Shown: positions 1-64,000 of the stretch, piece by piece
How positions within the stretch are numbered: position 1 is the stretch's first letter
Layout of the letters: every line of letters starts with the position of its first letter
Assembly (NCBI GenBank): GCA_965227295.1
Contig: OZ245742.1
Coordinates: 992,001-1,056,000 of the forward strand
DNA from: Leptonemataceae bacterium
GTDB taxonomy: Bacteria; Spirochaetota; Leptospiria; Leptospirales; Leptonemataceae
Direction of reading: 5' to 3'
Length of the DNA: 64,000 nucleotides
Translations under genes and position numbers: made by a program
Notes under the pieces: generated by a model
Told to the model about the DNA's origin: nothing
The model's input: only the letters and a program-made list of their open reading frames with translations
Databases searched by the model: none

Positions 1-237
1 CTCACCGAAGACGGCTTCGCCAATCTCATCCTCGATCTCGGCGAAGTACGCCACGCGGATTCCTCCGGACTCAGCGGCATCGTCGCCGCGGATCGCATTT
101 GCAAGAACATGGGCGGTCAGTTGGTCCTCGCCCGGGTCAATCGACAGGTGCAGAAGATCATCGCCCTGTCACGCCTGGATTCCGTCCTGTGCATGAAGGA
201 CAGCCTGGAAGAGGCCGTCAGCGTCGTCACCCCGTAG
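1..237 (+). CDS. STAS-domain anti-sigma-factor antagonist (5'-truncated by the window edge)
   Basis: Frame +1 reads LILDLGEVRHADSSGLSGIV...GGQLVL...VQKIIALSRLD, with the STAS DSSG phosphoacceptor motif; TAG at 235-237; not in the ORF track. Confidence 0.85.
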   Translation, partial: LTEDGFANLILDLGEVRHADSSGLSGIVAADRICKNMGGQLVLARVNRQVQKIIALSRLDSVLCMKDSLEEAVSVVTP

Positions 238-240
238 GCC

Positions 241-1512
241 TCAGCTCTTCGCGCGGAAGGCCGCCGCTTCCAGATACACCGGTCGACGGTCCATCATCAA
301 TCCTGAACCCATCAACGCTAACGTTGGATGAGAAAACGTTAGCCGGTGAACCTCTCCCGTTTGCACCGACCGGCCGCGATGCTCCGGACCGGAACTCGCC
401 ACTTCCACGTGACATTCGCGCAGGGCCTCGCGCATTTCCTGCCAGCCTTCCAGGCCTTGTTCGTGCGAAAGATCCAGCGCTTCCGGCGGCGGCGGCGCTT
501 CCAGCGGCGGACGAAAGCTATGTTCCAGGTCTGCCGGCGTGTAATCGAAGAGCATCGGGCGTCCGCGTAGATCGTTCAACGGTCGCCCGTCGGGCAGACA
601 GCGAATGGCAAGGCCCCGGCGCTCGTCGAAAATTCGAAAGTACTCCCGGGCCCCGGGTACCTCGCTGCGAAAATTCCGACGCCAGTCTTTTTCGATCCCG
701 TGATCGTGAAGGGCCAGGGTGAGATGTTCCCTCGTGGGATAAATGCCGAGATTCGAAAGCCCCGTGGCACGATCCCTGGAAAAGAAGGCGGTAACACCGT
801 CAAGCGCGACCGACGGGGTGAGTTCGTCGTCAACGTTCATGCCGAGCGGAACGCTCCGCCCCCCGGCGTAACGCATAAGATCCATGGTTTCGTTCAGGCG
901 CCCGCTCAGCACCAGGGATTCGAAGATGGTCTCCCAGGCATGGTGCTGGAATTCCTCGCGCCGCACCGGATCGTTCATTGCTTTTTTGAGAAAGTTAAGG
1001 AGCAGCAGGTCGGGCACGCGCCCCACGGTGTGAAAACGTTCCGCGTCTCTGTCCCAACGTCCGGCCTCCACGCAGTAGACGTCCAGCAGTCGCTCCGCCC
1101 GGGCCGGCAGTACCAGCGGATGCAACACCATGCGATTCTGCGCCCCGCCGAGAAAGGCCGTCCCCGCGGGAATCAACACCGGCCGATCCGGAGCGCGAGC
1201 GAGAATGTGACCGATTTCCAGTTCGCCTCCGGTTTCACGAACGTCCAGACTCCGCGGCGAGGCGGGAGCCGCGGAGAGTCCGGTCTCCGCGCTGAGAGTT
1301 TCCACGGCGCCGCCGTCCGGCGAAAGTTGCGCCGTAAGCTCCGGCCGGGATGAAGCAGGTTCCAGAGAGTCAAGCATCCGATCGGCGAGTTGCCCGAGCC
1401 GTAGTCCGTCACCGTCCCGGGCAACTCGGGACGGTTGCAGCAGGCTGCCGTCCTCGGGCCCGGCCTTGCGCCAGTAGATGAGCGGGAAACTGCTTTTCTT
1501 CGGTCTGCTCAT
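241..1512 (-). CDS. ARPP-1/DUF6569-like domain protein
   Basis: Motifs GGAQNRMV and VYCVEAGRW, characteristic of the ARPP-1 family. Confidence 0.65.
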   Translation of the reverse strand: MSRPKKSSFPLIYWRKAGPEDGSLLQPSRVARDGDGLRLGQLADRMLDSLEPASSRPELTAQLSPDGGAVETLSAETGLSAAPASPRSLDVRETGGELEIGHILARAPDRPVLIPAGTAFLGGAQNRMVLHPLVLPARAERLLDVYCVEAGRWDRDAERFHTVGRVPDLLLLNFLKKAMNDPVRREEFQHHAWETIFESLVLSGRLNETMDLMRYAGGRSVPLGMNVDDELTPSVALDGVTAFFSRDRATGLSNLGIYPTREHLTLALHDHGIEKDWRRNFRSEVPGAREYFRIFDERRGLAIRCLPDGRPLNDLRGRPMLFDYTPADLEHSFRPPLEAPPPPEALDLSHEQGLEGWQEMREALRECHVEVASSGPEHRGRSVQTGEVHRLTFSHPTLALMGSGLMMDRRPVYLEAAAFRAKS

Positions 1513-1629
1513 GCTGTTTAGATTTCAGCACTCTTCCTGTACCTGTCAAGTAATCGCGTAGTGCGAATTCCTGCTTGATGTTTCTCTCTTTCAATGCATG
1601 GTACAGTCTTTTGACCGGAGACTCACCGA

Positions 1630-2295
1630 ATGGAAAGCGCGGACATCCCCCCCGACATGCAGGAAATGTTTGAACGCGCCGAGAAGTACGTCTCGGAGCA
1701 CTTCTCCACGATGAAGGTCAACCCGGCCCACGGATCGCTGACCATCGGCGGGGAACGTTATATCCTCATCCGCGCGGAGTCCATGTCCGTCGAGTTCCTG
1801 CGCTTCATTGAAGGTTTGTACCCGCACCTCTCCGAAGAAGAACGTTTTCGCGCGGCGTCTTCGATCCTCTTCGACATTGCCCACTCCATCGGCCGGGCCG
1901 ACGCGAGGCACTTTCACGCAAAGACCGGCGTAGAAGATCTCATGGAAAAGATGTCTACGGGGCCGGTGCACTTCGCCTATTCGGGCTGGGCCTTCGTGAA
2001 GCTCCTGCCTTCGTCGAAACCCACGCCGGATCGTTTTTTTCAACTCTGCTATGAACATCCGAATTCCTTCGAGAGCGACGCGTGGCTCGCCTCGGGACGC
2101 AAGAGCGAACAGCCGGTGTGTCACATGAATGCCGGCTATTCCTCGGGTTGGTGCGCCGAGTCGGCCGGCATGGAGCTCACGGCCCGTGAAGTTTTGTGCC
2201 GCGCCCGCGGAGATGAGGCCTGCCGCTTCGTTATGGCACATCCGTCGCGGATAGAAGAAGCGGTGGACGAAATCCTGGAACACAACGGCGGCTGA
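1630..2295 (+). CDS. Stand-alone XylR_N/V4R small-molecule-binding protein
   Basis: GERYILIR, then PVCHMNAGYSSGWC...AREVLCRARGDEACRF (V4R Cys/Glu metal motif). Confidence 0.8.
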   Translation: MESADIPPDMQEMFERAEKYVSEHFSTMKVNPAHGSLTIGGERYILIRAESMSVEFLRFIEGLYPHLSEEERFRAASSILFDIAHSIGRADARHFHAKTGVEDLMEKMSTGPVHFAYSGWAFVKLLPSSKPTPDRFFQLCYEHPNSFESDAWLASGRKSEQPVCHMNAGYSSGWCAESAGMELTAREVLCRARGDEACRFVMAHPSRIEEAVDEILEHNGG

Positions 2296-2338
2296 ACTGC
2301 CGCCCGTTCTCCGGAATACACCCTCGCAGGAAACGTTC

Positions 2339-3724
2339 TTGGGTAACGACATCTACAAGTACATCGTCTCGCTGTTGGCCCTCAAGGTGCCCATGTTCGC
2401 GCGCTCGATCGTGGACGACGCCGTGCGCTCCATCGGCCGTACGCCGGATAACGTAACTCCCTGGGAAATGAAGTTACTCGTGGACCGGCGCATCGGCCCG
2501 GAACTGCGCAAGTATCTGCGAGCGGATACTTCCCTGGATTCGCTCGGTGCCGGCCTTCTGACCGTGGACCGGAGCGGCCTCGTGCAACGCATGAGCCCGG
2601 TCTTTCGCAAGCTTACCTCGACGCACGCCGGTCCCCAGGCGAGCGACGAAGATCGCCTGAACTGGGCGTTCCAGAACGGCCTGATCCTCCGTTGCGAGGA
2701 ATTCGAAATGCGAAACGAAGACGTGGTCATACGGGAGTACAGCGACGCCCCTTCCGGCTCAGTGTACAAGGTTACGATCAGTCCAACTTACATCGACGGC
2801 TTCGTGCGCAGCGTAACGTCGGTAATCCAGGACATCACGCTGTTGCATCGCCTGGAAAATCATCTAGGCAATCTGTATCCGTCCATTGAAGAACGCAACC
2901 GTACGCTCCAATACGAACTCATGCTGGCGTCGACGGTACAACAAGGGCTCATGCCGGAACGCCGCGTAAAGTGGCGGGACCTGCGCATTTTTGTGGAGTA
3001 CCTTCCGAAAGACAGCGTCGGCGGTGATTTTTACGACATCGTCCCGTTGCCGGTGGGTAATGAGGACCGTCCGGACGAACGCCTGGACGTACTCGTGGCG
3101 GACGTCACCGGCCACGGCCTGCCTTCGGCGCTCTTAACCGCTCTGGTAAAAACACGTTTCACCGAACGGGCCCACGGCGATCGCGAACTCAGTGAAATCA
3201 TCAGCGCCACGAACAACGATCTCATGGATTACACGCGCACCGAGTATTTCGTAACCGCCGTGTACGGGGCTCTGCGATCCGTAAGCAATGCGCGCGGGCC
3301 GACCACCAGCATGGAAAGCGCCGGCGCGGAAGGACTGGACGGCGCGGCGTATACGTTTGAGTATTGCAACGCCGGACACGTACGACCGTTTCTGTACCGT
3401 CGGCAATCAGGACGTTGTTTTGAATTGCGTGATTCTCTGGGCACGATGCTGGGTGTGCGCCGGTCGAACAGCAATGATTTCTGCAACGCTTCGTATACAC
3501 CGCTGTTCTCCGGCGATCTGTTGATTCTCTACACCGACGGCATCATCGACGTGTTGAACGATCAAGAAACCCTCTTCGGCTCACGCGGTCTGCACGGCGT
3601 CATTGAGCGCGAAGGCGGCGGCGGACCGGAGCATTTGCTGAACGCGATGATCGAAGAGAGCCGAAAGTTCTCGGCCGGCGAGATCGAAGACGATCGCCTG
3701 GCCCTCGTGCTGGAAGTCTCTTGA
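2339..3724 (+). CDS. SpoIIE/RsbU-type PP2C phosphatase with a PAS-like N-terminal region
   Basis: VGGDFYD, VADVTGHG, NAGH, LYTDGI and DD motifs; TTG start. Confidence 0.85.
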   Translation: MGNDIYKYIVSLLALKVPMFARSIVDDAVRSIGRTPDNVTPWEMKLLVDRRIGPELRKYLRADTSLDSLGAGLLTVDRSGLVQRMSPVFRKLTSTHAGPQASDEDRLNWAFQNGLILRCEEFEMRNEDVVIREYSDAPSGSVYKVTISPTYIDGFVRSVTSVIQDITLLHRLENHLGNLYPSIEERNRTLQYELMLASTVQQGLMPERRVKWRDLRIFVEYLPKDSVGGDFYDIVPLPVGNEDRPDERLDVLVADVTGHGLPSALLTALVKTRFTERAHGDRELSEIISATNNDLMDYTRTEYFVTAVYGALRSVSNARGPTTSMESAGAEGLDGAAYTFEYCNAGHVRPFLYRRQSGRCFELRDSLGTMLGVRRSNSNDFCNASYTPLFSGDLLILYTDGIIDVLNDQETLFGSRGLHGVIEREGGGGPEHLLNAMIEESRKFSAGEIEDDRLALVLEVS

Positions 3725-3737
3725 AGACACAGTTTTT

Positions 3738-6176
3738 ATGAATGATTCTCCGCCCGTGAACGCATCCGGCTGGCCGATCTTCCTGTTAACGGACGAATGG
3801 GAGGATCGGGACGGTCGCTGCCTGCTCCGCTTCTACGGACGCAGCGCTCCGGATGCACCGCAACCGGGGCGTCCCGTACAAATCGTCGTCACGAACTTCC
3901 GGCCGGTCTTCTTCGTAAATCGCGGCTCCGAACTTCCCGATCTTTCCGTACGCTACGAACGCAAGGCCGTAGACCTGCGCAACTTTGACGACGAGGCCGT
4001 GGACGCCTTGTACTTCCAGGGCGAGCACGATCTCCGTCGCGCGCGGGAAGCTCTGTTCCAACAGGGATTGGTGACGTACGAAAGCGACGTGCACCCGTGC
4101 GAACGCTTTCGCATGGAGCGTTTTCTTTTCGGTGGCGTAGTGCTGGATCTGGACGGCGCCGAACTCGCCGACAACTCCGGAGACGGTCCGCTAATATTCC
4201 AGGACCCTAAGTTACGCGCGGGCGGACCGAATCTCGACGCGACGTTCACCACGGCGTCCCTGGACATCGAAACCGGCGTATCCTCGGGATTGCTTTACTC
4301 CATCGCCGTGCACGTACGGACACCGGAGCACGACGAACGCCGGGTCTTCATGCTCGACACGAACGCGCAACACCCGGGCGTCTTTCAAAAGTTACCGGCC
4401 GCCGAAAACACAAGCATGGAACTCGCGTACTATAAAGACGAACGCATGCTACTGAGAGCGTTCTTTGAGTTCTTTCGCGGCGCCGATCCGGACATCATCA
4501 TCGGCTGGAACGTGGACGGTTTCGACCTGGCCTTTCTCGCGAACAAGTGCCGCAGCCTGGGCGTGCCCTTTGCTCTGTCCCGTCACCATCGTCGGGAAGC
4601 GATCATGCGCAAGCGCGCGAACGGCAGCGAGATGGCTCTGATTCCCGGTCGCGTGGTGCTCGACGGACCCACGGCCTTGCGGGCAGCGTTTTACAACTTC
4701 TCGGACTTTCGCCTGGAGAGCGTGGCCCGGGAACTCCTCGGCCGCGGCAAACTCATTCAGGAAGATCGTAGTCGCCGCGGTAAGTGGGCGAAGATCGAAG
4801 AGATCGACCGGCAGTTCCGTGAAGATAAACCGGCGTTGGCTCGCTACAATCTGGAAGACTGCGTGCTCGTGAGTGAGATCTTCGCGAAGACCGGCCTGGT
4901 GCAACTCTGGAAATCGCGCACGAAAAGCTCGGGGATGTTGATGGACCAGATCGGCCGTTCGGTGGCGGCCTTTGATCATCAAATCCTGCCGCGCCTGCAT
5001 CGCAAAGGTTACGTGGCCATTGCGCAACAGGACGTGCAGTTCGATGCGCCGGCCCCCGGCGGCTACGTCATGGAACCGGCGAGCGGTCTGTACGAACACG
5101 TCGTCGTCCTGGACTTTCGCTCGCTGTATCCTTCCATTATCCGCACGTTCAAGATCGATCCGTACTCTCGTCTAAAACAGGACGTCGATCCCGTGGAACT
5201 GCCGGCCGGGGGGTACACCTTCTCTCGTACGGAACATCTATTGCCCGAGATCATCGGCGAGCTGCTCGAAACGCGGGCCGCCGCGAAGAAAAAAGGCGAC
5301 GAACACCTGAGCCAGGCCGTGAAGATTCTCATGAACTCGTTCTACGGAGTCATGGGTTCGCCGGGGTGCCGCTTTTATCATCCGGATTTACCGTCGGGGA
5401 TCACGCGAACGGGGCAATGGCTTTTGCTGGAGAGCCGCAAGTTTCTGGAGAACGAAGGTTACGAGGTCCTCTACGGCGATACGGATTCGCTGTTCGTTTT
5501 ATTGCGCGAAGAGGATGCCGGACGACACCACGAACGCGGCACGGAACTCGCCCGGGCTTTGAACGTTCGCTGGACGGAACGCCTGCGCAGTGAGTTTCGG
5601 TTGGAATCGTTTCTGGAGATGGAGTACGAGAAGTACTACCGGAAGTTCTTTTTGCCCCCGGCCCGCGGCGGCGGCGCGGCGAAGAAACGTTACGTCGGCC
5701 TGCTGTCTAAAGAGGGCGATGCGTCGGCGAAAGAAGAGCTGCACTTCGTCGGCATGGAGACGGTCCGCTCGGACTGGACCGATCTCGCCAAGAATTTCCA
5801 GCGCGGTCTCTACGAGCGCGTCTTTGCCGACGAGGAAGTGGACGATTGGATCAAGACTTTCGCCGCGGACGTGCGCTCCGGCCGTTACGACGACGACCTG
5901 GTGTATCGCAAACGCCTGCGCAAGCCGGTCCGCGAGTACGTAAAAAATATTCCCCAGCACGTCCGCGCGGCGAAAATGCTCGATGATCCCGGGGTGCGCA
6001 GCGTCCACTACCTCATGACGAAGTCCGGCCCGGTGCCGGTGCAACTCGAACCGCGGGACATCGATTACGATTACTATCTGGAACACCAGCTCAAGCCCAT
6101 TGCCGACACCCTCCTGGGATTCTTCGACACGAACTTTGACGGCATTGTCCGCGGCTCGCAATTGTCGCTGTTCTAG
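3738..6176 (+). CDS. polB: DNA polymerase II (family B)
   Basis: Exonuclease motifs SLDIET, GWNVDGFD, YNLEDC; polymerase motifs DFRSLYPSII, KILMNSFYG, YGDTDS; C-terminal beta-clamp motif QLSLF. Confidence 0.95.
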   Translation: MNDSPPVNASGWPIFLLTDEWEDRDGRCLLRFYGRSAPDAPQPGRPVQIVVTNFRPVFFVNRGSELPDLSVRYERKAVDLRNFDDEAVDALYFQGEHDLRRAREALFQQGLVTYESDVHPCERFRMERFLFGGVVLDLDGAELADNSGDGPLIFQDPKLRAGGPNLDATFTTASLDIETGVSSGLLYSIAVHVRTPEHDERRVFMLDTNAQHPGVFQKLPAAENTSMELAYYKDERMLLRAFFEFFRGADPDIIIGWNVDGFDLAFLANKCRSLGVPFALSRHHRREAIMRKRANGSEMALIPGRVVLDGPTALRAAFYNFSDFRLESVARELLGRGKLIQEDRSRRGKWAKIEEIDRQFREDKPALARYNLEDCVLVSEIFAKTGLVQLWKSRTKSSGMLMDQIGRSVAAFDHQILPRLHRKGYVAIAQQDVQFDAPAPGGYVMEPASGLYEHVVVLDFRSLYPSIIRTFKIDPYSRLKQDVDPVELPAGGYTFSRTEHLLPEIIGELLETRAAAKKKGDEHLSQAVKILMNSFYGVMGSPGCRFYHPDLPSGITRTGQWLLLESRKFLENEGYEVLYGDTDSLFVLLREEDAGRHHERGTELARALNVRWTERLRSEFRLESFLEMEYEKYYRKFFLPPARGGGAAKKRYVGLLSKEGDASAKEELHFVGMETVRSDWTDLAKNFQRGLYERVFADEEVDDWIKTFAADVRSGRYDDDLVYRKRLRKPVREYVKNIPQHVRAAKMLDDPGVRSVHYLMTKSGPVPVQLEPRDIDYDYYLEHQLKPIADTLLGFFDTNFDGIVRGSQLSLF

Positions 6177-6240
6177 CGGAAATTCTACTGGCCAGGCACA
6201 CGGCCGTGTGTTCGGATTGGCCTCTCATCCTGGAGACTGC

Positions 6241-6627
6241 ATGATCCCGAAATCATCGATCACATTTATCGGCCGCATATTACTGGCGCTTATCTTTTTC
6301 ATGTCCGGCACCGGCAAGATTTTCGACTTCGCGGGAACCGAAGCCTACATGGCCCAACACGGTATGACCATGACCTCCGTGCTCCTCACGGCCGCGATCG
6401 TCCTTGAGATCGGCGGGGCGGTCATGATCTTCCTCGGCTATTACACGCGCCTCGGTGCCCTGCTGCTGATCGTCTTTCTAATTCCGGCCACGTTCATCTT
6501 TCACACGAACTTCGAAGACAAGATCCAGATGATCATGTTCATGAAGAACCTCTCGATCATGGGTGGACTGTTGGTACTCCTCGCCCAGGGGCCGGGAAAC
6601 TTCAGCATCGACGGCCCGGAGATGTAG
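6241..6627 (+). CDS. DoxX family membrane protein
   Basis: GRILLALIF...G.YTRLGA...FMKNLSIMGGLL...GPGNFSID; ATG at 6241 after a GGAG RBS. Confidence 0.85.
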   Translation: MIPKSSITFIGRILLALIFFMSGTGKIFDFAGTEAYMAQHGMTMTSVLLTAAIVLEIGGAVMIFLGYYTRLGALLLIVFLIPATFIFHTNFEDKIQMIMFMKNLSIMGGLLVLLAQGPGNFSIDGPEM

Positions 6628-6669
6628 CCGACGGCTTCAGCCGACGTATAGCCAGGTATTACGCATGCC

Positions 6670-7932
6670 GTGTCGCCGCGAAATGTCGCCTTCGCTATCG
6701 TATACAGGTTGAACGCCCCCAATTCCTCCGGCCCCGAAGTCGTCCGCACCGGCTCCATTCTCTTCACGTTGTGGCTGATCATGTTCGCCACGACCAGCCA
6801 GTTCATCATCGTCGGCCCCATCCTGCCGCGCATCGCCGAGCAACTGGACGCCCCGCTGGAATCCCTGGGTTCCCTGATCTCGGCCTACGCGATTTCACTC
6901 GCACTGTTTACGCTCATCACCGGCCCGCTCTCCGATCGCTTCGGCCGCTGGAGGATCCTCTTCGCCGGCACGGCACTCATGAGCGTAAGCCTCGCCCTGC
7001 ACGCCGTCGCGGACAATTTCTTAACTTTATTTTTGATGCGTTTACTGGCCGGAGCGGCGGGCGGCGTTCTGGGCGGTGCCGCCATCGCTTACGTCGGCGA
7101 CGTCTTCCCCTCGGAACGCCGGGGTTGGGCGGCGGGCTGGGTCATGAGCGGATTCGCCGCCGGACAGATCCTCGGCATCCCCATCGGCGCGATCACGGCG
7201 GAGCAATGGGGTTATCGCGCGCCGTTCTTGATTTTCGCCGCGGCCATCGGCATGGCGCTGCTGATGGTGCGCTTCGCATTACCGCACAGCACTAATATGC
7301 ATTCAGACAAGGTTACCATATATGGAGCGTTGCAGGGTTACGCCGCGCTCTTGAGCCGGCGGCGCACGGCGGCAGCGGCGGCGGTCTACGTGACGATTCT
7401 TTCCGGCATGGGTCTGCTGGTGCCGTACTTTCCGACGTTCCTGGAAAACGAGGCCGGTTTCACGGGCACCGGCGTGGCCCTGGTCTTCGCCCTGGGCGGC
7501 ATGGCGCACGTGATCGTCGGACCCCGCGCCGGAAAGTTGTCGGATCGCATCGGACGACGGCCGGTGATCGTCGTCGGTTCATTGGGCGCGGGCTTTTTCA
7601 TCTCGCTCACCCCCCTCGCGGTCTACGCCCCCCTCGCCGCTTATCCGATATTCGTGCTGACGCTCTCGTGTGTCGCATCTCGGGCGAGTGCAATGCAGGC
7701 GACTCTTACCGAAACGGCGCCGGAAGATCAGCGAGGCCGTTACATCAGCCTGTGTCTGGCGCTGGCACAACTGGGCTTCGGCACGGCCGCAGCGCTTTCG
7801 GGGCCGATCTACACGGACTTCGGCATGACCGGCAACGCCCTCAGCGCAGCTTCGACAGCACTTATCGTCGCCGTGCTGGTAAAGTTCTTCTTGCCGGAGA
7901 CTCTCCACCGGGTGATCCTGCAATCCAGCTAA
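6670..7932 (+). CDS. MFS transporter
   Basis: About 12 hydrophobic segments; motif A twice (GPLSDRFGR, GKLSDRIGRR). Confidence 0.9.
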   Translation: MSPRNVAFAIVYRLNAPNSSGPEVVRTGSILFTLWLIMFATTSQFIIVGPILPRIAEQLDAPLESLGSLISAYAISLALFTLITGPLSDRFGRWRILFAGTALMSVSLALHAVADNFLTLFLMRLLAGAAGGVLGGAAIAYVGDVFPSERRGWAAGWVMSGFAAGQILGIPIGAITAEQWGYRAPFLIFAAAIGMALLMVRFALPHSTNMHSDKVTIYGALQGYAALLSRRRTAAAAAVYVTILSGMGLLVPYFPTFLENEAGFTGTGVALVFALGGMAHVIVGPRAGKLSDRIGRRPVIVVGSLGAGFFISLTPLAVYAPLAAYPIFVLTLSCVASRASAMQATLTETAPEDQRGRYISLCLALAQLGFGTAAALSGPIYTDFGMTGNALSAASTALIVAVLVKFFLPETLHRVILQSS

Positions 7933-7953
7933 TTCACCGGAGGAATACCGAAC

Positions 7954-8793
7954 ATGGCAGACGAACTCTCTCGCACTCTCCAGGGCCTTTTTGCCGGCCG
8001 CGGTCCCGCGCTCATCGGCGGCGCCGTTGTGGTGTTGATCGTTTTATTTTTGCTCAATCCTTTTGTAATCGTCGGGGCCGGCGAACGCGGCGTCGTTTTG
8101 AACTTCGGTAAGGTTCAGGAAAACGTACTCGGAGAAGGCCTGCATTTGAAGATCCCCTTCGTGCAAACCGTCGTCATCATGGACGTCAAGATTCAGAAAG
8201 ATCAGATCGAAGCCGCCGCATCCACTCGCGATTTACAGGACACGGCCAGCACGGTGGCCATCAACTATCGTGTCGTTCCGGAAAACGCAAACAAGATCTA
8301 TCAGGAAGTCGGCCTCGCTTACCGGACGCGTATCATCGACCCGGGCGTTCAGGAAACTGTGAAGGCGGTCACCGCGCGTTACAACGCGGCGGAACTGATC
8401 ACCCAGCGTAGCGAAGTCGGCCTGGAAATTCGCGAAACCATGAAGGAACGGCTCCGGCCCTACAACATCGAGGTTACGGACTTCGCAATCGTCAACTTTT
8501 CGTTCTCCGAACAGTTTACCCAGGCCATCGAAGACAAACAAACCGCGGAACAGCGGGCCTTAAAGGCCGAGCAGGATCTCAAGCGCATCGAAATTGAAGC
8601 GAAGCAGAAGGTCGAACTGGCCCGCGCCGAGGCCGAGTCGTTGCGTTTGCAACGCGCGGTCATTTCGCCGCAGGTGATCCAGCTCCGCGAGATCGAAGCG
8701 CGCATTAAGGCCATTGAGAAATGGAACGGCACGTTGCCGCGAGTAACCGGAGGCGTGTTGCCGTTTCTCGATGTCGAGGGCGATGTGCGATAA
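7954..8793 (+). CDS. SPFH/prohibitin (band 7) family protein
   Basis: N-terminal TM, GERGV...EGLHLKIPF, AIEDKQTAEQ coiled coil, IEKWNG. Confidence 0.9.
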   Translation: MADELSRTLQGLFAGRGPALIGGAVVVLIVLFLLNPFVIVGAGERGVVLNFGKVQENVLGEGLHLKIPFVQTVVIMDVKIQKDQIEAAASTRDLQDTASTVAINYRVVPENANKIYQEVGLAYRTRIIDPGVQETVKAVTARYNAAELITQRSEVGLEIRETMKERLRPYNIEVTDFAIVNFSFSEQFTQAIEDKQTAEQRALKAEQDLKRIEIEAKQKVELARAEAESLRLQRAVISPQVIQLREIEARIKAIEKWNGTLPRVTGGVLPFLDVEGDVR

Positions 8794-8829
8794 GCCAGGA
8801 ACAGCGGCGTAATTCGTAGAGCGCAAGGG

Positions 8830-10611
8830 CTAGCCACCCGGAGCCAGGCTTGTTCGAAACTGCAGCTCCGCCAGCCGCGCGTACAACGGCGACATCGTTA
8901 ATAGTTCTTCGTGAGAACCTAACGCCACGATCCGCCCGTGATCGAGCACGGCAATGCGATGCGCGTCGCGGACCGTGGCGAGGCGGTGCGCTATCACGAG
9001 CGTCGTGCGGTTCTGCATCAGTTCCGTGAGGGCCTGCTGGACCATGAACTCACTCTCGGCATCCAGGGCCGACGTCGCTTCGTCCAGCAGCAGCACCCGC
9101 GGATCTTTCAAGATCGCCCGCGCCACGGCAATGCGCTGGCGCTGCCCGCCGGATAGTCGCACGCCGCGCTCACCGACGAACGTGGCGTAACCCTCCGGCA
9201 GACGATCTATGAACTCGGCGGCATACGCCGCTGTCGCCGCGTCCCGAACCTCCGCATCGCTCGCATCGGGACGACCGTAACGAATGTTGTCCGCCACCGT
9301 TCCGGTAAAGAGCGCCGGCTGTTGCGGGACAATGCCGATGTGCTTGCGTAATTCGTGCGGATCCAGGCTGCGAATGTCTACATCGTCAAGTAAGATGTGA
9401 CCGCCCGCAGGATCGTAAAAGCGCAACAACAGATCAAAGAGGGTGGACTTACCGGCCCCGCTGGGGCCAACCAGGGCCAGGGTCTCGCCGGGCTCCGCGT
9501 CCAGGTCCAGGTCGTCGATGGCGGCCGCCTCGGGACGCGAATCATAAAAAAACTTTAAGTTTCGCGCGACAAGCCGGCCGCGCACAACGACGGGCAGGCG
9601 GGCCGGCGTTTCGGGAACGGTGATGAGGTTCTCCGCCTCGTAGAGTTCCGCCAGACGTTCCGTCGCCCCGGCCGCCCGTTGTAGCTCGCCGATCACCTCG
9701 CTCACCGCGCCCACGGACGCGCCCACCATGAACGCGTAAAAGCCGAAGGCGAGCAGCTGGCCGCCGGTCTTGTGGCCGTCGATCACGTCCTGCCCGCCGA
9801 TCCAGATCATCGCACACAACGAACCGACCACGAACAGAATCACCACCGCGATCAAGAACGAGCGCTGGCGAATGCGGCGGCGCGCCGTATCAAAGGCCGC
9901 CTCGACGCGCTCGCTGAATCGTGTGCGGTCGTGTTCCTGATGATTGTAGGCCTGTACCGTTTTGATGTTCTGTAAGGCCTCGCCCACGTACGAACCCACG
10001 TCCGCCATGCGGTCCTGGGCCGAGCGGGACAGCTTGCGCACCCGGCGGCCGAAGATCAAGATCGGCGCTACGACCAGCGGCACGCCTAAAAGTACGATCA
10101 ACGTAAGCTTAAGATCCGTGAGGAACATCAGCACGAGGCCGCCGAGAAAGACGATGGCATTGCGCAGCGCAATCGAAACCGAGGAACCGATGACCGACTG
10201 AATCAACGTCGTATCCGTGGTGATGCGCGACTGAATCTCGCCGCTGCTGTTCATTTCGAAGAAGCCGGGATGCAGTGAAATGACGCGGTCGAATACGGCC
10301 TTGCGAATATCCGCCGTCGCTCGTTCGCCGATCCAGGAGACGAGATAGTGCCGCACGTACGTACCGACCGACAGCAAAAACGCGATACCGATAAACATCA
10401 ACACCGCGCGGTCCAGAAGTTCCTGAGAGCCCTCGCCGAAACCCTCGTCCACCAGGAAACGCAGGCCCTGGCCGAGACTCAGGGTGATGCCGCTGGTAAA
10501 CAGCAGAGCGAGAGACGCAAGAAAGATGGTGCCGCCGTAGGGTCGGAGAAAACCCAGGGCGAACGTAAGGCTGCGTAGATTCTTGCTGGAAGGGCGGTTC
10601 GCGTCGATCAT
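8830..10611 (-). CDS. MsbA-related ABC exporter (fused permease and ATPase)
   Basis: 6-TM domain, Walker A GPSGAGKS, LSGGQRQR, LLLDEATSALD, IAHRL. Confidence 0.92.
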   Translation of the reverse strand: MIDANRPSSKNLRSLTFALGFLRPYGGTIFLASLALLFTSGITLSLGQGLRFLVDEGFGEGSQELLDRAVLMFIGIAFLLSVGTYVRHYLVSWIGERATADIRKAVFDRVISLHPGFFEMNSSGEIQSRITTDTTLIQSVIGSSVSIALRNAIVFLGGLVLMFLTDLKLTLIVLLGVPLVVAPILIFGRRVRKLSRSAQDRMADVGSYVGEALQNIKTVQAYNHQEHDRTRFSERVEAAFDTARRRIRQRSFLIAVVILFVVGSLCAMIWIGGQDVIDGHKTGGQLLAFGFYAFMVGASVGAVSEVIGELQRAAGATERLAELYEAENLITVPETPARLPVVVRGRLVARNLKFFYDSRPEAAAIDDLDLDAEPGETLALVGPSGAGKSTLFDLLLRFYDPAGGHILLDDVDIRSLDPHELRKHIGIVPQQPALFTGTVADNIRYGRPDASDAEVRDAATAAYAAEFIDRLPEGYATFVGERGVRLSGGQRQRIAVARAILKDPRVLLLDEATSALDAESEFMVQQALTELMQNRTTLVIAHRLATVRDAHRIAVLDHGRIVALGSHEELLTMSPLYARLAELQFRTSLAPGG

Positions 10612-10637
10612 GTTTGTTAATCTTACAAAGGTTGCAC

Positions 10638-11522
10638 TTAAGGGGACGGTGTATTGCGCAGATAGTAGCGATCGATCGTACGAAACGGACGCCAGCCGCG
10701 AAACTCGTCCGGCATCACGCCGTCCAGACGCTCACGAACGGCCTGCATGGTTTCGAGCTCATCCGCCTCGATTTTGTGAAAGCCGCGTTCGCCGAGCAGC
10801 GCTTCGGTAAGCCGGTCCTGCCCGGAATCTCCGGCAATCAGAAAGACCAGGCTCGCGCCGGTGACACCCAACTCCCGGCGTTCCAGAAGTGCGTCCAGGA
10901 TCTCTACACGATACTCCGGTTTCTCGTTCGGGGCGATGAAAAGATCGTACAAAAAAATAACGCCGTCCCTGGGCATGGCCTGCACGCCGCCGCGCGCTCG
11001 CATGTGCTGCTCACCGATGAACGAGACGCCGTGAGATAACAGCCGCGAGTACCGCAGGTAACTCAAATTCTCTTCCGGCGACGCCTGCTGTTTCCAGGCA
11101 AAGAGGCGTTCGCGTTCCTCGCGGTCCGTGCCGGCGCGACGCAAATCGAAGTGCCGATAACGCGCTCGCATCCACATACCGGCAGTAACGATCAGCGACA
11201 CCAGGCCCTGGATGATCAGACTCCGCGCGATGCCGGACCAGCCTTCGTTTTCGAACAGGATGGAGTGCTCCGGGTTTATGAGCGGAAAGACCGACACCGC
11301 GAGAAATTCCGCGGCGAGCAGGATCGGCAGCAGGGACAGCAAATGTCGGGCCTCCAAATGCGGCCAGAACAGCGCGAACAGCGCGAGCAAAAACGACGCC
11401 CAGAAAAAGCCGGCCGCGTGCGCGGGGCCGTCGGTGAGAAAGGGCAACGCCGTCGGCGCCAGAAGAACACCGACGTGCAAGAGTACGCCGATGAGAATAT
11501 AGAGCGCGGGCCAGAGTTTCAT
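10638..11522 (-). CDS. Hypothetical membrane protein (4 N-terminal TM segments plus a soluble domain)
   Basis: 294-aa ORF with a hydrophobic N-half, filling the gap upstream of the ABC gene. Confidence 0.65.
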   Translation of the reverse strand: MKLWPALYILIGVLLHVGVLLAPTALPFLTDGPAHAAGFFWASFLLALFALFWPHLEARHLLSLLPILLAAEFLAVSVFPLINPEHSILFENEGWSGIARSLIIQGLVSLIVTAGMWMRARYRHFDLRRAGTDREERERLFAWKQQASPEENLSYLRYSRLLSHGVSFIGEQHMRARGGVQAMPRDGVIFLYDLFIAPNEKPEYRVEILDALLERRELGVTGASLVFLIAGDSGQDRLTEALLGERGFHKIEADELETMQAVRERLDGVMPDEFRGWRPFRTIDRYYLRNTPSP

Positions 11523-11610
11523 GCGGAATCGGGATGCGTAAGATTTTTAGGTTGACCGGAACCGGGACCGGCGGCGTTCCATCGTTCCCAACACAGCGGA
11601 GAAGGCAAAC

Positions 11611-12903
11611 ATGAAACTCGAAACTATAGCACTACACGGCGGCCAGGAAATCGATCCGACCACAAACTCCCGGGCCCTGCCCATCTACCAGACCACGTCC
11701 TACGTTTTCAACGACGCCGATCACGCGGCGAACCTCTTTGCATTGAAAGAGTTCGGCAACATCTACACGCGCATCATGAATCCGACGACGGACGTCCTCG
11801 AAAAGCGCATCGCCGCGCTGGAAGGCGGCGTGGCCGGCGTGGCCACGTCCTCGGGCCAGGCCGCGGAGACTCTCGGCATTCTCAACATCACGGAGACCGG
11901 CGACGAGATCGTGTCGTCCTCGCAGCTCTACGGCGGCACGTACAATCTCTTCCACTATACGTTCCCGAAGATGGGCATCAAAGTAAAGTTTGTCGATCCC
12001 CGGGATCCTCAAAATTTCAAGAATGCCATCACGGATAAGACGCGCCTCATCTTCGTGGAAACCCTGCCGAACCCGGCCCTGGAAGTTCCGGACTTCCAGG
12101 CCATCGCGGACATCGCCCACGCCGAGGGCCTGCCGCTCATGGTGGACAACACCGCGGCGTCACCGTTTCTCTGCCGGCCCATCGAACACGGGGCGGACCT
12201 CATCATCCACTCCACCACGAAGTTTCTCGGCGGCCACGGCACGTCCATCGGCGGCATGATCATCGACTCCGGCAAATTCGCCTGGAACCAGGGGCGCCAC
12301 CCCATGATGACCACACCGGACGCGAGCTATCACGGACTGAACTACTGGGACGTCTTCGGAAACTTCGAACCCTTCGGCGGCGCGAACATCGCTTACATCA
12401 TCAAGGTACGCGTGCAGGGCCTGCGAGACATCGGGGCCGCGGCTTCTCCCATGAATGCCTGGCTGACGCTACAGGGGATCGAGACGCTGCATCTGCGCAT
12501 GGAACGCCACTGTGAGAACGCGATGAAAGTCGCGGAGTTCCTGAAGTCGCATTCGAAAGTGAAATGGGTCAACTATCCCGGCCTGAGCGATCATCGCTCG
12601 CATAGCATGTTTAAGAAGTACTTTCGCCCGAACTGCTACGGCGCGTTGCTCGGCTTCGGCATCGACGGCGGGCTCGCGGCGGGACGCAAGTTCATCGAGA
12701 AATTGCAGATGGTCTCGCACCTGGCGAACATCGGCGACGCGAAGTCACTGGCGATTCACCCGGCTTCGACGACGCACTCCCAGCTCACTCCCGAAGAACA
12801 AGAGAGCACCGGTGTAACCGACGATTATGTGCGGTTAAGCATCGGCATCGAAGCCTACGAGGACATCGAAGCGGATCTCAAGCAAGCACTCGACGCGGTG
12901 TAA
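11611..12903 (+). CDS. metY: O-acetylhomoserine aminocarboxypropyltransferase/sulfhydrylase (PLP)
   Basis: [32 protein letters not shown] (PLP lysine), [11 protein letters not shown]. Confidence 0.92.
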
Positions 12904-12917
12904 CGAGCACGGGATTC

Positions 12918-13041
12918 ACTCCGAGGAACCGAGGAACCGAGATTCAAAGAAAGGCCAGGGGCCTGACCACCTGCGTTCGCATGACCGCGTTCAGCGAACG
13001 CAGGCTCTCCCAAAGAAACTCGGCGCCTCGGTCCTCGGAGT
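12918..13041. repeat. Nested REP-like inverted-repeat element between convergent genes
   Basis: Outer arms ACTCCGAGGAACCGAGGAACCGAGATTC / GAAACTCGGCGCCTCGGTCCTCGGAGT; inner perfect 11-bp stem CCTGCGTTCGC (12970-12980) / GCGAACGCAGG (12994-13004). Confidence 0.75.
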
Positions 13042-13048
13042 CATTGTT

Positions 13049-13474
13049 TTAGCGGACGGCGAAGCGCCGAAAATCAAACGCCGCCGCGTCACCGCCACTC
13101 ACCACCGTCGCAATAAATCGGCGTAGCTCCTCATCCGCCAGGTGGGCCATCACGTCGCGCACGATGCGGAGACCGTGAGATCTACCGACGAAGCCCCGCA
13201 TCGCCTGTAGACCGAAGTGCCGGCCCGTCTCGCCGCGATCCCAGTTCTCCGCCCAGAACTGCGCCTCAAACAGGCCGCGCCGATTGTTCCAATGCGCCAG
13301 ACCGAAGCTCAGCGAGTAGAACTCCATCACCGTGACACGTCCGCTTTCGCCGACCACAAACACCGCGCCGTGGGAACTGTTGCCGCGATCGTTTCGCGCT
13401 TCAAAAACGTACTTCGTACCAAGGGGATGCTCCGCCGCCGCGGCGAAGCAAAGTTTCGGGGATTGTGAAATCAT
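13049..13474 (-). CDS. Hypothetical protein
   Basis: 141-aa ORF preceded by a GGGAGG RBS on the minus strand. Confidence 0.55.
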   Translation of the reverse strand: MISQSPKLCFAAAAEHPLGTKYVFEARNDRGNSSHGAVFVVGESGRVTVMEFYSLSFGLAHWNNRRGLFEAQFWAENWDRGETGRHFGLQAMRGFVGRSHGLRIVRDVMAHLADEELRRFIATVVSGGDAAAFDFRRFAVR

Positions 13475-13643
13475 ATCGAACCTCCCGGTTGTGGCGAATA
13501 CCTGCGGACAACCTTACAGGAGACGGATGGTTCGAGAAATTTCTTATAGCGTGAAGGGTGTATTTTTGCGGAACGGGAAGCCTAAAGATAACTCCGAGGT
13601 CCGGGGCATCGAGGGAAAATCTCGGAGAAGATATATTGCTTCT

Positions 13644-15005
13644 TCAGTGCTGAAAATCGTAGATGCTCCCGAGATCGAGAAGCTCCGTCAGCTCATCCAG
13701 CGCTCGGCGATTGTCGTCCAGCAATTGCGGGTCACGCAGCTCCGCCGGGCTCAGGCTCTCGCGATAGTTGCGGGAAATCCACTCCCCCAGTTTCGTAAAC
13801 ATTGCGTCATCGAACATTACGCCCGGGTGCACGGCCCCGGCGTCTTCATTGCCCAGGGCCACGCGTAAACGCAAACACGCCGGACCGCCGCCGTTACGCA
13901 TGCTCTGACGAAGATCGACGAACACGATCTTCGAGAACGGTTGCTCCTCTCCGATGGTCGTACCGGTGCCTTCCAGGGCCGCGAGCAGCGAACGAACGTT
14001 CTCGTGTTCTTCACATTCCTGCGGCGCCACCAGGATCCGCGCCCCGTCCCCGGCACGCACGATCTGAGAGTTGAACAGATACGTGCGCACCGCCTCACCC
14101 AGGCTCAAATCCTGCTCTTCAATGCAGACGGTTAACAGCTCGCGACCGCAAGTTTGCGCGAAACTCTCCCGGATTACGTCCGCATCCCACTCGCCGCCGG
14201 CAAAGGCGCGCTCATGGTACAGCAGGAGATCCCGATCCCCCACGGCAATGACGTCATTGTGAAAGACCCCGGCGTCCACCGCCTCCGGGTGCTGCTGCAG
14301 CAATACGGAGCGCTCTACTTCCAGGCCGTGCAGTCGAATCACGGCCTCGCTCGCTTCACGTAATTGACGCGCCGGAAACTTCTTCGGCCCGCCGCCCCCG
14401 TGCAACGCCGCCCCGTAGACGAAAACCTCAATGCCCGGGTCTGCGTATCGCGCACAGAGACGAGTATGATTCGCTGCGCCCTCGTCGCCGAAGACGGCCG
14501 GCAGCGGATCGTGATGGGAAAACTTAGCTTTATCTGAAAATATCTTACGCAGGATCCGGGACGTCGTCTCCGCCTCCATTGATCGATGCACTTCCTTGCT
14601 CAGGTTCGCCGGCGTAAAGTGCGTGCGCCCGTCGACGGTATCGGCGGCGGGGGAGATGGTCGCGGCGTTGGCCGTCCACATCGACGCGGCGCTGCACGCG
14701 CGAAAAAAAATCTCCGGCGCGTCTCGATGCGCACGATCGATGACGCGAGCGTCGCTCCCGGTAAACCCGAGGGAACGCAGGAACCGAACGGCCGGGCGAT
14801 CGTGAGGCGGCAGTACCGCCTGGGGCACACCAAGATCGTGGAGGCGTTTCATTTTGCGCAGGCCTTGCAACGCCGCTTCCCGCGGCCGGGACTCGTCGGC
14901 GCGATGGCTCATGGAGGCGACGTTGCCGAAGGAGAGGCCGCCGTAGTTGTGCGTGGGACCGACGATGCCGTCGAAGTTGATTTCTATGCCGTCGCCCGTG
15001 CTCAT
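13644..15005 (-). CDS. astB: N-succinylarginine dihydrolase
   Basis: EINFDGIVGPTHNYGGLSFGNVAS, DEGAANHTRL, GVFHNDVI, QSMRNGGGPACLRLRV; probable ATG at 15005. Confidence 0.95.
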   Translation of the reverse strand: MSTGDGIEINFDGIVGPTHNYGGLSFGNVASMSHRADESRPREAALQGLRKMKRLHDLGVPQAVLPPHDRPAVRFLRSLGFTGSDARVIDRAHRDAPEIFFRACSAASMWTANAATISPAADTVDGRTHFTPANLSKEVHRSMEAETTSRILRKIFSDKAKFSHHDPLPAVFGDEGAANHTRLCARYADPGIEVFVYGAALHGGGGPKKFPARQLREASEAVIRLHGLEVERSVLLQQHPEAVDAGVFHNDVIAVGDRDLLLYHERAFAGGEWDADVIRESFAQTCGRELLTVCIEEQDLSLGEAVRTYLFNSQIVRAGDGARILVAPQECEEHENVRSLLAALEGTGTTIGEEQPFSKIVFVDLRQSMRNGGGPACLRLRVALGNEDAGAVHPGVMFDDAMFTKLGEWISRNYRESLSPAELRDPQLLDDNRRALDELTELLDLGSIYDFQH

Positions 15006-15009
15006 GACC

Positions 15010-16125
15010 TCAGCCGTTCGCGGGACTCTCGCTGTTCTCGCTCGATGCGAAGCGCATGGCCAGGCTCCGCGGGCGCGCCGCCACGTACCGCACGATGTCA
15101 CCGACGGTGACGCCCAGGGTTTCCGCCGCGGCACGATGCAAAATCACACCGCCGCCCGGTGCACGCCGAACCCGACCCGCGCATGCGCGAAAGCCTTCAA
15201 GGCGATTGTTGGCGACGAAGTACGTCTCGGACTCATCGGCCAGTCCGGAGCGCAGCACCATCTCGTCGTTCGCATTCTCGCTGTCTTCTACGGCTTCCAC
15301 CTGGCCGCGCATGCTCTCTTTCACACTGCGAATCTCTCGCGTGGGACAGATGTGCAACGGGCCGGCGTCGAAGATGTCCACCATGTTGCTGAAGCGAAAG
15401 CCTTCCTGTTCCAGCAGGTGCTTTGCCCCCGCGGTGCGTTCGTGAACCTGACCGATGGTCTTGCGCGCGTTCTCCGGCAACAACATCGTGTACACCGGAT
15501 AGCGCGGCAGGAGTTCGGCGATGAAACTTTTGTCTTTCGCGGACATATAATCCGCGAGAGGGAATTCTATGTTAAAGAAATGCCGGCCCAGGCCGTCCCA
15601 GAACGGCGAGCTGCCGGACTCGTTCGACGTGCCGCGGAACTCGACGATGACTTCGTCCTCGAAGCGTGTGGGAAACTCGGCCATGAACAAAAAGCGCGCG
15701 AGCGATAACAGCCGGCCCAGGCCGCGCCCCCGGTACTCCGTATTCATGTAAAGTGCCACAATCTCAGTGGGTCCGCTGTGCTCGGCGACCAGATGCAGAA
15801 TCTGCAACTCGCTGCGAATATTCAGCGTGCGAGACTCGTGCACCTCACTCTCCATGCGATACGAATAAAACGGATCGAAGCCGCCCACCTTCGCCGCGAT
15901 GCCGCAGGCACCGGCCAGCTTGCCGTTCTCCGGGTCTTCCAGTACAAAGAAGTAGTACTCGTCCCCCGGACGCGACGTGACTTTATCGAACGAACGCGCG
16001 GAGTGATACACGCGCTCGCTCAGGAGATCGCGATCCTTGGGAAGCGAGGTCAGTCCGAAGGAACTCTGGCGCGAGAGTTCGTACAGCGCGTCGACATCTT
16101 CCGGTCTGGACGGGCGAATCAGCAT
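15010..16125 (-). CDS. astA: Arginine N-succinyltransferase
   Basis: GLTSLP, LLSLARFLF, SPFWDGLGRHFF, VDIFDAGP; directly upstream of astB. Confidence 0.93.
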   Translation of the reverse strand: MLIRPSRPEDVDALYELSRQSSFGLTSLPKDRDLLSERVYHSARSFDKVTSRPGDEYYFFVLEDPENGKLAGACGIAAKVGGFDPFYSYRMESEVHESRTLNIRSELQILHLVAEHSGPTEIVALYMNTEYRGRGLGRLLSLARFLFMAEFPTRFEDEVIVEFRGTSNESGSSPFWDGLGRHFFNIEFPLADYMSAKDKSFIAELLPRYPVYTMLLPENARKTIGQVHERTAGAKHLLEQEGFRFSNMVDIFDAGPLHICPTREIRSVKESMRGQVEAVEDSENANDEMVLRSGLADESETYFVANNRLEGFRACAGRVRRAPGGGVILHRAAAETLGVTVGDIVRYVAARPRSLAMRFASSENSESPANG

Positions 16126-16179
16126 GGCGCTGCAAGATTGAACCGGCGCCGAAGACCGTGCAACAACTTCTCCGGCGGC

Positions 16180-16899
16180 TCAGTCCCGGAAAGCCGCGGC
16201 CGGACCGAGCAGAAAAATCTCACCGACGGTCTCGCCGTCCTCGCCTGCCGGCGGAGAATACGGAGCGATCCGCCGCTGCTCTCCATCCACGACGAGCCTG
16301 CCGATCACGGAGTAGGTCGCCTCCGGATCGTAGGGATACGCAAGCAAACGCACACGCTCGCATTCGTGTCGGGGCGCATCGACGCAGTACTTGTTGAAGT
16401 AGAAGTACGTGCCGTCGTGATGCATGCGCTGATTCGGTACGAGATCCTCAGTCGTGATCGCGCGCTCCGGAATACCTCGAACCTCCCAGCCGGCCCGCAC
16501 GGAGTATTCGCCGGCGTCCGTGACTAATGTAAGATCAGCATAACCTTCGCGATTCGGCACGAAGCTGCGGCGATTGCGATTGCCCGCGCAACCGGGTGTC
16601 TGGTGGACGTCCAGGTCCGGCGTGCCGGTCCAGTTGGAAGTGCAACCCTCTTCACCGGCTGTGCCGCTTTGCTGATAGGCATACACCTGCACGCTGCGTT
16701 TCCAGTGAGCGTAGCGACCGTACTGAAAAAAGACGGAGTCGCCCGCGGGTTCGGCCCGGAGCCGGCCCGTGGCGATGACCAGGTCGCCGGGCTGCGCTTC
16801 GGAGACCGGCACGGCGTTGTCCATGGGATCGCCCGGACCGCAGGACGCGAAAAGGGAACAGCAGATGAGTAGTACAGGAATGAAAATGTTACGAGTCAT
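16180..16899 (-). CDS. Putative lipoprotein, possibly a TMEM43-like extracytoplasmic domain
   Basis: Lipobox-like LFASC; GDLVIATG...RSVQVYAY...ERV...YSVIG...PY pattern resembles bacterial TMEM43-like proteins. Confidence 0.55.
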   Translation of the reverse strand: MTRNIFIPVLLICCSLFASCGPGDPMDNAVPVSEAQPGDLVIATGRLRAEPAGDSVFFQYGRYAHWKRSVQVYAYQQSGTAGEEGCTSNWTGTPDLDVHQTPGCAGNRNRRSFVPNREGYADLTLVTDAGEYSVRAGWEVRGIPERAITTEDLVPNQRMHHDGTYFYFNKYCVDAPRHECERVRLLAYPYDPEATYSVIGRLVVDGEQRRIAPYSPPAGEDGETVGEIFLLGPAAAFRD

Positions 16900-16970
16900 G
16901 AAAACGATATGTAAGACTTATGTCTCAAAACAACACGACAAGTAAAAAACATGGCCGGCGTGTTAGTACA

Positions 16971-19355
16971 TCATGAGCTCCGTCGCAGATCCGGACGGTC
17001 GCGCAAAAGAAAGCGTCGCGCATGTTCTTTAGCGGGTCCGTGTTTTCCGGTGGCCGCAAAGGCCCGCGCCGTCATGTAAACCAGTTCGGTGTCCTCGGAA
17101 TACAACGCCGCGTATTGATGCACGAGATGTAGAAATTCCGAGTAACGCTTCCGATCGAAGAGCTCGCTCAAATGCGCACGGCGGCGCTCCTCTTCCCGGC
17201 GCTCGTCGGCGTAAGTGGCGTTCCCGGCAAAGTCCTCGCGCCAGGCGATGCGCATCAGGCTCAGGTCGTCCGTAAGCTCGCCGCGCCGCCGCAGATCTCG
17301 TTCAATGGCCGGCAGAAAACCCCGGCCGGCTTCGACGCTGCGCAGAAAGGCCGTGGGATCCTCGTTCAGCACGCGCAGGTCGCGTTCGTCGTATCCGACC
17401 AACACGTCGTCTCGACCGTCGGAGCCGCTCAGGATGACATCGTCCGGTTCCATGCGGGCGGTGTGGATGCGCAGACGATTGCCGTCAAAAATTTGCACGC
17501 CGGCCTTGAGCAGGCTTACATCGTCCTGTAAGAACGAGGCCCGCCCGGCGCGGAGCAACACCAGGCGCGGATGGTCCGCGTTCAACCAGTAGAGCATGCC
17601 GGTATCGTCCTCGACCAGACCGACAATGAAGGACACTAACATACTTCCATCGAAAGTTACAAAGACGTTCTGAAGATCCTTGTAACAATCCCGCAGCCAC
17701 ACCTCCGGATACAGTTTCATCATGCGCCGGGAGCGTGACGTGCGATCCACAATCGACTGAAACACAGTGCCGAGCACCAGGGCCCCGCCGGCTCCCTGCA
17801 CGGACTTGCCCATGGCGTCGCCGTTTAAGAATAACGTATACGGTCGTCCGCGCAGTCGGATGTTATCCGAGGCGCAGAAATCTCCACCGATCTCCAGGTC
17901 CCGGGAGCGAAACGTGAAGCGTTTGTGCTGGCGTTCCAGGATCTGGACGTCCGTAACGGAACTGCGATTGCGATTCCCGCCGAGCGGGCGGAGCAACAAC
18001 GACGTCAGAAAATAGTCCCCGTCCTGTTTCGTTTTTAGAGCACGCGCCCGGTCCAGGCTCTCACGTAATTCGTGCGTGCGTCGTTCCACTTTGCGTTCGA
18101 GATCCGCGTTCAGTTCTTCCACTTCGTTCTGCACGCGCAGAAAACGTTGGGCCAGGATTCCCGCAATGCCCACCACGAAGAATCCGAAGGCAAAATGCGA
18201 GACATGCTGACCGTGGATGACATTGCGCGCAGCCAGGATGTCGTAGACCGTCGCGGCAAACGTAAGCATGACCCCGGCAATGAGATAGCGCCCTTCGGGA
18301 TGGCCGCGCCAGGTTTCTCGAATGATGTAGTACGACGTGTACGGAATATAAGCGCCCGCGGAGATCTGCCACACGAGCAGCGTAGCGTTCATTACCGGCC
18401 AGGATCCGAAGAACACGATCACACTCAGCACGAAGCAATAGACCGTGTAGAACAACGCCATGCGACTGTGTTCCCGGCGAAAGAGCTGTGTAAAAAAGAG
18501 CAGCAGCGGCGGGGCAATGCCGAAGACGAGAATGTACTCGCAACGGAGGGCAGTGATCACATCGTCGAAGACCGCCCGTCCGATTTGCGAGCGCGTGAAC
18601 CAGTAGGCGCTGGCCGTAAGCGCGAAAATGCCGAAGTACAGATTGTAAAGATCTCGCGGCCGACGAATCGCCAGCAGCAGATGGTACAAACCCACGGCGA
18701 CGTAAACCGCGATCAATAACAGATCCAGCGTGCGATCCCAATGTGCCGCAGCGAAGACGGCGTCGTTGCGACCGATACTCACCGGCCGTCCCGCGAAACT
18801 TGAGAACCGCGCCGACTCGAACAGGATCACATACAGAGTCGCCGGCTCCTCCGCCTGCAACTGATCCAGAGATGCGGCCGTTCGTTCGGGGACGGCCGTA
18901 AGCAACGTCAGCTCTCGCCCGGACACATACGGTTCGACCTGGCCGAGACTCCCGATGCGCCGATCGTCCAACAAAAAGAGTGCCACATCACCGTAGCGCG
19001 CGGCATAGATCGCCAGGGGTTCTCCGCTTCGCCGCCAGTCGCGTACGGCTGCGGGCACCGGCGCGCGAAGAACCACGGCCCGATCATACTCCAACGGTTC
19101 CGCGGGTTGGCCGTACTCAAAGCCCTCTCCAAACGACGCCGGCAATCGGACGTGATGCCAGCCGTCCGTCGGTACGGACCCATCTCGAAACCAGGCGGGA
19201 TCATAGCCCCGGCGAAACTCCCAGTCCGCAATCGGAATGACGCCTTCCTGCGGCCGACAGCCGGAGAGCAGAATGCACAGCAAGACCAGGCCAACCGGAG
19301 CCCGGCGGCCGTAACCTGTGAGCCTCCCCATCACCGTATAGTCATGAATCACCAA
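16971..19355 (-). CDS. 7TM-DISM membrane sensor fused to a SpoIIE/PP2C phosphatase
   Basis: Extracytoplasmic N-domain, ~7 TM segments, coiled coil, QDGDYFLTSLL, IGGD, GDAMGKS.QGAGG, GSDGRDD, LTDDLSL; start may be 19331. Confidence 0.85.
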   Translation of the reverse strand: MVIHDYTVMGRLTGYGRRAPVGLVLLCILLSGCRPQEGVIPIADWEFRRGYDPAWFRDGSVPTDGWHHVRLPASFGEGFEYGQPAEPLEYDRAVVLRAPVPAAVRDWRRSGEPLAIYAARYGDVALFLLDDRRIGSLGQVEPYVSGRELTLLTAVPERTAASLDQLQAEEPATLYVILFESARFSSFAGRPVSIGRNDAVFAAAHWDRTLDLLLIAVYVAVGLYHLLLAIRRPRDLYNLYFGIFALTASAYWFTRSQIGRAVFDDVITALRCEYILVFGIAPPLLLFFTQLFRREHSRMALFYTVYCFVLSVIVFFGSWPVMNATLLVWQISAGAYIPYTSYYIIRETWRGHPEGRYLIAGVMLTFAATVYDILAARNVIHGQHVSHFAFGFFVVGIAGILAQRFLRVQNEVEELNADLERKVERRTHELRESLDRARALKTKQDGDYFLTSLLLRPLGGNRNRSSVTDVQILERQHKRFTFRSRDLEIGGDFCASDNIRLRGRPYTLFLNGDAMGKSVQGAGGALVLGTVFQSIVDRTSRSRRMMKLYPEVWLRDCYKDLQNVFVTFDGSMLVSFIVGLVEDDTGMLYWLNADHPRLVLLRAGRASFLQDDVSLLKAGVQIFDGNRLRIHTARMEPDDVILSGSDGRDDVLVGYDERDLRVLNEDPTAFLRSVEAGRGFLPAIERDLRRRGELTDDLSLMRIAWREDFAGNATYADERREEERRRAHLSELFDRKRYSEFLHLVHQYAALYSEDTELVYMTARAFAATGKHGPAKEHARRFLLRDRPDLRRSS

Positions 19356-19423
19356 CGCATCAAAAGCAATCCATTTCCGTGAAAAGCATGTTGAAGCGCC
19401 GTCGCACCGGGCGACCGTGACGG

Positions 19424-19885
19424 ATGCCGAAGCTCATCGAAGGTCACGAAGCGATCATGGGCACCATCGAGTCCCTGTGGAGTCCGCCGGAGGGCGCGCC
19501 CGAGGTCCAACTGCCGCCGCCGTCGTTCACTGAATTGCAGGGCGAGTTCGTCAGCTACGAGGCGAAACGTTCACTCACGGTCCGTTTCCCGGTTCAGAGC
19601 AAACACGTAAATCCCATGGGCCGGCTTCAGGGGGGATTCATGGCGGCCTGTATCGATGGCACGATGGGACCGCTCTCGTACCTCACGGCCGGCAAGCCGA
19701 CGACGACCCTGGATCTGGCGGTGAACTATCTACGCGGCGCCGAGCCGCCGGAGATCATCACGATCACGGCCGAGATCAAAGGCCGCGGCTTCGGCACGAT
19801 CTACCTGGAAGCGACGGTCAAGAACGCGAAGGATAAACTCGTTGCGCGGGCGACGAGTCAGGTGTTGATTCTGAAGGTGGGTTGA
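19424..19885 (+). CDS. PaaI family hotdog thioesterase
   Basis: NPMGRLQGG...ID, TTLDLAVNYLR. Confidence 0.85.
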   Translation: MPKLIEGHEAIMGTIESLWSPPEGAPEVQLPPPSFTELQGEFVSYEAKRSLTVRFPVQSKHVNPMGRLQGGFMAACIDGTMGPLSYLTAGKPTTTLDLAVNYLRGAEPPEIITITAEIKGRGFGTIYLEATVKNAKDKLVARATSQVLILKVG

Positions 19886-19975
19886 ATCTATCGCAAGGTG
19901 TTCATCGCAGAGGCGCAAAGGACGCGGAGAGCATCTGTCGTTCGAATGCAAGCAGGCTCCGGGATGGTTGCGGCG

Positions 19976-20353
19976 TCACGATTCGAGCAACCGGTACTCT
20001 GGAGGTAGCAGCAGTTCCCGCTCCTGAAATTCAAGGAGAGCTGTCTGGAGTTCTTTCGGATCGCGAATTGGCGGACACTCCAGAATTCCGAGAAGGCGAA
20101 TGTGCCGCAGTGCCCGACGCCACAAACGCAGGCGCACGCGGTTCGCCGCCGGATTCTTCAGCGCGCTGCGGTTCGGGCCGAGCTTGCCGGCGGCCCATAG
20201 CTGCACCGCCTCAGGATCGTCTTCCATCCAGGCCTGGTCTGCAATCGCACCAATCCCTCGCACCACCGAAGTGACCGCGCAGCTCGCCCCGGGCTGGAAT
20301 TCTCCGCGATTGAAGAAGACATCACGACCAATCGTGAACGCCCGGGCATGCAC
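19976..20353 (-). pseudogene. Probable gene remnant beginning with a DUF4157 (eCIS core) fragment
   Basis: HARAFTIGRDVFFNRGEFQPG matches the DUF4157 motif, but the following HELxH segment is absent. Confidence 0.45.
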
Positions 20354-20398
20354 GGCGTCCGTGGCTAAGTGTACGCGCTCATCATTGTGGTGGCATAT

Positions 20399-22927
20399 CT
20401 ACCATCCCTCTCGCCCGCGTACCGGTTCGCCGCGTTTTTCAAACGCCTGCGGCACGCTGCGGCGGAGCAGGTCCATCATGTCGCTGAAGTACTCTACGTT
20501 CAGACCTTCGCGCACGTGTTCTGGAATCTCTTCGTACTCCGGGCGGTTCTTCTCCGGCAAAAGCACCGTTTCGAGACCGGCGGCCTTCGCGGCCAGGATC
20601 TTCTCCTTGATCCCGCCCACCGGCAACACGCGACCGCGCAGACTGATCTCGCCGGTCATGGCCACGTCTTCCTTCACGGTCACGCCGGTGAAGAGCGAAG
20701 CGAGGGCCGAGAGCATGGTCACGCCCGCCGACGGTCCGTCTTTCGGAATGGCACCGCTGGGAACGTGGATGTGAACGTCGCGCTTCGAAAAGATTTCCGC
20801 ATCGAGCCCCAGGGTCTTACTGTGACTGCGCAAGAACGACAGGGCCGCCAGCGCCGACTCTTTCATGACGTCGCCGAGTTGGCCCGAGAGTTTCAGGTCG
20901 CCCTTGCCGGGATACGCCATGGCTTCAATGAACAGAATGTCTCCGCCCACCGGCGTCCAGGCGAGCCCCGTGGCCACGCCGGGAATGCCCGAGTTCTCTT
21001 TCAGATCGCGATGAAAACGATCCCGGCCGAGCAACTTGCGCACGTCGTCCCGATCGTAGACGACCTTCTTGAGTTGCCGCGACGGCGCCGTTTCTTCAGC
21101 GACGTGCGTCGTCGATGCGTGCTCCCCCGGAGCCTGGTCGCTCACCGGCAAATTCGTCACCGACACGACGCCGCTCACGCCGTCGTCGCCCTGTTGTTCC
21201 AGGTCTTCCATAATCTCGCGCACGGCTTTGCGCGCGAGGCTTTCTAACTTACGCTTAAGAGATCTTACGCCCGCTTCTCGCGTATGCGCGGTAATCACCA
21301 GGTCCAGACCGGCGTCCGTGAGGGCGATCTGGTCCTCGGCAAACTTCAGATCGTGAATGATCTTCGGCAGCAGGTGCTTCTTTGCGATGGCGCGCTTTTC
21401 TTCGAGGGTGTAGCCGGAAATCTGTACCACCTCCATGCGATCCAGCAACGGCAGCGGGATCGTATCCATGCTGTTCGCCGTGCAGATGAACAACACCCGC
21501 GAAAGATCATACGAATGCGCGAGATAGTGGTCCTCGAAGCTCTGGTTCTGCTCCGGATCGAGAACCTCCAGCAACGCCGCGGACGGATCGCCGTGGAATG
21601 ACTGACCGGTTTTGTCGATCTCGTCGAGCAGGAAGACCGGGTCGCGGCTCTCCGCCTTTTTCATGGCGGAGAGAATCTTACCCGGCAGCGCGCCGACGTA
21701 CGTGCGGCGGTGTCCGCGAATCTCCGCTTCGTCGCGCACACCGCCCAGGGCCGCGCGTACCAGGGGACGGCCCACGGCCCGCGCAATCGAGGACGCCAGG
21801 GAGGTCTTGCCGACCCCCGGCGGGCCCACGAGACACAGAATGGGTGCGCGAGAACCGCCGGTCTGTTTCTCCACGGCCAGGAATTCCAGAATGCGTTTCT
21901 TGACTTCTTCCAGACCCTCGTGGTCTTCTTCTAATATTCGCTCAGCGTTCTTTAGAGAAATACTGCGACCTTCCGGGTCTTCCCAGGGCAGCTCCGCGAC
22001 CAGTTCCAGCCAGTTGCGAATTTGCGCGGCTTCCATGCCGCCGCCGTGGGGACCTTCCTGCATGCGGCGCAAGCGCTTGAGTTCTTTGTCCACGGCCTTG
22101 CGCATGTACTCCGGCAACGGCTTTTCGGCGAGCTGGCCCTCCAGTTCGTCGGTGTCGTCGTCGTCGGACTCGCCCAGTTCTTTGCGAATCTGCTCCATCT
22201 GTTTGCGCAGATAGAACTCGCGCTGCATTTTGCCGGTGTCTTCTTCGACTTTCTCGCGGACCTCTTTCTCCATTTTCATCTGATTCGTGTCTTCGATCAG
22301 ACTCTCTTTCAGGAGGCGCATCTTTTCGGCGACCGAAGAGATGCGTAAAAAGTTGATCTTCTCGGCCATCTCGCGCTGAGAAAAGAACACGATTTGATTG
22401 GCGAGGGCGCTGGGATTCGTCAGCCGCTTTACGAAACTCGTGATCTCGTCCGGGATTCCCGGGTGCATCTTGACGTAGCGAATGACCAATTCCTGAAATT
22501 CCAGGAAATCCTGTTCGCTGGAATCCGGAATCTCGCCGAGCGGCGTAATGCGCGCGCGGAGGTACGGCTCGTCTTGAATGACCTTGAGCAGTTCGATCTT
22601 CTGCACGCCCTGGAGCAACACCTGGTAACCGCCCTCGCCCATGGGAATGATGCGATGGACCTCCGCCAGGGTGCCGGTGGTATGCAGATCCTTTTGTGAT
22701 ACCTTTTCATCCTGGGGGGACTTCTGGGTGAATAGCGCCACGAGCTTGCCCGGCTCACCCTCGGCCTCGACCAGGTTTACGGACTCCGTGCGGCCGACGA
22801 AGATCGGCAGAAGTACGCCCGGCAGTACTACGGCGTTCCGCAACGGGATGAGCGGAACTTCCCGGGGGATCTCTTCCAGATCGATTTCGGTCAGGTTCTG
22901 GTCGGCGTAACGAATGACGGAACTCAT
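20399..22927 (-). CDS. lon: ATP-dependent Lon protease
   Basis: LON N-domain, GPPGVGKTS, RRTYVGALPG, LLDEIDK, PKDGPSAG, TGEISLRGRVLPVGGIKEK. Confidence 0.97.
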   Translation of the reverse strand: MSSVIRYADQNLTEIDLEEIPREVPLIPLRNAVVLPGVLLPIFVGRTESVNLVEAEGEPGKLVALFTQKSPQDEKVSQKDLHTTGTLAEVHRIIPMGEGGYQVLLQGVQKIELLKVIQDEPYLRARITPLGEIPDSSEQDFLEFQELVIRYVKMHPGIPDEITSFVKRLTNPSALANQIVFFSQREMAEKINFLRISSVAEKMRLLKESLIEDTNQMKMEKEVREKVEEDTGKMQREFYLRKQMEQIRKELGESDDDDTDELEGQLAEKPLPEYMRKAVDKELKRLRRMQEGPHGGGMEAAQIRNWLELVAELPWEDPEGRSISLKNAERILEEDHEGLEEVKKRILEFLAVEKQTGGSRAPILCLVGPPGVGKTSLASSIARAVGRPLVRAALGGVRDEAEIRGHRRTYVGALPGKILSAMKKAESRDPVFLLDEIDKTGQSFHGDPSAALLEVLDPEQNQSFEDHYLAHSYDLSRVLFICTANSMDTIPLPLLDRMEVVQISGYTLEEKRAIAKKHLLPKIIHDLKFAEDQIALTDAGLDLVITAHTREAGVRSLKRKLESLARKAVREIMEDLEQQGDDGVSGVVSVTNLPVSDQAPGEHASTTHVAEETAPSRQLKKVVYDRDDVRKLLGRDRFHRDLKENSGIPGVATGLAWTPVGGDILFIEAMAYPGKGDLKLSGQLGDVMKESALAALSFLRSHSKTLGLDAEIFSKRDVHIHVPSGAIPKDGPSAGVTMLSALASLFTGVTVKEDVAMTGEISLRGRVLPVGGIKEKILAAKAAGLETVLLPEKNRPEYEEIPEHVREGLNVEYFSDMMDLLRRSVPQAFEKRGEPVRGREGW

Positions 22928-23262
22928 GAATAATACCTCGTGCTCTGCTTAATGTAACGATCGTACCGGAATTGGCCGCAAGGGCTTTGCCGGAGTGAAT
23001 CAGCGGGGAATGCAGGTTTTGTGCCCGGTGGACTCTCCGGCATTCCGGCTCAGGACCCGGTGCAGGGAGGCCCCGCTGCCGTATCGGCAGGCGGCTGCCA
23101 TTGTGACAGCGTGCACGAAACTATCCAGCGCTTCTGCGGGGAATATTTACAGCCAGCGCCACGGCCCAATGCTTGCCAGATTAGACGCCGAGACCTACGA
23201 AATGCGTCAAAAAATCCGACCGGCAGGCTCATGCCGCCCGTCAAAATCTCGATACAGGTAAT

Positions 23263-24414
23263 ATGATGATGAACTGGAAATATCGAATGCGTCGCGGCTA
23301 TGTCTATGCAACGGCTTTGCTGGCCGTCTTCATACTCACGCCGATGATGCCGGCCCTGGCCGAAGTGGACCGTGAGGTGCCCGAGCACCTGAGAGCCCCC
23401 GAGGGCGTGGACGAGTCCGAGTTCCGCAAGATCTACCGCGAAGGCACGAACCTCCAGCTGATCTACCGCGCCATTTACGAGGACGTCCGCCCGTCGGTGG
23501 TCCGCATCGTGGCCGAGGTCACCCCCCGGCGCGGGCAACAGGTCCCTGAAATTTTCAACGATCCTTTTTTCCGGAAGTTCTTTCCCGCGCCGCCGAAGCA
23601 GAGCCGCAAGATGACCTCGTTCGGTACCGGCTTTATTATTGATGAAAGCGGCTTGATCGTTACCAACAGCCACGTTGTCGGTGATGCGACGGTTGTTAAA
23701 ATCCATCTCCACGACGGCCGCGAGCTGGACGGACGCGTGAAGGGCGGCGACGAACTCACCGACGTGGCGCTGGTCGAACTCAAAGGGGTCTCGGACTTAA
23801 AGGCCGTGAAGTTCGGCGACTCCGAGGGCATCAAGGTCGGCGACATCGCCATTGCCGTGGGCAACCCCTTCGGTCTTGACGGTACGTTTACGACTGGAGT
23901 CATCTCCGGGTTGCACCGCGCGAACCTCGACGAAAGCGGCCTGCGTTTTATTCAAACCGACGCTTCCATTAACCAGGGCAACTCCGGCGGCCCGCTCCTG
24001 AACCTGCGCGGTGAAGTCATCGGCATCAATCGCATGATCTACTCGCCCAGCGGCGGTTCCATCGGCATCGGTTTCGCGATTCCCCTCGGTGAAGTGCAAC
24101 CGGTCATCAAACAGCTTGCGTCGAAAGGCCAGGTCGATCGACCGCTGCTCGGCGTAAAGATCGACGCCGCCCGTGCGGACCGCGGCGCCCAGGTGCCCGG
24201 GGCGTTAGTGGTCGAAGTCATCGGTGGATCATCGGCGCACGACGCCGGCATCATCGCCGGCGATCTCATCGTTAAGATCGACGGAACGCGCATTAAGTCG
24301 CCGGTGGATCTGGTGCGCTACATTCAGTCACGTACGATCGGCGACAGCGTCGAGATTGAATTGATGCGGAAGGACCAGGCCGTGAAGGTCGAGGCGAAGC
24401 TGAAGAAGATGTAA
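23263..24414 (+). CDS. HtrA/DegP-like trypsin protease with one PDZ domain
   Basis: Signal peptide; triad TNSHVV, DVA, NQGNSGGPL; C-terminal PDZ. Confidence 0.92.
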   Translation: MMMNWKYRMRRGYVYATALLAVFILTPMMPALAEVDREVPEHLRAPEGVDESEFRKIYREGTNLQLIYRAIYEDVRPSVVRIVAEVTPRRGQQVPEIFNDPFFRKFFPAPPKQSRKMTSFGTGFIIDESGLIVTNSHVVGDATVVKIHLHDGRELDGRVKGGDELTDVALVELKGVSDLKAVKFGDSEGIKVGDIAIAVGNPFGLDGTFTTGVISGLHRANLDESGLRFIQTDASINQGNSGGPLLNLRGEVIGINRMIYSPSGGSIGIGFAIPLGEVQPVIKQLASKGQVDRPLLGVKIDAARADRGAQVPGALVVEVIGGSSAHDAGIIAGDLIVKIDGTRIKSPVDLVRYIQSRTIGDSVEIELMRKDQAVKVEAKLKKM

Positions 24415-24429
24415 GATCGACCGCGAGGA

Positions 24430-25554
24430 TCAGCGTGCCCGGATGCTCCGGGCACGGTACTCGCGCGGGGTCATGCCGGTCGTGCGACGGAACGCTCGAT
24501 TGAACGTGGCCTTGGAGCTGAAGCCGACTTCCAGGGCGATGTTTAGCACGGTCTGTTGCGTATCTTCGGCTAGCAGTCGGCGCGCTTCTACGATCCGGTA
24601 GCCGTTCACGTAATTGACGAAGCTCTGTTTCCGTATCCGATTCAAGAGTTCCGACAACTGATGCGGTGAAATTCCCAGGCGTTCGGCTACCTCGACCATC
24701 GTCAGTCCCGGCTCTCGATACAGTCCGTCTTCCGTCATGAGGCGGTCGAGTCTGGCCAGCGTTGATTCCGTGTCCACGCCGGGCAGTTTCGATTTCCCGC
24801 GCCGGGCCGCGCCTTCAACCATCGCCGCGATGGGTCCATACGAATGCCGCAACAAAAACAAGAGCACCGCGCCCGCTATGGCGACGGGCAATGCGAGCCG
24901 GTAAATCGCGTCCAGCGGCCAGAACTGGTGAATCAACGCGCCCAGCATGGCAAGCATCCAACTACCCAGAACCCAACTCAGCAGCAGTACGACGCGCGGT
25001 TCACCACTCGCGTAGAATCGCCGCAATAACAGCGTCAGGATGTAGCCGACGAAGGAGAACTTCGGCAACGTCAGTACGAAGTAAGCAGCCCGATCGTACC
25101 ATCTTCCCAGGTAAGTACTCCCCGCCGCTCCCGCAAACTCCAGCCAGCTGAGATCGTGGATGCGTCGGTCCAGGTCGTGTTTGTACTCGGCCGGCGCAAA
25201 GTAGAGCGGCAAAAGAAAAAGCAGCGACATGAGTGCGGGTAGAAAGTGCAAGCCGATGCGCCTTTTCGGCAACGGCCCGGCCGCCGTTCGAAAATGCAGC
25301 CAGAGCGCAGGACCGGTCGCGTACGCCGGTGGAATCTGCACGAATCGGAAATGCGGATACCGGTCCAGGATTCCGAGGACGGCGAAAGCCGTGATGAACA
25401 TCCACAGGCTGATGGTGAACCAGAACAGCGCGATAAAAAAAGATTCCTGCGTGCGTCGCGGACCGATCAACAGCGACGTCGCGAGCAGCGTACCGTAGCC
25501 GCAGCCGAAGGCCGCAACAACGAGCCACGCCAGGTCGATCAACGACCAGATCAT
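24430..25554 (-). CDS. Membrane-anchored AraC-family transcriptional regulator
   Basis: Multi-TM N-half; C-terminal HQLSELLN...FVNYVNGYR...IALEVGFSSKATFNRAFRRTTGMTPREYR; ATG at 25554 with AGGAGAG RBS. Confidence 0.9.
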   Translation of the reverse strand: MIWSLIDLAWLVVAAFGCGYGTLLATSLLIGPRRTQESFFIALFWFTISLWMFITAFAVLGILDRYPHFRFVQIPPAYATGPALWLHFRTAAGPLPKRRIGLHFLPALMSLLFLLPLYFAPAEYKHDLDRRIHDLSWLEFAGAAGSTYLGRWYDRAAYFVLTLPKFSFVGYILTLLLRRFYASGEPRVVLLLSWVLGSWMLAMLGALIHQFWPLDAIYRLALPVAIAGAVLLFLLRHSYGPIAAMVEGAARRGKSKLPGVDTESTLARLDRLMTEDGLYREPGLTMVEVAERLGISPHQLSELLNRIRKQSFVNYVNGYRIVEARRLLAEDTQQTVLNIALEVGFSSKATFNRAFRRTTGMTPREYRARSIRAR

Positions 25555-25596
25555 GTGCGCCCCTCTCCTTTGCACAACACGCGGTAAAAAAAACGG

Positions 25597-25614
25597 CTCA
25601 ATCTATAGATTGAG
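25597..25614. promoter_or_regulatory. Perfect 18-bp palindrome, candidate operator in a divergent promoter
   Basis: CTCAATCTATAGATTGAG is its own reverse complement and lies between the AraC and LruC-like genes. Confidence 0.55.
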
Positions 25615-25711
25615 GCGATTGGCGATGCGAAACCAGCCACAATGTCCAATCTGAAAAAGCCCGTGCGAGATCAGCAAGCAGAAGATCGGCCGGATCACAG
25701 GATTGTAAACA

Positions 25712-28633
25712 ATGAATATAAATCTAAGTTCTGTTGTACTCATATTAGTGATTTCTATCGCAGGTGCCGGTTGCGCCCGGGACGATTGGTCTACGGCACG
25801 CCGCGGAGATGCCGGGACTGAGACTGCCGCCGCCGTGGCGGTTTCCGATGCGTTCCTTCCGCTTCCCGGTGGAGAGCCCGAGGCCTACGCCATGGAGATT
25901 CGCGACATCCGCGGCGAAGCGGACTTCGCATTCGAAACGACCCGAACGGCCGATCTCCACGTTTCGCTGGCCATCGCCGGCGAGGCCGAACCGAACCGAC
26001 TCGTGCAGCTGCGCGAAGTCCGCAGCGGTCGACCGGGGCGCGTGCTCTTTCGCGCGCTTACGAATCATGCCGGGGCGGTAAACGGCAATCTCACGGTTGC
26101 CAACGCCGACCAGGACGCACAACTGGATTTCGAATGCGGCGGCCGCGTGTACGCCGTGCCCGTTGCACTGGACGATCTCAAGAAAATGGACCGGCGCATC
26201 GACGTGAACGCTGCAGCCGTATTGAATGCCGCGGCCCTGGCGGACGCGGATGGCGACGGCGTCCCCGACGAAGCCGACGATTTCCCGAACGACGCCGATC
26301 GGGCGACGCGCGTACTGTTTCCCACCGACGGACGTTACACCGTTGCTTTTGAAGATCTCTATCCGAAGAAAGGCGACGCGGACTTCAACGACTACGTCAT
26401 CCAGGCGCGGCAGGAGGAACACCTCAACCCGGCAGGGGACGTGGTACGCATCTTCGGTTCCTACCGCCATGTTGCGAAGGCGGCCGGTTACAATCACGTG
26501 TTGCGACTTACGCTACCGGTCGCCGCGGCGGAGTACACGCTTACGCGCTACGGCCAGGACGGCGCCCTTGTGTCCACGACAGTGGACCGCGCCGCGCCCT
26601 TCGAAAACGTCACGATCACCGACCGCAGTGATCGTACGATCGCGCAGTCCAACGCGCACGCCGGTCAGGACTTCATGCCCGGCGATCTTTTTGAAATTGA
26701 CATCGTTCCGGATGCGCCTGTGCGAAAGGAAGATCTGGGCGGTGCCCCGTACGATCTGCACATCTTCGTGGTAAGCACAGGACGCGAGATTCACTTCGCG
26801 GGCAAATTTTTCGACGACGACGACTCCGACCTCTACCTGGACAATGACGGCTTTCCCTGGGCGTTGCTGGTGCCGGTGGACTGGCGCTGGATGTACGAGA
26901 CCCAGGATATCTTCGTGGCCTACGAATTCTTCGAAGATTGGTACACATCGAACGGAACGAACCACGCGGACTGGTACAACTTTCCGGACTTGAGCGTGGC
27001 CTTTGAGAACGTACAGACGCACTATTCCGACGAGCCGCTGTTTACGCCGCCGCCCGGCCTGGATCCGGCACACTTTCAGATTTCGCGATCTATGCGTCCC
27101 GTGCCGGTGCGCATCAACTCGTGCTATATTCCCGTCGGCGCGTTGTACGCGATTGAACCTCTGAGCGGCATGCCGGTTTTTCCGTCTCCCGGAGAACTGC
27201 AATTTGAGTATGATCGGGCGAAGCTGATTGACGCCGGTTTTTCGGAAACGTTCGCCGTATACGCGTACGACTCCGCCGCGAACACCTACGCTCAGGTACC
27301 GATGATCCAGATCGATTCGGCGGCGGGCCTGGTGCGGGCTCCGGCCAATGCCGTCGGCGCCTACATTCTCACGGTGCTGAACTTTCCGTCGATCGACGGT
27401 GACGATTCCTGCGAACCGGCGCCCACCGAATATCCGCCGGGAGTGGTCTCTGTAGTTCCGCAATCGAATAGCGGAGTGCCGAATGACATTGTAATCAACG
27501 GCGACGGGCGCTTCGTGGCTTTTCGGTCTTCCGCGAGCGACCTCGTACCGGGAGATACGAATGTCGCGGACGACATCTTCGTCTATGACCGCCAGACCGA
27601 CACGACCACCCGCGTTTCGGTGTCTTCGGATGGAAGCCAGGCGAACGCTCAGTCATTCGAACCAGCCCTGAGCGCTGACGGACGTATGGTCGCGTTCCGA
27701 TCGAACGCCACGAATCTCGTCACCGCGAGCGCGAGCTACGGCATCTTCGTCCACGATCGCCAGACCCATCAAACGACCCTCGTCTCGGTGACCTCGGACG
27801 GAACACCGGCGAACGGTGCTTCTTACTTTCCGTCGATCAGCGCGGACGGACGGTTCGTTGCATTTCAATCATTTGCGACCAACCTCGTGCCCGGAGATAC
27901 GAACGGGCAGTACGATATTTTCGTGCACGATCGCCAGACCGGTACGACGACGCGCGTGTCGATTGCTTCCGACGGCACCGAGGCGAATAACGCATCCGGC
28001 GCCCCGAGCCTGAACGCCGACGGACGGTATGTGGTCTTTCAGTCCCAGGCCTCCAATCTGGTTTCCGGTCGCAACGGTATTTTCGTACACGATATGCAAA
28101 CGGGCTCCACAACCCATGTCTCGGTCGCCTCGGACGGAACGCCCGGTTCCCCGATTCCCGTCGCCCATTATACCAGCCCGTCCATGAGCAACGATGGGCG
28201 ACTCGTGGTCTTCCAATCCTCGGCGGCGAATCTGGTCCCGGGCGATACGAACAGCCAATTCGACATATTCGTACACGATCGCCAGACGGGTACAACGAGG
28301 CGAGTATCGGTTGCTTCCGACGGAACACAGTCCAACCGCTCGTCCTTCGAACCCTCCATGAGCACCGACGGCCGCTACGTGACGTTTCACTCGACGGCCG
28401 CGGCTCTCGTCCCGGGGGCGCCGTCGTTCGGGAACCAGGTCTACGTCCATGACCTGCAAACCGGCGTGACCTCGCGCGTCTCGGCCGCGGCGGACGGAAC
28501 GCCCGGCGACAGTTCCTCTATGATGGCCCGGATCAGTGGGGACGGTCGCTACGTCGTCTTCCGGTCCAACGCCACGAACCTGATACCGGGAGTTACAAGC
28601 GGCACGAACATACTCGTGTTTCCGAATCCGTAA
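25712..28633 (+). CDS. LruC/DUF4842-domain lipoprotein with a C-terminal 7-repeat TolB/PD40-like beta-propeller
   Basis: Lipobox AGAGC; DADGDGVPD..DDFPND; AFEDLYP..GDADFND; GFPWALLVP; seven PS.S.DGR.V.F.S repeats. Confidence 0.85.
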   Translation: MNINLSSVVLILVISIAGAGCARDDWSTARRGDAGTETAAAVAVSDAFLPLPGGEPEAYAMEIRDIRGEADFAFETTRTADLHVSLAIAGEAEPNRLVQLREVRSGRPGRVLFRALTNHAGAVNGNLTVANADQDAQLDFECGGRVYAVPVALDDLKKMDRRIDVNAAAVLNAAALADADGDGVPDEADDFPNDADRATRVLFPTDGRYTVAFEDLYPKKGDADFNDYVIQARQEEHLNPAGDVVRIFGSYRHVAKAAGYNHVLRLTLPVAAAEYTLTRYGQDGALVSTTVDRAAPFENVTITDRSDRTIAQSNAHAGQDFMPGDLFEIDIVPDAPVRKEDLGGAPYDLHIFVVSTGREIHFAGKFFDDDDSDLYLDNDGFPWALLVPVDWRWMYETQDIFVAYEFFEDWYTSNGTNHADWYNFPDLSVAFENVQTHYSDEPLFTPPPGLDPAHFQISRSMRPVPVRINSCYIPVGALYAIEPLSGMPVFPSPGELQFEYDRAKLIDAGFSETFAVYAYDSAANTYAQVPMIQIDSAAGLVRAPANAVGAYILTVLNFPSIDGDDSCEPAPTEYPPGVVSVVPQSNSGVPNDIVINGDGRFVAFRSSASDLVPGDTNVADDIFVYDRQTDTTTRVSVSSDGSQANAQSFEPALSADGRMVAFRSNATNLVTASASYGIFVHDRQTHQTTLVSVTSDGTPANGASYFPSISADGRFVAFQSFATNLVPGDTNGQYDIFVHDRQTGTTTRVSIASDGTEANNASGAPSLNADGRYVVFQSQASNLVSGRNGIFVHDMQTGSTTHVSVASDGTPGSPIPVAHYTSPSMSNDGRLVVFQSSAANLVPGDTNSQFDIFVHDRQTGTTRRVSVASDGTQSNRSSFEPSMSTDGRYVTFHSTAAALVPGAPSFGNQVYVHDLQTGVTSRVSAAADGTPGDSSSMMARISGDGRYVVFRSNATNLIPGVTSGTNILVFPNP

Positions 28634-28670
28634 CGAAGTTCGAACGAAAATATTTTAACAGGAGCAACAG

Positions 28671-29333
28671 ATGAGTACGATGATAGAACGAGTTGTAAAT
28701 CATGGAGCTTTGCTCGCAACCGGCGCGGTCCTCGTGCTGCTGACCGGCTGCACGTCATTGGTTCCCGTAAAAAATCAGCTCAACGAAGCGAAGAAAGTCA
28801 TGATCGCCCCGGACCAAACTGTGGTGTACGTCACGCATGATTTCGCGCTGGAAAAACCGGATGACCGTTGGAAACTCGAAGAACTCCACGATCACGTCTA
28901 TGCACCGCGTCGCTCACTGAAGAGCGCATTGGAGGAATCTTACGACGGCATCGAAGTGCTTATCTCCGATGAAGAACTGCCGGGTTATTCCGATTTGTAT
29001 CACGAGTATACGGCGAAGGCCGCAGAGTCCGGCGTGGATACGGTCATTTCTTACAGGCCCTACGTATCGCTGTATCGCAAAGAGGACGGCACATGCACGC
29101 TGAGCCTGACGGCGAACATCTCGTTCTATGGTAAGCCGGGTAAGGTTCTCGGCAAGAAAACCTTCAGGGTCGGCAAGGTGGAAGCGACCTACAGCGGCAG
29201 CGACTGTAGTGTCGAGAACTCAAAAGAACTGCTCCAGGTCTCCGGCGTAAGAGGGCTCCTGAAGAAGTTCTCGAACGCCGTGGGCGAGGATATGCAATCA
29301 CGCGTCATTCCGGAGATCAAGGCGGCGCAGTGA
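28671..29333 (+). CDS. Hypothetical lipoprotein
   Basis: AGGAG RBS; signal peptide with LLTGC lipobox. Confidence 0.7.
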   Translation: MSTMIERVVNHGALLATGAVLVLLTGCTSLVPVKNQLNEAKKVMIAPDQTVVYVTHDFALEKPDDRWKLEELHDHVYAPRRSLKSALEESYDGIEVLISDEELPGYSDLYHEYTAKAAESGVDTVISYRPYVSLYRKEDGTCTLSLTANISFYGKPGKVLGKKTFRVGKVEATYSGSDCSVENSKELLQVSGVRGLLKKFSNAVGEDMQSRVIPEIKAAQ

Positions 29334-29345
29334 TCGATAGCGGCG

Positions 29346-30878
29346 TCACTGAATCTTTCGCTGACGCCCTTCCCAATACGGCTCGCGCAACTCACGGCGC
29401 AGAACTTTTCCCGAGGGATTTCGCGGCAAAGTTTTGATGCGTACAACCTTGCGCGGGCGTTTGTACGCCGCGAGTTCGTTTGGCTGCCACTCGCGCAGTT
29501 CCTCAACGCTCAGATCCCGCGCAGCAACGACGAACGCGCAGACGGCCTCGCCGGACTCTTCGTCAGGAATGCCGGCGACGGCTGCTTCCTGAATGTCCGG
29601 ATGCCCGGCAAGGAATCGCTCCACTTCGATCGGGTAGATCTTTTCGCCTTTCGACATGATGAGGTCATGTTTGCGGTCCAAAAGAAAGAGATAGCCGTCC
29701 TCGTCCAGATAACCAATGTCCCCGGTCGCCAGCCAGCCGTTCCGCATTACCACGGCGTTTTCGTCCGGGCGATTCCAGTAACCGCGCATCACCGTCGCGC
29801 CGTGTGCGAACACTTCGCCCGGGATTCCAGGCGCGCAGACGGCCCCGTCTTCCCCGCGCACTTCGATCTCGATACCGGCCGCGGCCTTGCCGGCCGAAGC
29901 ACTGATGTCGTCTTTCGAACCCGGCTGAGACGCAAGAATGCGACGATGATCGCCTGCGGACAACAACGTGACCACCCCCGTGGTTTCGGTAAGGCCGTAG
30001 CCCTGGGTAAAATCGCACTGAAACGTGAGCGCCGCCGTTTCTAGCAACTGCCGCGCAATGGGTGAGGCGCCGTAGACAAGATGCTTCAGCGAAGAAAAAT
30101 CCGCGGCGGCAGCACGCGGGTGCTGGATGATCGCCTGCTGCATGGCCGGCACAAGCAGGCTATGGGTAATCCCGTGGGTTTCTATGGTTTCGATAACTTC
30201 CCCCGGGTCAAACTTAGCGAGCAACACATTCGTTGCGCCGCCGAAAAAACCCAGCAGTAGAATTCCGCTACCGGCTATGTGAAAGAACGGCGCCACAGCC
30301 AGGTTCATTGAATCAATGCCGAAGCCGGGAATTTCGTAGCGCATCTGTTCGAGCAAGGCCACCATGTTGGCGTGACTCAGCGGCACGCCTTTAGGATTGC
30401 CGGTGGTTCCGGATGTATAGAGCTGCACGAAGTCCTGCTCCGGCGCTGGCAACTCCGGCGTCACGACCGCGTCGGCTTCCAGCCAGGTGCCTGGCTGCGT
30501 GACGTGCAGCTCGTAGCCGTCGCGAGAAAGTTGCCGCGTAATGCCTTCGAAGGCGGGACCGGCGAAGAGCAGCTTCGATTCGGAGTCTTTGATGATGAAC
30601 TCGCTCTCCCGGACTGACAGCCGCCAGTTTAAGAGCACCGGTACGGCGCCGTGAAAGGCCGCGCCGAGAATCAACTGCACCACGTAACCGTGATTAAAGT
30701 CCATAATTGCGAAACGATCGCCCTCCTCAAGGCCCAGCTGATTCAGGCGGGCGGCTCCCTGCAAGGCCAGGGCGTGGAGTTCGCTGTAACTGAACGTACG
30801 CTCTTCAATCCGTAAGGCCGGGCGCCCGGGGTCGAAACGCGCGCGATAGCTTAGATTTTCTGCGACGGTCGTATGCAT
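29346..30878 (-). CDS. Fatty acyl-CoA ligase / adenylate-forming enzyme
   Basis: YTSGTTGNPKG, QGYGLTET, TGDIG, LPRNPSGKV. Confidence 0.92.
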   Translation of the reverse strand: MHTTVAENLSYRARFDPGRPALRIEERTFSYSELHALALQGAARLNQLGLEEGDRFAIMDFNHGYVVQLILGAAFHGAVPVLLNWRLSVRESEFIIKDSESKLLFAGPAFEGITRQLSRDGYELHVTQPGTWLEADAVVTPELPAPEQDFVQLYTSGTTGNPKGVPLSHANMVALLEQMRYEIPGFGIDSMNLAVAPFFHIAGSGILLLGFFGGATNVLLAKFDPGEVIETIETHGITHSLLVPAMQQAIIQHPRAAAADFSSLKHLVYGASPIARQLLETAALTFQCDFTQGYGLTETTGVVTLLSAGDHRRILASQPGSKDDISASAGKAAAGIEIEVRGEDGAVCAPGIPGEVFAHGATVMRGYWNRPDENAVVMRNGWLATGDIGYLDEDGYLFLLDRKHDLIMSKGEKIYPIEVERFLAGHPDIQEAAVAGIPDEESGEAVCAFVVAARDLSVEELREWQPNELAAYKRPRKVVRIKTLPRNPSGKVLRRELREPYWEGRQRKIQ

Positions 30879-30890
30879 AAGTACTCCGAA

Positions 30891-31916
30891 TTACTCCTGG
30901 CGATAGAGAGCGGCACCGGCCGCGTAGCCCGCCCCGGCGGTGGTCAGTAAGATTAAGTCGCCGGAACTTAAGCGGCCGTTCCGACGAGCCGTATCGAGGG
31001 CGAACGGTAACGTGCCCGAGGTGATGTTGCCCGTGTAGTCGATGGTCACGATCGTTTTCGATTCTGAAATTCCCAGCTCGCGACCGACGGCCCGCATGAT
31101 TCCCAGGTTCGCCTGATGTGGTATGAAGCACGCCACGTTCGCGACATCCACACCGGCTTCGTTGCAGACCCGGCGACAGAACAGACTCATCGCTTCCACG
31201 GCGTCTTCGAATATCAGCTTACCGTCCACGGCCATGTAAACGGCGTGCAATCCTGCGCGGACAGTCTCTTCCGATGCCGGGCGTGCGCTGCCCCCCGCGG
31301 GTGTAAATAGATTTCCGGCGCGCGTTCCATCGGACCATAGCTCGCAACCAAGAAAGCCGGTGTCCTCGCTCCGCGCGCGCGAAAGAATCACCGCCCCCGC
31401 GCCGTCGGCAAAAATCGGAAACAACCGTCGGTCCCGTGGATTCGTGAAACGCGACTTGATGTCCGCGCCGATCACCATCACGTAACGCATGCCCGTTAAC
31501 ACCGAACGCACGCCGTGATCCAGGCCGAACAGAAAACTCGCGCAGGCAGACTGCTTGTCCTCGGCGGGGCAGACGGCGCCGATCAACGCCTGCACACGAC
31601 AGGCGGCCGCCGGCGAGGTCCAGTCCCCGGTGGTTGTGCATAGTAAGATTTGATCCAGTTCTTCGGCGGCGATGCCCGCGTCTTCCAGCGCGAGCTTCGC
31701 CGCTTCCGCGCCGATGTCACTGGTGGCCGTGCCGTCCGCGGCAAAGTGCCGCGTTCGAATGCCGACGTGTTCTTCGATCCACTCCGCCGTCGTATCGATA
31801 CCGTAACGATCGATGAGCGCCTGGTTGCTCAGCGGGCTGCCGGGCAGGTATCGCCCGGTGCCGGCGATGCCGACGCCCCGGGGCAACGGCGGGCGTTGTC
31901 GGTGTTGTTGAATCAT
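30891..31916 (-). CDS. 3-oxoacyl-ACP synthase III (FabH-like) 1
   Basis: GTGRYLP, GIRTR; triad SACASF / PHQAN / TGNITSG; FADGAGA. Confidence 0.9.
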   Translation of the reverse strand: MIQQHRQRPPLPRGVGIAGTGRYLPGSPLSNQALIDRYGIDTTAEWIEEHVGIRTRHFAADGTATSDIGAEAAKLALEDAGIAAEELDQILLCTTTGDWTSPAAACRVQALIGAVCPAEDKQSACASFLFGLDHGVRSVLTGMRYVMVIGADIKSRFTNPRDRRLFPIFADGAGAVILSRARSEDTGFLGCELWSDGTRAGNLFTPAGGSARPASEETVRAGLHAVYMAVDGKLIFEDAVEAMSLFCRRVCNEAGVDVANVACFIPHQANLGIMRAVGRELGISESKTIVTIDYTGNITSGTLPFALDTARRNGRLSSGDLILLTTAGAGYAAGAALYRQE

Positions 31917-31922
31917 AACGGC

Positions 31923-33149
31923 TCAGGCCGCGGGGCCGACGCGAATGGCAATGTTTCCCGGCGGATGTTCGTTTTTGTGCATGAGCTGATGCACGTGTCC
32001 GATCTCGTTGAAAGAGAACACGCGCTGCACCGCGGCATGGACCTGACCGCATGTGATCATCTCCTGTAAGATGCGAATGTCTTCCTGGCCCGCGAAGTGT
32101 GACCCTTGAAAGCGCACGGATTTACGACTGAACTCCGAGCCGGCCATGGACGCGAGATATCCGGTCGTCCCGGCGCAAATCACAACCATGCCGCCCGGCG
32201 CACACAGATGAAACGAAAGCGGCAGCGTATGCTCTCCAGGATGTTCGAAAACAATTTCTGGTAACTTGCCTTTTGTTATTGTTAGTACTTCTTCACGAAA
32301 TACGTTCGCCCCGGCAATCCACCCGGCTTCGTTGTTTTTGTTTCGCGCGCCCGGTATTTTTACGTGATCGCGCCGGATTACGCCGGCAGCCCCAAGGCGC
32401 TTGCAGAATTCCGCCTTCTCTTCGCTGTTTACAACGGCCACGGGAATGCCGCCGGCGGCTTTTACGATCTGAACGGCCATGCAGCCGAGGCCGCCGCTCC
32501 CGCCCCAGATCAACACCGGCATGCCGGGTGTAACAACGTTTGGCTCCCAGTGCAACAGCATGCGCACCGCCGTGGCACCGCACAGTAAGTAGGCCGCGCT
32601 GTCTTCCCAGCTCAAGTTGCGCGGGCGCGGCCAGACCTGCCAGGCGCGAGCACGACAGAACTGCGCGAACGATCCCCAGTTCGTTTCGTAGCCCCAGGCC
32701 CGTAGCGACGGCGCATAAGCCGCATCACCGCCGTGCGCGATATAGGGATCATCGTGCTCCCAAAAGCCGGGGGAAACGATCACCTCATCACCGACGCGAA
32801 CATTTGCAACGTTGTCGCCGACCTGGTAGACGATGCCGGCTGCATCGGAGCCGCCGATGTGAAAGTCCTCGGGCTCGCCCTGTTTATTGCGCGCGGCAAT
32901 GACGTCCACCGGTCGCCCCAGAGCGGCCCAGACGTTGTTATAGTTCACGCCCGCGGCGATTACAGCGACGAGTACATCGAGCGCCCCCAATGGCGGCACG
33001 GGAACCGTTTCGATTTGGAAGGCGTGCTCCGGGTCGCCGAATCGCTCCCGGCGGATGACCTGGGCGTGCATGAACTCCGGCACCACGCCCGGGGGCGGCA
33101 GTTCTCCGATCGGATACAGTTTCTTCGTATGGCGCACGGTGGAAGCCAT
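31923..33149 (-). CDS. ccr: Crotonyl-CoA carboxylase/reductase family (carboxylating enoyl-thioester reductase)
   Basis: RFGDP..AFQ, AAGVNYNNVWAALG, FHIGGSDAAG, WGYETNWGSFAQF, GGSGGLG, VFEHPG, CAGTTGY, QGSHFA. Confidence 0.9.
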   Translation of the reverse strand: MASTVRHTKKLYPIGELPPPGVVPEFMHAQVIRRERFGDPEHAFQIETVPVPPLGALDVLVAVIAAGVNYNNVWAALGRPVDVIAARNKQGEPEDFHIGGSDAAGIVYQVGDNVANVRVGDEVIVSPGFWEHDDPYIAHGGDAAYAPSLRAWGYETNWGSFAQFCRARAWQVWPRPRNLSWEDSAAYLLCGATAVRMLLHWEPNVVTPGMPVLIWGGSGGLGCMAVQIVKAAGGIPVAVVNSEEKAEFCKRLGAAGVIRRDHVKIPGARNKNNEAGWIAGANVFREEVLTITKGKLPEIVFEHPGEHTLPLSFHLCAPGGMVVICAGTTGYLASMAGSEFSRKSVRFQGSHFAGQEDIRILQEMITCGQVHAAVQRVFSFNEIGHVHQLMHKNEHPPGNIAIRVGPAA

Positions 33150-33264
33150 AGAACCGTCCGACTAATATGCTCTCTCTTGAATTTAGCAAGTAGTATTTTC
33201 CGCATTAGAAAATCATAAATACTTGCCGGTTCCGTGCCGGAGGAAGATCGTTCCGGCATAGTAT

Positions 33265-34317
33265 ATGAGCGAGTTGTTATGCGGATCAGTGGAGAGCGTA
33301 CGCATCAGCGGCGTGGGGACGGCCTTTGCTTCGAGCGGATGCTGGATTCATAACAACGACATTCATGAACTTCTGCACGGGTCGGCGTGGCGGAACATCA
33401 TGAAAGACCAGGGCCTGGACCCGCGGTACTATGAGCAACGCCACGGTTTTGTGCGCCGACACTGGACCCACATGCCCGGCGAGGCACTGTCCTCCGACGA
33501 ACCGACCTCCGCAGATTTGATGACCGACGCGGCGCGGGCCGCACTGGAACAGGCGCGGATCCGTCCGGAAGATGTTTCGCTGTTCATCGCCGTGTCCACG
33601 ACATCGCCACGGTACACTTCGTCGCTTGGTACGTTGGTTGGCGGCCGCCTGGGCCTGCGCAGTCCCGCCTTCGAAATGAAATCGGGTTGTTCTTCCTCGC
33701 TGTACGCCTTAACCATCGCCTATCGATTCTTAGCGGACGGAGCGCGACACGTATTGATCGCGGCAGGAGAAACACTCTCGCGGGTGCTACCACCGCGGGC
33801 ACCGCTCATCTACTCCGGCGGCGACGGCGCCGGTGCCGTCGTACTGAGTCGCGAATCTTCCGGCGACTCCGGCCTGCTCGCCGCGTACTTAGACTCCGAC
33901 GGAAGCTTTGCTCAGGACATGGGCGTGCCGGGTAACCTGCCGCCGCTCCGGAGTGATCTGGACGCGGGGAACTATTATATGGCCGCAACTGCAAAGATCG
34001 GTGACGCGGCGAAAGAACGCTGGCCGGAAAGTGCGGCCGCCGTCTTGCGGGCAGCCGGCTGTAGCGGCAATACCGTAGATCTCTATGTTCCGCATCAAGT
34101 AAGCCGGGATCTCATCTACCACGGTGCCGAAGTTGCCGGCATCCCCCGCGATCGGGTGGTGGATTGCCTCGATCGTTACGCCAACTGCGGTTCGGGTACG
34201 GTCTTGATTGCGCTGGCCGAAGCGCAGCGCCAGGGTCGTTGGGAGACGGGCAGCACGCTGTTGTTGAACGCCGTCGGCGGCGGGCTCGCCTGGGGAGGAT
34301 TGCTGCTTCGCGCGTGA
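33265..34317 (+). CDS. 3-oxoacyl-ACP synthase III (FabH-like) 2, divergent
   Basis: Triad SGCSSS / PHQVS / YANCGSG; GDGAGA; GGGLAWG. Confidence 0.85.
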   Translation: MSELLCGSVESVRISGVGTAFASSGCWIHNNDIHELLHGSAWRNIMKDQGLDPRYYEQRHGFVRRHWTHMPGEALSSDEPTSADLMTDAARAALEQARIRPEDVSLFIAVSTTSPRYTSSLGTLVGGRLGLRSPAFEMKSGCSSSLYALTIAYRFLADGARHVLIAAGETLSRVLPPRAPLIYSGGDGAGAVVLSRESSGDSGLLAAYLDSDGSFAQDMGVPGNLPPLRSDLDAGNYYMAATAKIGDAAKERWPESAAAVLRAAGCSGNTVDLYVPHQVSRDLIYHGAEVAGIPRDRVVDCLDRYANCGSGTVLIALAEAQRQGRWETGSTLLLNAVGGGLAWGGLLLRA

Positions 34318-34332
34318 GCCGTGAGAGGATGC

Positions 34333-35094
34333 ATGGGCACACTGGATGAAAAACGAGCGCTGATCCTCGGGGCCGGCCGCGGCATCGGCGCGGCGACAGC
34401 CGCCGAATTTGCGGTACGCGGCGCGCAGGTCCGCCTCGTGGCGCGGAGCGAGGCGGAACTAATCGCACTGCACGGGAAGTTAGACGGCCAGGGACATGGG
34501 CACCACGCCCTGGACCTCAGCTCTGCCGACGACTGTGCCGCGCTCATCGACGCTATCGCAAGCGAACCGCCGCACATCGTCGTACAGAACTTTCACGCAC
34601 GCAGCCGACTGAAGAGACTGCGCCACATTCACGCATCGGATCTGGCCGAGAGTATCCGCGCAAATACCGAGGCCCTGCTGCAACTCCTCGCGGCGGTGCT
34701 GCCGTTTCAACGCGAGGCCGGCTTTGGCCGTTGGATCAGCGTAAGTTCCATGGCCGCCCGTCTCGGCGGCCCGGGACAGGCATCGTATGCGGCGGTGAAA
34801 TCGGCCATCGAGAGCATCTATCGTACACTGGCCGTGGAAGAACACCGTACCGGCATTACGGCGAACATCGTGTCACCCGGCTTCATCGATACGCCGGGCG
34901 TGCGCGAGAATTATCCGGAGGCATTGCGCGAACGTCTTGCCGCGATGAACCTCAGCGGACGCGCCGGCACAGCGGAAGAAGTGGCGCATGCGATTGCGTT
35001 TCTGGCGGAGCCGGCCGCCGCGTTTGTTACGGGGAGCAATCTTGTAGTGGACGGTGGTCTGGAGCGCGGCTGGTTTTTGAATCGGAGCGATTGA
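34333..35094 (+). CDS. SDR oxidoreductase (FabG-like ketoreductase)
   Basis: ILGAGRGIG, SS, YAAVK, SPGFIDT, VTG..L.VDGG; ATG at 34333 after GAGAGG. Confidence 0.88.
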   Translation: MGTLDEKRALILGAGRGIGAATAAEFAVRGAQVRLVARSEAELIALHGKLDGQGHGHHALDLSSADDCAALIDAIASEPPHIVVQNFHARSRLKRLRHIHASDLAESIRANTEALLQLLAAVLPFQREAGFGRWISVSSMAARLGGPGQASYAAVKSAIESIYRTLAVEEHRTGITANIVSPGFIDTPGVRENYPEALRERLAAMNLSGRAGTAEEVAHAIAFLAEPAAAFVTGSNLVVDGGLERGWFLNRSD

Positions 35095-35104
35095 GTCTCG
35101 CAAC

Positions 35105-35494
35105 TCACGCCGCATCGCCCGACTGGTTCTGCACCATGGCGCGCCAGACGATTTGCCAGGCGCCGTCGGTTTGTTGCAACGCCCAGTGTTCGCGGCCCTG
35201 TTCTTTGTGACTCTCACCGTTCAGCGTGTATTCGATCGTGTAGTCCATGATCACGACGCCGGTGCGACCCCAGGTGCGAATGCTGCGGCGGCGTACCTCG
35301 AAGGCGCGGGTCTGCGCTGCGCTTACATAGTCTTTGATCGTTTGCAGGCAGGCGTCGCGGCCCGCGATTTCGGTTTCGCCGTCGGGGGCGACGAAGATGA
35401 CGTCCGGATGCAGGAGCGGTGTAATGTCATCGATGCGGCCCCGGGTCCAGCCGTCGTTGAAGTGTTCCATGAGTTGTGGGATGGCGTCGGGCAT
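35105..35494 (-). CDS. NTF2-like (DUF4440/SnoaL-type) protein
   Basis: 129 aa: LLHPDVIFVAPDG...GRDA...DGAWQIV. Confidence 0.75.
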   Translation of the reverse strand: MPDAIPQLMEHFNDGWTRGRIDDITPLLHPDVIFVAPDGETEIAGRDACLQTIKDYVSAAQTRAFEVRRRSIRTWGRTGVVIMDYTIEYTLNGESHKEQGREHWALQQTDGAWQIVWRAMVQNQSGDAA

Positions 35495-35556
35495 GTTTGG
35501 TTGGTGGCTGATGTTAAGTCGGCGTCAAGGAATTAGCGGCGGACGGGCTTTGTGTA

Positions 35557-35590
35557 GATCGTGGCGTTTCTCCGCAGAAGCGCGGAGGGG
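35557..35590 (+). repeat. Left imperfect inverted-repeat arm enclosing the AT-rich ATPase gene
   Basis: GATCGTGGCGTTTCTCCGCAGAAGCGCGGAGGGG; 29/35 identical to the reverse complement of 37358-37392 by manual alignment. Confidence 0.7.
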
Positions 35591-35735
35591 TAGCACCAGG
35601 CTAAATAAGATCAGAAAGTGGTATTGGTGGTGTTGAATTGTTGCTCCGATTGAGAGTTGCTACCTGCATTGCTTGAGTCGTTGGTTTACTTTTTCCCCGG
35701 GCGACAACAGGTTGCAGTTGCAGCCGAGTATGTGA

Positions 35736-37277
35736 TCACCTGTCCGGTTTGAATATTGGAGCCAGCCGCACATCATCGACTTGCTTGCGATCTGCCCCTC
35801 GCTCCCAAAATGCAATTTCTTGAACTCGATTATCTCCCCTCCGGGGAGGATGCGCATAAAGGCCCAAGTCCAGCATATACGCTTCGTATCGTCCATGATA
35901 ACTCTTAGCGCTTGTGTTTTCATGGACTTGATGAATATACCTGTAATCGAGTAACTTGCTCATCAATTCCTTGAAAGTGCGATTCTGCGATGAATCATCC
36001 TTGGTAATCAGGAAAACATTCTTCTTCGCATCTTCAACGCAGAAGGAAACTATTTGCTCTTTTAGTTTTTCTAGTTCATCGAGTTCGTCACCTTCCATAG
36101 TTGTGAGATCTTGATTCTTCGTTTCCTGCAGATAGAGAGTCGCCGCCTCATTGATAAGCAATGTATCTATTTTTTCCTTGTCTGCATCGCGCCCCCGCTC
36201 AATCGCTCGTGCAAGCACGTTTATGAAGTCACGTGGTACTCCTCCCGATGCCAAGATCAATTGATGCCAGGATTCGCCTCCAAATAATGCATCAAAGTAG
36301 CCAACATCTTGACTACCAGTCGCACTCTTGCTGATCTCCTTCCAAATTCGCGAAATAAAATCCTGAACAGATTGAAAGTTTCTAAACGATTTATCGAGAT
36401 CTATAGGCTGAATATCGTGACGCAGCTGTGATCCAATAGATGCCCGCCCCTCTATACGATATATTTTGCTGCGATGAGGGATCGTGCCTATTTTCAGATA
36501 GGCCGCCTCATTTTTCACAAGGGAACCCACATAATCCAGAACGCTAGCTTGGTTTTCGATACCCAAATGATAAAAATCATCTATGATAATAAAGCAAGGG
36601 CGGCCGAACCAAGTAAGGATGTCCCTCAGAAGTAAGCTCGCATCGTGTAGGTGACGATCTATTTCTTCTGATTTCAAGTAATCTCCAGAATGCGTCTCTT
36701 CTACGCTGTTCGTAGTCCGCTCCCCCGCTCGTAATTGATTTTTTCCGGCATAAAGATCCAATCCCATCTCACTATCAAGGTTAGACTTTTGCCCACGCTT
36801 AAGCTCTGATTTTGTGAAGCCCTGCAATCGTAGAGCCAAATACTCCTCTTCCCTCTTCAAACGTCTCATCAGAGAGTACCTCTTTGGCGACCAGAAGCAC
36901 CGCCAAAAAGGCGTCCGTTTATTTATCAATACTTTTGCACCCGCGAAGATGACGCGAAGTATTTGAATTAGCACATCGGGATAGTCTAACTTTTTGTATT
37001 TATCTATGTCGACCCATATCAGCCCATCACCCCGCTCATTTACTCGCCGCTCCAATTCGGTTAGAAGCATCGTTTTTCCAGCGCCTCTTCTACCAAATAT
37101 TACCGTATGAGAGTGCAATTCGATTTGATCAATATGGTCACTTGGGTCGATATATTCCATGGAGCGCCTCCGATCAGATCTAGACGCTTGTAAGTATAGG
37201 AATAGACGCCGAACAATTTCATCTTCTAGCTTTACCATTCTACTAAGCCTGCCGAACCAGAATATTGACACAATCAA
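35736..37277 (-). CDS. Lone P-loop ATPase (ORC/Cdc6- or STAND-like) in an AT-rich insert
   Basis: Walker A GRRGAGKT, Walker B FIIIDDFYH, GGVPRDFI, putative C-terminal winged helix; visibly lower GC than the flanks; start uncertain. Confidence 0.8.
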   Translation of the reverse strand: MIVSIFWFGRLSRMVKLEDEIVRRLFLYLQASRSDRRRSMEYIDPSDHIDQIELHSHTVIFGRRGAGKTMLLTELERRVNERGDGLIWVDIDKYKKLDYPDVLIQILRVIFAGAKVLINKRTPFWRCFWSPKRYSLMRRLKREEEYLALRLQGFTKSELKRGQKSNLDSEMGLDLYAGKNQLRAGERTTNSVEETHSGDYLKSEEIDRHLHDASLLLRDILTWFGRPCFIIIDDFYHLGIENQASVLDYVGSLVKNEAAYLKIGTIPHRSKIYRIEGRASIGSQLRHDIQPIDLDKSFRNFQSVQDFISRIWKEISKSATGSQDVGYFDALFGGESWHQLILASGGVPRDFINVLARAIERGRDADKEKIDTLLINEAATLYLQETKNQDLTTMEGDELDELEKLKEQIVSFCVEDAKKNVFLITKDDSSQNRTFKELMSKLLDYRYIHQVHENTSAKSYHGRYEAYMLDLGLYAHPPRRGDNRVQEIAFWERGADRKQVDDVRLAPIFKPDR

Positions 37278-37357
37278 GCATGGGCTGATTTTTTATAAAC
37301 CACTAAACCTTAGGCCCTTTCCGGAGATCTGCCTCCGCCAGTCTAGTCTAACCATCC

Positions 37358-37392
37358 CCCCTTCGCGCCTCTGCGGTAAAAACGCCATAATC
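37358..37392 (-). repeat. Right imperfect inverted-repeat arm enclosing the AT-rich ATPase gene
   Basis: CCCCTTCGCGCCTCTGCGGTAAAAACGCCATAATC, complementary to 35557-35590. Confidence 0.7.
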
Positions 37393-37455
37393 ATCCCCAC
37401 TCCCGCCCCAAATTTCCAGTTGCCCCCGAAGCAATGAACAGCCATTCCGTCACCG

Positions 37456-39066
37456 ATGCCCCGACTCCAATCATCCATTCGCACGAGCACCGAAGAGTAT
37501 CAGCAAAACGCCGCGGCGTTGCAGGAGCGCACGCAGTACATCCGCGAAACCGCGCAGCGCATCCAGCAAGGCGGCGGCGAGAAGTCGCGGAAGCTGCACG
37601 AATCCCGCGGCAAATACTTCGTGCGCGATCGCATTCGACTCCTGCTGGATCGCGGGTCGCCGTTTCTCGAAGTCGGTCTCTTTGCCGGTCACGGCGTCTA
37701 TGAATTCGAAACACCCGCCGCGGGAATCGTGTGCGGCGTGGGCTTGATCGAAGGCGTGGAGTGTATGATCGTTGCGAACGACGCCACGGTCAAAGGCGGC
37801 ACTTACGTACCGCTTACCGTGAAGAAACATCTGCGCGCGCAGGAGATCGCCCTCGAAAATCGTTTGCCGTGCATCTATCTCGTCGACAGCGGCGGCGCGT
37901 TTTTGCCGATGCAGGACGAGGTCTTTCCGGATCGCGAGCACTTCGGCCGCATCTTCTACAACCAGGCACGGCTCTCGGCGCAAAAGATTCCGCAGATCGC
38001 CGTGGTGATGGGTTCGTGCACCGCCGGCGGCGCTTACATCCCGGCCATGTCCGAGGAAACCGTCATCGTCCGCGAGTACGGCACGATCTTCCTCGGCGGG
38101 CCGCCTCTGGTAAAGGCCGCCACCGGCGAAGAGGTCACTCCCAACGAGCTGGGCGGGGCCGAGGTGCACACCGAAAAATCCGGCGTGGCCGATCACTACG
38201 CCGTGAACGACGAAGATGCGCTCAGCATCACTCGCACCATCGTGCGCAATCTCAATCACCAAAAGGCCGGCAAACTTCCGCGGATCGTAAGTTACGACGA
38301 GCCCCTCTACGATCCCGCCGAAATCTACGGCGTCATTCAAAAGGATGCGCGCAAGTCGTACGATGTACGCGAGATCATCGCCCGCATTGTCGACGGGAGC
38401 GTCTTCGACGAATTCAAGCAGCGCTACGCCACGACCATCATCACGGGCTTTGCGCGTATTTTTGGTTATCAGGTGGGCATCATCGCCAACAACGGAGTCT
38501 TGTTTTCCGAAAGCGCGCTCAAGGCGACGCACTTCATTGAACTGTGCTGCGAACGAAACGTGCCGCTGCTCTTTTTGCAGAACATCACGGGTTTTATGGT
38601 GGGCCGCCAGTACGAGGCCGGCGGCATCGCCAGGGACGGCGCGAAAATGGTGACCGCCGTCTCCACGGCCAACGTTCCGAAACTCACCGTCGTCATCGGC
38701 GGTTCGTACGGAGCCGGAAACTACGGCATGTGCGGGCGCGCTTACTCGCCGCGTTTTCTATGGATGTGGCCGAACGCGAAGATCGGCGTGATGGGCGCCG
38801 AACAGGCGGCGTCGGTTCTCTTAACTGTGAAGCAAGATCAGTTAGCCCGCGACGGCAAATCGCTGAACGAACAGGAACAGGCCGAATTCAAGCAGCCCAT
38901 CCTGGACGAGTACAACGCAAAGTCGGACACGCTCTATTCCAGCGGCCGGTTGTGGGACGACGGCGTCATCGATCCCGCGGATACGCGCCGGGTGTTGGGT
39001 CTTTCGCTTTCGGTCTGCGACAACGCGCCGATTCCGGAACCGAACTTCGGTTTGTTTCGTATGTAG
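37456..39066 (+). CDS. mccB: Methylcrotonyl-CoA carboxylase carboxyltransferase (beta) subunit
   Basis: [70 protein letters not shown]. Confidence 0.93.
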
Positions 39067-39133
39067 ATCTTCTGCGGGGGCCGGTGCACCCGCGGTTCCC
39101 AATTGAGCGGGTGCACCGGCCCCCGCAGAAGAT
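39067..39133. repeat. Perfect 27-bp inverted repeat (13-nt loop) immediately after the mccB stop; REP-like hairpin or terminator
   Basis: ATCTTCTGCGGGGGCCGGTGCACCCGC ... GCGGGTGCACCGGCCCCCGCAGAAGAT. Confidence 0.85.
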
Positions 39134-39158
39134 GAAGGGTAGAAGCAATCGTAGCCGG

Positions 39159-39300
39159 CTTTCGAGGAAGACGCCGTTCCGGTCCGCTCAACCCCGCTCC
39201 CCGGCATAACCTCCGCCCGTCGGCTGGAACCAGCCGTACCCATACTCTTTTTAACCCACGCTCACCGCAACTTACACCACGATTCGGGACGCTGGCGATC
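39159..39300 (-). repeat. 142-bp dispersed non-coding repeat, copy A
   Basis: Ungapped match to 42580-42721 in the opposite orientation, ~112/142 identical by manual count. Confidence 0.85.
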
Positions 39301-40077
39301 TCACGGATAAAACGTCGCCTGCACGCTGACCCCGTGCTCGTACTCCTGCTCACTCGCGATCGACACGGGCGCGGCCACGCTTAAGGCGAAATCATCTTCG
39401 ATCTTAAAGCGCAAACCCGGCGCCACCTGTGTGGAAAACAGGCGTCGTTCCTTAGGGGCGAAGCGCATCTTACGCTGAAACTCCGCGAACACATCGAAGC
39501 CGTCGAAGACCAGGCCGGCTTCGGCTTCCCAGACCCAGGCACGATCGAAGGTCTCCTCTTCGGTTTCGCGAAAGCGACTGTTCGTCTGCACGTTTCCGCG
39601 AATCGCCGTGGTGATATAGACCGGGCCCGGGCTCCAGGACAGACCGAGACGCGATTCGAAACGGCCCAGGCGATTGCTGCCGATCCCGCGCGCGTCGTTT
39701 CCCGTGGGCCATTCAATCTCCACGCCGGCGGCTCCGTAGAAGTCCCGCCAGCGCAGACCGAAGCGGCCGCCCGTGGCGATGTTGTCGAGATGCGAGCGAT
39801 CGCCGTCGATGGAGTCGTCTTTGCGCGTAACCGGGACGTCGAAGTAGACCGATCCCCAGGATGCGTAGGCGTATTCGGCGAGCAAGGTCGCGGTGGTCGT
39901 GCGTTCGAAGGTTTCGTTTTCTTCGGATTGAAAGTGCGCACCGGCCAGGCGCACACGATGTCGGGGCAACAGCGTCTGCGTGAATGCGCCGTCCGGCGGT
40001 AACTGTCGCTCGGCGTAAGTTAGCGAGGGAGCCGCTGTGACGGCGAGCGTTGCAATCGCAAGCAGGTTTCGAATCAC
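39301..40077 (-). CDS. Putative outer-membrane beta-barrel / transporter-like protein
   Basis: Signal peptide, alternating amphipathic strands, EWPTG motif, aromatic residues near the C-terminus. Confidence 0.6.
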   Translation of the reverse strand: MIRNLLAIATLAVTAAPSLTYAERQLPPDGAFTQTLLPRHRVRLAGAHFQSEENETFERTTTATLLAEYAYASWGSVYFDVPVTRKDDSIDGDRSHLDNIATGGRFGLRWRDFYGAAGVEIEWPTGNDARGIGSNRLGRFESRLGLSWSPGPVYITTAIRGNVQTNSRFRETEEETFDRAWVWEAEAGLVFDGFDVFAEFQRKMRFAPKERRLFSTQVAPGLRFKIEDDFALSVAAPVSIASEQEYEHGVSVQATFYP

Positions 40078-40994
40078 CAGCTACCTGAAGCTCCACCGCC
40101 GCCGAAGCTGCCGCCCCCGCCCGAGAAGCCCCCGGAGAATCCGCCGCCGCCACCGCTGGAAAAACCACCGCCGCCGATCCGCCCACCGCTGAGGCCGATG
40201 ACCGTGATAATGAACATGAGAACCCCGTAGAACAGCGCGGAGGCGAGGCCCACCGAAAGAATCACACCGATCACGAACGTCACCACGCCGAGACCGCCCG
40301 AGAAGAAGAAACGCCAGGGAAACGGAATCGCGCGGAAGAAAGCGCCGATCAGAAAGGCGCCGATGAATACGATCGAGCTGAACTTGTCGGCGGCGTCGGA
40401 GGTTCCGCCGTCACCGCCGCTCGAGGTTTGCGCCGGTTCGGGCAACGGCTCGTCCATGATCGCGGCGGCGATGACGTCCACCCCGGAACGAATGCCGGTG
40501 TAGAATTCGCCGTCGCGAAAGTGCGGCACGATATGTTCACGGATGATGCGACTCGCCAGCGCGTCCGGGATGGCGCCTTCGAGACCGTAACCAACTTCGA
40601 TGCGCAGACGCCGATCTTCTTTGGCGACGAGCAGAATCACACCGTCGTCGACTTTCCCGCGACCGATCTGCCACTCTTCGGCCACGCGAATGGAGTACTG
40701 CTCGATGGCCTCGGGTCCCGTCGTCGGCACGATGAGTACGACTACCTGAGCACCCTTGTCGACTTCCAGGCGGCCGAGCACGGCGTCCAGTTCTCGGCGC
40801 TCGTTTTCCGTTAACGTTCCGGTAAGATCAGTTACGCGCCCGCGCAGAGGCGGCACCGCGACTTCTTCCAGTAATGCAGGATCAGCCAGGCCGTCGTCCT
40901 GGGCCGCCACGGGCAGGGCGATGAGGGACAACAGAAAAACCGCGCCGAAAAAAACGGAGCGGGCGATGCGGGGTTTGTTCAGTCGATCAATCAA
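40074..40994 (-). CDS. TPM domain (YgcG) protein
   Basis: RVTDLTGTL, DDGVILLVAKEDRRLRIEVGYGLEG, C-terminal FSGGGGSFGGGGASGSW. Confidence 0.92.
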   Translation of the reverse strand: MIDRLNKPRIARSVFFGAVFLLSLIALPVAAQDDGLADPALLEEVAVPPLRGRVTDLTGTLTENERRELDAVLGRLEVDKGAQVVVLIVPTTGPEAIEQYSIRVAEEWQIGRGKVDDGVILLVAKEDRRLRIEVGYGLEGAIPDALASRIIREHIVPHFRDGEFYTGIRSGVDVIAAAIMDEPLPEPAQTSSGGDGGTSDAADKFSSIVFIGAFLIGAFFRAIPFPWRFFFSGGLGVVTFVIGVILSVGLASALFYGVLMFIITVIGLSGGRIGGGGFSSGGGGGFSGGFSGGGGSFGGGGASGSW

Positions 40995-41613
40995 AATTCA
41001 CTTCGGGCGGTTTGGAGATGGCCTCTTCGTTCTCAGGTTGGAACGTGGGCTTCGGTGTGTAGCCGAACATGCGGGCGGTAATGTTGTTCGGAAACGTACG
41101 CACGTCCACGTTGTACTGCTGTACGGCTTTGATGTAGCGCATGCGGGCGACGGCGATGCGATTCTCGGTACCTTCCAACTGCGCCTGGAGATCACGAAAG
41201 TTCTCGTTGGATTTGAGCTGCGGATAGTTTTCCGCCACGAGCAACAGTCGCGACAGGGCGGAGCCCATGGACGACTGCGCCTGCTGAAACTTCGCGAAGG
41301 CGGCCGGATCGTCCAGCAATTCCGGCGTGGCGTTGATGCCGCCGACGCGAGAGCGAGCCTCGGTGACTCTAATGAAGACTTCTTTCTCCTGGTCGGCAAA
41401 GGCCTGCACAGTTTTCACGAGGTTGGGAATGAGGTCGTAGCGGCGCTGGTACTGGTTCAGAACCTCGGCCCAGGCAGCCTTCACGGCTTCGTCGTTGGCC
41501 TGGATCTGGTTGTAGCCGCAGCCGCTCGTCGAGAGGGCGAACGCAAAGACGGCTGCGATGAGCACCGCCCGGCGAAGATGCGAAAAAGATCTGGAAACGA
41601 TGGTTGCTGTCAT
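40987..41613 (-). CDS. lemA: LemA family protein
   Basis: CGYN, QYQRRYDLIPNLV, ENYPQLKSNENF..LQAQLEGTENRIAVAR; probable ATG at 41613 or 41625. Confidence 0.93.
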   Translation of the reverse strand: MTATIVSRSFSHLRRAVLIAAVFAFALSTSGCGYNQIQANDEAVKAAWAEVLNQYQRRYDLIPNLVKTVQAFADQEKEVFIRVTEARSRVGGINATPELLDDPAAFAKFQQAQSSMGSALSRLLLVAENYPQLKSNENFRDLQAQLEGTENRIAVARMRYIKAVQQYNVDVRTFPNNITARMFGYTPKPTFQPENEEAISKPPEVNFD

Positions 41614-41688
41614 GCGATGAGTCATTCTGCCTGAATTCCAGCGACGCAAACATCGCCGGTCAATCAAAATTCCAGGCACCCGGACTTT

Positions 41689-42576
41689 ATGAAATTCCAA
41701 TCCATCCTCGAACGCACGAAAGACCAATTCATGTCCCAGGGCAACGACTGGCCGGAGCTCGTCGGCCTGCTCCTCTACTCGCTCATCCTGATCGTTTTCA
41801 TCCTCGTCGTGCGCTTTCTCGTGCTGCGCGTCGTTCTCCGGCGCACGAGCGACCGCCTGGAGCGTCAACGCTGGCGGCTTACGAGCATGTACATCAGCTT
41901 CTTCCTGACGTTGCTGCTGCTCACGCCGGTGTGGCTGTCTTCGCTGAGCGGTGTCCTGGCCATCCTCGGCCTCTTCGGCGCCGGTGTGTTGATTGTTACC
42001 AAAGAACCGATCCTGAACATCGTCGCCTGGTTTTACATCATGACCCGCCGGCCGTTTACGATGGGCCATCGCGTTGCGGTCGGCGATCTCATCGGCGACG
42101 TGATTGAAATTCGGTTGCTCGACTTTACCATGATCGAGGTCCTGCCCCGGGAGCGCGGCGGCCAGAGTACCGGGCGCATTATGCACGTACCCAACGGGCT
42201 GGTGTTCACCACGGCCACGGCGAATTCCAGCAAAGAGTTTTCGTTCAACTGGAACGAGGTTCTCGTGCCTTTAACACCGGAAAGCGACTGGAAAAAGGCG
42301 GAGCAGATTCTTTTGACCATCGCCAACAAAACCATCGAAGCGATCAGCCGCGAGGACCAACGCATCCGCCACGCCGAGGAGGTACACGCCATCCAGTACA
42401 CCATGCTCACGCCGTCGGTCTACATCGAATTCCGGGCCGGCGCCGTAGTTTTATTTTTGCGGCACTTAACGGAGCCCCGCCGCGTCCGAGACATGACGGA
42501 CCGCATCTGGCGCGCGATCCTGACGCAGTTCGCCGAGGAGCCGAACATTACCTTGAATACGGAGGCGTCGGAGTGA
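41689..42576 (+). CDS. MscS family mechanosensitive channel
   Basis: 3 TM segments, RPFTMGHRV.VG...GDVIEI, TGRIMHVPN. Confidence 0.88.
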   Translation: MKFQSILERTKDQFMSQGNDWPELVGLLLYSLILIVFILVVRFLVLRVVLRRTSDRLERQRWRLTSMYISFFLTLLLLTPVWLSSLSGVLAILGLFGAGVLIVTKEPILNIVAWFYIMTRRPFTMGHRVAVGDLIGDVIEIRLLDFTMIEVLPRERGGQSTGRIMHVPNGLVFTTATANSSKEFSFNWNEVLVPLTPESDWKKAEQILLTIANKTIEAISREDQRIRHAEEVHAIQYTMLTPSVYIEFRAGAVVLFLRHLTEPRRVRDMTDRIWRAILTQFAEEPNITLNTEASE

Positions 42577-42579
42577 AAG

Positions 42580-42721
42580 GTTCGCCAACGACCCGAATCG
42601 TGACGTAGGTGGCGGTCAGCGTAGATTAAGACTTTTATGGGCACGGCTGGTTCCAGCAGATGAACGGAGGTTGTGCCGGGGAATGTGGTAAGGCGCACCG
42701 GAACGGCGTCTTCTTCGTAAG
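42580..42721 (+). repeat. 142-bp dispersed non-coding repeat, copy B
   Basis: Matches the reverse complement of 39159-39300; begins 3 nt after the mscS-like stop. Confidence 0.85.
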
Positions 42722-42814
42722 GGACGTTTTCGAAGCTGAGTCGCAATGCGACGTCCGGGTCGAGGCGGACAGTCTTAACAAAACGAAATTCCACAACTCC
42801 GAAGAGCCGTAGCC

Positions 42815-43969
42815 TGTACTAGCCAACACCCGATCTGACACTCCTGCCTGTCAGATATGATCAGGTCGATACCTGATGCTGTTTATGCAGCATCTTTTCA
42901 CGCGCCACGGCGATGGATTCAGCGAACGTTTGCGCCGGCGTCTTGCCGAAGCAGTACTTGCCGCTGTGCGTCCGTTCCTGGTTATACTCGAGCATCCATT
43001 CATCCAGATCGGCTTGCAGCTCCTCGATGCTTGAGTAAAGTTTCTTGCGAAACGCGACGGCGTAGAATTCTTCCTGAATCGTCTTGTGAAAGCGTTCGCA
43101 GACGCCGTTCGTTTGCGGATGCCGCGCTTTGGTTTTGGTGTGATCGATGTCCTCCATCGCGAGGTACAACTCGTACTCGTGATTCTCCGGCTTGCCGCAG
43201 TACTCCGTGCCGCGATCGGTGAGCACGCGCAGCAGCGGGATGTTGTAGTCCGCGTAGAACGGCAACACACGATCGTTCAGCAAGTCGGCCGCCGTCAGTG
43301 CGTTCTTGCGATCGTAAAGTTTTGCAAAGCCGACCTTAGCGTACGTGTCGATGAAGGTCTGCTGGTAGATCCGCCCCACGCCCTTGATATTGCCCACGTA
43401 ATACGTGTCCTGCGAGCCCAGATAGCCGGGGTGGTGCGATTCGACCTCGCCGTGCGCTTCTTTGTCCTGGCGGCCTTTCTCAAGCGCCGCGACCTGCGCC
43501 TCGGTGAGGATGATCCCCTCCTGAGCCACGCGGGCTTCCAGAGCCTTCAGACGCTTCTTGAACGTCTCCATGTCGTGCCGCAACCAGACCTGACGCACGC
43601 CGCCCGGTGAGATCGAAACGCCGCGCTTGCGCAGCTCATTCGACACGCGCAATTGACCGTGCGCCGGCTTCTCGAACGTGAACTCGATCACCGCGTCTTC
43701 CACATCCGCCGGAATCCGGTTCTTCTTGTTCGGCTTGCGCCGCGTGAGATCCTTGAGAGCTTCTTCCCCGCCGGTCTCATACAACCGCTGGTAGCGGTAG
43801 AACGTATCGCGTGATACGCCCATCACCCGGCAAGCCTCTGCAACGTTATTCAGAGTGCGGGCCAGCCTCAAGATACCCACCCGGTGCTTTACGATTTTTT
43901 GTTCTGCTGTCATCTCTTTCCTCCGATACAAATTATATCGGAGTGTCAGATGGAATCTTGACTATTTCA
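42815..43969 (-). mobile_element. IS481-family insertion sequence (1155 bp)
   Basis: Imperfect terminal inverted repeats TGTACTAGCCAACACCCGATCTGACACTCC / GGAGTGTCAGATGGAATCTTGACTATTTCA; flanking direct repeat CGTAGCC at 42808-42814 and 43970-43976. Confidence 0.92.
42861..43913 (-). CDS. IS481-family DDE transposase
   Basis: HTH (ACRVMGVSRDTFYR), QDTYYVG, LTDRGTEYCG, PQTNGVCERFH; ATG at 43913 after GGAGG. Confidence 0.95.
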   Translation of the reverse strand: MTAEQKIVKHRVGILRLARTLNNVAEACRVMGVSRDTFYRYQRLYETGGEEALKDLTRRKPNKKNRIPADVEDAVIEFTFEKPAHGQLRVSNELRKRGVSISPGGVRQVWLRHDMETFKKRLKALEARVAQEGIILTEAQVAALEKGRQDKEAHGEVESHHPGYLGSQDTYYVGNIKGVGRIYQQTFIDTYAKVGFAKLYDRKNALTAADLLNDRVLPFYADYNIPLLRVLTDRGTEYCGKPENHEYELYLAMEDIDHTKTKARHPQTNGVCERFHKTIQEEFYAVAFRKKLYSSIEELQADLDEWMLEYNQERTHSGKYCFGKTPAQTFAESIAVAREKMLHKQHQVST

Positions 43970-44067
43970 CGTAGCCAGAACATCCCCTCTTCCATTCCGC
44001 AGCATACATTGTGATTCTCACAGCAGACTTCGCGAACTACGGCTCTTGAATACCGGAAACGCGCGAT

Positions 44068-45294
44068 TTATTCGCCGGATGCGGCTTCGCTGGTCCTTAC
44101 TTTGATTTCACTGTGCAACGTGCGATGCACCGGACACTTGTCGGCGATCTCCATCAACTTCGCGCGCTGCGCGTCGTCCAGGTCGCCGATCAATTCCACC
44201 TCGCGGTCGATGACGTCGATCTTGCCCTGTTTCGTTTCGCAGTTCTCGCAATCTTCGGCGTGCACCTTCGCGTGATCCAGATGCACGCGAATATTTTTCA
44301 CCGGCCACTTCTTGCGATCCGCGTACATTTTGATCGTCATCGAAGTACACGTTCCCAGCGCGGCGAGCAATAGATCGTACGGGTTCGGCCCCTGGTCCTG
44401 GCCGCCGACGCTCGTGGGTTCGTCGGCAATGAGACGATGCCGGCCGAGGCGCACGTCGCTGGTATACGGAACTTCGCCGGTACTGACACCAACCTGATGA
44501 CCCGTGCGAAAATCCGGCGCGTCCTCGTCGATGCCGTCCAGGTATCGTTGAGACCAGGCACCGATCATCTGCCCGGCGAACAGCGAATCCTGCTTCTTGC
44601 CCATGAGATGATCCGCCCCGTCCAGGCCGATGAAAGACTTCGGGTGTTTCGCGGCGACAAAGATCTTCGTGGCGTTGTTGATGCCCACAACGTTGTCGAT
44701 GGGCGAGTGCAGTACGAGCAGGGCCTTCTTTAACTTATGCACACATTCTTCTAAGGTTTGCTCGCGGATGTCTTCCAGCAACTGCTTCTTGATCTTAAAC
44801 GGTCGGCCCTCGATCTTCACCTCGGCCACGCCCCGCTCTTCGATGTCTTCCAGCGAATTCTGAAAGTGCTTCTCGATGTGTTCCGGCGACGCCGGCGCGC
44901 CGATGGTCACCACCGCCCGGGCGGACGGTACGTGTTCCGCGGCGCGCAGGACCGCGGCCCCGCCCAGGCTGTGGCCGATGAGAATCTGCGGCGGTGCGTA
45001 GTTCTTTGCCAGGTACTCGGCCGCCTCGACCAGGTCGGCGACGTTCGAGGAGAAGTTCGTATCGGCAAATTCGCCCTCGCTTTCACCGAGGCCGGTAAAA
45101 TCAAAACTCAGCACGCCGATGCGGTACTCGCCCAGGCCCTGGGAGATGTTGCGGATGGCGGTCAGATTCTTGTTACACGTAAAACAATGCGCGAAGAGCG
45201 CGTAGGCCACGGGATCGCCGGTTTCCGGCAGCTCCAGGCGCGCGGACAATTTTTGACCGGAGGAGTTTTCGAACGTAAGTTTTTCGATCTTCAT
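44068..45294 (-). CDS. Bifunctional alpha/beta hydrolase / OsmC family protein
   Basis: FAHCFTC, FDFTGLGES, GHSLGG; OsmC part ADEP...GPNPYDLL.AALG.C and KCPVHRTL. Confidence 0.92.
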   Translation of the reverse strand: MKIEKLTFENSSGQKLSARLELPETGDPVAYALFAHCFTCNKNLTAIRNISQGLGEYRIGVLSFDFTGLGESEGEFADTNFSSNVADLVEAAEYLAKNYAPPQILIGHSLGGAAVLRAAEHVPSARAVVTIGAPASPEHIEKHFQNSLEDIEERGVAEVKIEGRPFKIKKQLLEDIREQTLEECVHKLKKALLVLHSPIDNVVGINNATKIFVAAKHPKSFIGLDGADHLMGKKQDSLFAGQMIGAWSQRYLDGIDEDAPDFRTGHQVGVSTGEVPYTSDVRLGRHRLIADEPTSVGGQDQGPNPYDLLLAALGTCTSMTIKMYADRKKWPVKNIRVHLDHAKVHAEDCENCETKQGKIDVIDREVELIGDLDDAQRAKLMEIADKCPVHRTLHSEIKVRTSEAASGE

Positions 45295-45316
45295 AATTGG
45301 CTATATTATACATTGC

Positions 45317-45961
45317 ATGAACGAAAACAAGCGCAGGAAACGCATTCTTCTCATACCCGGCCTCGGCGGCTCCGGACCGGAGCACTGGCAGAGCCACTGG
45401 CATGCCGAAGCAGATCGCGCCCGCGAAATCCTGAGCGTCGGCGCGAAGAACCTCGTCTTCGATCGTGTGGAGCAGGATGATTGGGATCGACCGGATCGCG
45501 AACAATGGCTGCAACGCCTCGACGAGGCGGTGAAAGAGGGGCGAGAAGCCGGCGACGAACTCATCCTGGTCCCGCACAGTCTCGCCGTCTCACTGACGGT
45601 CTTCTGGGCCCGGGAACTCGCCGATCGAGATTCCGAACTCGCTGCGGATAAGGCGGCCCCGCCCCGGGGCTTTCACGGTGTTGTCGGCGCACTCTTCGTC
45701 TCGCCGAGTGATACGGAGGCCCCGGATTTCCCGCCGGAAGCCCGAAGCTTCGCGCCGATGCCCCTGGACTTCGCGCCGCCGTTTCCCATCATCGTCGCCG
45801 CGAGCGAGGACGATCCGTTCGTGAAATTCGAACGCGCGGAGTACTTCGCCGGGCAATGGAAAGCGCACTTGCGCAACGTCGGCAGCCTGGGACACATCAA
45901 CGCCGAATCCAGGCTGGTGCTATGGGAACCCGGCCTGCGTCTGCTCGCAGAATTGTTGTAG
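45317..45961 (+). CDS. RBBP9/YdeN family alpha/beta hydrolase
   Basis: IPGLGGSGPEHWQ, HSLA, SEDDPF, GHINAES. Confidence 0.88.
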   Translation: MNENKRRKRILLIPGLGGSGPEHWQSHWHAEADRAREILSVGAKNLVFDRVEQDDWDRPDREQWLQRLDEAVKEGREAGDELILVPHSLAVSLTVFWARELADRDSELAADKAAPPRGFHGVVGALFVSPSDTEAPDFPPEARSFAPMPLDFAPPFPIIVAASEDDPFVKFERAEYFAGQWKAHLRNVGSLGHINAESRLVLWEPGLRLLAELL

Positions 45962-46000
45962 TAAAGTTCTTTAAGCATACGTCAAATTAACTTCTACGCT

Positions 46001-47194
46001 ATGAGTATTTCACAAATCAAAGGAGCGCGTGTCCCGGTAAAAATGTGGACCGACGTAAACGAGGTCGAGTCCCAGGCGCTGCAACAACTGCGTAACGTCG
46101 CGTCGTTACCGTGGGTATACAAACACGTCGCCGCCATGCCGGACGTTCACTTCGGCAAGGGCGCCACGGTGGGTTCGGTCATCGCCATGAAAGAAGCGGT
46201 GTGCCCGGCCGCGGTGGGTGTGGACATCGGCTGCGGTATGGCCGCGGTACGTACAAACTTGACGGCGAACGATTTGCCGGAAAGCCTTCGGGAAATTCGC
46301 ACGGAAGTGGAAGCATCGATCCCGGTGGGCTTCAACTCCCACAAGAGCGCGGTGGTCAACTCACTGTTCCGCCACGGCGAGAACTACAAGTTCGCGAAGA
46401 AGTTGTACGACGACTTTGGTGACTTAAGTTCTCGCGTGCACAACTTAAAAGAGAAGTCTCTGCGCCAGGCCGGTACCCTGGGCGGCGGCAACCACTTCAT
46501 TGAGCTGTGCCTGGACGGAGAACAGAACGTGTGGATGATGCTGCACTCGGGCAGCCGGAACATCGGCAAAGAGCTGGCGGAATTTCACATCGCCCGTGCG
46601 AAGAAACTCGCGCACAACGGCGATGTGCCGGACCGCGATCTCGCCGTGTTCCTGGCCGGAACGCCGGAGATGGACGAGTACCGGCGAGACCTGTACTGGG
46701 CGCAGAACTACGCGTACCTGAACCGTCTGACGATGCTTGAACTGTATCTGCGCGCGCTGCGCAAATTCTTCCCGAACATCGAAGAACGCGAGCGGGTCAT
46801 CTGTCACCACAACTACGTGGCGGAGGAAAACCACTACGGCGAGCACGTCTATGTTACGCGTAAGGGCGCGATCCGCGCGGGCCTGGGCGACATGGGCATC
46901 ATCCCGGGCAGCATGGGCACGCGTTCGTACATCGTGCGCGGTCTGGGCAACGCCGAGTCGTTCGAAAGCGCGTCTCACGGCGCCGGTCGCCGCATGTCGC
47001 GCAGCAAGGCGAAAAAACAGTTCAGCCGCGAAGACCTGGTGCGCATGACCGCGGGTGTCGAGTGTCGCAAGGACAACGGGGTGATCGACGAAATCCCCGG
47101 TGCCTATAAGGATATCGACAAGGTCATGGAAAATCAGCGTGATCTGGTGGAGATCGTTTACGAACTCAAACAGGTCATGTGCGTGAAGGGGTGA
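46001..47194 (+). CDS. rtcB: RNA ligase RtcB family
   Basis: MPDVHFGKG, VGVDIGCG, GTLGGGNHFIE, HSGSR, CHHNY, IPGSMG, SHGAGR, AYKDI, CVKG. Confidence 0.95.
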   Translation: MSISQIKGARVPVKMWTDVNEVESQALQQLRNVASLPWVYKHVAAMPDVHFGKGATVGSVIAMKEAVCPAAVGVDIGCGMAAVRTNLTANDLPESLREIRTEVEASIPVGFNSHKSAVVNSLFRHGENYKFAKKLYDDFGDLSSRVHNLKEKSLRQAGTLGGGNHFIELCLDGEQNVWMMLHSGSRNIGKELAEFHIARAKKLAHNGDVPDRDLAVFLAGTPEMDEYRRDLYWAQNYAYLNRLTMLELYLRALRKFFPNIEERERVICHHNYVAEENHYGEHVYVTRKGAIRAGLGDMGIIPGSMGTRSYIVRGLGNAESFESASHGAGRRMSRSKAKKQFSREDLVRMTAGVECRKDNGVIDEIPGAYKDIDKVMENQRDLVEIVYELKQVMCVKG

Positions 47195-47217
47195 GCCGGG
47201 TAACCGGCTTGCCCCGC

Positions 47218-48570
47218 CTATCGTGCTAACCTCAATCGGTACGCTTCTAAGCGCTCACGGCTTTCCGCGAGCATTTTCTCGTTCAGCCGCCCCGCGCGCT
47301 TCGCCCGCAGCAACGCCGCGAGCACCGGAAATACGTTCTCCCCGTCGTACGACACGAGCAGCAAATCCACGCCGGCGTTCAGTGATTCCACCGCCGCGCC
47401 GCCGATGCCGCCCGGGCCGTGGAACGTGGGGCGCATGTTCAGATCGTCCGTGATGACCGGGCCGGTGTGGCCGACATCCTCGCGCAATAGCCGCACCACC
47501 GCGGCCGAGAGCGAAGCCGGTCGTTGCGCATCCACGGAGTTTAAGTGTAAATGGGCTAACATTACGAACGCGCGCGCACTGCGCGCCGTTTCTGTGAACG
47601 GCAGCCAGTCCGTAGCGTGCAGTGCTTCCGGCGTCACGCGGAGGTGTGCGTCAAAGAAGTGCGTGTCCACCGGGACCCGGCCCAGCCCCGGAAAGTGTTT
47701 GAGCGTTGCGTATACGCCCCGGCGTTCGAACTCCGCCGCGTAAGCTGACACGGCATTCGCAACGATGCGTGCATTGGAATGCAGAGCTCGCCGTTCGATG
47801 CGACTGAACATATCGAACACGGACGGCGCGCGATCCACCGGTCGCAGATCGGCCACCGGCGCCAGGTTCACGTTCACACCCACGGATTGGAGCGCCGCCG
47901 CCTGGACCGCGGCGTAGTCTCGCGTGGCGGAATCAATCTCACCGGTCGCGGCTGCTTCCATGACATCGGCGAGCAACGGTTGCTGTTCCAGCGGCGGCGA
48001 AAGGCGCGAGACGTGTCCGCCCTCCTGATCCGTGGCGATCCACAGCAACGGCAGATCATTTCGTATGCGTAGTTGCTGGAGCTGCGCGATCTCAGCGGCG
48101 AACGTTTCGCGGCTCTTCGTGCGGGCGTTGCGGGCGGTCACAAACAAACCGCCGACGAATCCGTGCCGTGCGAGTTCCATAGCGAATTTTTTCTCGCGAT
48201 AGCCGGCCACCAGGTGCACGCCCAGGCCACGAATCTCTTCCGCAGAGGCCGCATACACCAACGCGCGGTCGTTGCGAAAACTCAGCTCCGCGTGCAATCC
48301 GAAGCCAACGGCCGTTGCAGCGAGGGTGACAATCAGCACGCGCTCCGGGATCGAGAACAAGAACTGCGGCCGGCCCAAACGAAACGACCGACGGCCTGCG
48401 GCGAAAGCGATGAGAACCAGCGCGCTCAGCAGCAACACGCCGAGGGGAATTAGAGGATCCGAAAACGCCGTGCGGATCTTTGCGATCAGCGGATCCCGAA
48501 ACAACAGGCCGCAAAACAACAGGCCCGTCGCAAAGCCGGCCGTGACGGTGAATCGCAGGAGTGCTAACAT
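47218..48570 (-). CDS. Membrane-anchored glycoside hydrolase family 3 (NagZ-like)
   Basis: N-terminal TM segments; DQEGG.VSRL, NLAPVAD, KHFPGLG..VDTH, ITDDLNM. Confidence 0.85.
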   Translation of the reverse strand: MLALLRFTVTAGFATGLLFCGLLFRDPLIAKIRTAFSDPLIPLGVLLLSALVLIAFAAGRRSFRLGRPQFLFSIPERVLIVTLAATAVGFGLHAELSFRNDRALVYAASAEEIRGLGVHLVAGYREKKFAMELARHGFVGGLFVTARNARTKSRETFAAEIAQLQQLRIRNDLPLLWIATDQEGGHVSRLSPPLEQQPLLADVMEAAATGEIDSATRDYAAVQAAALQSVGVNVNLAPVADLRPVDRAPSVFDMFSRIERRALHSNARIVANAVSAYAAEFERRGVYATLKHFPGLGRVPVDTHFFDAHLRVTPEALHATDWLPFTETARSARAFVMLAHLHLNSVDAQRPASLSAAVVRLLREDVGHTGPVITDDLNMRPTFHGPGGIGGAAVESLNAGVDLLLVSYDGENVFPVLAALLRAKRAGRLNEKMLAESRERLEAYRLRLAR

Positions 48571-48584
48571 TTATCCGGGAGCAC

Positions 48585-49319
48585 TTAGCGGTCTTTCGGC
48601 GGATAATACACCAGGGCGGCACCGGTGACGGCGAAGGCCGGCGCCAGCAAAATGCCAAGGATCGGAACGAAGAGCGCCAGAAAAAATGCGCCGCCGAGAC
48701 CGAAGATTTCCATGCGATGTTGTTTCGCGAGCTGTTTGCGTTCCCGGACCGAGGCGGACTCCTTTTCGAACAAAAGATCGAAGGATCCCCGCCCCAGGAA
48801 GTACGACTGCGCCGCGGCGTTCACCAGCGCGCTGAAGGGGCCCACCAGATAACTCACGAGCAGTATGACGATGCCCGCCGCGCTGTGCTTGAATCCCGTC
48901 CCGGCTCCGATGAGGGCGTTACGAAAATCCTGGGCCAGGGTCGTCGTACGGCGCTCGCCGGTGTGGATCTGTTCCACCTGCTCCAGGAGCGGCCCGAGAA
49001 ACGGAATGATCACGAGGGAAAGCACCGGCCGAAAGAGCACTAACGTCAACACGATTGCGGTTACCAACTGAAGAAAGTAGCCGGACCAGTCCAGGATCAC
49101 GACGAGCGTTTCGTTGGAGATGAACTCCGCGAGATAGTGTTCCCAGAGATAATGCCCGAGATATTCGGCGCCATAGAGCGAAGCCGTGAAGATCAGAGCG
49201 CCGGCAAGCAGGCTGACGAGTCCCGGCAGGATGACGTACTTCCACAGGCTGTGCCGGTAAATAAAGGCCATGCCCCGAAAGAAAGCAAAGAAACCGTCTT
49301 TCCATTTCACCGGATTCAT
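48585..49319 (-). CDS. EI24/CysZ-like membrane protein
   Basis: Hydrophobic ORF, IPFLGPLLEQVE, VPILGILLAP..AVTGA. Confidence 0.7.
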   Translation of the reverse strand: MNPVKWKDGFFAFFRGMAFIYRHSLWKYVILPGLVSLLAGALIFTASLYGAEYLGHYLWEHYLAEFISNETLVVILDWSGYFLQLVTAIVLTLVLFRPVLSLVIIPFLGPLLEQVEQIHTGERRTTTLAQDFRNALIGAGTGFKHSAAGIVILLVSYLVGPFSALVNAAAQSYFLGRGSFDLLFEKESASVRERKQLAKQHRMEIFGLGGAFFLALFVPILGILLAPAFAVTGAALVYYPPKDR

Positions 49320-50665
49320 AGATCGTACAGTCCCCGGCGCGCCGCTTTGCGGAGGATGCGGCTGCCTTCAGCGTTGTCGAAGTACGGAATGTGTTCGCCG
49401 GTGTTGCGCCATATCTCGAATCGCCCGGCGTAGTAGTTGCGCGCGTTGCGGAACTCGTCCTTTTTCACGTCGCTCACATACACGTTCCAGACTACCAACA
49501 CCGGCACAATGCCGAGGAATACCGGGCGCAAATCGTTTTGCCGGCGCAACCACAGGAGATACAACACCGCGCACAAGAATGCCGGCACGATGAGATACCG
49601 CGACACGTACACCACGCCGTCCTCGGGCAGCCGGGACAGCGAAGCCGCCGCAAGCGAGAGCAGCAACCATAATATCATCCCGGCAAAACTTAGTTCTTCC
49701 GGTTCCTTCTCGCTCCTTTGTCGACGCAATGCCGGCCGCCCGAACACGCCCCACAGCACCCAGGCCGAGGCGGCACAGAGGACGGTACCGACGATCAACT
49801 GCGGATACAACCAACCCGTGGAGCCGTAACGACTCACGTCCCAGCCGCCGAGAAAATCGAAAACCGAGCCCAGGGGGTAGCCGACGTGAAATAAAAAGAA
49901 CACGATCTTTAAACCGAAGTTCTCGAACGGACTGTCCTGGGCCACTACCCGCGGATTGTAATAATCAACGAAGTACAGGGCAAAGACCGCTGCGAATACC
50001 AGGAGCCACACGATCAGCGCTCGCCACCGCCCCGTCACCAGCAAGATCAAAGCCCCCGGCAGTACCAGAAACAAACCGTTGCCGAACACGAGCACTGCTC
50101 CGAGGGCCGCGGCCAGGGCCGCCGCAAAGTACGCCGCACCCGGCCGCGCAATCCACAACAGCGCGAGAAAGGCCGGCAAAAACACCGGCGTACTGGTCAT
50201 GGCCCCGGCCGTGTTCAACACCAGGGCGTAGTGGTGGAATTGAAAGACGAGCAGAAAGACCGGCGCCAGCACGGCGTAGCGCAGCAACGGATGTTTTACA
50301 TGATGGGGCCGTCCGGCGAAACACAACACGAGCGCGCTCCCGAACAACGTCGCCGCTCCCAGAAGGTTCATGGCGTAGAGATCGATCGTGCCCGCCCAGG
50401 CGAACAGCAGCGTCACCACGCGCAGAAAAACGAAACGATGCTCGAAGTACTGAGCCCACAGCAACGCAACGCGTTCGCCGAAAGTGCCGGCGTCCTGGAA
50501 TTCGATCGCGAACTTCAGAATCGCGGCGAAGTCGTCGTCGATGGGAAAGTCCGGCGTCAGCTTAGCAGTGTTTGCGTAGAAGTTAGCAACGGACCACAGG
50601 GCGGCGATGATCGCGAAACTCGCGGCGGCCGCCCTGGCCGGCATAAGACCGGGACCGTCCTTCAT
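49316..50665 (-). CDS. Polytopic membrane protein, GT-C/glucosyltransferase-like
   Basis: P.DDDF after the first TM, AQYFEHR, GNG, SRY motifs; >10 TM segments. Confidence 0.6.
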   Translation of the reverse strand: MKDGPGLMPARAAAASFAIIAALWSVANFYANTAKLTPDFPIDDDFAAILKFAIEFQDAGTFGERVALLWAQYFEHRFVFLRVVTLLFAWAGTIDLYAMNLLGAATLFGSALVLCFAGRPHHVKHPLLRYAVLAPVFLLVFQFHHYALVLNTAGAMTSTPVFLPAFLALLWIARPGAAYFAAALAAALGAVLVFGNGLFLVLPGALILLVTGRWRALIVWLLVFAAVFALYFVDYYNPRVVAQDSPFENFGLKIVFFLFHVGYPLGSVFDFLGGWDVSRYGSTGWLYPQLIVGTVLCAASAWVLWGVFGRPALRRQRSEKEPEELSFAGMILWLLLSLAAASLSRLPEDGVVYVSRYLIVPAFLCAVLYLLWLRRQNDLRPVFLGIVPVLVVWNVYVSDVKKDEFRNARNYYAGRFEIWRNTGEHIPYFDNAEGSRILRKAARRGLYDL

Positions 50666-50667
50666 GC

Positions 50668-52407
<1,740 letters not shown>

Positions 52408-52416
52408 CAATCCCGC

Positions 52417-53040
52417 ATGAATCTCGAAACATTCCAACAGGAAATCCGCGCCGAGGCCGAGCGCCTGCGCCGGGAATTTCAGATCGCCGAAGAAAACGAC
52501 GGCCGTGATTTCAACGCTCGCGAGGACGGCCGGGACCGAAGCCTGCTCGCCCCGCTGCGCCTGGATGAACTGCACTTCACACCGGCGCCTGTAACGGATG
52601 CGCGCGGAACCTATCGCTATCGCGACCTCGCCGCCTTCGATGATCGCGAGTTCATTCGGGTTGCCTATCGCGCGCTCTTGCGGCACAGCCCCGATCCCCG
52701 TGGCGAAGAAAGTTATCTGCAACGATTGCGCAACGGTACACACAAGGCCGAAATCCTGGCGCGCCTGCGCTGGTCTCACGAAGGGCGGACGCAGAAGGTT
52801 CACGTCCGCGGAATGATCGGACCGCTGGCGCTCGCCGCCCTGGCCTACGTTCCGCTACTGGGTGCTTTGGTGCAGTGGTGCGTCGCAATCGTAACGCTGC
52901 CGTCCGCCCTGTACGTTTTAAGGTTTCGCCAGGAGAAGTTACGCGCGCACCTGAATCGAAGTCTGGAACGCCTGGAGCGCAAAACGAACGAACAGAGCGC
53001 ACGCATCAACACTCTCCTGAGCGAAAACACCACCGACTGA
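52417..53040 (+). CDS. DUF4214-like domain protein associated with the glycosylation cluster
   Basis: DREFIRVAYRALLRHSPDPRG...YLQRL...KAEIL..L..S.EG. Confidence 0.7.
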   Translation: MNLETFQQEIRAEAERLRREFQIAEENDGRDFNAREDGRDRSLLAPLRLDELHFTPAPVTDARGTYRYRDLAAFDDREFIRVAYRALLRHSPDPRGEESYLQRLRNGTHKAEILARLRWSHEGRTQKVHVRGMIGPLALAALAYVPLLGALVQWCVAIVTLPSALYVLRFRQEKLRAHLNRSLERLERKTNEQSARINTLLSENTTD

Positions 53041-53046
53041 TTCCCC

Positions 53047-54171
53047 ATGCCGTCCTCCTCCACGATTCACTGCCGCCGCGCCGCCGTGCTGTTGCGCCGG
53101 GCCGGGCCGGGGGATGCCGTAAGCGCCGACGCCATGGGTCAGTGCCTGGCCCTGCGTGCGCAGGGCATCGAGGCACAACTTTTCGCTCACGACGGCGAAC
53201 TCCGCGGCGAAAACGTCCAGCCCGCCGCGAATCTACCGCGGTACGCGAATCATACTAAAGATCTAATCATCTATCATTACTCCATCGCCTGGGAAGAGGG
53301 TCTCGCCCTGATCGACCAAACTTCAGGAACGAAGATCTTAAAGTACCACAACGTAACGCCGCCGGAGTTTTTCGAACCCTACGAGCGCAACTACGCCCGG
53401 CTCTGCCGGCTCGGCCGCGGGCAACTGCATGACGTGGTACGCCGACCCTGGTTTCGATGGATCGGCGATTCGCGCTACAACGTCACGGACCTGCTTGCTG
53501 CCGGCGCCCCGGAGGAACGTTGTCGCATTGCGCCGCCGTTCGTACCCGTCGCGCCCCGGCGCCGCCTGGCGAAGGATCGCGCGCGAGCACGCAGGCAAGC
53601 CCTGGCCGCACCGCAGGGCCGAACGATCCTGAACGTCGGCCGCCTGGTGCCGAACAAGGGGCACGCCCTGCTCCTGCGTTCGTTCGCGTACTACGTGCAT
53701 GCCGTTCGTTCCCGGGGCGAGGCCCCGCCGCGGCTGATCCTCGCGGGGTCGATGGATCCGAACCTGAGTCGCTACTACGACGAACTCCGCCGCATCAGCG
53801 TGCACAACGGAATCGAAGCGCTCGTGACGTTTACCGGTTGGATCAGCGACGAAGAGTTGCGCGCGTGTTACGAGGTCGCCGATCTGTTGAGCATTACCAG
53901 CGAGCACGAAGGCTTCTGCGTACCCATCGTCGAGGCCATGCGCCGCGGACTGCCGGTGCTGGTGCTCGAACGCGGGGCCGTCGGTGAAACCACGGGGGAT
54001 GCGGGCATCGTGCTGGGTGAGGACGATGCGGCACAGTTCGGTGCGGCCATGGACCGGCTGCTGAACAATGCGGACATGATGACCGAACTCGCGCGCCGGG
54101 GCCGCCGACGTTTCCGCGGGCATTTCAGCATGCCGGCGGCGAAGCGCGCATTCTTCGAGGCTCTGCGTTAA
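53047..54171 (+). CDS. Glycosyltransferase family 4
   Basis: YHNVTPPEFF, VGRLVPNKG, SEHEGFCVPIVEAM. Confidence 0.9.
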   Translation: MPSSSTIHCRRAAVLLRRAGPGDAVSADAMGQCLALRAQGIEAQLFAHDGELRGENVQPAANLPRYANHTKDLIIYHYSIAWEEGLALIDQTSGTKILKYHNVTPPEFFEPYERNYARLCRLGRGQLHDVVRRPWFRWIGDSRYNVTDLLAAGAPEERCRIAPPFVPVAPRRRLAKDRARARRQALAAPQGRTILNVGRLVPNKGHALLLRSFAYYVHAVRSRGEAPPRLILAGSMDPNLSRYYDELRRISVHNGIEALVTFTGWISDEELRACYEVADLLSITSEHEGFCVPIVEAMRRGLPVLVLERGAVGETTGDAGIVLGEDDAAQFGAAMDRLLNNADMMTELARRGRRRFRGHFSMPAAKRAFFEALR

Positions 54172-54193
54172 CTTCACTGGAAATCATCTTACT

Positions 54194-55312
54194 ATGAACG
54201 GGAAACGCATCGCCATCCTCAACGCCCACGTCCATCGCGGCGACGCCGTCGGCCACGATACCCTGGAAATGTGCGCGGTCCTGCGGGCGGCCGGCCACGA
54301 TGCGCGCATCTTCGCCCCGGGCGCGGACGCCGGCCTGCCGCTGCGAGTGGAACCCATGCGGAATGTACGCGCATTCATCCAATCTCCCGACGACATCTTG
54401 CTCTATCACTACACCGTCGCCTGGGAAGAGCCCCTCCAGCTCTTTCGCGAACTGGAATGCCGGCGCATCATCAAATACCACAACGTAACGCCGCCGGAAT
54501 TCTTTGCGCCGTATCACTCCGGCTACGCCGACCTCTGCCGCCGCGGACGTTCCATGCTGCGCGAGTTCACGGCGACCCGGCCGGACCTCATGATCGGCGA
54601 TTCGCAGTACAACGTCCAGGACCTCATCGAAGCCGGCGCCGATCCGGAACGCACCGCGGTGGTGCCGCCGTTCCACGCCATCGATGAACTCATCGAAACA
54701 CTGGACGCCGATTTACACATGACCGCGCGGCTCAGTCCGGACGCCTTCGGTGCGCAGCGCAACGTACTCATGGTCGGCCGGGTGGTACCAAACAAGGGCC
54801 ACGAGTTGTTGATTCGTTCGTTCGCGTTGTATCGCGAGTTTTATGATCGTCACTGCCGGTTGATCATCGCGGGGAAACGCGAGGTTTTGTTGCACGGTTA
54901 TACCATGCACCTGCGTCGATTGATCGAGCGCCACGAACTGGAAGACGCCGTTCTGTTTACAGATCGCATATCGGCGGAAGCGTTGAAGGCGTGTTACCTC
55001 ACCGCCCACGCGTTCTGCATGACCAGCGATCACGAGGGTTTTTGCGTGCCTCTCATTGAAGCCATGGCCTTCGGCATCCCGGTGCTCGCGCTGGATCGCG
55101 GCGCAGTGGGCGAGACGGCCGGCGACGGAGCCATCGTGTGGAACGAAAAAGATCCCGCACTGTTCGCCGCAAGTCTCGGAAGGATCCTTGGCCGCGACGG
55201 CGAAGGCGACGCGCGGGAACTCGCCGAACGTGGACGGCAACGGTACCACGAGCACTTTACGAACCGTGTCATTCGCGAACGCTTCTTACAGGTGTTGGAG
55301 CCGTTTCTGTGA
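54194..55312 (+). CDS. Glycosyltransferase family 4
   Basis: YHNVTPPEFF, VGRVVPNKG, SDHEGFCVPLIEAM. Confidence 0.9.
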   Translation: MNGKRIAILNAHVHRGDAVGHDTLEMCAVLRAAGHDARIFAPGADAGLPLRVEPMRNVRAFIQSPDDILLYHYTVAWEEPLQLFRELECRRIIKYHNVTPPEFFAPYHSGYADLCRRGRSMLREFTATRPDLMIGDSQYNVQDLIEAGADPERTAVVPPFHAIDELIETLDADLHMTARLSPDAFGAQRNVLMVGRVVPNKGHELLIRSFALYREFYDRHCRLIIAGKREVLLHGYTMHLRRLIERHELEDAVLFTDRISAEALKACYLTAHAFCMTSDHEGFCVPLIEAMAFGIPVLALDRGAVGETAGDGAIVWNEKDPALFAASLGRILGRDGEGDARELAERGRQRYHEHFTNRVIRERFLQVLEPFL

Positions 55313-56544
55313 AACGCGTCGCCCTGGTGGTCCAGCGCTGTCACGCCGATGTCGTCGGCGGGGCGGAAAGCCTGGCCTGGCAGTACGCGGAATTCCTGCG
55401 CGACGCCGACGGCTACGCCGTGGACGTCCTCACGAGCCGGGCCGTGGACGCGGATACCTGGCGCAACGTTCTGCCGGAAGGCGAGGACTCCCGGGAAGGC
55501 GTGCGCATCTTACGTTTTACCTGCGAAGCCGGTCACGACCGACACTGGCAACAGGAACACGAGGTCCTCGCCCATCACTACCGCGCCGCCGCCCGGCGCC
55601 GTCGCAACAGCCTCCTCGAACTTCCCGGGACACCGACCATTCCCTGGACCCGCGCGCGCCAGGAAGATTGGGTGCGCCGCCAGGGCCCGTACAGCCGGGC
55701 GATGCTCGAATACATTCGCGAACACCACGCACGCTACGATGCGTGGATCTTCGTCACGTATCTGTTCGCGCCCACGGTCTTCGGCCTGCCCCTGGTCCCG
55801 CGCCGACGATCGATCCTGGTCCCCGCCGTGCACGACGAGGCGCCGGCCTATCTTTCGATCTATCGCGATCTGGTCCGGAGCGCCGGCTGCCTTTTCTGGA
55901 ACACGAAGGCGGAGTCGCGCTTCGGCGAGCAACTATGGGGCGCGGGCCTGAACGGTTCCGTGGTCAGCATGGGCATCGAAACGAACGTGAACACGGACGT
56001 CCCGCGGCCGCGTTTTCCGTACGCGTTGTACTGCGGTCGCATCGATCCGGGCAAGGGCTGTCAGAATCTCGTGGACTGGTTCGTGCGTTTCCAGAAAGAA
56101 CACCCCGGCCCGGCCAAACTTCTTTTCACTGGCAGTTTGCAGATGAAGTTACCCCGCCGACGGGACGTGCGCTATCTGGGGTTCGTCAGCGAGGCGGAAA
56201 AGTCAAAACTGATCAGCGCCGCGCGGGTCCTGGTGGTGCCGTCGCCGCACGAAAGTTTGAGCATTGTGGCCCTGGAAGCCCTGGCCCGCGGTACGCCCAT
56301 TCTGGTGTGGGGGCAAAACCCCGTGCTCCGGGATCATGCCGCGAGCGGCGGCGGCCTCACGTTCACGAGTTACGATGAGTTTCGCCAGGGCCTGGGCACG
56401 ATCCTCGCCAACGTACAATTGCGCGAACAATTCGCCGCCGCCGGACGCCCGTACGTCTGTGAGCGCTACGACATCGATCGGGTGCGCACACGCTTTTTCG
56501 AAGAGCTCGAAGGCCTGCTGCGGCGTGCGGAGGACGCAGCGTGA
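55309..56544 (+). CDS. Glycosyltransferase family 4
   Basis: GTG overlapping the upstream TGA; VVQR...GGAE, GRIDPGKG, ESLSIVALEAL. Confidence 0.88.
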   Translation: MKRVALVVQRCHADVVGGAESLAWQYAEFLRDADGYAVDVLTSRAVDADTWRNVLPEGEDSREGVRILRFTCEAGHDRHWQQEHEVLAHHYRAAARRRRNSLLELPGTPTIPWTRARQEDWVRRQGPYSRAMLEYIREHHARYDAWIFVTYLFAPTVFGLPLVPRRRSILVPAVHDEAPAYLSIYRDLVRSAGCLFWNTKAESRFGEQLWGAGLNGSVVSMGIETNVNTDVPRPRFPYALYCGRIDPGKGCQNLVDWFVRFQKEHPGPAKLLFTGSLQMKLPRRRDVRYLGFVSEAEKSKLISAARVLVVPSPHESLSIVALEALARGTPILVWGQNPVLRDHAASGGGLTFTSYDEFRQGLGTILANVQLREQFAAAGRPYVCERYDIDRVRTRFFEELEGLLRRAEDAA

Positions 56545-57782
56545 ATGCGAAACGCGCGGCGGTGATCGTGCAGCGCTGGTATCCCGGCGTGACCGGCGGT
56601 TCGGAGCAACTGGCGTTTGCGTATACGCAGTACTTAAAAGAAGACTATGACGTGGATCTCATCACCACGTGCGCGAAAGACGCGTTGACCTGGAAGAACG
56701 AGATCGATCCCGGCGAGGACGAGGTGCACGGTGTCCGCATACTGCGATTCCCGGTGTTGCGCGAGCGCGATGCGTACTGGCACGAGTTGCATCGTTTACT
56801 CATCCGGACCCATCATGTCCAACAGAGCGAACCGGTCCCGGAATCTTACAACTACTTCAAGGACATACCGCCGGCGTTCTTCTGGACCGCGGCATTGCAG
56901 GAAGAATGGATTCGCCGCCAGGGCCCGCACAGCCCGGACCTCGTCGCCTATCTTCGTCACAACGCCGCGGCGTACGACGTACTGATCTTCGTAACGTACC
57001 TGTATGCGCCGACCTACTTCGGCAGCCGCGATCTCAATCACGCGAACGTGCTGCTGGTGCCGACGCTGCACGACGAGATCCCGGCGCACTTCCCCGTCTT
57101 TCGCGACATGTCCCGGCGCTTTCGTCGTTGCCTCTGGAATACCGAAACGGAACGCGAACTCGGCGCGCGCCTGTGGAACAATCCGTCCCATGAACAGCAC
57201 CTCGTATCCATGGGCCTGGATACGGAACACGCGCCGGCCGAAAGTATCGCCGCCGTGCGCCGGCGTTACGCAAACGATGAACCCTACGTTTTGTACAGCG
57301 GACGCATCGACGCGGGTAAGGGTTGCGATCACATGCTTGAGTTCTTCTTGCGATGGAGAACGCGGCGCAATGCGCAGCAACGCCTCATTCTTACCGGCGC
57401 CCTGCACGATCTTCTGCTGCCGAAGGACGACGCCGTACGTTACGCCGGTTTCGTCCCCGAAGCGGACAAGCTCGCGCTCATGGCCGGCGCCGATGCGTTC
57501 CTCATACCGTCCGTAAACGAAAGCCTGAGCATCGTTACATTGGAAGCCATGGCCCAGGGCACTCCCGTCCTGCTGAATGCAGACGGCCAGGTGTTAATGG
57601 AACACCTGCGCCGCGCCGGTGGCGGGGCGGCGGCATATCACGATGCGAATAGCTTCGCCGCACAACTGGACGAGATCCTTGCGGTGCCGGGACAATTCCG
57701 CGGCCAGGCCAGACAATACGTTGTCGAAAACTTCGCGCACGATTCGGTGCGGCAGCGGCTGATCAAAGCGGTCCAGGCCTGA
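56541..57782 (+). CDS. Glycosyltransferase family 4
   Basis: IVQR...GGSE, GRIDAGKG, ESLSIVTLEAM; GTGA overlap. Confidence 0.88.
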   Translation: MNAKRAAVIVQRWYPGVTGGSEQLAFAYTQYLKEDYDVDLITTCAKDALTWKNEIDPGEDEVHGVRILRFPVLRERDAYWHELHRLLIRTHHVQQSEPVPESYNYFKDIPPAFFWTAALQEEWIRRQGPHSPDLVAYLRHNAAAYDVLIFVTYLYAPTYFGSRDLNHANVLLVPTLHDEIPAHFPVFRDMSRRFRRCLWNTETERELGARLWNNPSHEQHLVSMGLDTEHAPAESIAAVRRRYANDEPYVLYSGRIDAGKGCDHMLEFFLRWRTRRNAQQRLILTGALHDLLLPKDDAVRYAGFVPEADKLALMAGADAFLIPSVNESLSIVTLEAMAQGTPVLLNADGQVLMEHLRRAGGGAAAYHDANSFAAQLDEILAVPGQFRGQARQYVVENFAHDSVRQRLIKAVQA

Positions 57783-57815
57783 GGCACGTACAGCAAGCCT
57801 GGAGCGTTGCTCAAT

Positions 57816-58310
57816 TCAGCCCAGCGCTCTGATGTACTCCGGCTGAAGTTGCCAGACGATCATGCCGCGGCCGGTGGGGCGAGGGAACGGTAGATTCAAC
57901 GCCAGTACGGAACCCGGCGTAAAATAAAAGCCGCCTTCGCGCAGACCGGTCAGCGCCCCGGCCAGCCGCATTACGTCCGGTGCGTGAAAGATCCATATCG
58001 ACACCGAGTTCGCATCCAGCTCGTCGAAAATGTCGAGCGCGTCGTCGATGGCGAAACCGGGAGCAAGCCGGGGTTCCTCACTCAACCGCGGGTTACCGCC
58101 GCCGGCATTCGCCAGACTGCGCGTGAGCTGATCGCCGGTTTCCTTCGTGCGCGCCAACGGACTCGTGCGCACCTCGCCGACCTTCCAGCCCGTCCCCGCA
58201 ATGAACCGGCCCATGCGAGCAACGTCGGAGCGGCCGGTGTCGGTAAGGCGGCGCTGGAAATCGTCGATACCCGGCTCCGCTTCGCCGTGACGCATAATGA
58301 GCAACTTCAT
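57816..58310 (-). CDS. sixA: Phosphohistidine phosphatase
   Basis: LLIMRHGEA, R.LT..G, TSPLARTKET, FHAPD. Confidence 0.85.
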   Translation of the reverse strand: MKLLIMRHGEAEPGIDDFQRRLTDTGRSDVARMGRFIAGTGWKVGEVRTSPLARTKETGDQLTRSLANAGGGNPRLSEEPRLAPGFAIDDALDIFDELDANSVSIWIFHAPDVMRLAGALTGLREGGFYFTPGSVLALNLPFPRPTGRGMIVWQLQPEYIRALG

Positions 58311-58392
58311 CGTGCCAGTCGAAGACGTAGAGAAGATCGGTCAAAGAAATTATTGTTGGACCAGGAAAGGAAGCCGCGACATACAGTCCGAC

Positions 58393-59331
58393 GTGTCCAC
58401 GGCGGTCATTGAAAGCCAGGGGCTGACGAAGTTTTACGGAAAACTTTCGGCACTCCAGAACCTTGAACTCCAGGTCGGCTCCGGAGAAATCTTCGGATTC
58501 CTCGGGCCGAACGGCGCCGGCAAAACCACGTTCATCAAAATCCTGCTCGCGTTCATTCGTCCGTCCGGCGGCGACATTCGCATTCTCGGCGATAGCCCGG
58601 AGCGCCTGGATCGCGCACGCATCGGTTATCTGCCGGAGCGCGTAAGCATTCAGCCGTTCCTCACCGGCCGCGAGTTCCTGCGCTACCAGGGCCGGCTCCT
58701 GGGACTGAGCGGCACCGAACTCGCGAACCGCGTAGATCGTTGCCTGGAGCGCGTCGAACTCACCGAGGCCGCGGACCGGCGAGTCGCCACGTACTCCAAA
58801 GGCATGATCCAGCGTGTGGGCCTTGCCCAGGCCATCCTCGGCGAACCGGAACTGCTGCTCCTCGACGAACCGGCGTCCGGCCTGGATCCCATCGGCATCG
58901 CGCGCATTCGGGAGATCATGCTCGAAGAACGGAAGCGCGGCGCGACGGTATTTTTTAATTCGCATCAACTGCTCGAAGTGGAAAAGACCTGTGATCGTGT
59001 GGCCATCCTGAACCGCGGTCGCCTGGCGGCTCAGGGCCGCTCCGGAGAACTCTCTTCACGCCAGGGTGTCACCCTGGAAGTCAGCGTTACGAACGACGCG
59101 TTGAACGAACTCATTCGCAAGTACGATGCAACGGCGAACGCCGAAACGACCGTCGGCGGCGGCACACGCTACGAACTCTCCATTACAAATGACGAAGAGG
59201 AACGCCGTTTTCCCGCGCGGGTCGTGGAAACCGGAGCACGCATTGAGAAGTACGCGCGCCATGCGGAGAGCCTGGAAGAAATCTTTCATCGCCTCATAAG
59301 CGCGGGCGACACCGGAGCTGCGCAGTCATGA
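58393..59331 (+). CDS. ABC transporter ATP-binding protein
   Basis: GPNGAGKTT, YSKGM.QR, LLLDEP.SGLDP, NSH; probable GTG at 58393. Confidence 0.92.
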   Translation: MSTAVIESQGLTKFYGKLSALQNLELQVGSGEIFGFLGPNGAGKTTFIKILLAFIRPSGGDIRILGDSPERLDRARIGYLPERVSIQPFLTGREFLRYQGRLLGLSGTELANRVDRCLERVELTEAADRRVATYSKGMIQRVGLAQAILGEPELLLLDEPASGLDPIGIARIREIMLEERKRGATVFFNSHQLLEVEKTCDRVAILNRGRLAAQGRSGELSSRQGVTLEVSVTNDALNELIRKYDATANAETTVGGGTRYELSITNDEEERRFPARVVETGARIEKYARHAESLEEIFHRLISAGDTGAAQS

Positions 59332-60299
59332 TGTCCGTTCTGAATCGTGTGGGCGTTATCTTCGCGCTGACGTTCCAGGAAGCGCGGCGGCGACGCCTGT
59401 TGATCATCTTCCTGATCGGCTGCATTCTGTTTATGGGCGGCGGGGCGACGTGCACCAACGGCTGTCGGCACCTGGAGCGCAGCGGCTTCGACCAGTACCG
59501 CTGGCAGGTCGAACAGCAGATGATCCAGAAGCAGGTGCCGCAGGCAGAACAAAAGCGCCAGCTCGCCGAACTGGATCATCAGTACAAACTTCAGCAAAAA
59601 GAGAGCGAACGCACGCTACAGTCCGCCCTGGTGATCGTCGGCTACGGACTCATTGCGTTCTGGTCGTACCTGCTCGCGGCTTTTTTCATTCCGTTCCTGG
59701 CCTTCAACGACTTTGCGACGAACCTGCACGTCTTGATCCTGGCGCGCCCGGTCCGACGATGGGAGTACCTCTTCGGAAAATTCGCGGCGGCCGCGGGCCT
59801 GGTGCTCGCCAGCGCGGCGCTCCTGTTGCTCTGCTACTTTCCGTTGATGAAGTTCGTCACCGGCGGTTGGGGCTTCGAAATCCTGCGCGGTCTCCTGTAC
59901 TTGCTCCAGGGCATTATCGTGTGGATTTTATTGCTCATGTTTTTGAGCCTCGCCACGGGCCGCCTGATTGCCGTTTTCCTGGGCCTCGTCGTTCTCGCCC
60001 TGGGCATTGTCCCGGGTTATCTCATCGCCCTGCAAACACCGCTGGAAGGCGGCATTACCGGCCAGGCCGTAGTCTACCTGCTCGGTTACGGCCTCCCGCA
60101 ATTGACGGTGAACTTCGTCCACGGTTTCGGAGCCATGGCCGTGGACCTGCCGGGCCTGGAAGAGATGGTACGGGAGTCCGGTCTGCGGAAGATCGGGAAC
60201 CACAGCGCCTGGCACGCCATCCTGCTGAACTTTGCCTGGATTGCCCTCTTATGGACGGGCCTGGTGCTGATCTTTCGTCGTCGCGAACTGGACGCATAG
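59328..60299 (+). CDS. ABC transporter permease subunit
   Basis: ATGA overlap with the ATPase; LARPVRRWEYLFGKF, C-terminal IFRRREL. Confidence 0.85.
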   Translation: MMSVLNRVGVIFALTFQEARRRRLLIIFLIGCILFMGGGATCTNGCRHLERSGFDQYRWQVEQQMIQKQVPQAEQKRQLAELDHQYKLQQKESERTLQSALVIVGYGLIAFWSYLLAAFFIPFLAFNDFATNLHVLILARPVRRWEYLFGKFAAAAGLVLASAALLLLCYFPLMKFVTGGWGFEILRGLLYLLQGIIVWILLLMFLSLATGRLIAVFLGLVVLALGIVPGYLIALQTPLEGGITGQAVVYLLGYGLPQLTVNFVHGFGAMAVDLPGLEEMVRESGLRKIGNHSAWHAILLNFAWIALLWTGLVLIFRRRELDA

Positions 60300-60389
60300 T
60301 CCCTGCGTATCGAAATAATCCCGGATGTCCGTTCGTCTCATAGTGCAACCCTTGACATACAGGTCCGCGCCGCGGATCAATGTACCCCG

Positions 60390-61079
60390 GTGAGCAGCCC
60401 AACGTTACAACAAATCAACGAGAACATCTCCGTCACGGTCACGAACGGAAAGTATCTCACGCTGAAAACCCACCGCATGACCGGCATGGTGGAGAAGCAC
60501 ATTCAGCATGCCGTCGAAAGCATCCTCGACAAAAGCAAGCAGCCGTCCCTTGTCACGACGATCTATACCATTCTCAAAGAACTCGTAATTAACGGATGCA
60601 AGGCGAATCAGAAACGCATCTTCTTTGACGAACGCGGTCTGGACATCACGAATACCGACGACTACGTCGCCGGAAATGCCGAGTATAAAAAAATCTTCAG
60701 TGAGGACATGGCCCTCGAGTACGGGCTCAAGGCACGCACTCGCGGCTTCTACGTCGTGATCGACTTTCACTTCGACGACACCGGCATGACTCTCGAAGTC
60801 GTAAACAATACCAGCGTCGCCAGCCAGGAAGAGGCCGTGGTCCGGGAAAAACTGAAGAAGGCCATGGGCTACAACGACATCGCCGAATTCTACATGGAAC
60901 AGGCCATGAGCGAAGACGGCGACGAGGGCGCCGGCCTGGGCATTGCGCTGATCATCATCCTGTTGAAAGGCGAAGGCATCGATCCGAATCTCTTTCGCAT
61001 ATCCTTCGGCAAAGACAGCACCGTAGCGCGTCTGGAGATTCCGTTCACCGACGACTTCCAGAGCAAACGCGATCAGTAA
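60390..61079 (+). CDS. Stand-alone HATPase_c-like (anti-sigma kinase-like) protein
   Basis: LKELVINGCKAN (N-box-like) and EGAGLG (G-box). Confidence 0.65.
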   Translation: MSSPTLQQINENISVTVTNGKYLTLKTHRMTGMVEKHIQHAVESILDKSKQPSLVTTIYTILKELVINGCKANQKRIFFDERGLDITNTDDYVAGNAEYKKIFSEDMALEYGLKARTRGFYVVIDFHFDDTGMTLEVVNNTSVASQEEAVVREKLKKAMGYNDIAEFYMEQAMSEDGDEGAGLGIALIIILLKGEGIDPNLFRISFGKDSTVARLEIPFTDDFQSKRDQ

Positions 61080-61096
61080 GCGCGGCCGCAAACGCC

Positions 61097-62368
61097 ATGG
61101 CCGGCATCAAGAACAGACTGCGACTCTACGATCGCTCCTTCGGCGACGCCCCCGATGCATCCGCATCGAACGAGCCGGTCCCCGCTCCGCCGCCGGCAAG
61201 CCCGCATCTCGCTCCCAAACAGTTCGGTTCCGCGCAGTTTCGCGCCCATGCGGAAGCGGTTTACGTACGCCGCGAACGTCTGGAAAGTCCCGGCCTCGGT
61301 TCCGTGCGCCTCGCCGATCATCTGCCGTTACGATTGAGCGGGATTCTGGAGCTGGCCCTCTGGCCGCGCCCGGAGGCTTTGCATCCGGAGGACGTCCTCT
61401 TTCTGGATACGGAAACCACCGGACTGAGCCGGGGCGTCGGCACCCTTCCGTTTCTTACGGGCCTCGCATTTTTCGAGGGCCACGCCCTAATTGTTGAACA
61501 GATATACTTAGACAACCCCGGCGGCGAAGAAGCCTACCTCGACTATCTCAAGCAGACCATGGAACGTTTCGAGTACCTCGTAAGCTACAACGGCCGTTCC
61601 TTCGACGTTCCGCTCATTCGCAACCGGCTCATCGTGAATCGCAAGAGCGGGCTGCGCGACGTGCCGCACTTCGACCTGCTGCACATCTTTCGGCGCCTGT
61701 TTCCGAAAGGCAGCCTGCCCGGCTACAAACAACAACACCTGGAACAAGAACTATTGCGCTTCGAACGCGAGGATGACATCCCCGGGGCCGAGATTCCGCA
61801 GATCTACTTCGACTACGTAAAGTACGGCCACGACGGCGGCATGGCCGACGTTTTCGCGCACAACTTCCGCGACCTCCAGGGCATGGTGTTGATTTTCCTC
61901 GAAGCCATTCGCATCTACGACGGTCGGGAAGGCGCACGGGGCGCCTTGCGTTCGGGCCTGGCCCGCATTCTGTTGCGCAACCGCCGCGAAGACGAGGCGC
62001 TGCATTTCCTGGAGAACATCGCGAGCGAACACGAGGCCGCCCTCACCGGCGACGAGGCCGCCGAAGTCTTAAGGTATCGTGATCTGTTATTACTGGGCCA
62101 GCTCTATCGCAGCCGCGGCGCCGCAGAAAAGGCCGTCATGATCTTCACGCGCGTCATTCATCGCTACGACTGCGCCTACGCGCGCATGTCCGTGGCGAAG
62201 CTCTACGAACACCGTCTGCGCGATTTTGACGCTGCGCTGCGTTACACGGACGAACTCATCGAACGTTTTCACGGTAACACGACCGAAGCAGCACCGGCCC
62301 GCGGATTGTACTCCCGCGCCGAACTGGAAAAACGCCGCAGCCGCATCGTACGGAAGATGGATTCGTGA
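61097..62368 (+). CDS. YprB-like RNase H-fold 3'-5' exonuclease with TPR-like C-terminus
   Basis: FLDTETTGL, SYNGRSFD.P, HFDLLH, HN..D; AKLYEHR. Confidence 0.85.
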   Translation: MAGIKNRLRLYDRSFGDAPDASASNEPVPAPPPASPHLAPKQFGSAQFRAHAEAVYVRRERLESPGLGSVRLADHLPLRLSGILELALWPRPEALHPEDVLFLDTETTGLSRGVGTLPFLTGLAFFEGHALIVEQIYLDNPGGEEAYLDYLKQTMERFEYLVSYNGRSFDVPLIRNRLIVNRKSGLRDVPHFDLLHIFRRLFPKGSLPGYKQQHLEQELLRFEREDDIPGAEIPQIYFDYVKYGHDGGMADVFAHNFRDLQGMVLIFLEAIRIYDGREGARGALRSGLARILLRNRREDEALHFLENIASEHEAALTGDEAAEVLRYRDLLLLGQLYRSRGAAEKAVMIFTRVIHRYDCAYARMSVAKLYEHRLRDFDAALRYTDELIERFHGNTTEAAPARGLYSRAELEKRRSRIVRKMDS

Positions 62369-62375
62369 TTCGAAT

Positions 62376-62792
62376 CTATTTCTTTTTCCTGGCAGCCTTC
62401 TTTTTCGCGGCCCGTTTCTTTTTCTTCGCTGCCTTCTTCGCGGATTTGCGTGCCGGCGTCCCCGAACGCACCGCGGCCTCGTAGGCCTTGCGTGCCCAGG
62501 TAAGCATGACTTCGCGATTCTCCAGCGCGTCGTCCGGAGCGCGGTGATAGGACATGGCAACGGGCTTCGGCCGATTGTAGAGCGTGAACGGCTCGAGGTC
62601 CAGTTCCTCAAAATCCGCGCGATTGCCGTCGTCTACCTTCAAGTACAACACATCGTCGGCGACGAGCCCGAACATCTTGCTGCCGCGGTAAATGCCGAAG
62701 CCCCCGAACATGCGTTTCGCCTGCACGGCGCCCAGATCGGCCATCAGGTCCAGGAGGTGATCGATGAATTCGTTGTTGTGAGCGGTTTTCAT
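62376..62792 (-). CDS. TfoX/Sxy N-terminal domain protein with a basic Lys/Ala tail
   Basis: KRMFGGFGIY...MFGLV.DDVLYLKVD, PF.Y, MSY; tail KKAAKKKKRAAKKKAARKKK. Confidence 0.85.
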   Translation of the reverse strand: MKTAHNNEFIDHLLDLMADLGAVQAKRMFGGFGIYRGSKMFGLVADDVLYLKVDDGNRADFEELDLEPFTLYNRPKPVAMSYHRAPDDALENREVMLTWARKAYEAAVRSGTPARKSAKKAAKKKKRAAKKKAARKKK

Positions 62793-62868
62793 ATGGGTTC
62801 GTGGTTGCACGGATACTGCGAATCGTCGACGAGGGACGCAATCCGAATTCCCGGGCCAGGAGGTCAGA

Positions 62869-63840
62869 GTGGCCGTTCAAATCATCCGTTACCGTTCCGG
62901 CAAGAGCGGCGCACAGTGGGGTGTCGTCGATGGGCGTACCATTCGCCCGGTGTCCGGCACCTATCCGACCACCGCGGATTTTCTACTCAAGGGTTCACCC
63001 CGGGCGCGCAAGCTGGCCGCGGCGAAACGGTCGAAGGGCGCAAAGAAGATCCTCATTGAAAAAGTAGAGATCCTGAGTCCGGTCACGGCCGACGCGCAGA
63101 TCGTCTGCCAGGGCAAGAACTACACCGAACACATCAAGGAGACCGGCTTTCGTCCCGAGGACAAAAGCTACAATCTCCTCTTCACGAAAGCCTCTTCGTC
63201 GCTCACGGGCGCCCGCGGCACGGTCTTACGGCCGCGCGGGGTCCGGCTGCTGGACTACGAACTGGAGCTCGGCCTCGTCATCGGTCGGCCGCCGGAACGC
63301 GGCGGCAGTGTGAATCCGGCGGATTGCGTGGCGGCACTGGTCATCGCCAACGACATTTCCGCCCGGGACATCCAGGTCCCCCAGGGCCAGTGGTTCAAGG
63401 GCAAGTCGTACCGTACCTTCTGCCCGGTGGGACCGTATCTGGTCCTGCTGGATCGAGACGAACTGGACCATCTCGGCGATCTGGAACTCGTCCTGCGGGT
63501 GAACGGGGAAATCCGTCAGCGCGCCCACATGCGGCAGATGCTCTTCGCCCCCGCTGAAACCCTTACGGAAATTGCCGGGCTCATGGAGCTGCGCCCGGGC
63601 GATCTCGTACTCACCGGAACCCCGGCGGGCGTTGCCATGCAGATTCCGCGGGGCTGGAAGGTGAAACTCGCGCGCCTCTTTCTCTCCGAGCCGGCCCTCA
63701 TGAAAAAATTCGTGGAATCACAGGCGGCTTCCGGTCGCTACCTCAAGGACGAGGATGTCATTCACGCGAGCATCCGCAACTCCGACGACTCCATCGACCT
63801 GGGTATGCAAGAGCTGGTGATCAAGAGTGTCACCGGCTAG
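62869..63840 (+). CDS. Fumarylacetoacetate hydrolase family protein
   Basis: GKNY..H, LDYELELG, NDISARD, KGKSY.TFCP.GP, LTGTPAG. Confidence 0.9.
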   Translation: MAVQIIRYRSGKSGAQWGVVDGRTIRPVSGTYPTTADFLLKGSPRARKLAAAKRSKGAKKILIEKVEILSPVTADAQIVCQGKNYTEHIKETGFRPEDKSYNLLFTKASSSLTGARGTVLRPRGVRLLDYELELGLVIGRPPERGGSVNPADCVAALVIANDISARDIQVPQGQWFKGKSYRTFCPVGPYLVLLDRDELDHLGDLELVLRVNGEIRQRAHMRQMLFAPAETLTEIAGLMELRPGDLVLTGTPAGVAMQIPRGWKVKLARLFLSEPALMKKFVESQAASGRYLKDEDVIHASIRNSDDSIDLGMQELVIKSVTG

Positions 63841-63966
63841 CCGCACCCGGGTGGTGATTTTTTTGGTGCCGTTTTCCGTACCGAATGTCTAACTAAATAT
63901 GTGAAGGACAGGTCCGTGAGCCCTGCTCATGTCTTATCTTTCCGTACCGTAGAAACCTGAGAATGT

Positions 63967-64000
63967 GAGGGGTCCCGTGCAATCCGGGGCCCCTCTTTTT
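63967..64000 (+). terminator. Intrinsic (Rho-independent) terminator
   Basis: 11-bp stem GAGGGGTCCCG / CGGGGCCCCTC (one G-U pair) followed by TTTTT at the window end. Confidence 0.75.

Follow-up and report, generated by a model that had tools for sequence, protein, structure and literature searches.

Results

A five-gene cassette within a genomic island

We analysed a window of 64,000 nt from the genome of Leptonemataceae bacterium GCA_965227295.1 (contig OZ245742.1, positions 992,001-1,056,000, forward strand), in which five genes for an acyl-CoA ligase, two KASIII enzymes, a crotonyl-CoA carboxylase/reductase (CCR) and an SDR lie in an insertion. The features, in window coordinates, are as follows.

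23263-24414, htrA, border of the insertion
24415-37455, insertion carrying the cassette, 13,041 bp, flanked by htrA on one side and a core carboxyltransferase gene on the other
24430-25575, minus strand, AraC regulator, in the island
25712-28633, plus strand, LruC-domain/PD40 protein, in the island
28671-29333, plus strand, 220-aa protein of no family, in the island
29346-30878, minus strand, acyl-CoA ligase of the fatty-acyl-CoA synthetase type, 510 aa, AMP-binding and AMP-binding_C domains
30891-31916, minus strand, KASIII-A, FabH-like condensing enzyme, 341 aa, triad C125/H267/N297
31923-33149, minus strand, CCR paralogue, AntE-like, 408 aa, TIGR01751
33150-33264, divergent intergenic spacer, 115 bp, 42.6% GC
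33265-34317, plus strand, KASIII-B, divergent KASIII, 350 aa, triad C142/H277/N307
34321-35094, plus strand, SDR, classical FabG-like ketoreductase, 257 aa
35105-35494, minus strand, NTF2-like DUF4440/SnoaL protein, 129 aa, PF14534 (54 bits)
35736-37277, minus strand, low-GC P-loop ATPase, in the island, gene GC 44.6%
37456-39066, carboxyltransferase gene, other border of the insertion

The divergent arrangement described in a first-pass annotation of this DNA was borne out, with ORFs for the ligase, KASIII-A and CCR on the minus strand and for KASIII-B and the SDR on the plus strand. The intergenic gaps on either side of the divergent spacer are 12, 6, 3 and 10 bp, and the spacer, which had been called AT-rich, is indeed so compared to the 60% GC of the window. 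A consensus sigma-70 scan of the spacer returned no site, and in the wider region around it such sites were not more frequent than in shuffles. Both KASIII proteins keep the Cys-His-Asn triad that had been read in them. Pfam searches of the 38 further ORFs of the window found no ACP, PKS or other ethylmalonyl-CoA pathway gene, as had been claimed, and a PP-binding search of the whole genome gave zero matches inside the window. The convergent NTF2-like gene that had been listed with the cluster is present, but it is not conserved with the five-gene set, since no homologue at E≤1e-8 was found in the related loci searched; on this evidence it is island cargo, outside the conserved set. The island has a GC content of 58%. 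In both genus-mates the carboxyltransferase gene follows htrA after approximately 300-460 bp, that is, with no island, and no tRNA was found at the insertion borders.

Both KASIII enzymes resemble FabH

KASIII-A scored above the cut-off of PRK09352 (283.3 bits; cut-off, 249) and below that of TIGR00747 (248.8 bits; cut-off, 292.1), and KASIII-B was below the cut-offs of all FabH models (139.6-153.2 bits, with 139.6 bits for TIGR00747). Identity with the housekeeping FabH that initiates FAS II was rejected, as both proteins failed the TIGR00747 cut-off and the set is not core; KASIII-A is 30% identical to the other FabH of the genome. Compared to solved structures, the two proteins scored 129-194 bits with FabH and only 44-54 bits with OleA, the best match of KASIII-A being FabH 4ryb (194.5 bits; OleA, about 54 bits). 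PRK09258 gave 48-80 bits on both proteins against a cut-off of 285, the StlD/DarB and DarB models gave 23-32 bits against cut-offs of 450-550, and the structures of the pyrone-forming ketosynthases CorB and MxnB gave 57-85 bits, which is detectable but far below FabH. In an alignment with E. coli FabH, F87 and R249 correspond to Ser101 and Gly272 of KASIII-A, and the F87 position is T118 in KASIII-B; the small residue at this site (S101, T118) presumably fits primers larger than acetyl. KASIII-B has about 30 additional N-terminal residues, and its 350-aa start is supported by the conservation of N-terminal residues among orthologues. The database gene call for this protein (P0001) is 45 aa shorter. 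In alignments of the KASIII-B family, which is rare (a search of 5.8 billion gave about 25 protein clusters with E≤1e-67), C142 and N307 are invariant and H277 nearly so. The best Foldseek match of an AF2 model of KASIII-B (pLDDT 95.2) was FabH 4ryb (TM 0.84), with OleA first appearing at rank 46. Judged by these comparisons, both KASIII enzymes are FabH-like and not OleA-like.

The CCR keeps CO2-pocket motifs and lies outside the housekeeping clade

The cassette CCR scored above the TIGR01751 cut-off (435.6 bits; cut-off, 378.55). A second CCR of the genome (C1:3373835), 54% identical to it, scored better (592 bits), and the nearest solved relative of the cassette CCR was AntE, the antimycin CCR (4y0k; 400.6 bits). 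In KsCcr, as given in the accessible parts of PMC6628652, the CO2-pocket residues are Asn81, Phe170, Glu171 and His365, and a Tyr replacing Phe170 keeps carboxylation. Motifs for all four residues are present in the cassette CCR (NYNNVW at 69-74, WGYETN at 152-157 and QGSHF at 348-352), the KsCcr register being inferred from the motifs and not from a 6owe alignment. Among ten CCRs aligned, WG[YF]ETN and QGSHF were kept in all ten, and NYNNVW, which holds the pocket Asn, was kept in the cassette CCR and varied at some positions among the nine others. The residue after the pocket His was Phe in all ten, cassette and housekeeping CCRs alike, and a Phe gate goes with short substrates. AntE, which feeds an NRPS-PKS, matches the cassette CCR in its CO2-pocket motifs but has Val after the catalytic His, and its V350G variant has a broader substrate scope (PMC6164871, accessible parts).

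In a quick tree, the other CCR of the genome and the Leptospira CCRs formed a tight housekeeping clade (SH-aLRT 99), and the module CCRs all fell outside it on long branches; the tree supports this exclusion and not the monophyly of the module CCRs. The cassette CCR therefore stands apart from the primary-metabolism enzymes in this quick tree.

The ligase and the SDR resemble fatty-acyl-CoA synthetases and FabG

The ligase matched PF00501 (250.6 bits) and PF13193, and its best solved relatives were the fatty-acyl/feruloyl-CoA synthetases 8weu/8wev (260 bits) and FadD13 (247 bits). As to a possible OleC identity, its best matches among the family models and solved structures compared were fatty-acyl-CoA synthetases. 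Ligase orthologues (36-57% identical) were found in 17 of the 30 related loci described below, and SDR orthologues in 22. The SDR matched PF13561 (148.1 bits), PF00106 (106.4 bits) and also PF08659, and had no Pfam match to PF01073 (3beta-HSD, the OleD-type extended SDR). Its top NCBIfam matches were FabG models, below their cut-offs, and it carries GAGRGIG (position 17) and YAAVK (position 156) motifs.

The set recurs across Leptospirales as an accessory unit

The five genes recur together across about 30 related loci, whose hosts are nearly all Leptospirales where named, which upholds the earlier reading of the genes as one unit; because of this recurrence, the five-gene arrangement is not a chance one. 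Of the 30 loci that encode a KASIII-B orthologue, 25 have KASIII-A next to it, 17 have the CCR and 11 have all five genes, with missing members mostly at contig ends. Several loci are near-duplicates (L020/L053, L055-L057 and L065/L066), and the independent count is therefore lower. The order of the genes varies, with at least four arrangements found; in Leptospira ainazelensis (L023), consecutive genes in the run KASIII-A, SDR, ligase and DUF1574 have 4-bp overlaps, and the CCR gene lies 5 bp further on. Locus L025 has 17 kb of sequence without a CCR, and locus L024 has an MFS transporter in place of an MBOAT acyltransferase; therefore, neither is strictly required. Carriers of the set amount to 14 of the 156 genomes of the order and 9 of its 35 genera, and neither of the two genus-mates has it. 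The genome encodes a separate FabH (C1:4538267) in addition to its second CCR, which supports the earlier view that the cassette enzymes are not the housekeeping copies.

Relatives usually carry membrane acyl-transfer genes beside the set

In the related loci, an MBOAT acyltransferase gene lies beside the set in 18 of 30 and a DUF1574 gene in 16; the accessible parts of PMC9487903 present DUF1574 as an SGNH family without known function. A PP-binding carrier protein is encoded directly upstream of KASIII-B in 4 of 30 loci, and a gene for a fatty-acid desaturase accompanies the set at 4 loci. The MBOATs encoded next to the module belong to three or more paralogue lineages (SH-like supports, 0.999, 1.0 and 0.963), each grouping with a different MBOAT paralogue of this genome, and thus the linkage arose or persisted repeatedly. 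The abundance of MBOATs in Leptospirales raises the chance of adjacency, estimated at only about 2% per locus. Pfam, PP-binding and MBOAT searches found no MBOAT, DUF1574 or carrier protein in the window; the genome has 12 MBOAT genes outside the island, of which the closest (C1:3062045-3063553) adjoins a DUF1574 gene. No PKS adjoins the set in the annotated flanks of any of the 30 loci, and the description of the cluster as PKS-free thus holds both for the window and for its relatives. Overall, the coupling to MBOAT, DUF1574 and carrier genes in relatives, which the first-pass annotation missed because these genes are absent from the window, favours an acyl donor in envelope acylation over a free metabolite as the product.

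Discussion

The five enzyme families are each well known, and a full-text literature search found no description of their combination. Our best explanation, which we hold tentatively, is that this PKS-free cassette produces an acyl thioester of the beta-keto or beta-hydroxy type that carries a branch, probably an alpha-ethyl group, a product that we infer from the sequence. As part of the same tentative explanation, the cassette, which is accessory and patchily distributed, would be neither housekeeping fatty-acid synthesis nor a PKS supply line, and would represent a horizontally mobile and self-contained unit of Leptospirales. Because no PKS adjoins the set and the CO2-pocket motifs of the CCR are kept, the most economical chemistry would be for the KASIII enzymes to use an alkylmalonyl thioester directly. 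The ligase would convert a free fatty acid to its CoA thioester, and the CCR would reductively carboxylate a short 2-enoyl-CoA, likeliest crotonyl-CoA from beta-oxidation, to ethylmalonyl-CoA; the set contains no dehydratase or acyl-CoA dehydrogenase, and the source of the enoyl-CoA is therefore assumed. The two KASIII enzymes would then join the acyl primer to the ethylmalonyl thioester, and perhaps also to malonyl thioester, by decarboxylative Claisen condensations to give an alpha-branched beta-ketoacyl thioester, which the NADPH-type SDR would reduce to the corresponding beta-hydroxy thioester. The adjacent MBOAT and DUF1574 (SGNH) proteins of most relatives may then take over this product and O-acylate an envelope acceptor outside the cytoplasm. 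In this genome, where the cassette is alone in its 13-kb island, it would have to use an MBOAT encoded elsewhere or else release a free product. Since the set usually lies beside membrane acyl-transfer genes in relatives, its probable role is to provide the cell surface with an unusual branched acyl group.

Two known systems offer partial parallels for such a route. The Dlt system (DltABCD) carries out D-alanylation by means of a ligase, a carrier, an MBOAT and DltD. Relatives of the cassette likewise encode a ligase, a carrier, an MBOAT and an SGNH-clan protein together; the window itself, without MBOAT, SGNH partner and carrier, is not Dlt-like. Dlt transfers an amino acid, whereas the acyl group of the cassette would be built by two KASIII enzymes, a CCR and an SDR and activated by a ligase of the fatty-acyl-CoA synthetase kind. 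Moreover, DUF1574 belongs to a different SGNH family from that of the Dlt partner, with its function undescribed in the accessible parts of PMC9487903. The second parallel is by analogy. Mycolic-acid condensation is performed by FadD32, Pks13, AccD4 and CmrA. It would share with the cassette the logic by which an activated fatty acid and a carboxylated acyl thioester are joined, the keto group is reduced, and an alpha-branched beta-hydroxy acid goes to the envelope. However, it uses a type I PKS where the cassette has KASIII and a biotin carboxylase where the cassette has a CCR, and the side chain predicted for the cassette is short.

A rather unlikely alternative is that the cassette releases a small molecule in free form, for example a signal of the beta-keto acid type or an alpha-pyrone with an alkyl branch, through chemistry like that of pyrone-forming KASIII enzymes or the ethylmalonyl-using germicidin route, the MBOAT linkage in relatives being secondary. 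The island fits this reading in having five intact ORFs and an AraC regulator yet no MBOAT, SGNH or carrier gene, as does locus L024 with its MFS transporter, and CorB and MxnB are detectable relatives of the KASIII enzymes. Their scores are nevertheless far below those of FabH, the StlD/DarB and DarB models fall well short of their cut-offs, and the MBOAT linkage, in 18 of 30 loci and three paralogue lineages, speaks against a secondary role.

We regard as unlikely that the set runs a CoA-based elongation cycle resembling the KCS/KCR/ECR elongase, in which the CCR-like protein would be a plain reductase and the product an elongated, unbranched acyl-CoA. The ligase, KASIII, SDR and enoyl-CoA reductase homologue would cover three of the four elongation activities, a desaturase joins the set in four loci, and ECRs reduce when CO2 is absent (PMC6628652, accessible parts). 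However, the Phe/Tyr-Glu and His pocket motifs kept in all ten CCRs would be unexpected in enzymes drifting to reduction only, a dehydratase is missing from the set, and two different KASIII enzymes are conserved.

It is improbable that the cassette supplies alkylmalonyl-CoA to a distant PKS, namely the megasynthases at C1:4.88-4.90 Mb, although the RevR/RevS/RevT sub-cluster of reveromycin in Streptomyces sp. SN-593 likewise combines a FabH homologue with an acyl-CoA ligase and a CCR (PMC5187497, accessible parts) and the genome has ORFs of PKS/NRPS size with carrier domains. The actinomycete trio is encoded within or next to the PKS cluster consuming its product, whereas the Leptospirales cassette does not, here or in any of the 30 loci; the candidate PKS is 3.85 Mb distant. 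A DNA search, of a kind that is insensitive across genera, detected a PKS fragment in the two genus-mates, which lack the module, but not in either of two genomes that have it. Furthermore, the cassette has a conserved second KASIII and an SDR, which supply alone would not need, and MBOAT/SGNH partners in relatives.

Head-to-head condensation of the Ole/Lst type to a beta-lactone or olefin, the analogy drawn in the first-pass annotation, is largely refuted and very improbable. With its two KASIII-family proteins, adenylating enzyme and reductase, the cassette matches LstABCD and OleACD in gene count, and it shares with the Ole and Lst pathways the presence of thiolase-superfamily condensing enzymes. 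However, its KASIII enzymes resemble FabH, have a Cys-His-Asn triad and give poor scores with OleA and PRK09258, its ligase has its best matches among fatty-acyl-CoA synthetases, and its CCR has no role in that pathway; with FabH-like KASIII enzymes and a classical SDR in place of a 3beta-HSD, the beta-lactone reading is therefore unsupported. Ordinary housekeeping by FAS II initiation and an ethylmalonyl-CoA pathway is scarcely credible: KASIII-A and the CCR do pass PRK09352 and TIGR01751 and a 677-aa single-chain acyl-CoA mutase elsewhere in the genome could be an ethylmalonyl-CoA mutase, but the set lies in an insertion, is absent from both genus-mates and 142 of the 156 genomes of the order, coexists with separate FabH and CCR copies and has CCRs outside the housekeeping clade.

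If the preferred model of a PKS-free cassette for a branched acyl thioester holds, carboxylating enoyl-CoA reductases would directly supply free-standing KASIII enzymes, with no polyketide assembly line involved, and specialised lipid or envelope chemistry would be added to the Leptospirales, an order that to our knowledge is not known for it. The patchy, island-borne distribution makes the cassette tractable for heterologous expression. The model would also link the cassette to the bacterial MBOAT/SGNH acyl-transfer machinery and to DUF1574, a family without known function (PMC9487903, accessible parts). A bolder and doubtful extension is that Leptospirales and a few other bacteria need no PKS to make a short beta-hydroxy acyl group that is polyketide-like and has an alpha-ethyl or alkyl branch, two free-standing KASIII enzymes, a dedicated CO2-fixing CCR, a ligase and a ketoreductase being sufficient; MBOAT and DUF1574 proteins would export this group and esterify it to a surface glycan, lipid or lipoprotein. 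If true, this would be a new, mycolate-like form of envelope acylation, and the DUF1574 family and the spirochete MBOAT paralogues would gain their first defined acyl donor.

Gene content and layout of the five-gene set

The set consists of a ligase, two FabH-type condensing enzymes (KASIII-A and KASIII-B), a crotonyl-CoA carboxylase/reductase (CCR) and an SDR, and is followed by a gene for an NTF2-like protein.

29346-30878, minus strand: ligase, AMP-binding enzyme
30891-31916, minus strand: KASIII-A; PRK09352 283.3 bits (above 249), TIGR00747 248.8 bits (below 292.1)
31923-33149, minus strand: CCR; TIGR01751 435.6 bits, above the cut-off of 378.55
33265-34317, plus strand: KASIII-B; FabH models 139.6-153.2 bits, every one below its cut-off
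34321-35094, plus strand: classical SDR
35105-35494, minus strand: NTF2/DUF4440 protein

The intergenic gaps across this six-gene stretch are 12, 6, 3 and 10 bp, and the divergent spacer of 115 bp has a GC content of 42.6%, compared to 60% for the window. A promoter and terminator scan of 28500-35800 yielded sites that were not in excess of those in shuffled sequences. The ORFs found match exactly the positions in the first-pass annotation, which had proposed an undescribed PKS-free biosynthetic cluster made up of these five genes, and its family assignments all hold when judged by Pfam/NCBIfam-type model scores. The Cys-His-Asn triad that it had read in both condensing enzymes is present as C125/H267/N297 in KASIII-A and C142/H277/N307 in KASIII-B. 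It had also described the window as free of ACP, PKS and ethylmalonyl-pathway genes; in agreement, Pfam identified none among the 38 further window ORFs, and a PP-binding (PF00550) search of the whole genome gave no match within the window. In the window and the Leptospirales loci, an HMM built from the four cassette carrier proteins found in relatives matched only its own four source ORFs. In the database, KASIII-B is called 45 residues too short at its N-terminus (P0001, 305 aa), since residues upstream of the called start, including G25, N30, H34, G39 and W42, are kept across the KASIII-B orthologues.

Conservation of the set across genomes

The KASIII-B family is rare: a search of 5.8 billion clusters returned about 25 protein clusters at E<=1e-67, and an ESM Atlas search recovered generic KASIII clusters only. 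Related loci were searched for with a smaller alignment of the family (A2), alignment A1 being too diverse. When one genome per species was scanned, 13 loci were obtained, 12 labelled Leptospirales or Spirochaetota and one Bacteroidota, with Leptospira ainazelensis and L. ainlahdjerensis among the labelled carriers. A further 17 loci with full-length orthologues came from a metagenome scan, for a total of 30, although the independent count is lower since some are near-duplicates (L020/L053, L055-L057 and L065/L066). KASIII-A was found in 25 of the 30 loci, SDR in 22, and ligase and CCR in 17 each. Missing genes nearly always coincide with contig ends, as in L055 and L059, where the contig is cut on the side that holds CCR in the sister arrangement; L025 clearly departs from this, having no CCR in 17 kb of sequence. 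At least four gene orders were seen, and in L023 four genes overlap by 4 bp each.

Order 1: the divergent arrangement of the window, shared by L018-L020 and L051-L053
Order 2: KASIII-B, KASIII-A, SDR, ligase and, in some cases, CCR
Order 3: KASIII-A, SDR, ligase, DUF1574, CCR, a convergent MBOAT, then KASIII-B
Order 4: carrier protein, KASIII-B, KASIII-A, SDR, ligase, CCR

The check proposed with the first-pass annotation, whether the five genes are conserved as a unit, was thus answered by their recurrence across these loci, 11 of which hold all five. The NTF2-like gene, as well as the 220-aa and LruC-domain proteins encoded nearby, were rejected as conserved parts, having no homologues at E<=1e-8 in the related loci. 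All component enzymes belong to known families, and full-text searches turned up no description of such a gene set. Overall, we consider it quite probable that these genes form a conserved, specialised cassette that serves neither housekeeping metabolism nor a PKS.

The cassette enzymes and the housekeeping copies

The first-pass annotation had allowed that the two condensing enzymes might be the genome's housekeeping FabHs; a separate FabH (241 bits) is encoded at genome position C1:4538267-4539298 (L015:8262-9317), and KASIII-A is 30% identical to it. This second FabH adjoins thyA, folA and murE/murF rather than a fab operon, and the housekeeping acpP (C1:4714031) lies 176 kb from it. A second CCR at C1:3373835 (592 bits) scores above the cassette CCR, which shares 54% identity with it and 55-58% with the Leptospira housekeeping CCRs. 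In a quick IQ-TREE analysis, the Leptospira housekeeping CCRs and the second CCR formed a tight clade (SH-aLRT 99), while all module CCRs fell outside it on long branches, so that the grouping with primary-metabolism enzymes that the annotation had named as a refutation was not what we found. The window CCR grouped at 100 with the CCRs of loci sharing its gene order; the tree sets off the housekeeping clade and does not establish the module CCRs as one clade.

The genome encodes acyl-CoA mutases at other sites; one of them, a single-chain protein of 677 aa at C1:3777879, might be an ethylmalonyl-CoA mutase. A PKS/NRPS-like cluster lies at C1:4883578-4901199, 3.85 Mb from the window. Its three ORFs are of megasynthase size (3247, 1916 and 2636 aa) and contain carrier domains; both congeneric genomes, which lack the cassette, have DNA related to it. 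A weak KASIII-like ORF (C1:1945179-1946807; 49.6 bits on TIGR00747) has a small PP-binding ORF as its neighbour and may represent a second specialised condensing system.

Enzyme character

Likeness to known KASIII and ligase pathways was judged from PDB and NCBIfam scores only. Both condensing enzymes are FabH-like: against FabH structures, KASIII-A scored 194.5 bits and KASIII-B 129.2 bits, compared to 57-85 bits for both against CorB/MxnB and 23-32 bits with DarB-type models, whose cut-offs are 450-550. The predicted model of KASIII-B (pLDDT 95.2) had FabH as its best fold match (TM 0.84), with BioZ and PqsD next. Compared to E. coli FabH, KASIII-A keeps W32 and R151 and has Ser101 for F87, His for R36 and Gly272 for R249, while the F87 position is occupied by Thr118 in KASIII-B. 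In FabH, replacement of F87 by a small residue goes with larger primers and R249 belongs to the ACP docking site; the substitutions give only hints about primer size and ACP docking. The best solved relatives of the ligase are fatty-acyl/feruloyl-CoA synthetases and FadD13.

The closest solved relative of the CCR is AntE (4y0k, 400.6 bits), followed by 9kva, 4gi2, Streptomyces/Kitasatospora CCRs (about 206 bits) and CinF. In KsCcr, the CO2 pocket is formed by Asn81, Phe170, Glu171 and His365, and the F170Y variant retains carboxylation (PMC6628652). The window CCR has motifs holding all four of these residues; among ten aligned CCRs, WG[YF]ETN and QGSHF were found in 10/10, and NYNNVW varied at some positions. 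The residue after His is Phe in 10/10, as in the housekeeping CCR. The V350G substitution in AntE widens substrate scope (PMC6164871). AntE, the antimycin-type reference, has V350 at the site after His, whereas the cassette CCRs have Phe. From this Phe, the effect of V350G and earlier work on CinF, we infer that the CCR substrate would be short, most likely crotonyl-CoA, with ethylmalonyl-CoA as the product.

Genomic context of the cassette

We regard the set as accessory and mobile. A KASIII-B orthologue (E<=1e-60) was detected in 14 of 156 genomes of the order, source genome included, spread over 9 of 35 genera and present in neither of the two genus-mates. In both of these, the carboxyltransferase gene (window 37456-39066) comes next after htrA (window 23263-24414), at a distance of about 300-460 bp; in one, 295 bp take the place of 13,198 bp in the window. 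Since these two genes are near-adjacent in both genus-mates, window 24415-37455 (13,041 bp) is either an insertion here or a segment that both relatives have lost. The carboxyltransferase, as core genome directly next to htrA in both genus-mates, was rejected as a cluster member.

The other genes of this island encode an AraC regulator and an LruC-domain/PD40 protein of 973 aa, together with a 220-aa protein that matches no family and a P-loop ATPase with ORC/CDC6-like AAA features. The low GC content of the ATPase gene (44.6%) suggests that it came in separately from the rest. A PADLOC scan of four island proteins gave weak anti-phage model matches for the ATPase only, and no tRNA was found at the island borders. 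To the right are a LemA/TPM-domain gene trio (39301-42186) and, 5.4 kb from the island, a transposase-like ORF with HTH and rve_3 integrase core (42861-43931).

Acyl-transfer partners in relatives

MBOAT (PF03062) genes neighbour the set in 18 of the 30 loci and DUF1574 genes in 16; DUF1574 is placed in the SGNH clan, with no known function (PMC9487903). A fatty-acid desaturase is added in four loci. In six loci, a protein of roughly 400 aa without a Pfam family is encoded in tandem, with up to six copies, and these proteins could be periplasmic partners or acceptors; in L055:461-7576, L022, L028, L030 and L058, two to six copies lie between MBOAT and DUF1574. This protein has no homologue in the source genome at E<=1e-5. 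In L026 and L064-L066, a PP-binding carrier protein of 80-88 aa is encoded immediately upstream of KASIII-B.

The source genome has 12 MBOAT genes (e.g. C1 3062045, 3269986 and 799964), none near the island. These paralogues represent a large family expansion, and several have a DUF1574-like gene alongside. In a FastTree tree of 16 module-adjacent MBOATs and these 12 paralogues, the module-adjacent proteins fell into at least three lineages, each with a different source-genome paralogue (supports 0.999, 1.0 and 0.963). C1:3062045-3063553, which has an adjacent DUF1574 gene, is the orthologue of the MBOAT accompanying the window-type cassette. That the MBOATs linked to the set come from different lineages speaks for a functional connection and not a single inherited accident.

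More distant KASIII-B-like genes (34-39% identity) in L067 and L094 belong to a different cluster type, with a short adenylating ligase, a carrier protein, two KASIII, an SDR, a GH3-family protein and a carboxyltransferase, the carboxylase there standing in the place of CCR. One of the two loci is surrounded by genes for sugar epimerase and glycosyltransferase, and an MMPL transporter gene adjoins the other.

Proposed pathway and alternatives

We tentatively propose a PKS-free acyl-building cassette, and put the chances of the whole reading, mechanism included, at slightly below even. The ligase would activate a fatty acid, CCR would turn crotonyl-CoA from beta-oxidation into ethylmalonyl-CoA, the KASIII enzymes would join primer and extender by condensation, and the SDR would reduce the beta-keto group. 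In most carriers, the MBOAT/DUF1574 pair would then move the acyl group onto an acceptor outside the cytoplasm, a transfer step that resembles Dlt in outline.

Among the alternatives, each rated less probable, the set could produce a free pyrone or signal molecule, or could run a CoA-based elongation cycle. It could also supply a distant PKS in the manner of RevRST; a fragment of the genome's PKS occurs in the two genus-mates without the module but not in either of two genomes that carry it, which argues weakly against such supply, since cross-genus DNA searches are insensitive. An Ole/Lst-type beta-lactone pathway is unsupported: both KASIII scored 44-54 bits against OleA, which ranked 46th among the KASIII-B fold matches, and the SDR had no 3beta-HSD match. 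A housekeeping role fits poorly with the separate FabH and CCR. For the acyl-building cassette of the source genome, which lacks adjoining MBOAT/DUF1574 partners, either a distant pair would have to be used or a free product released.
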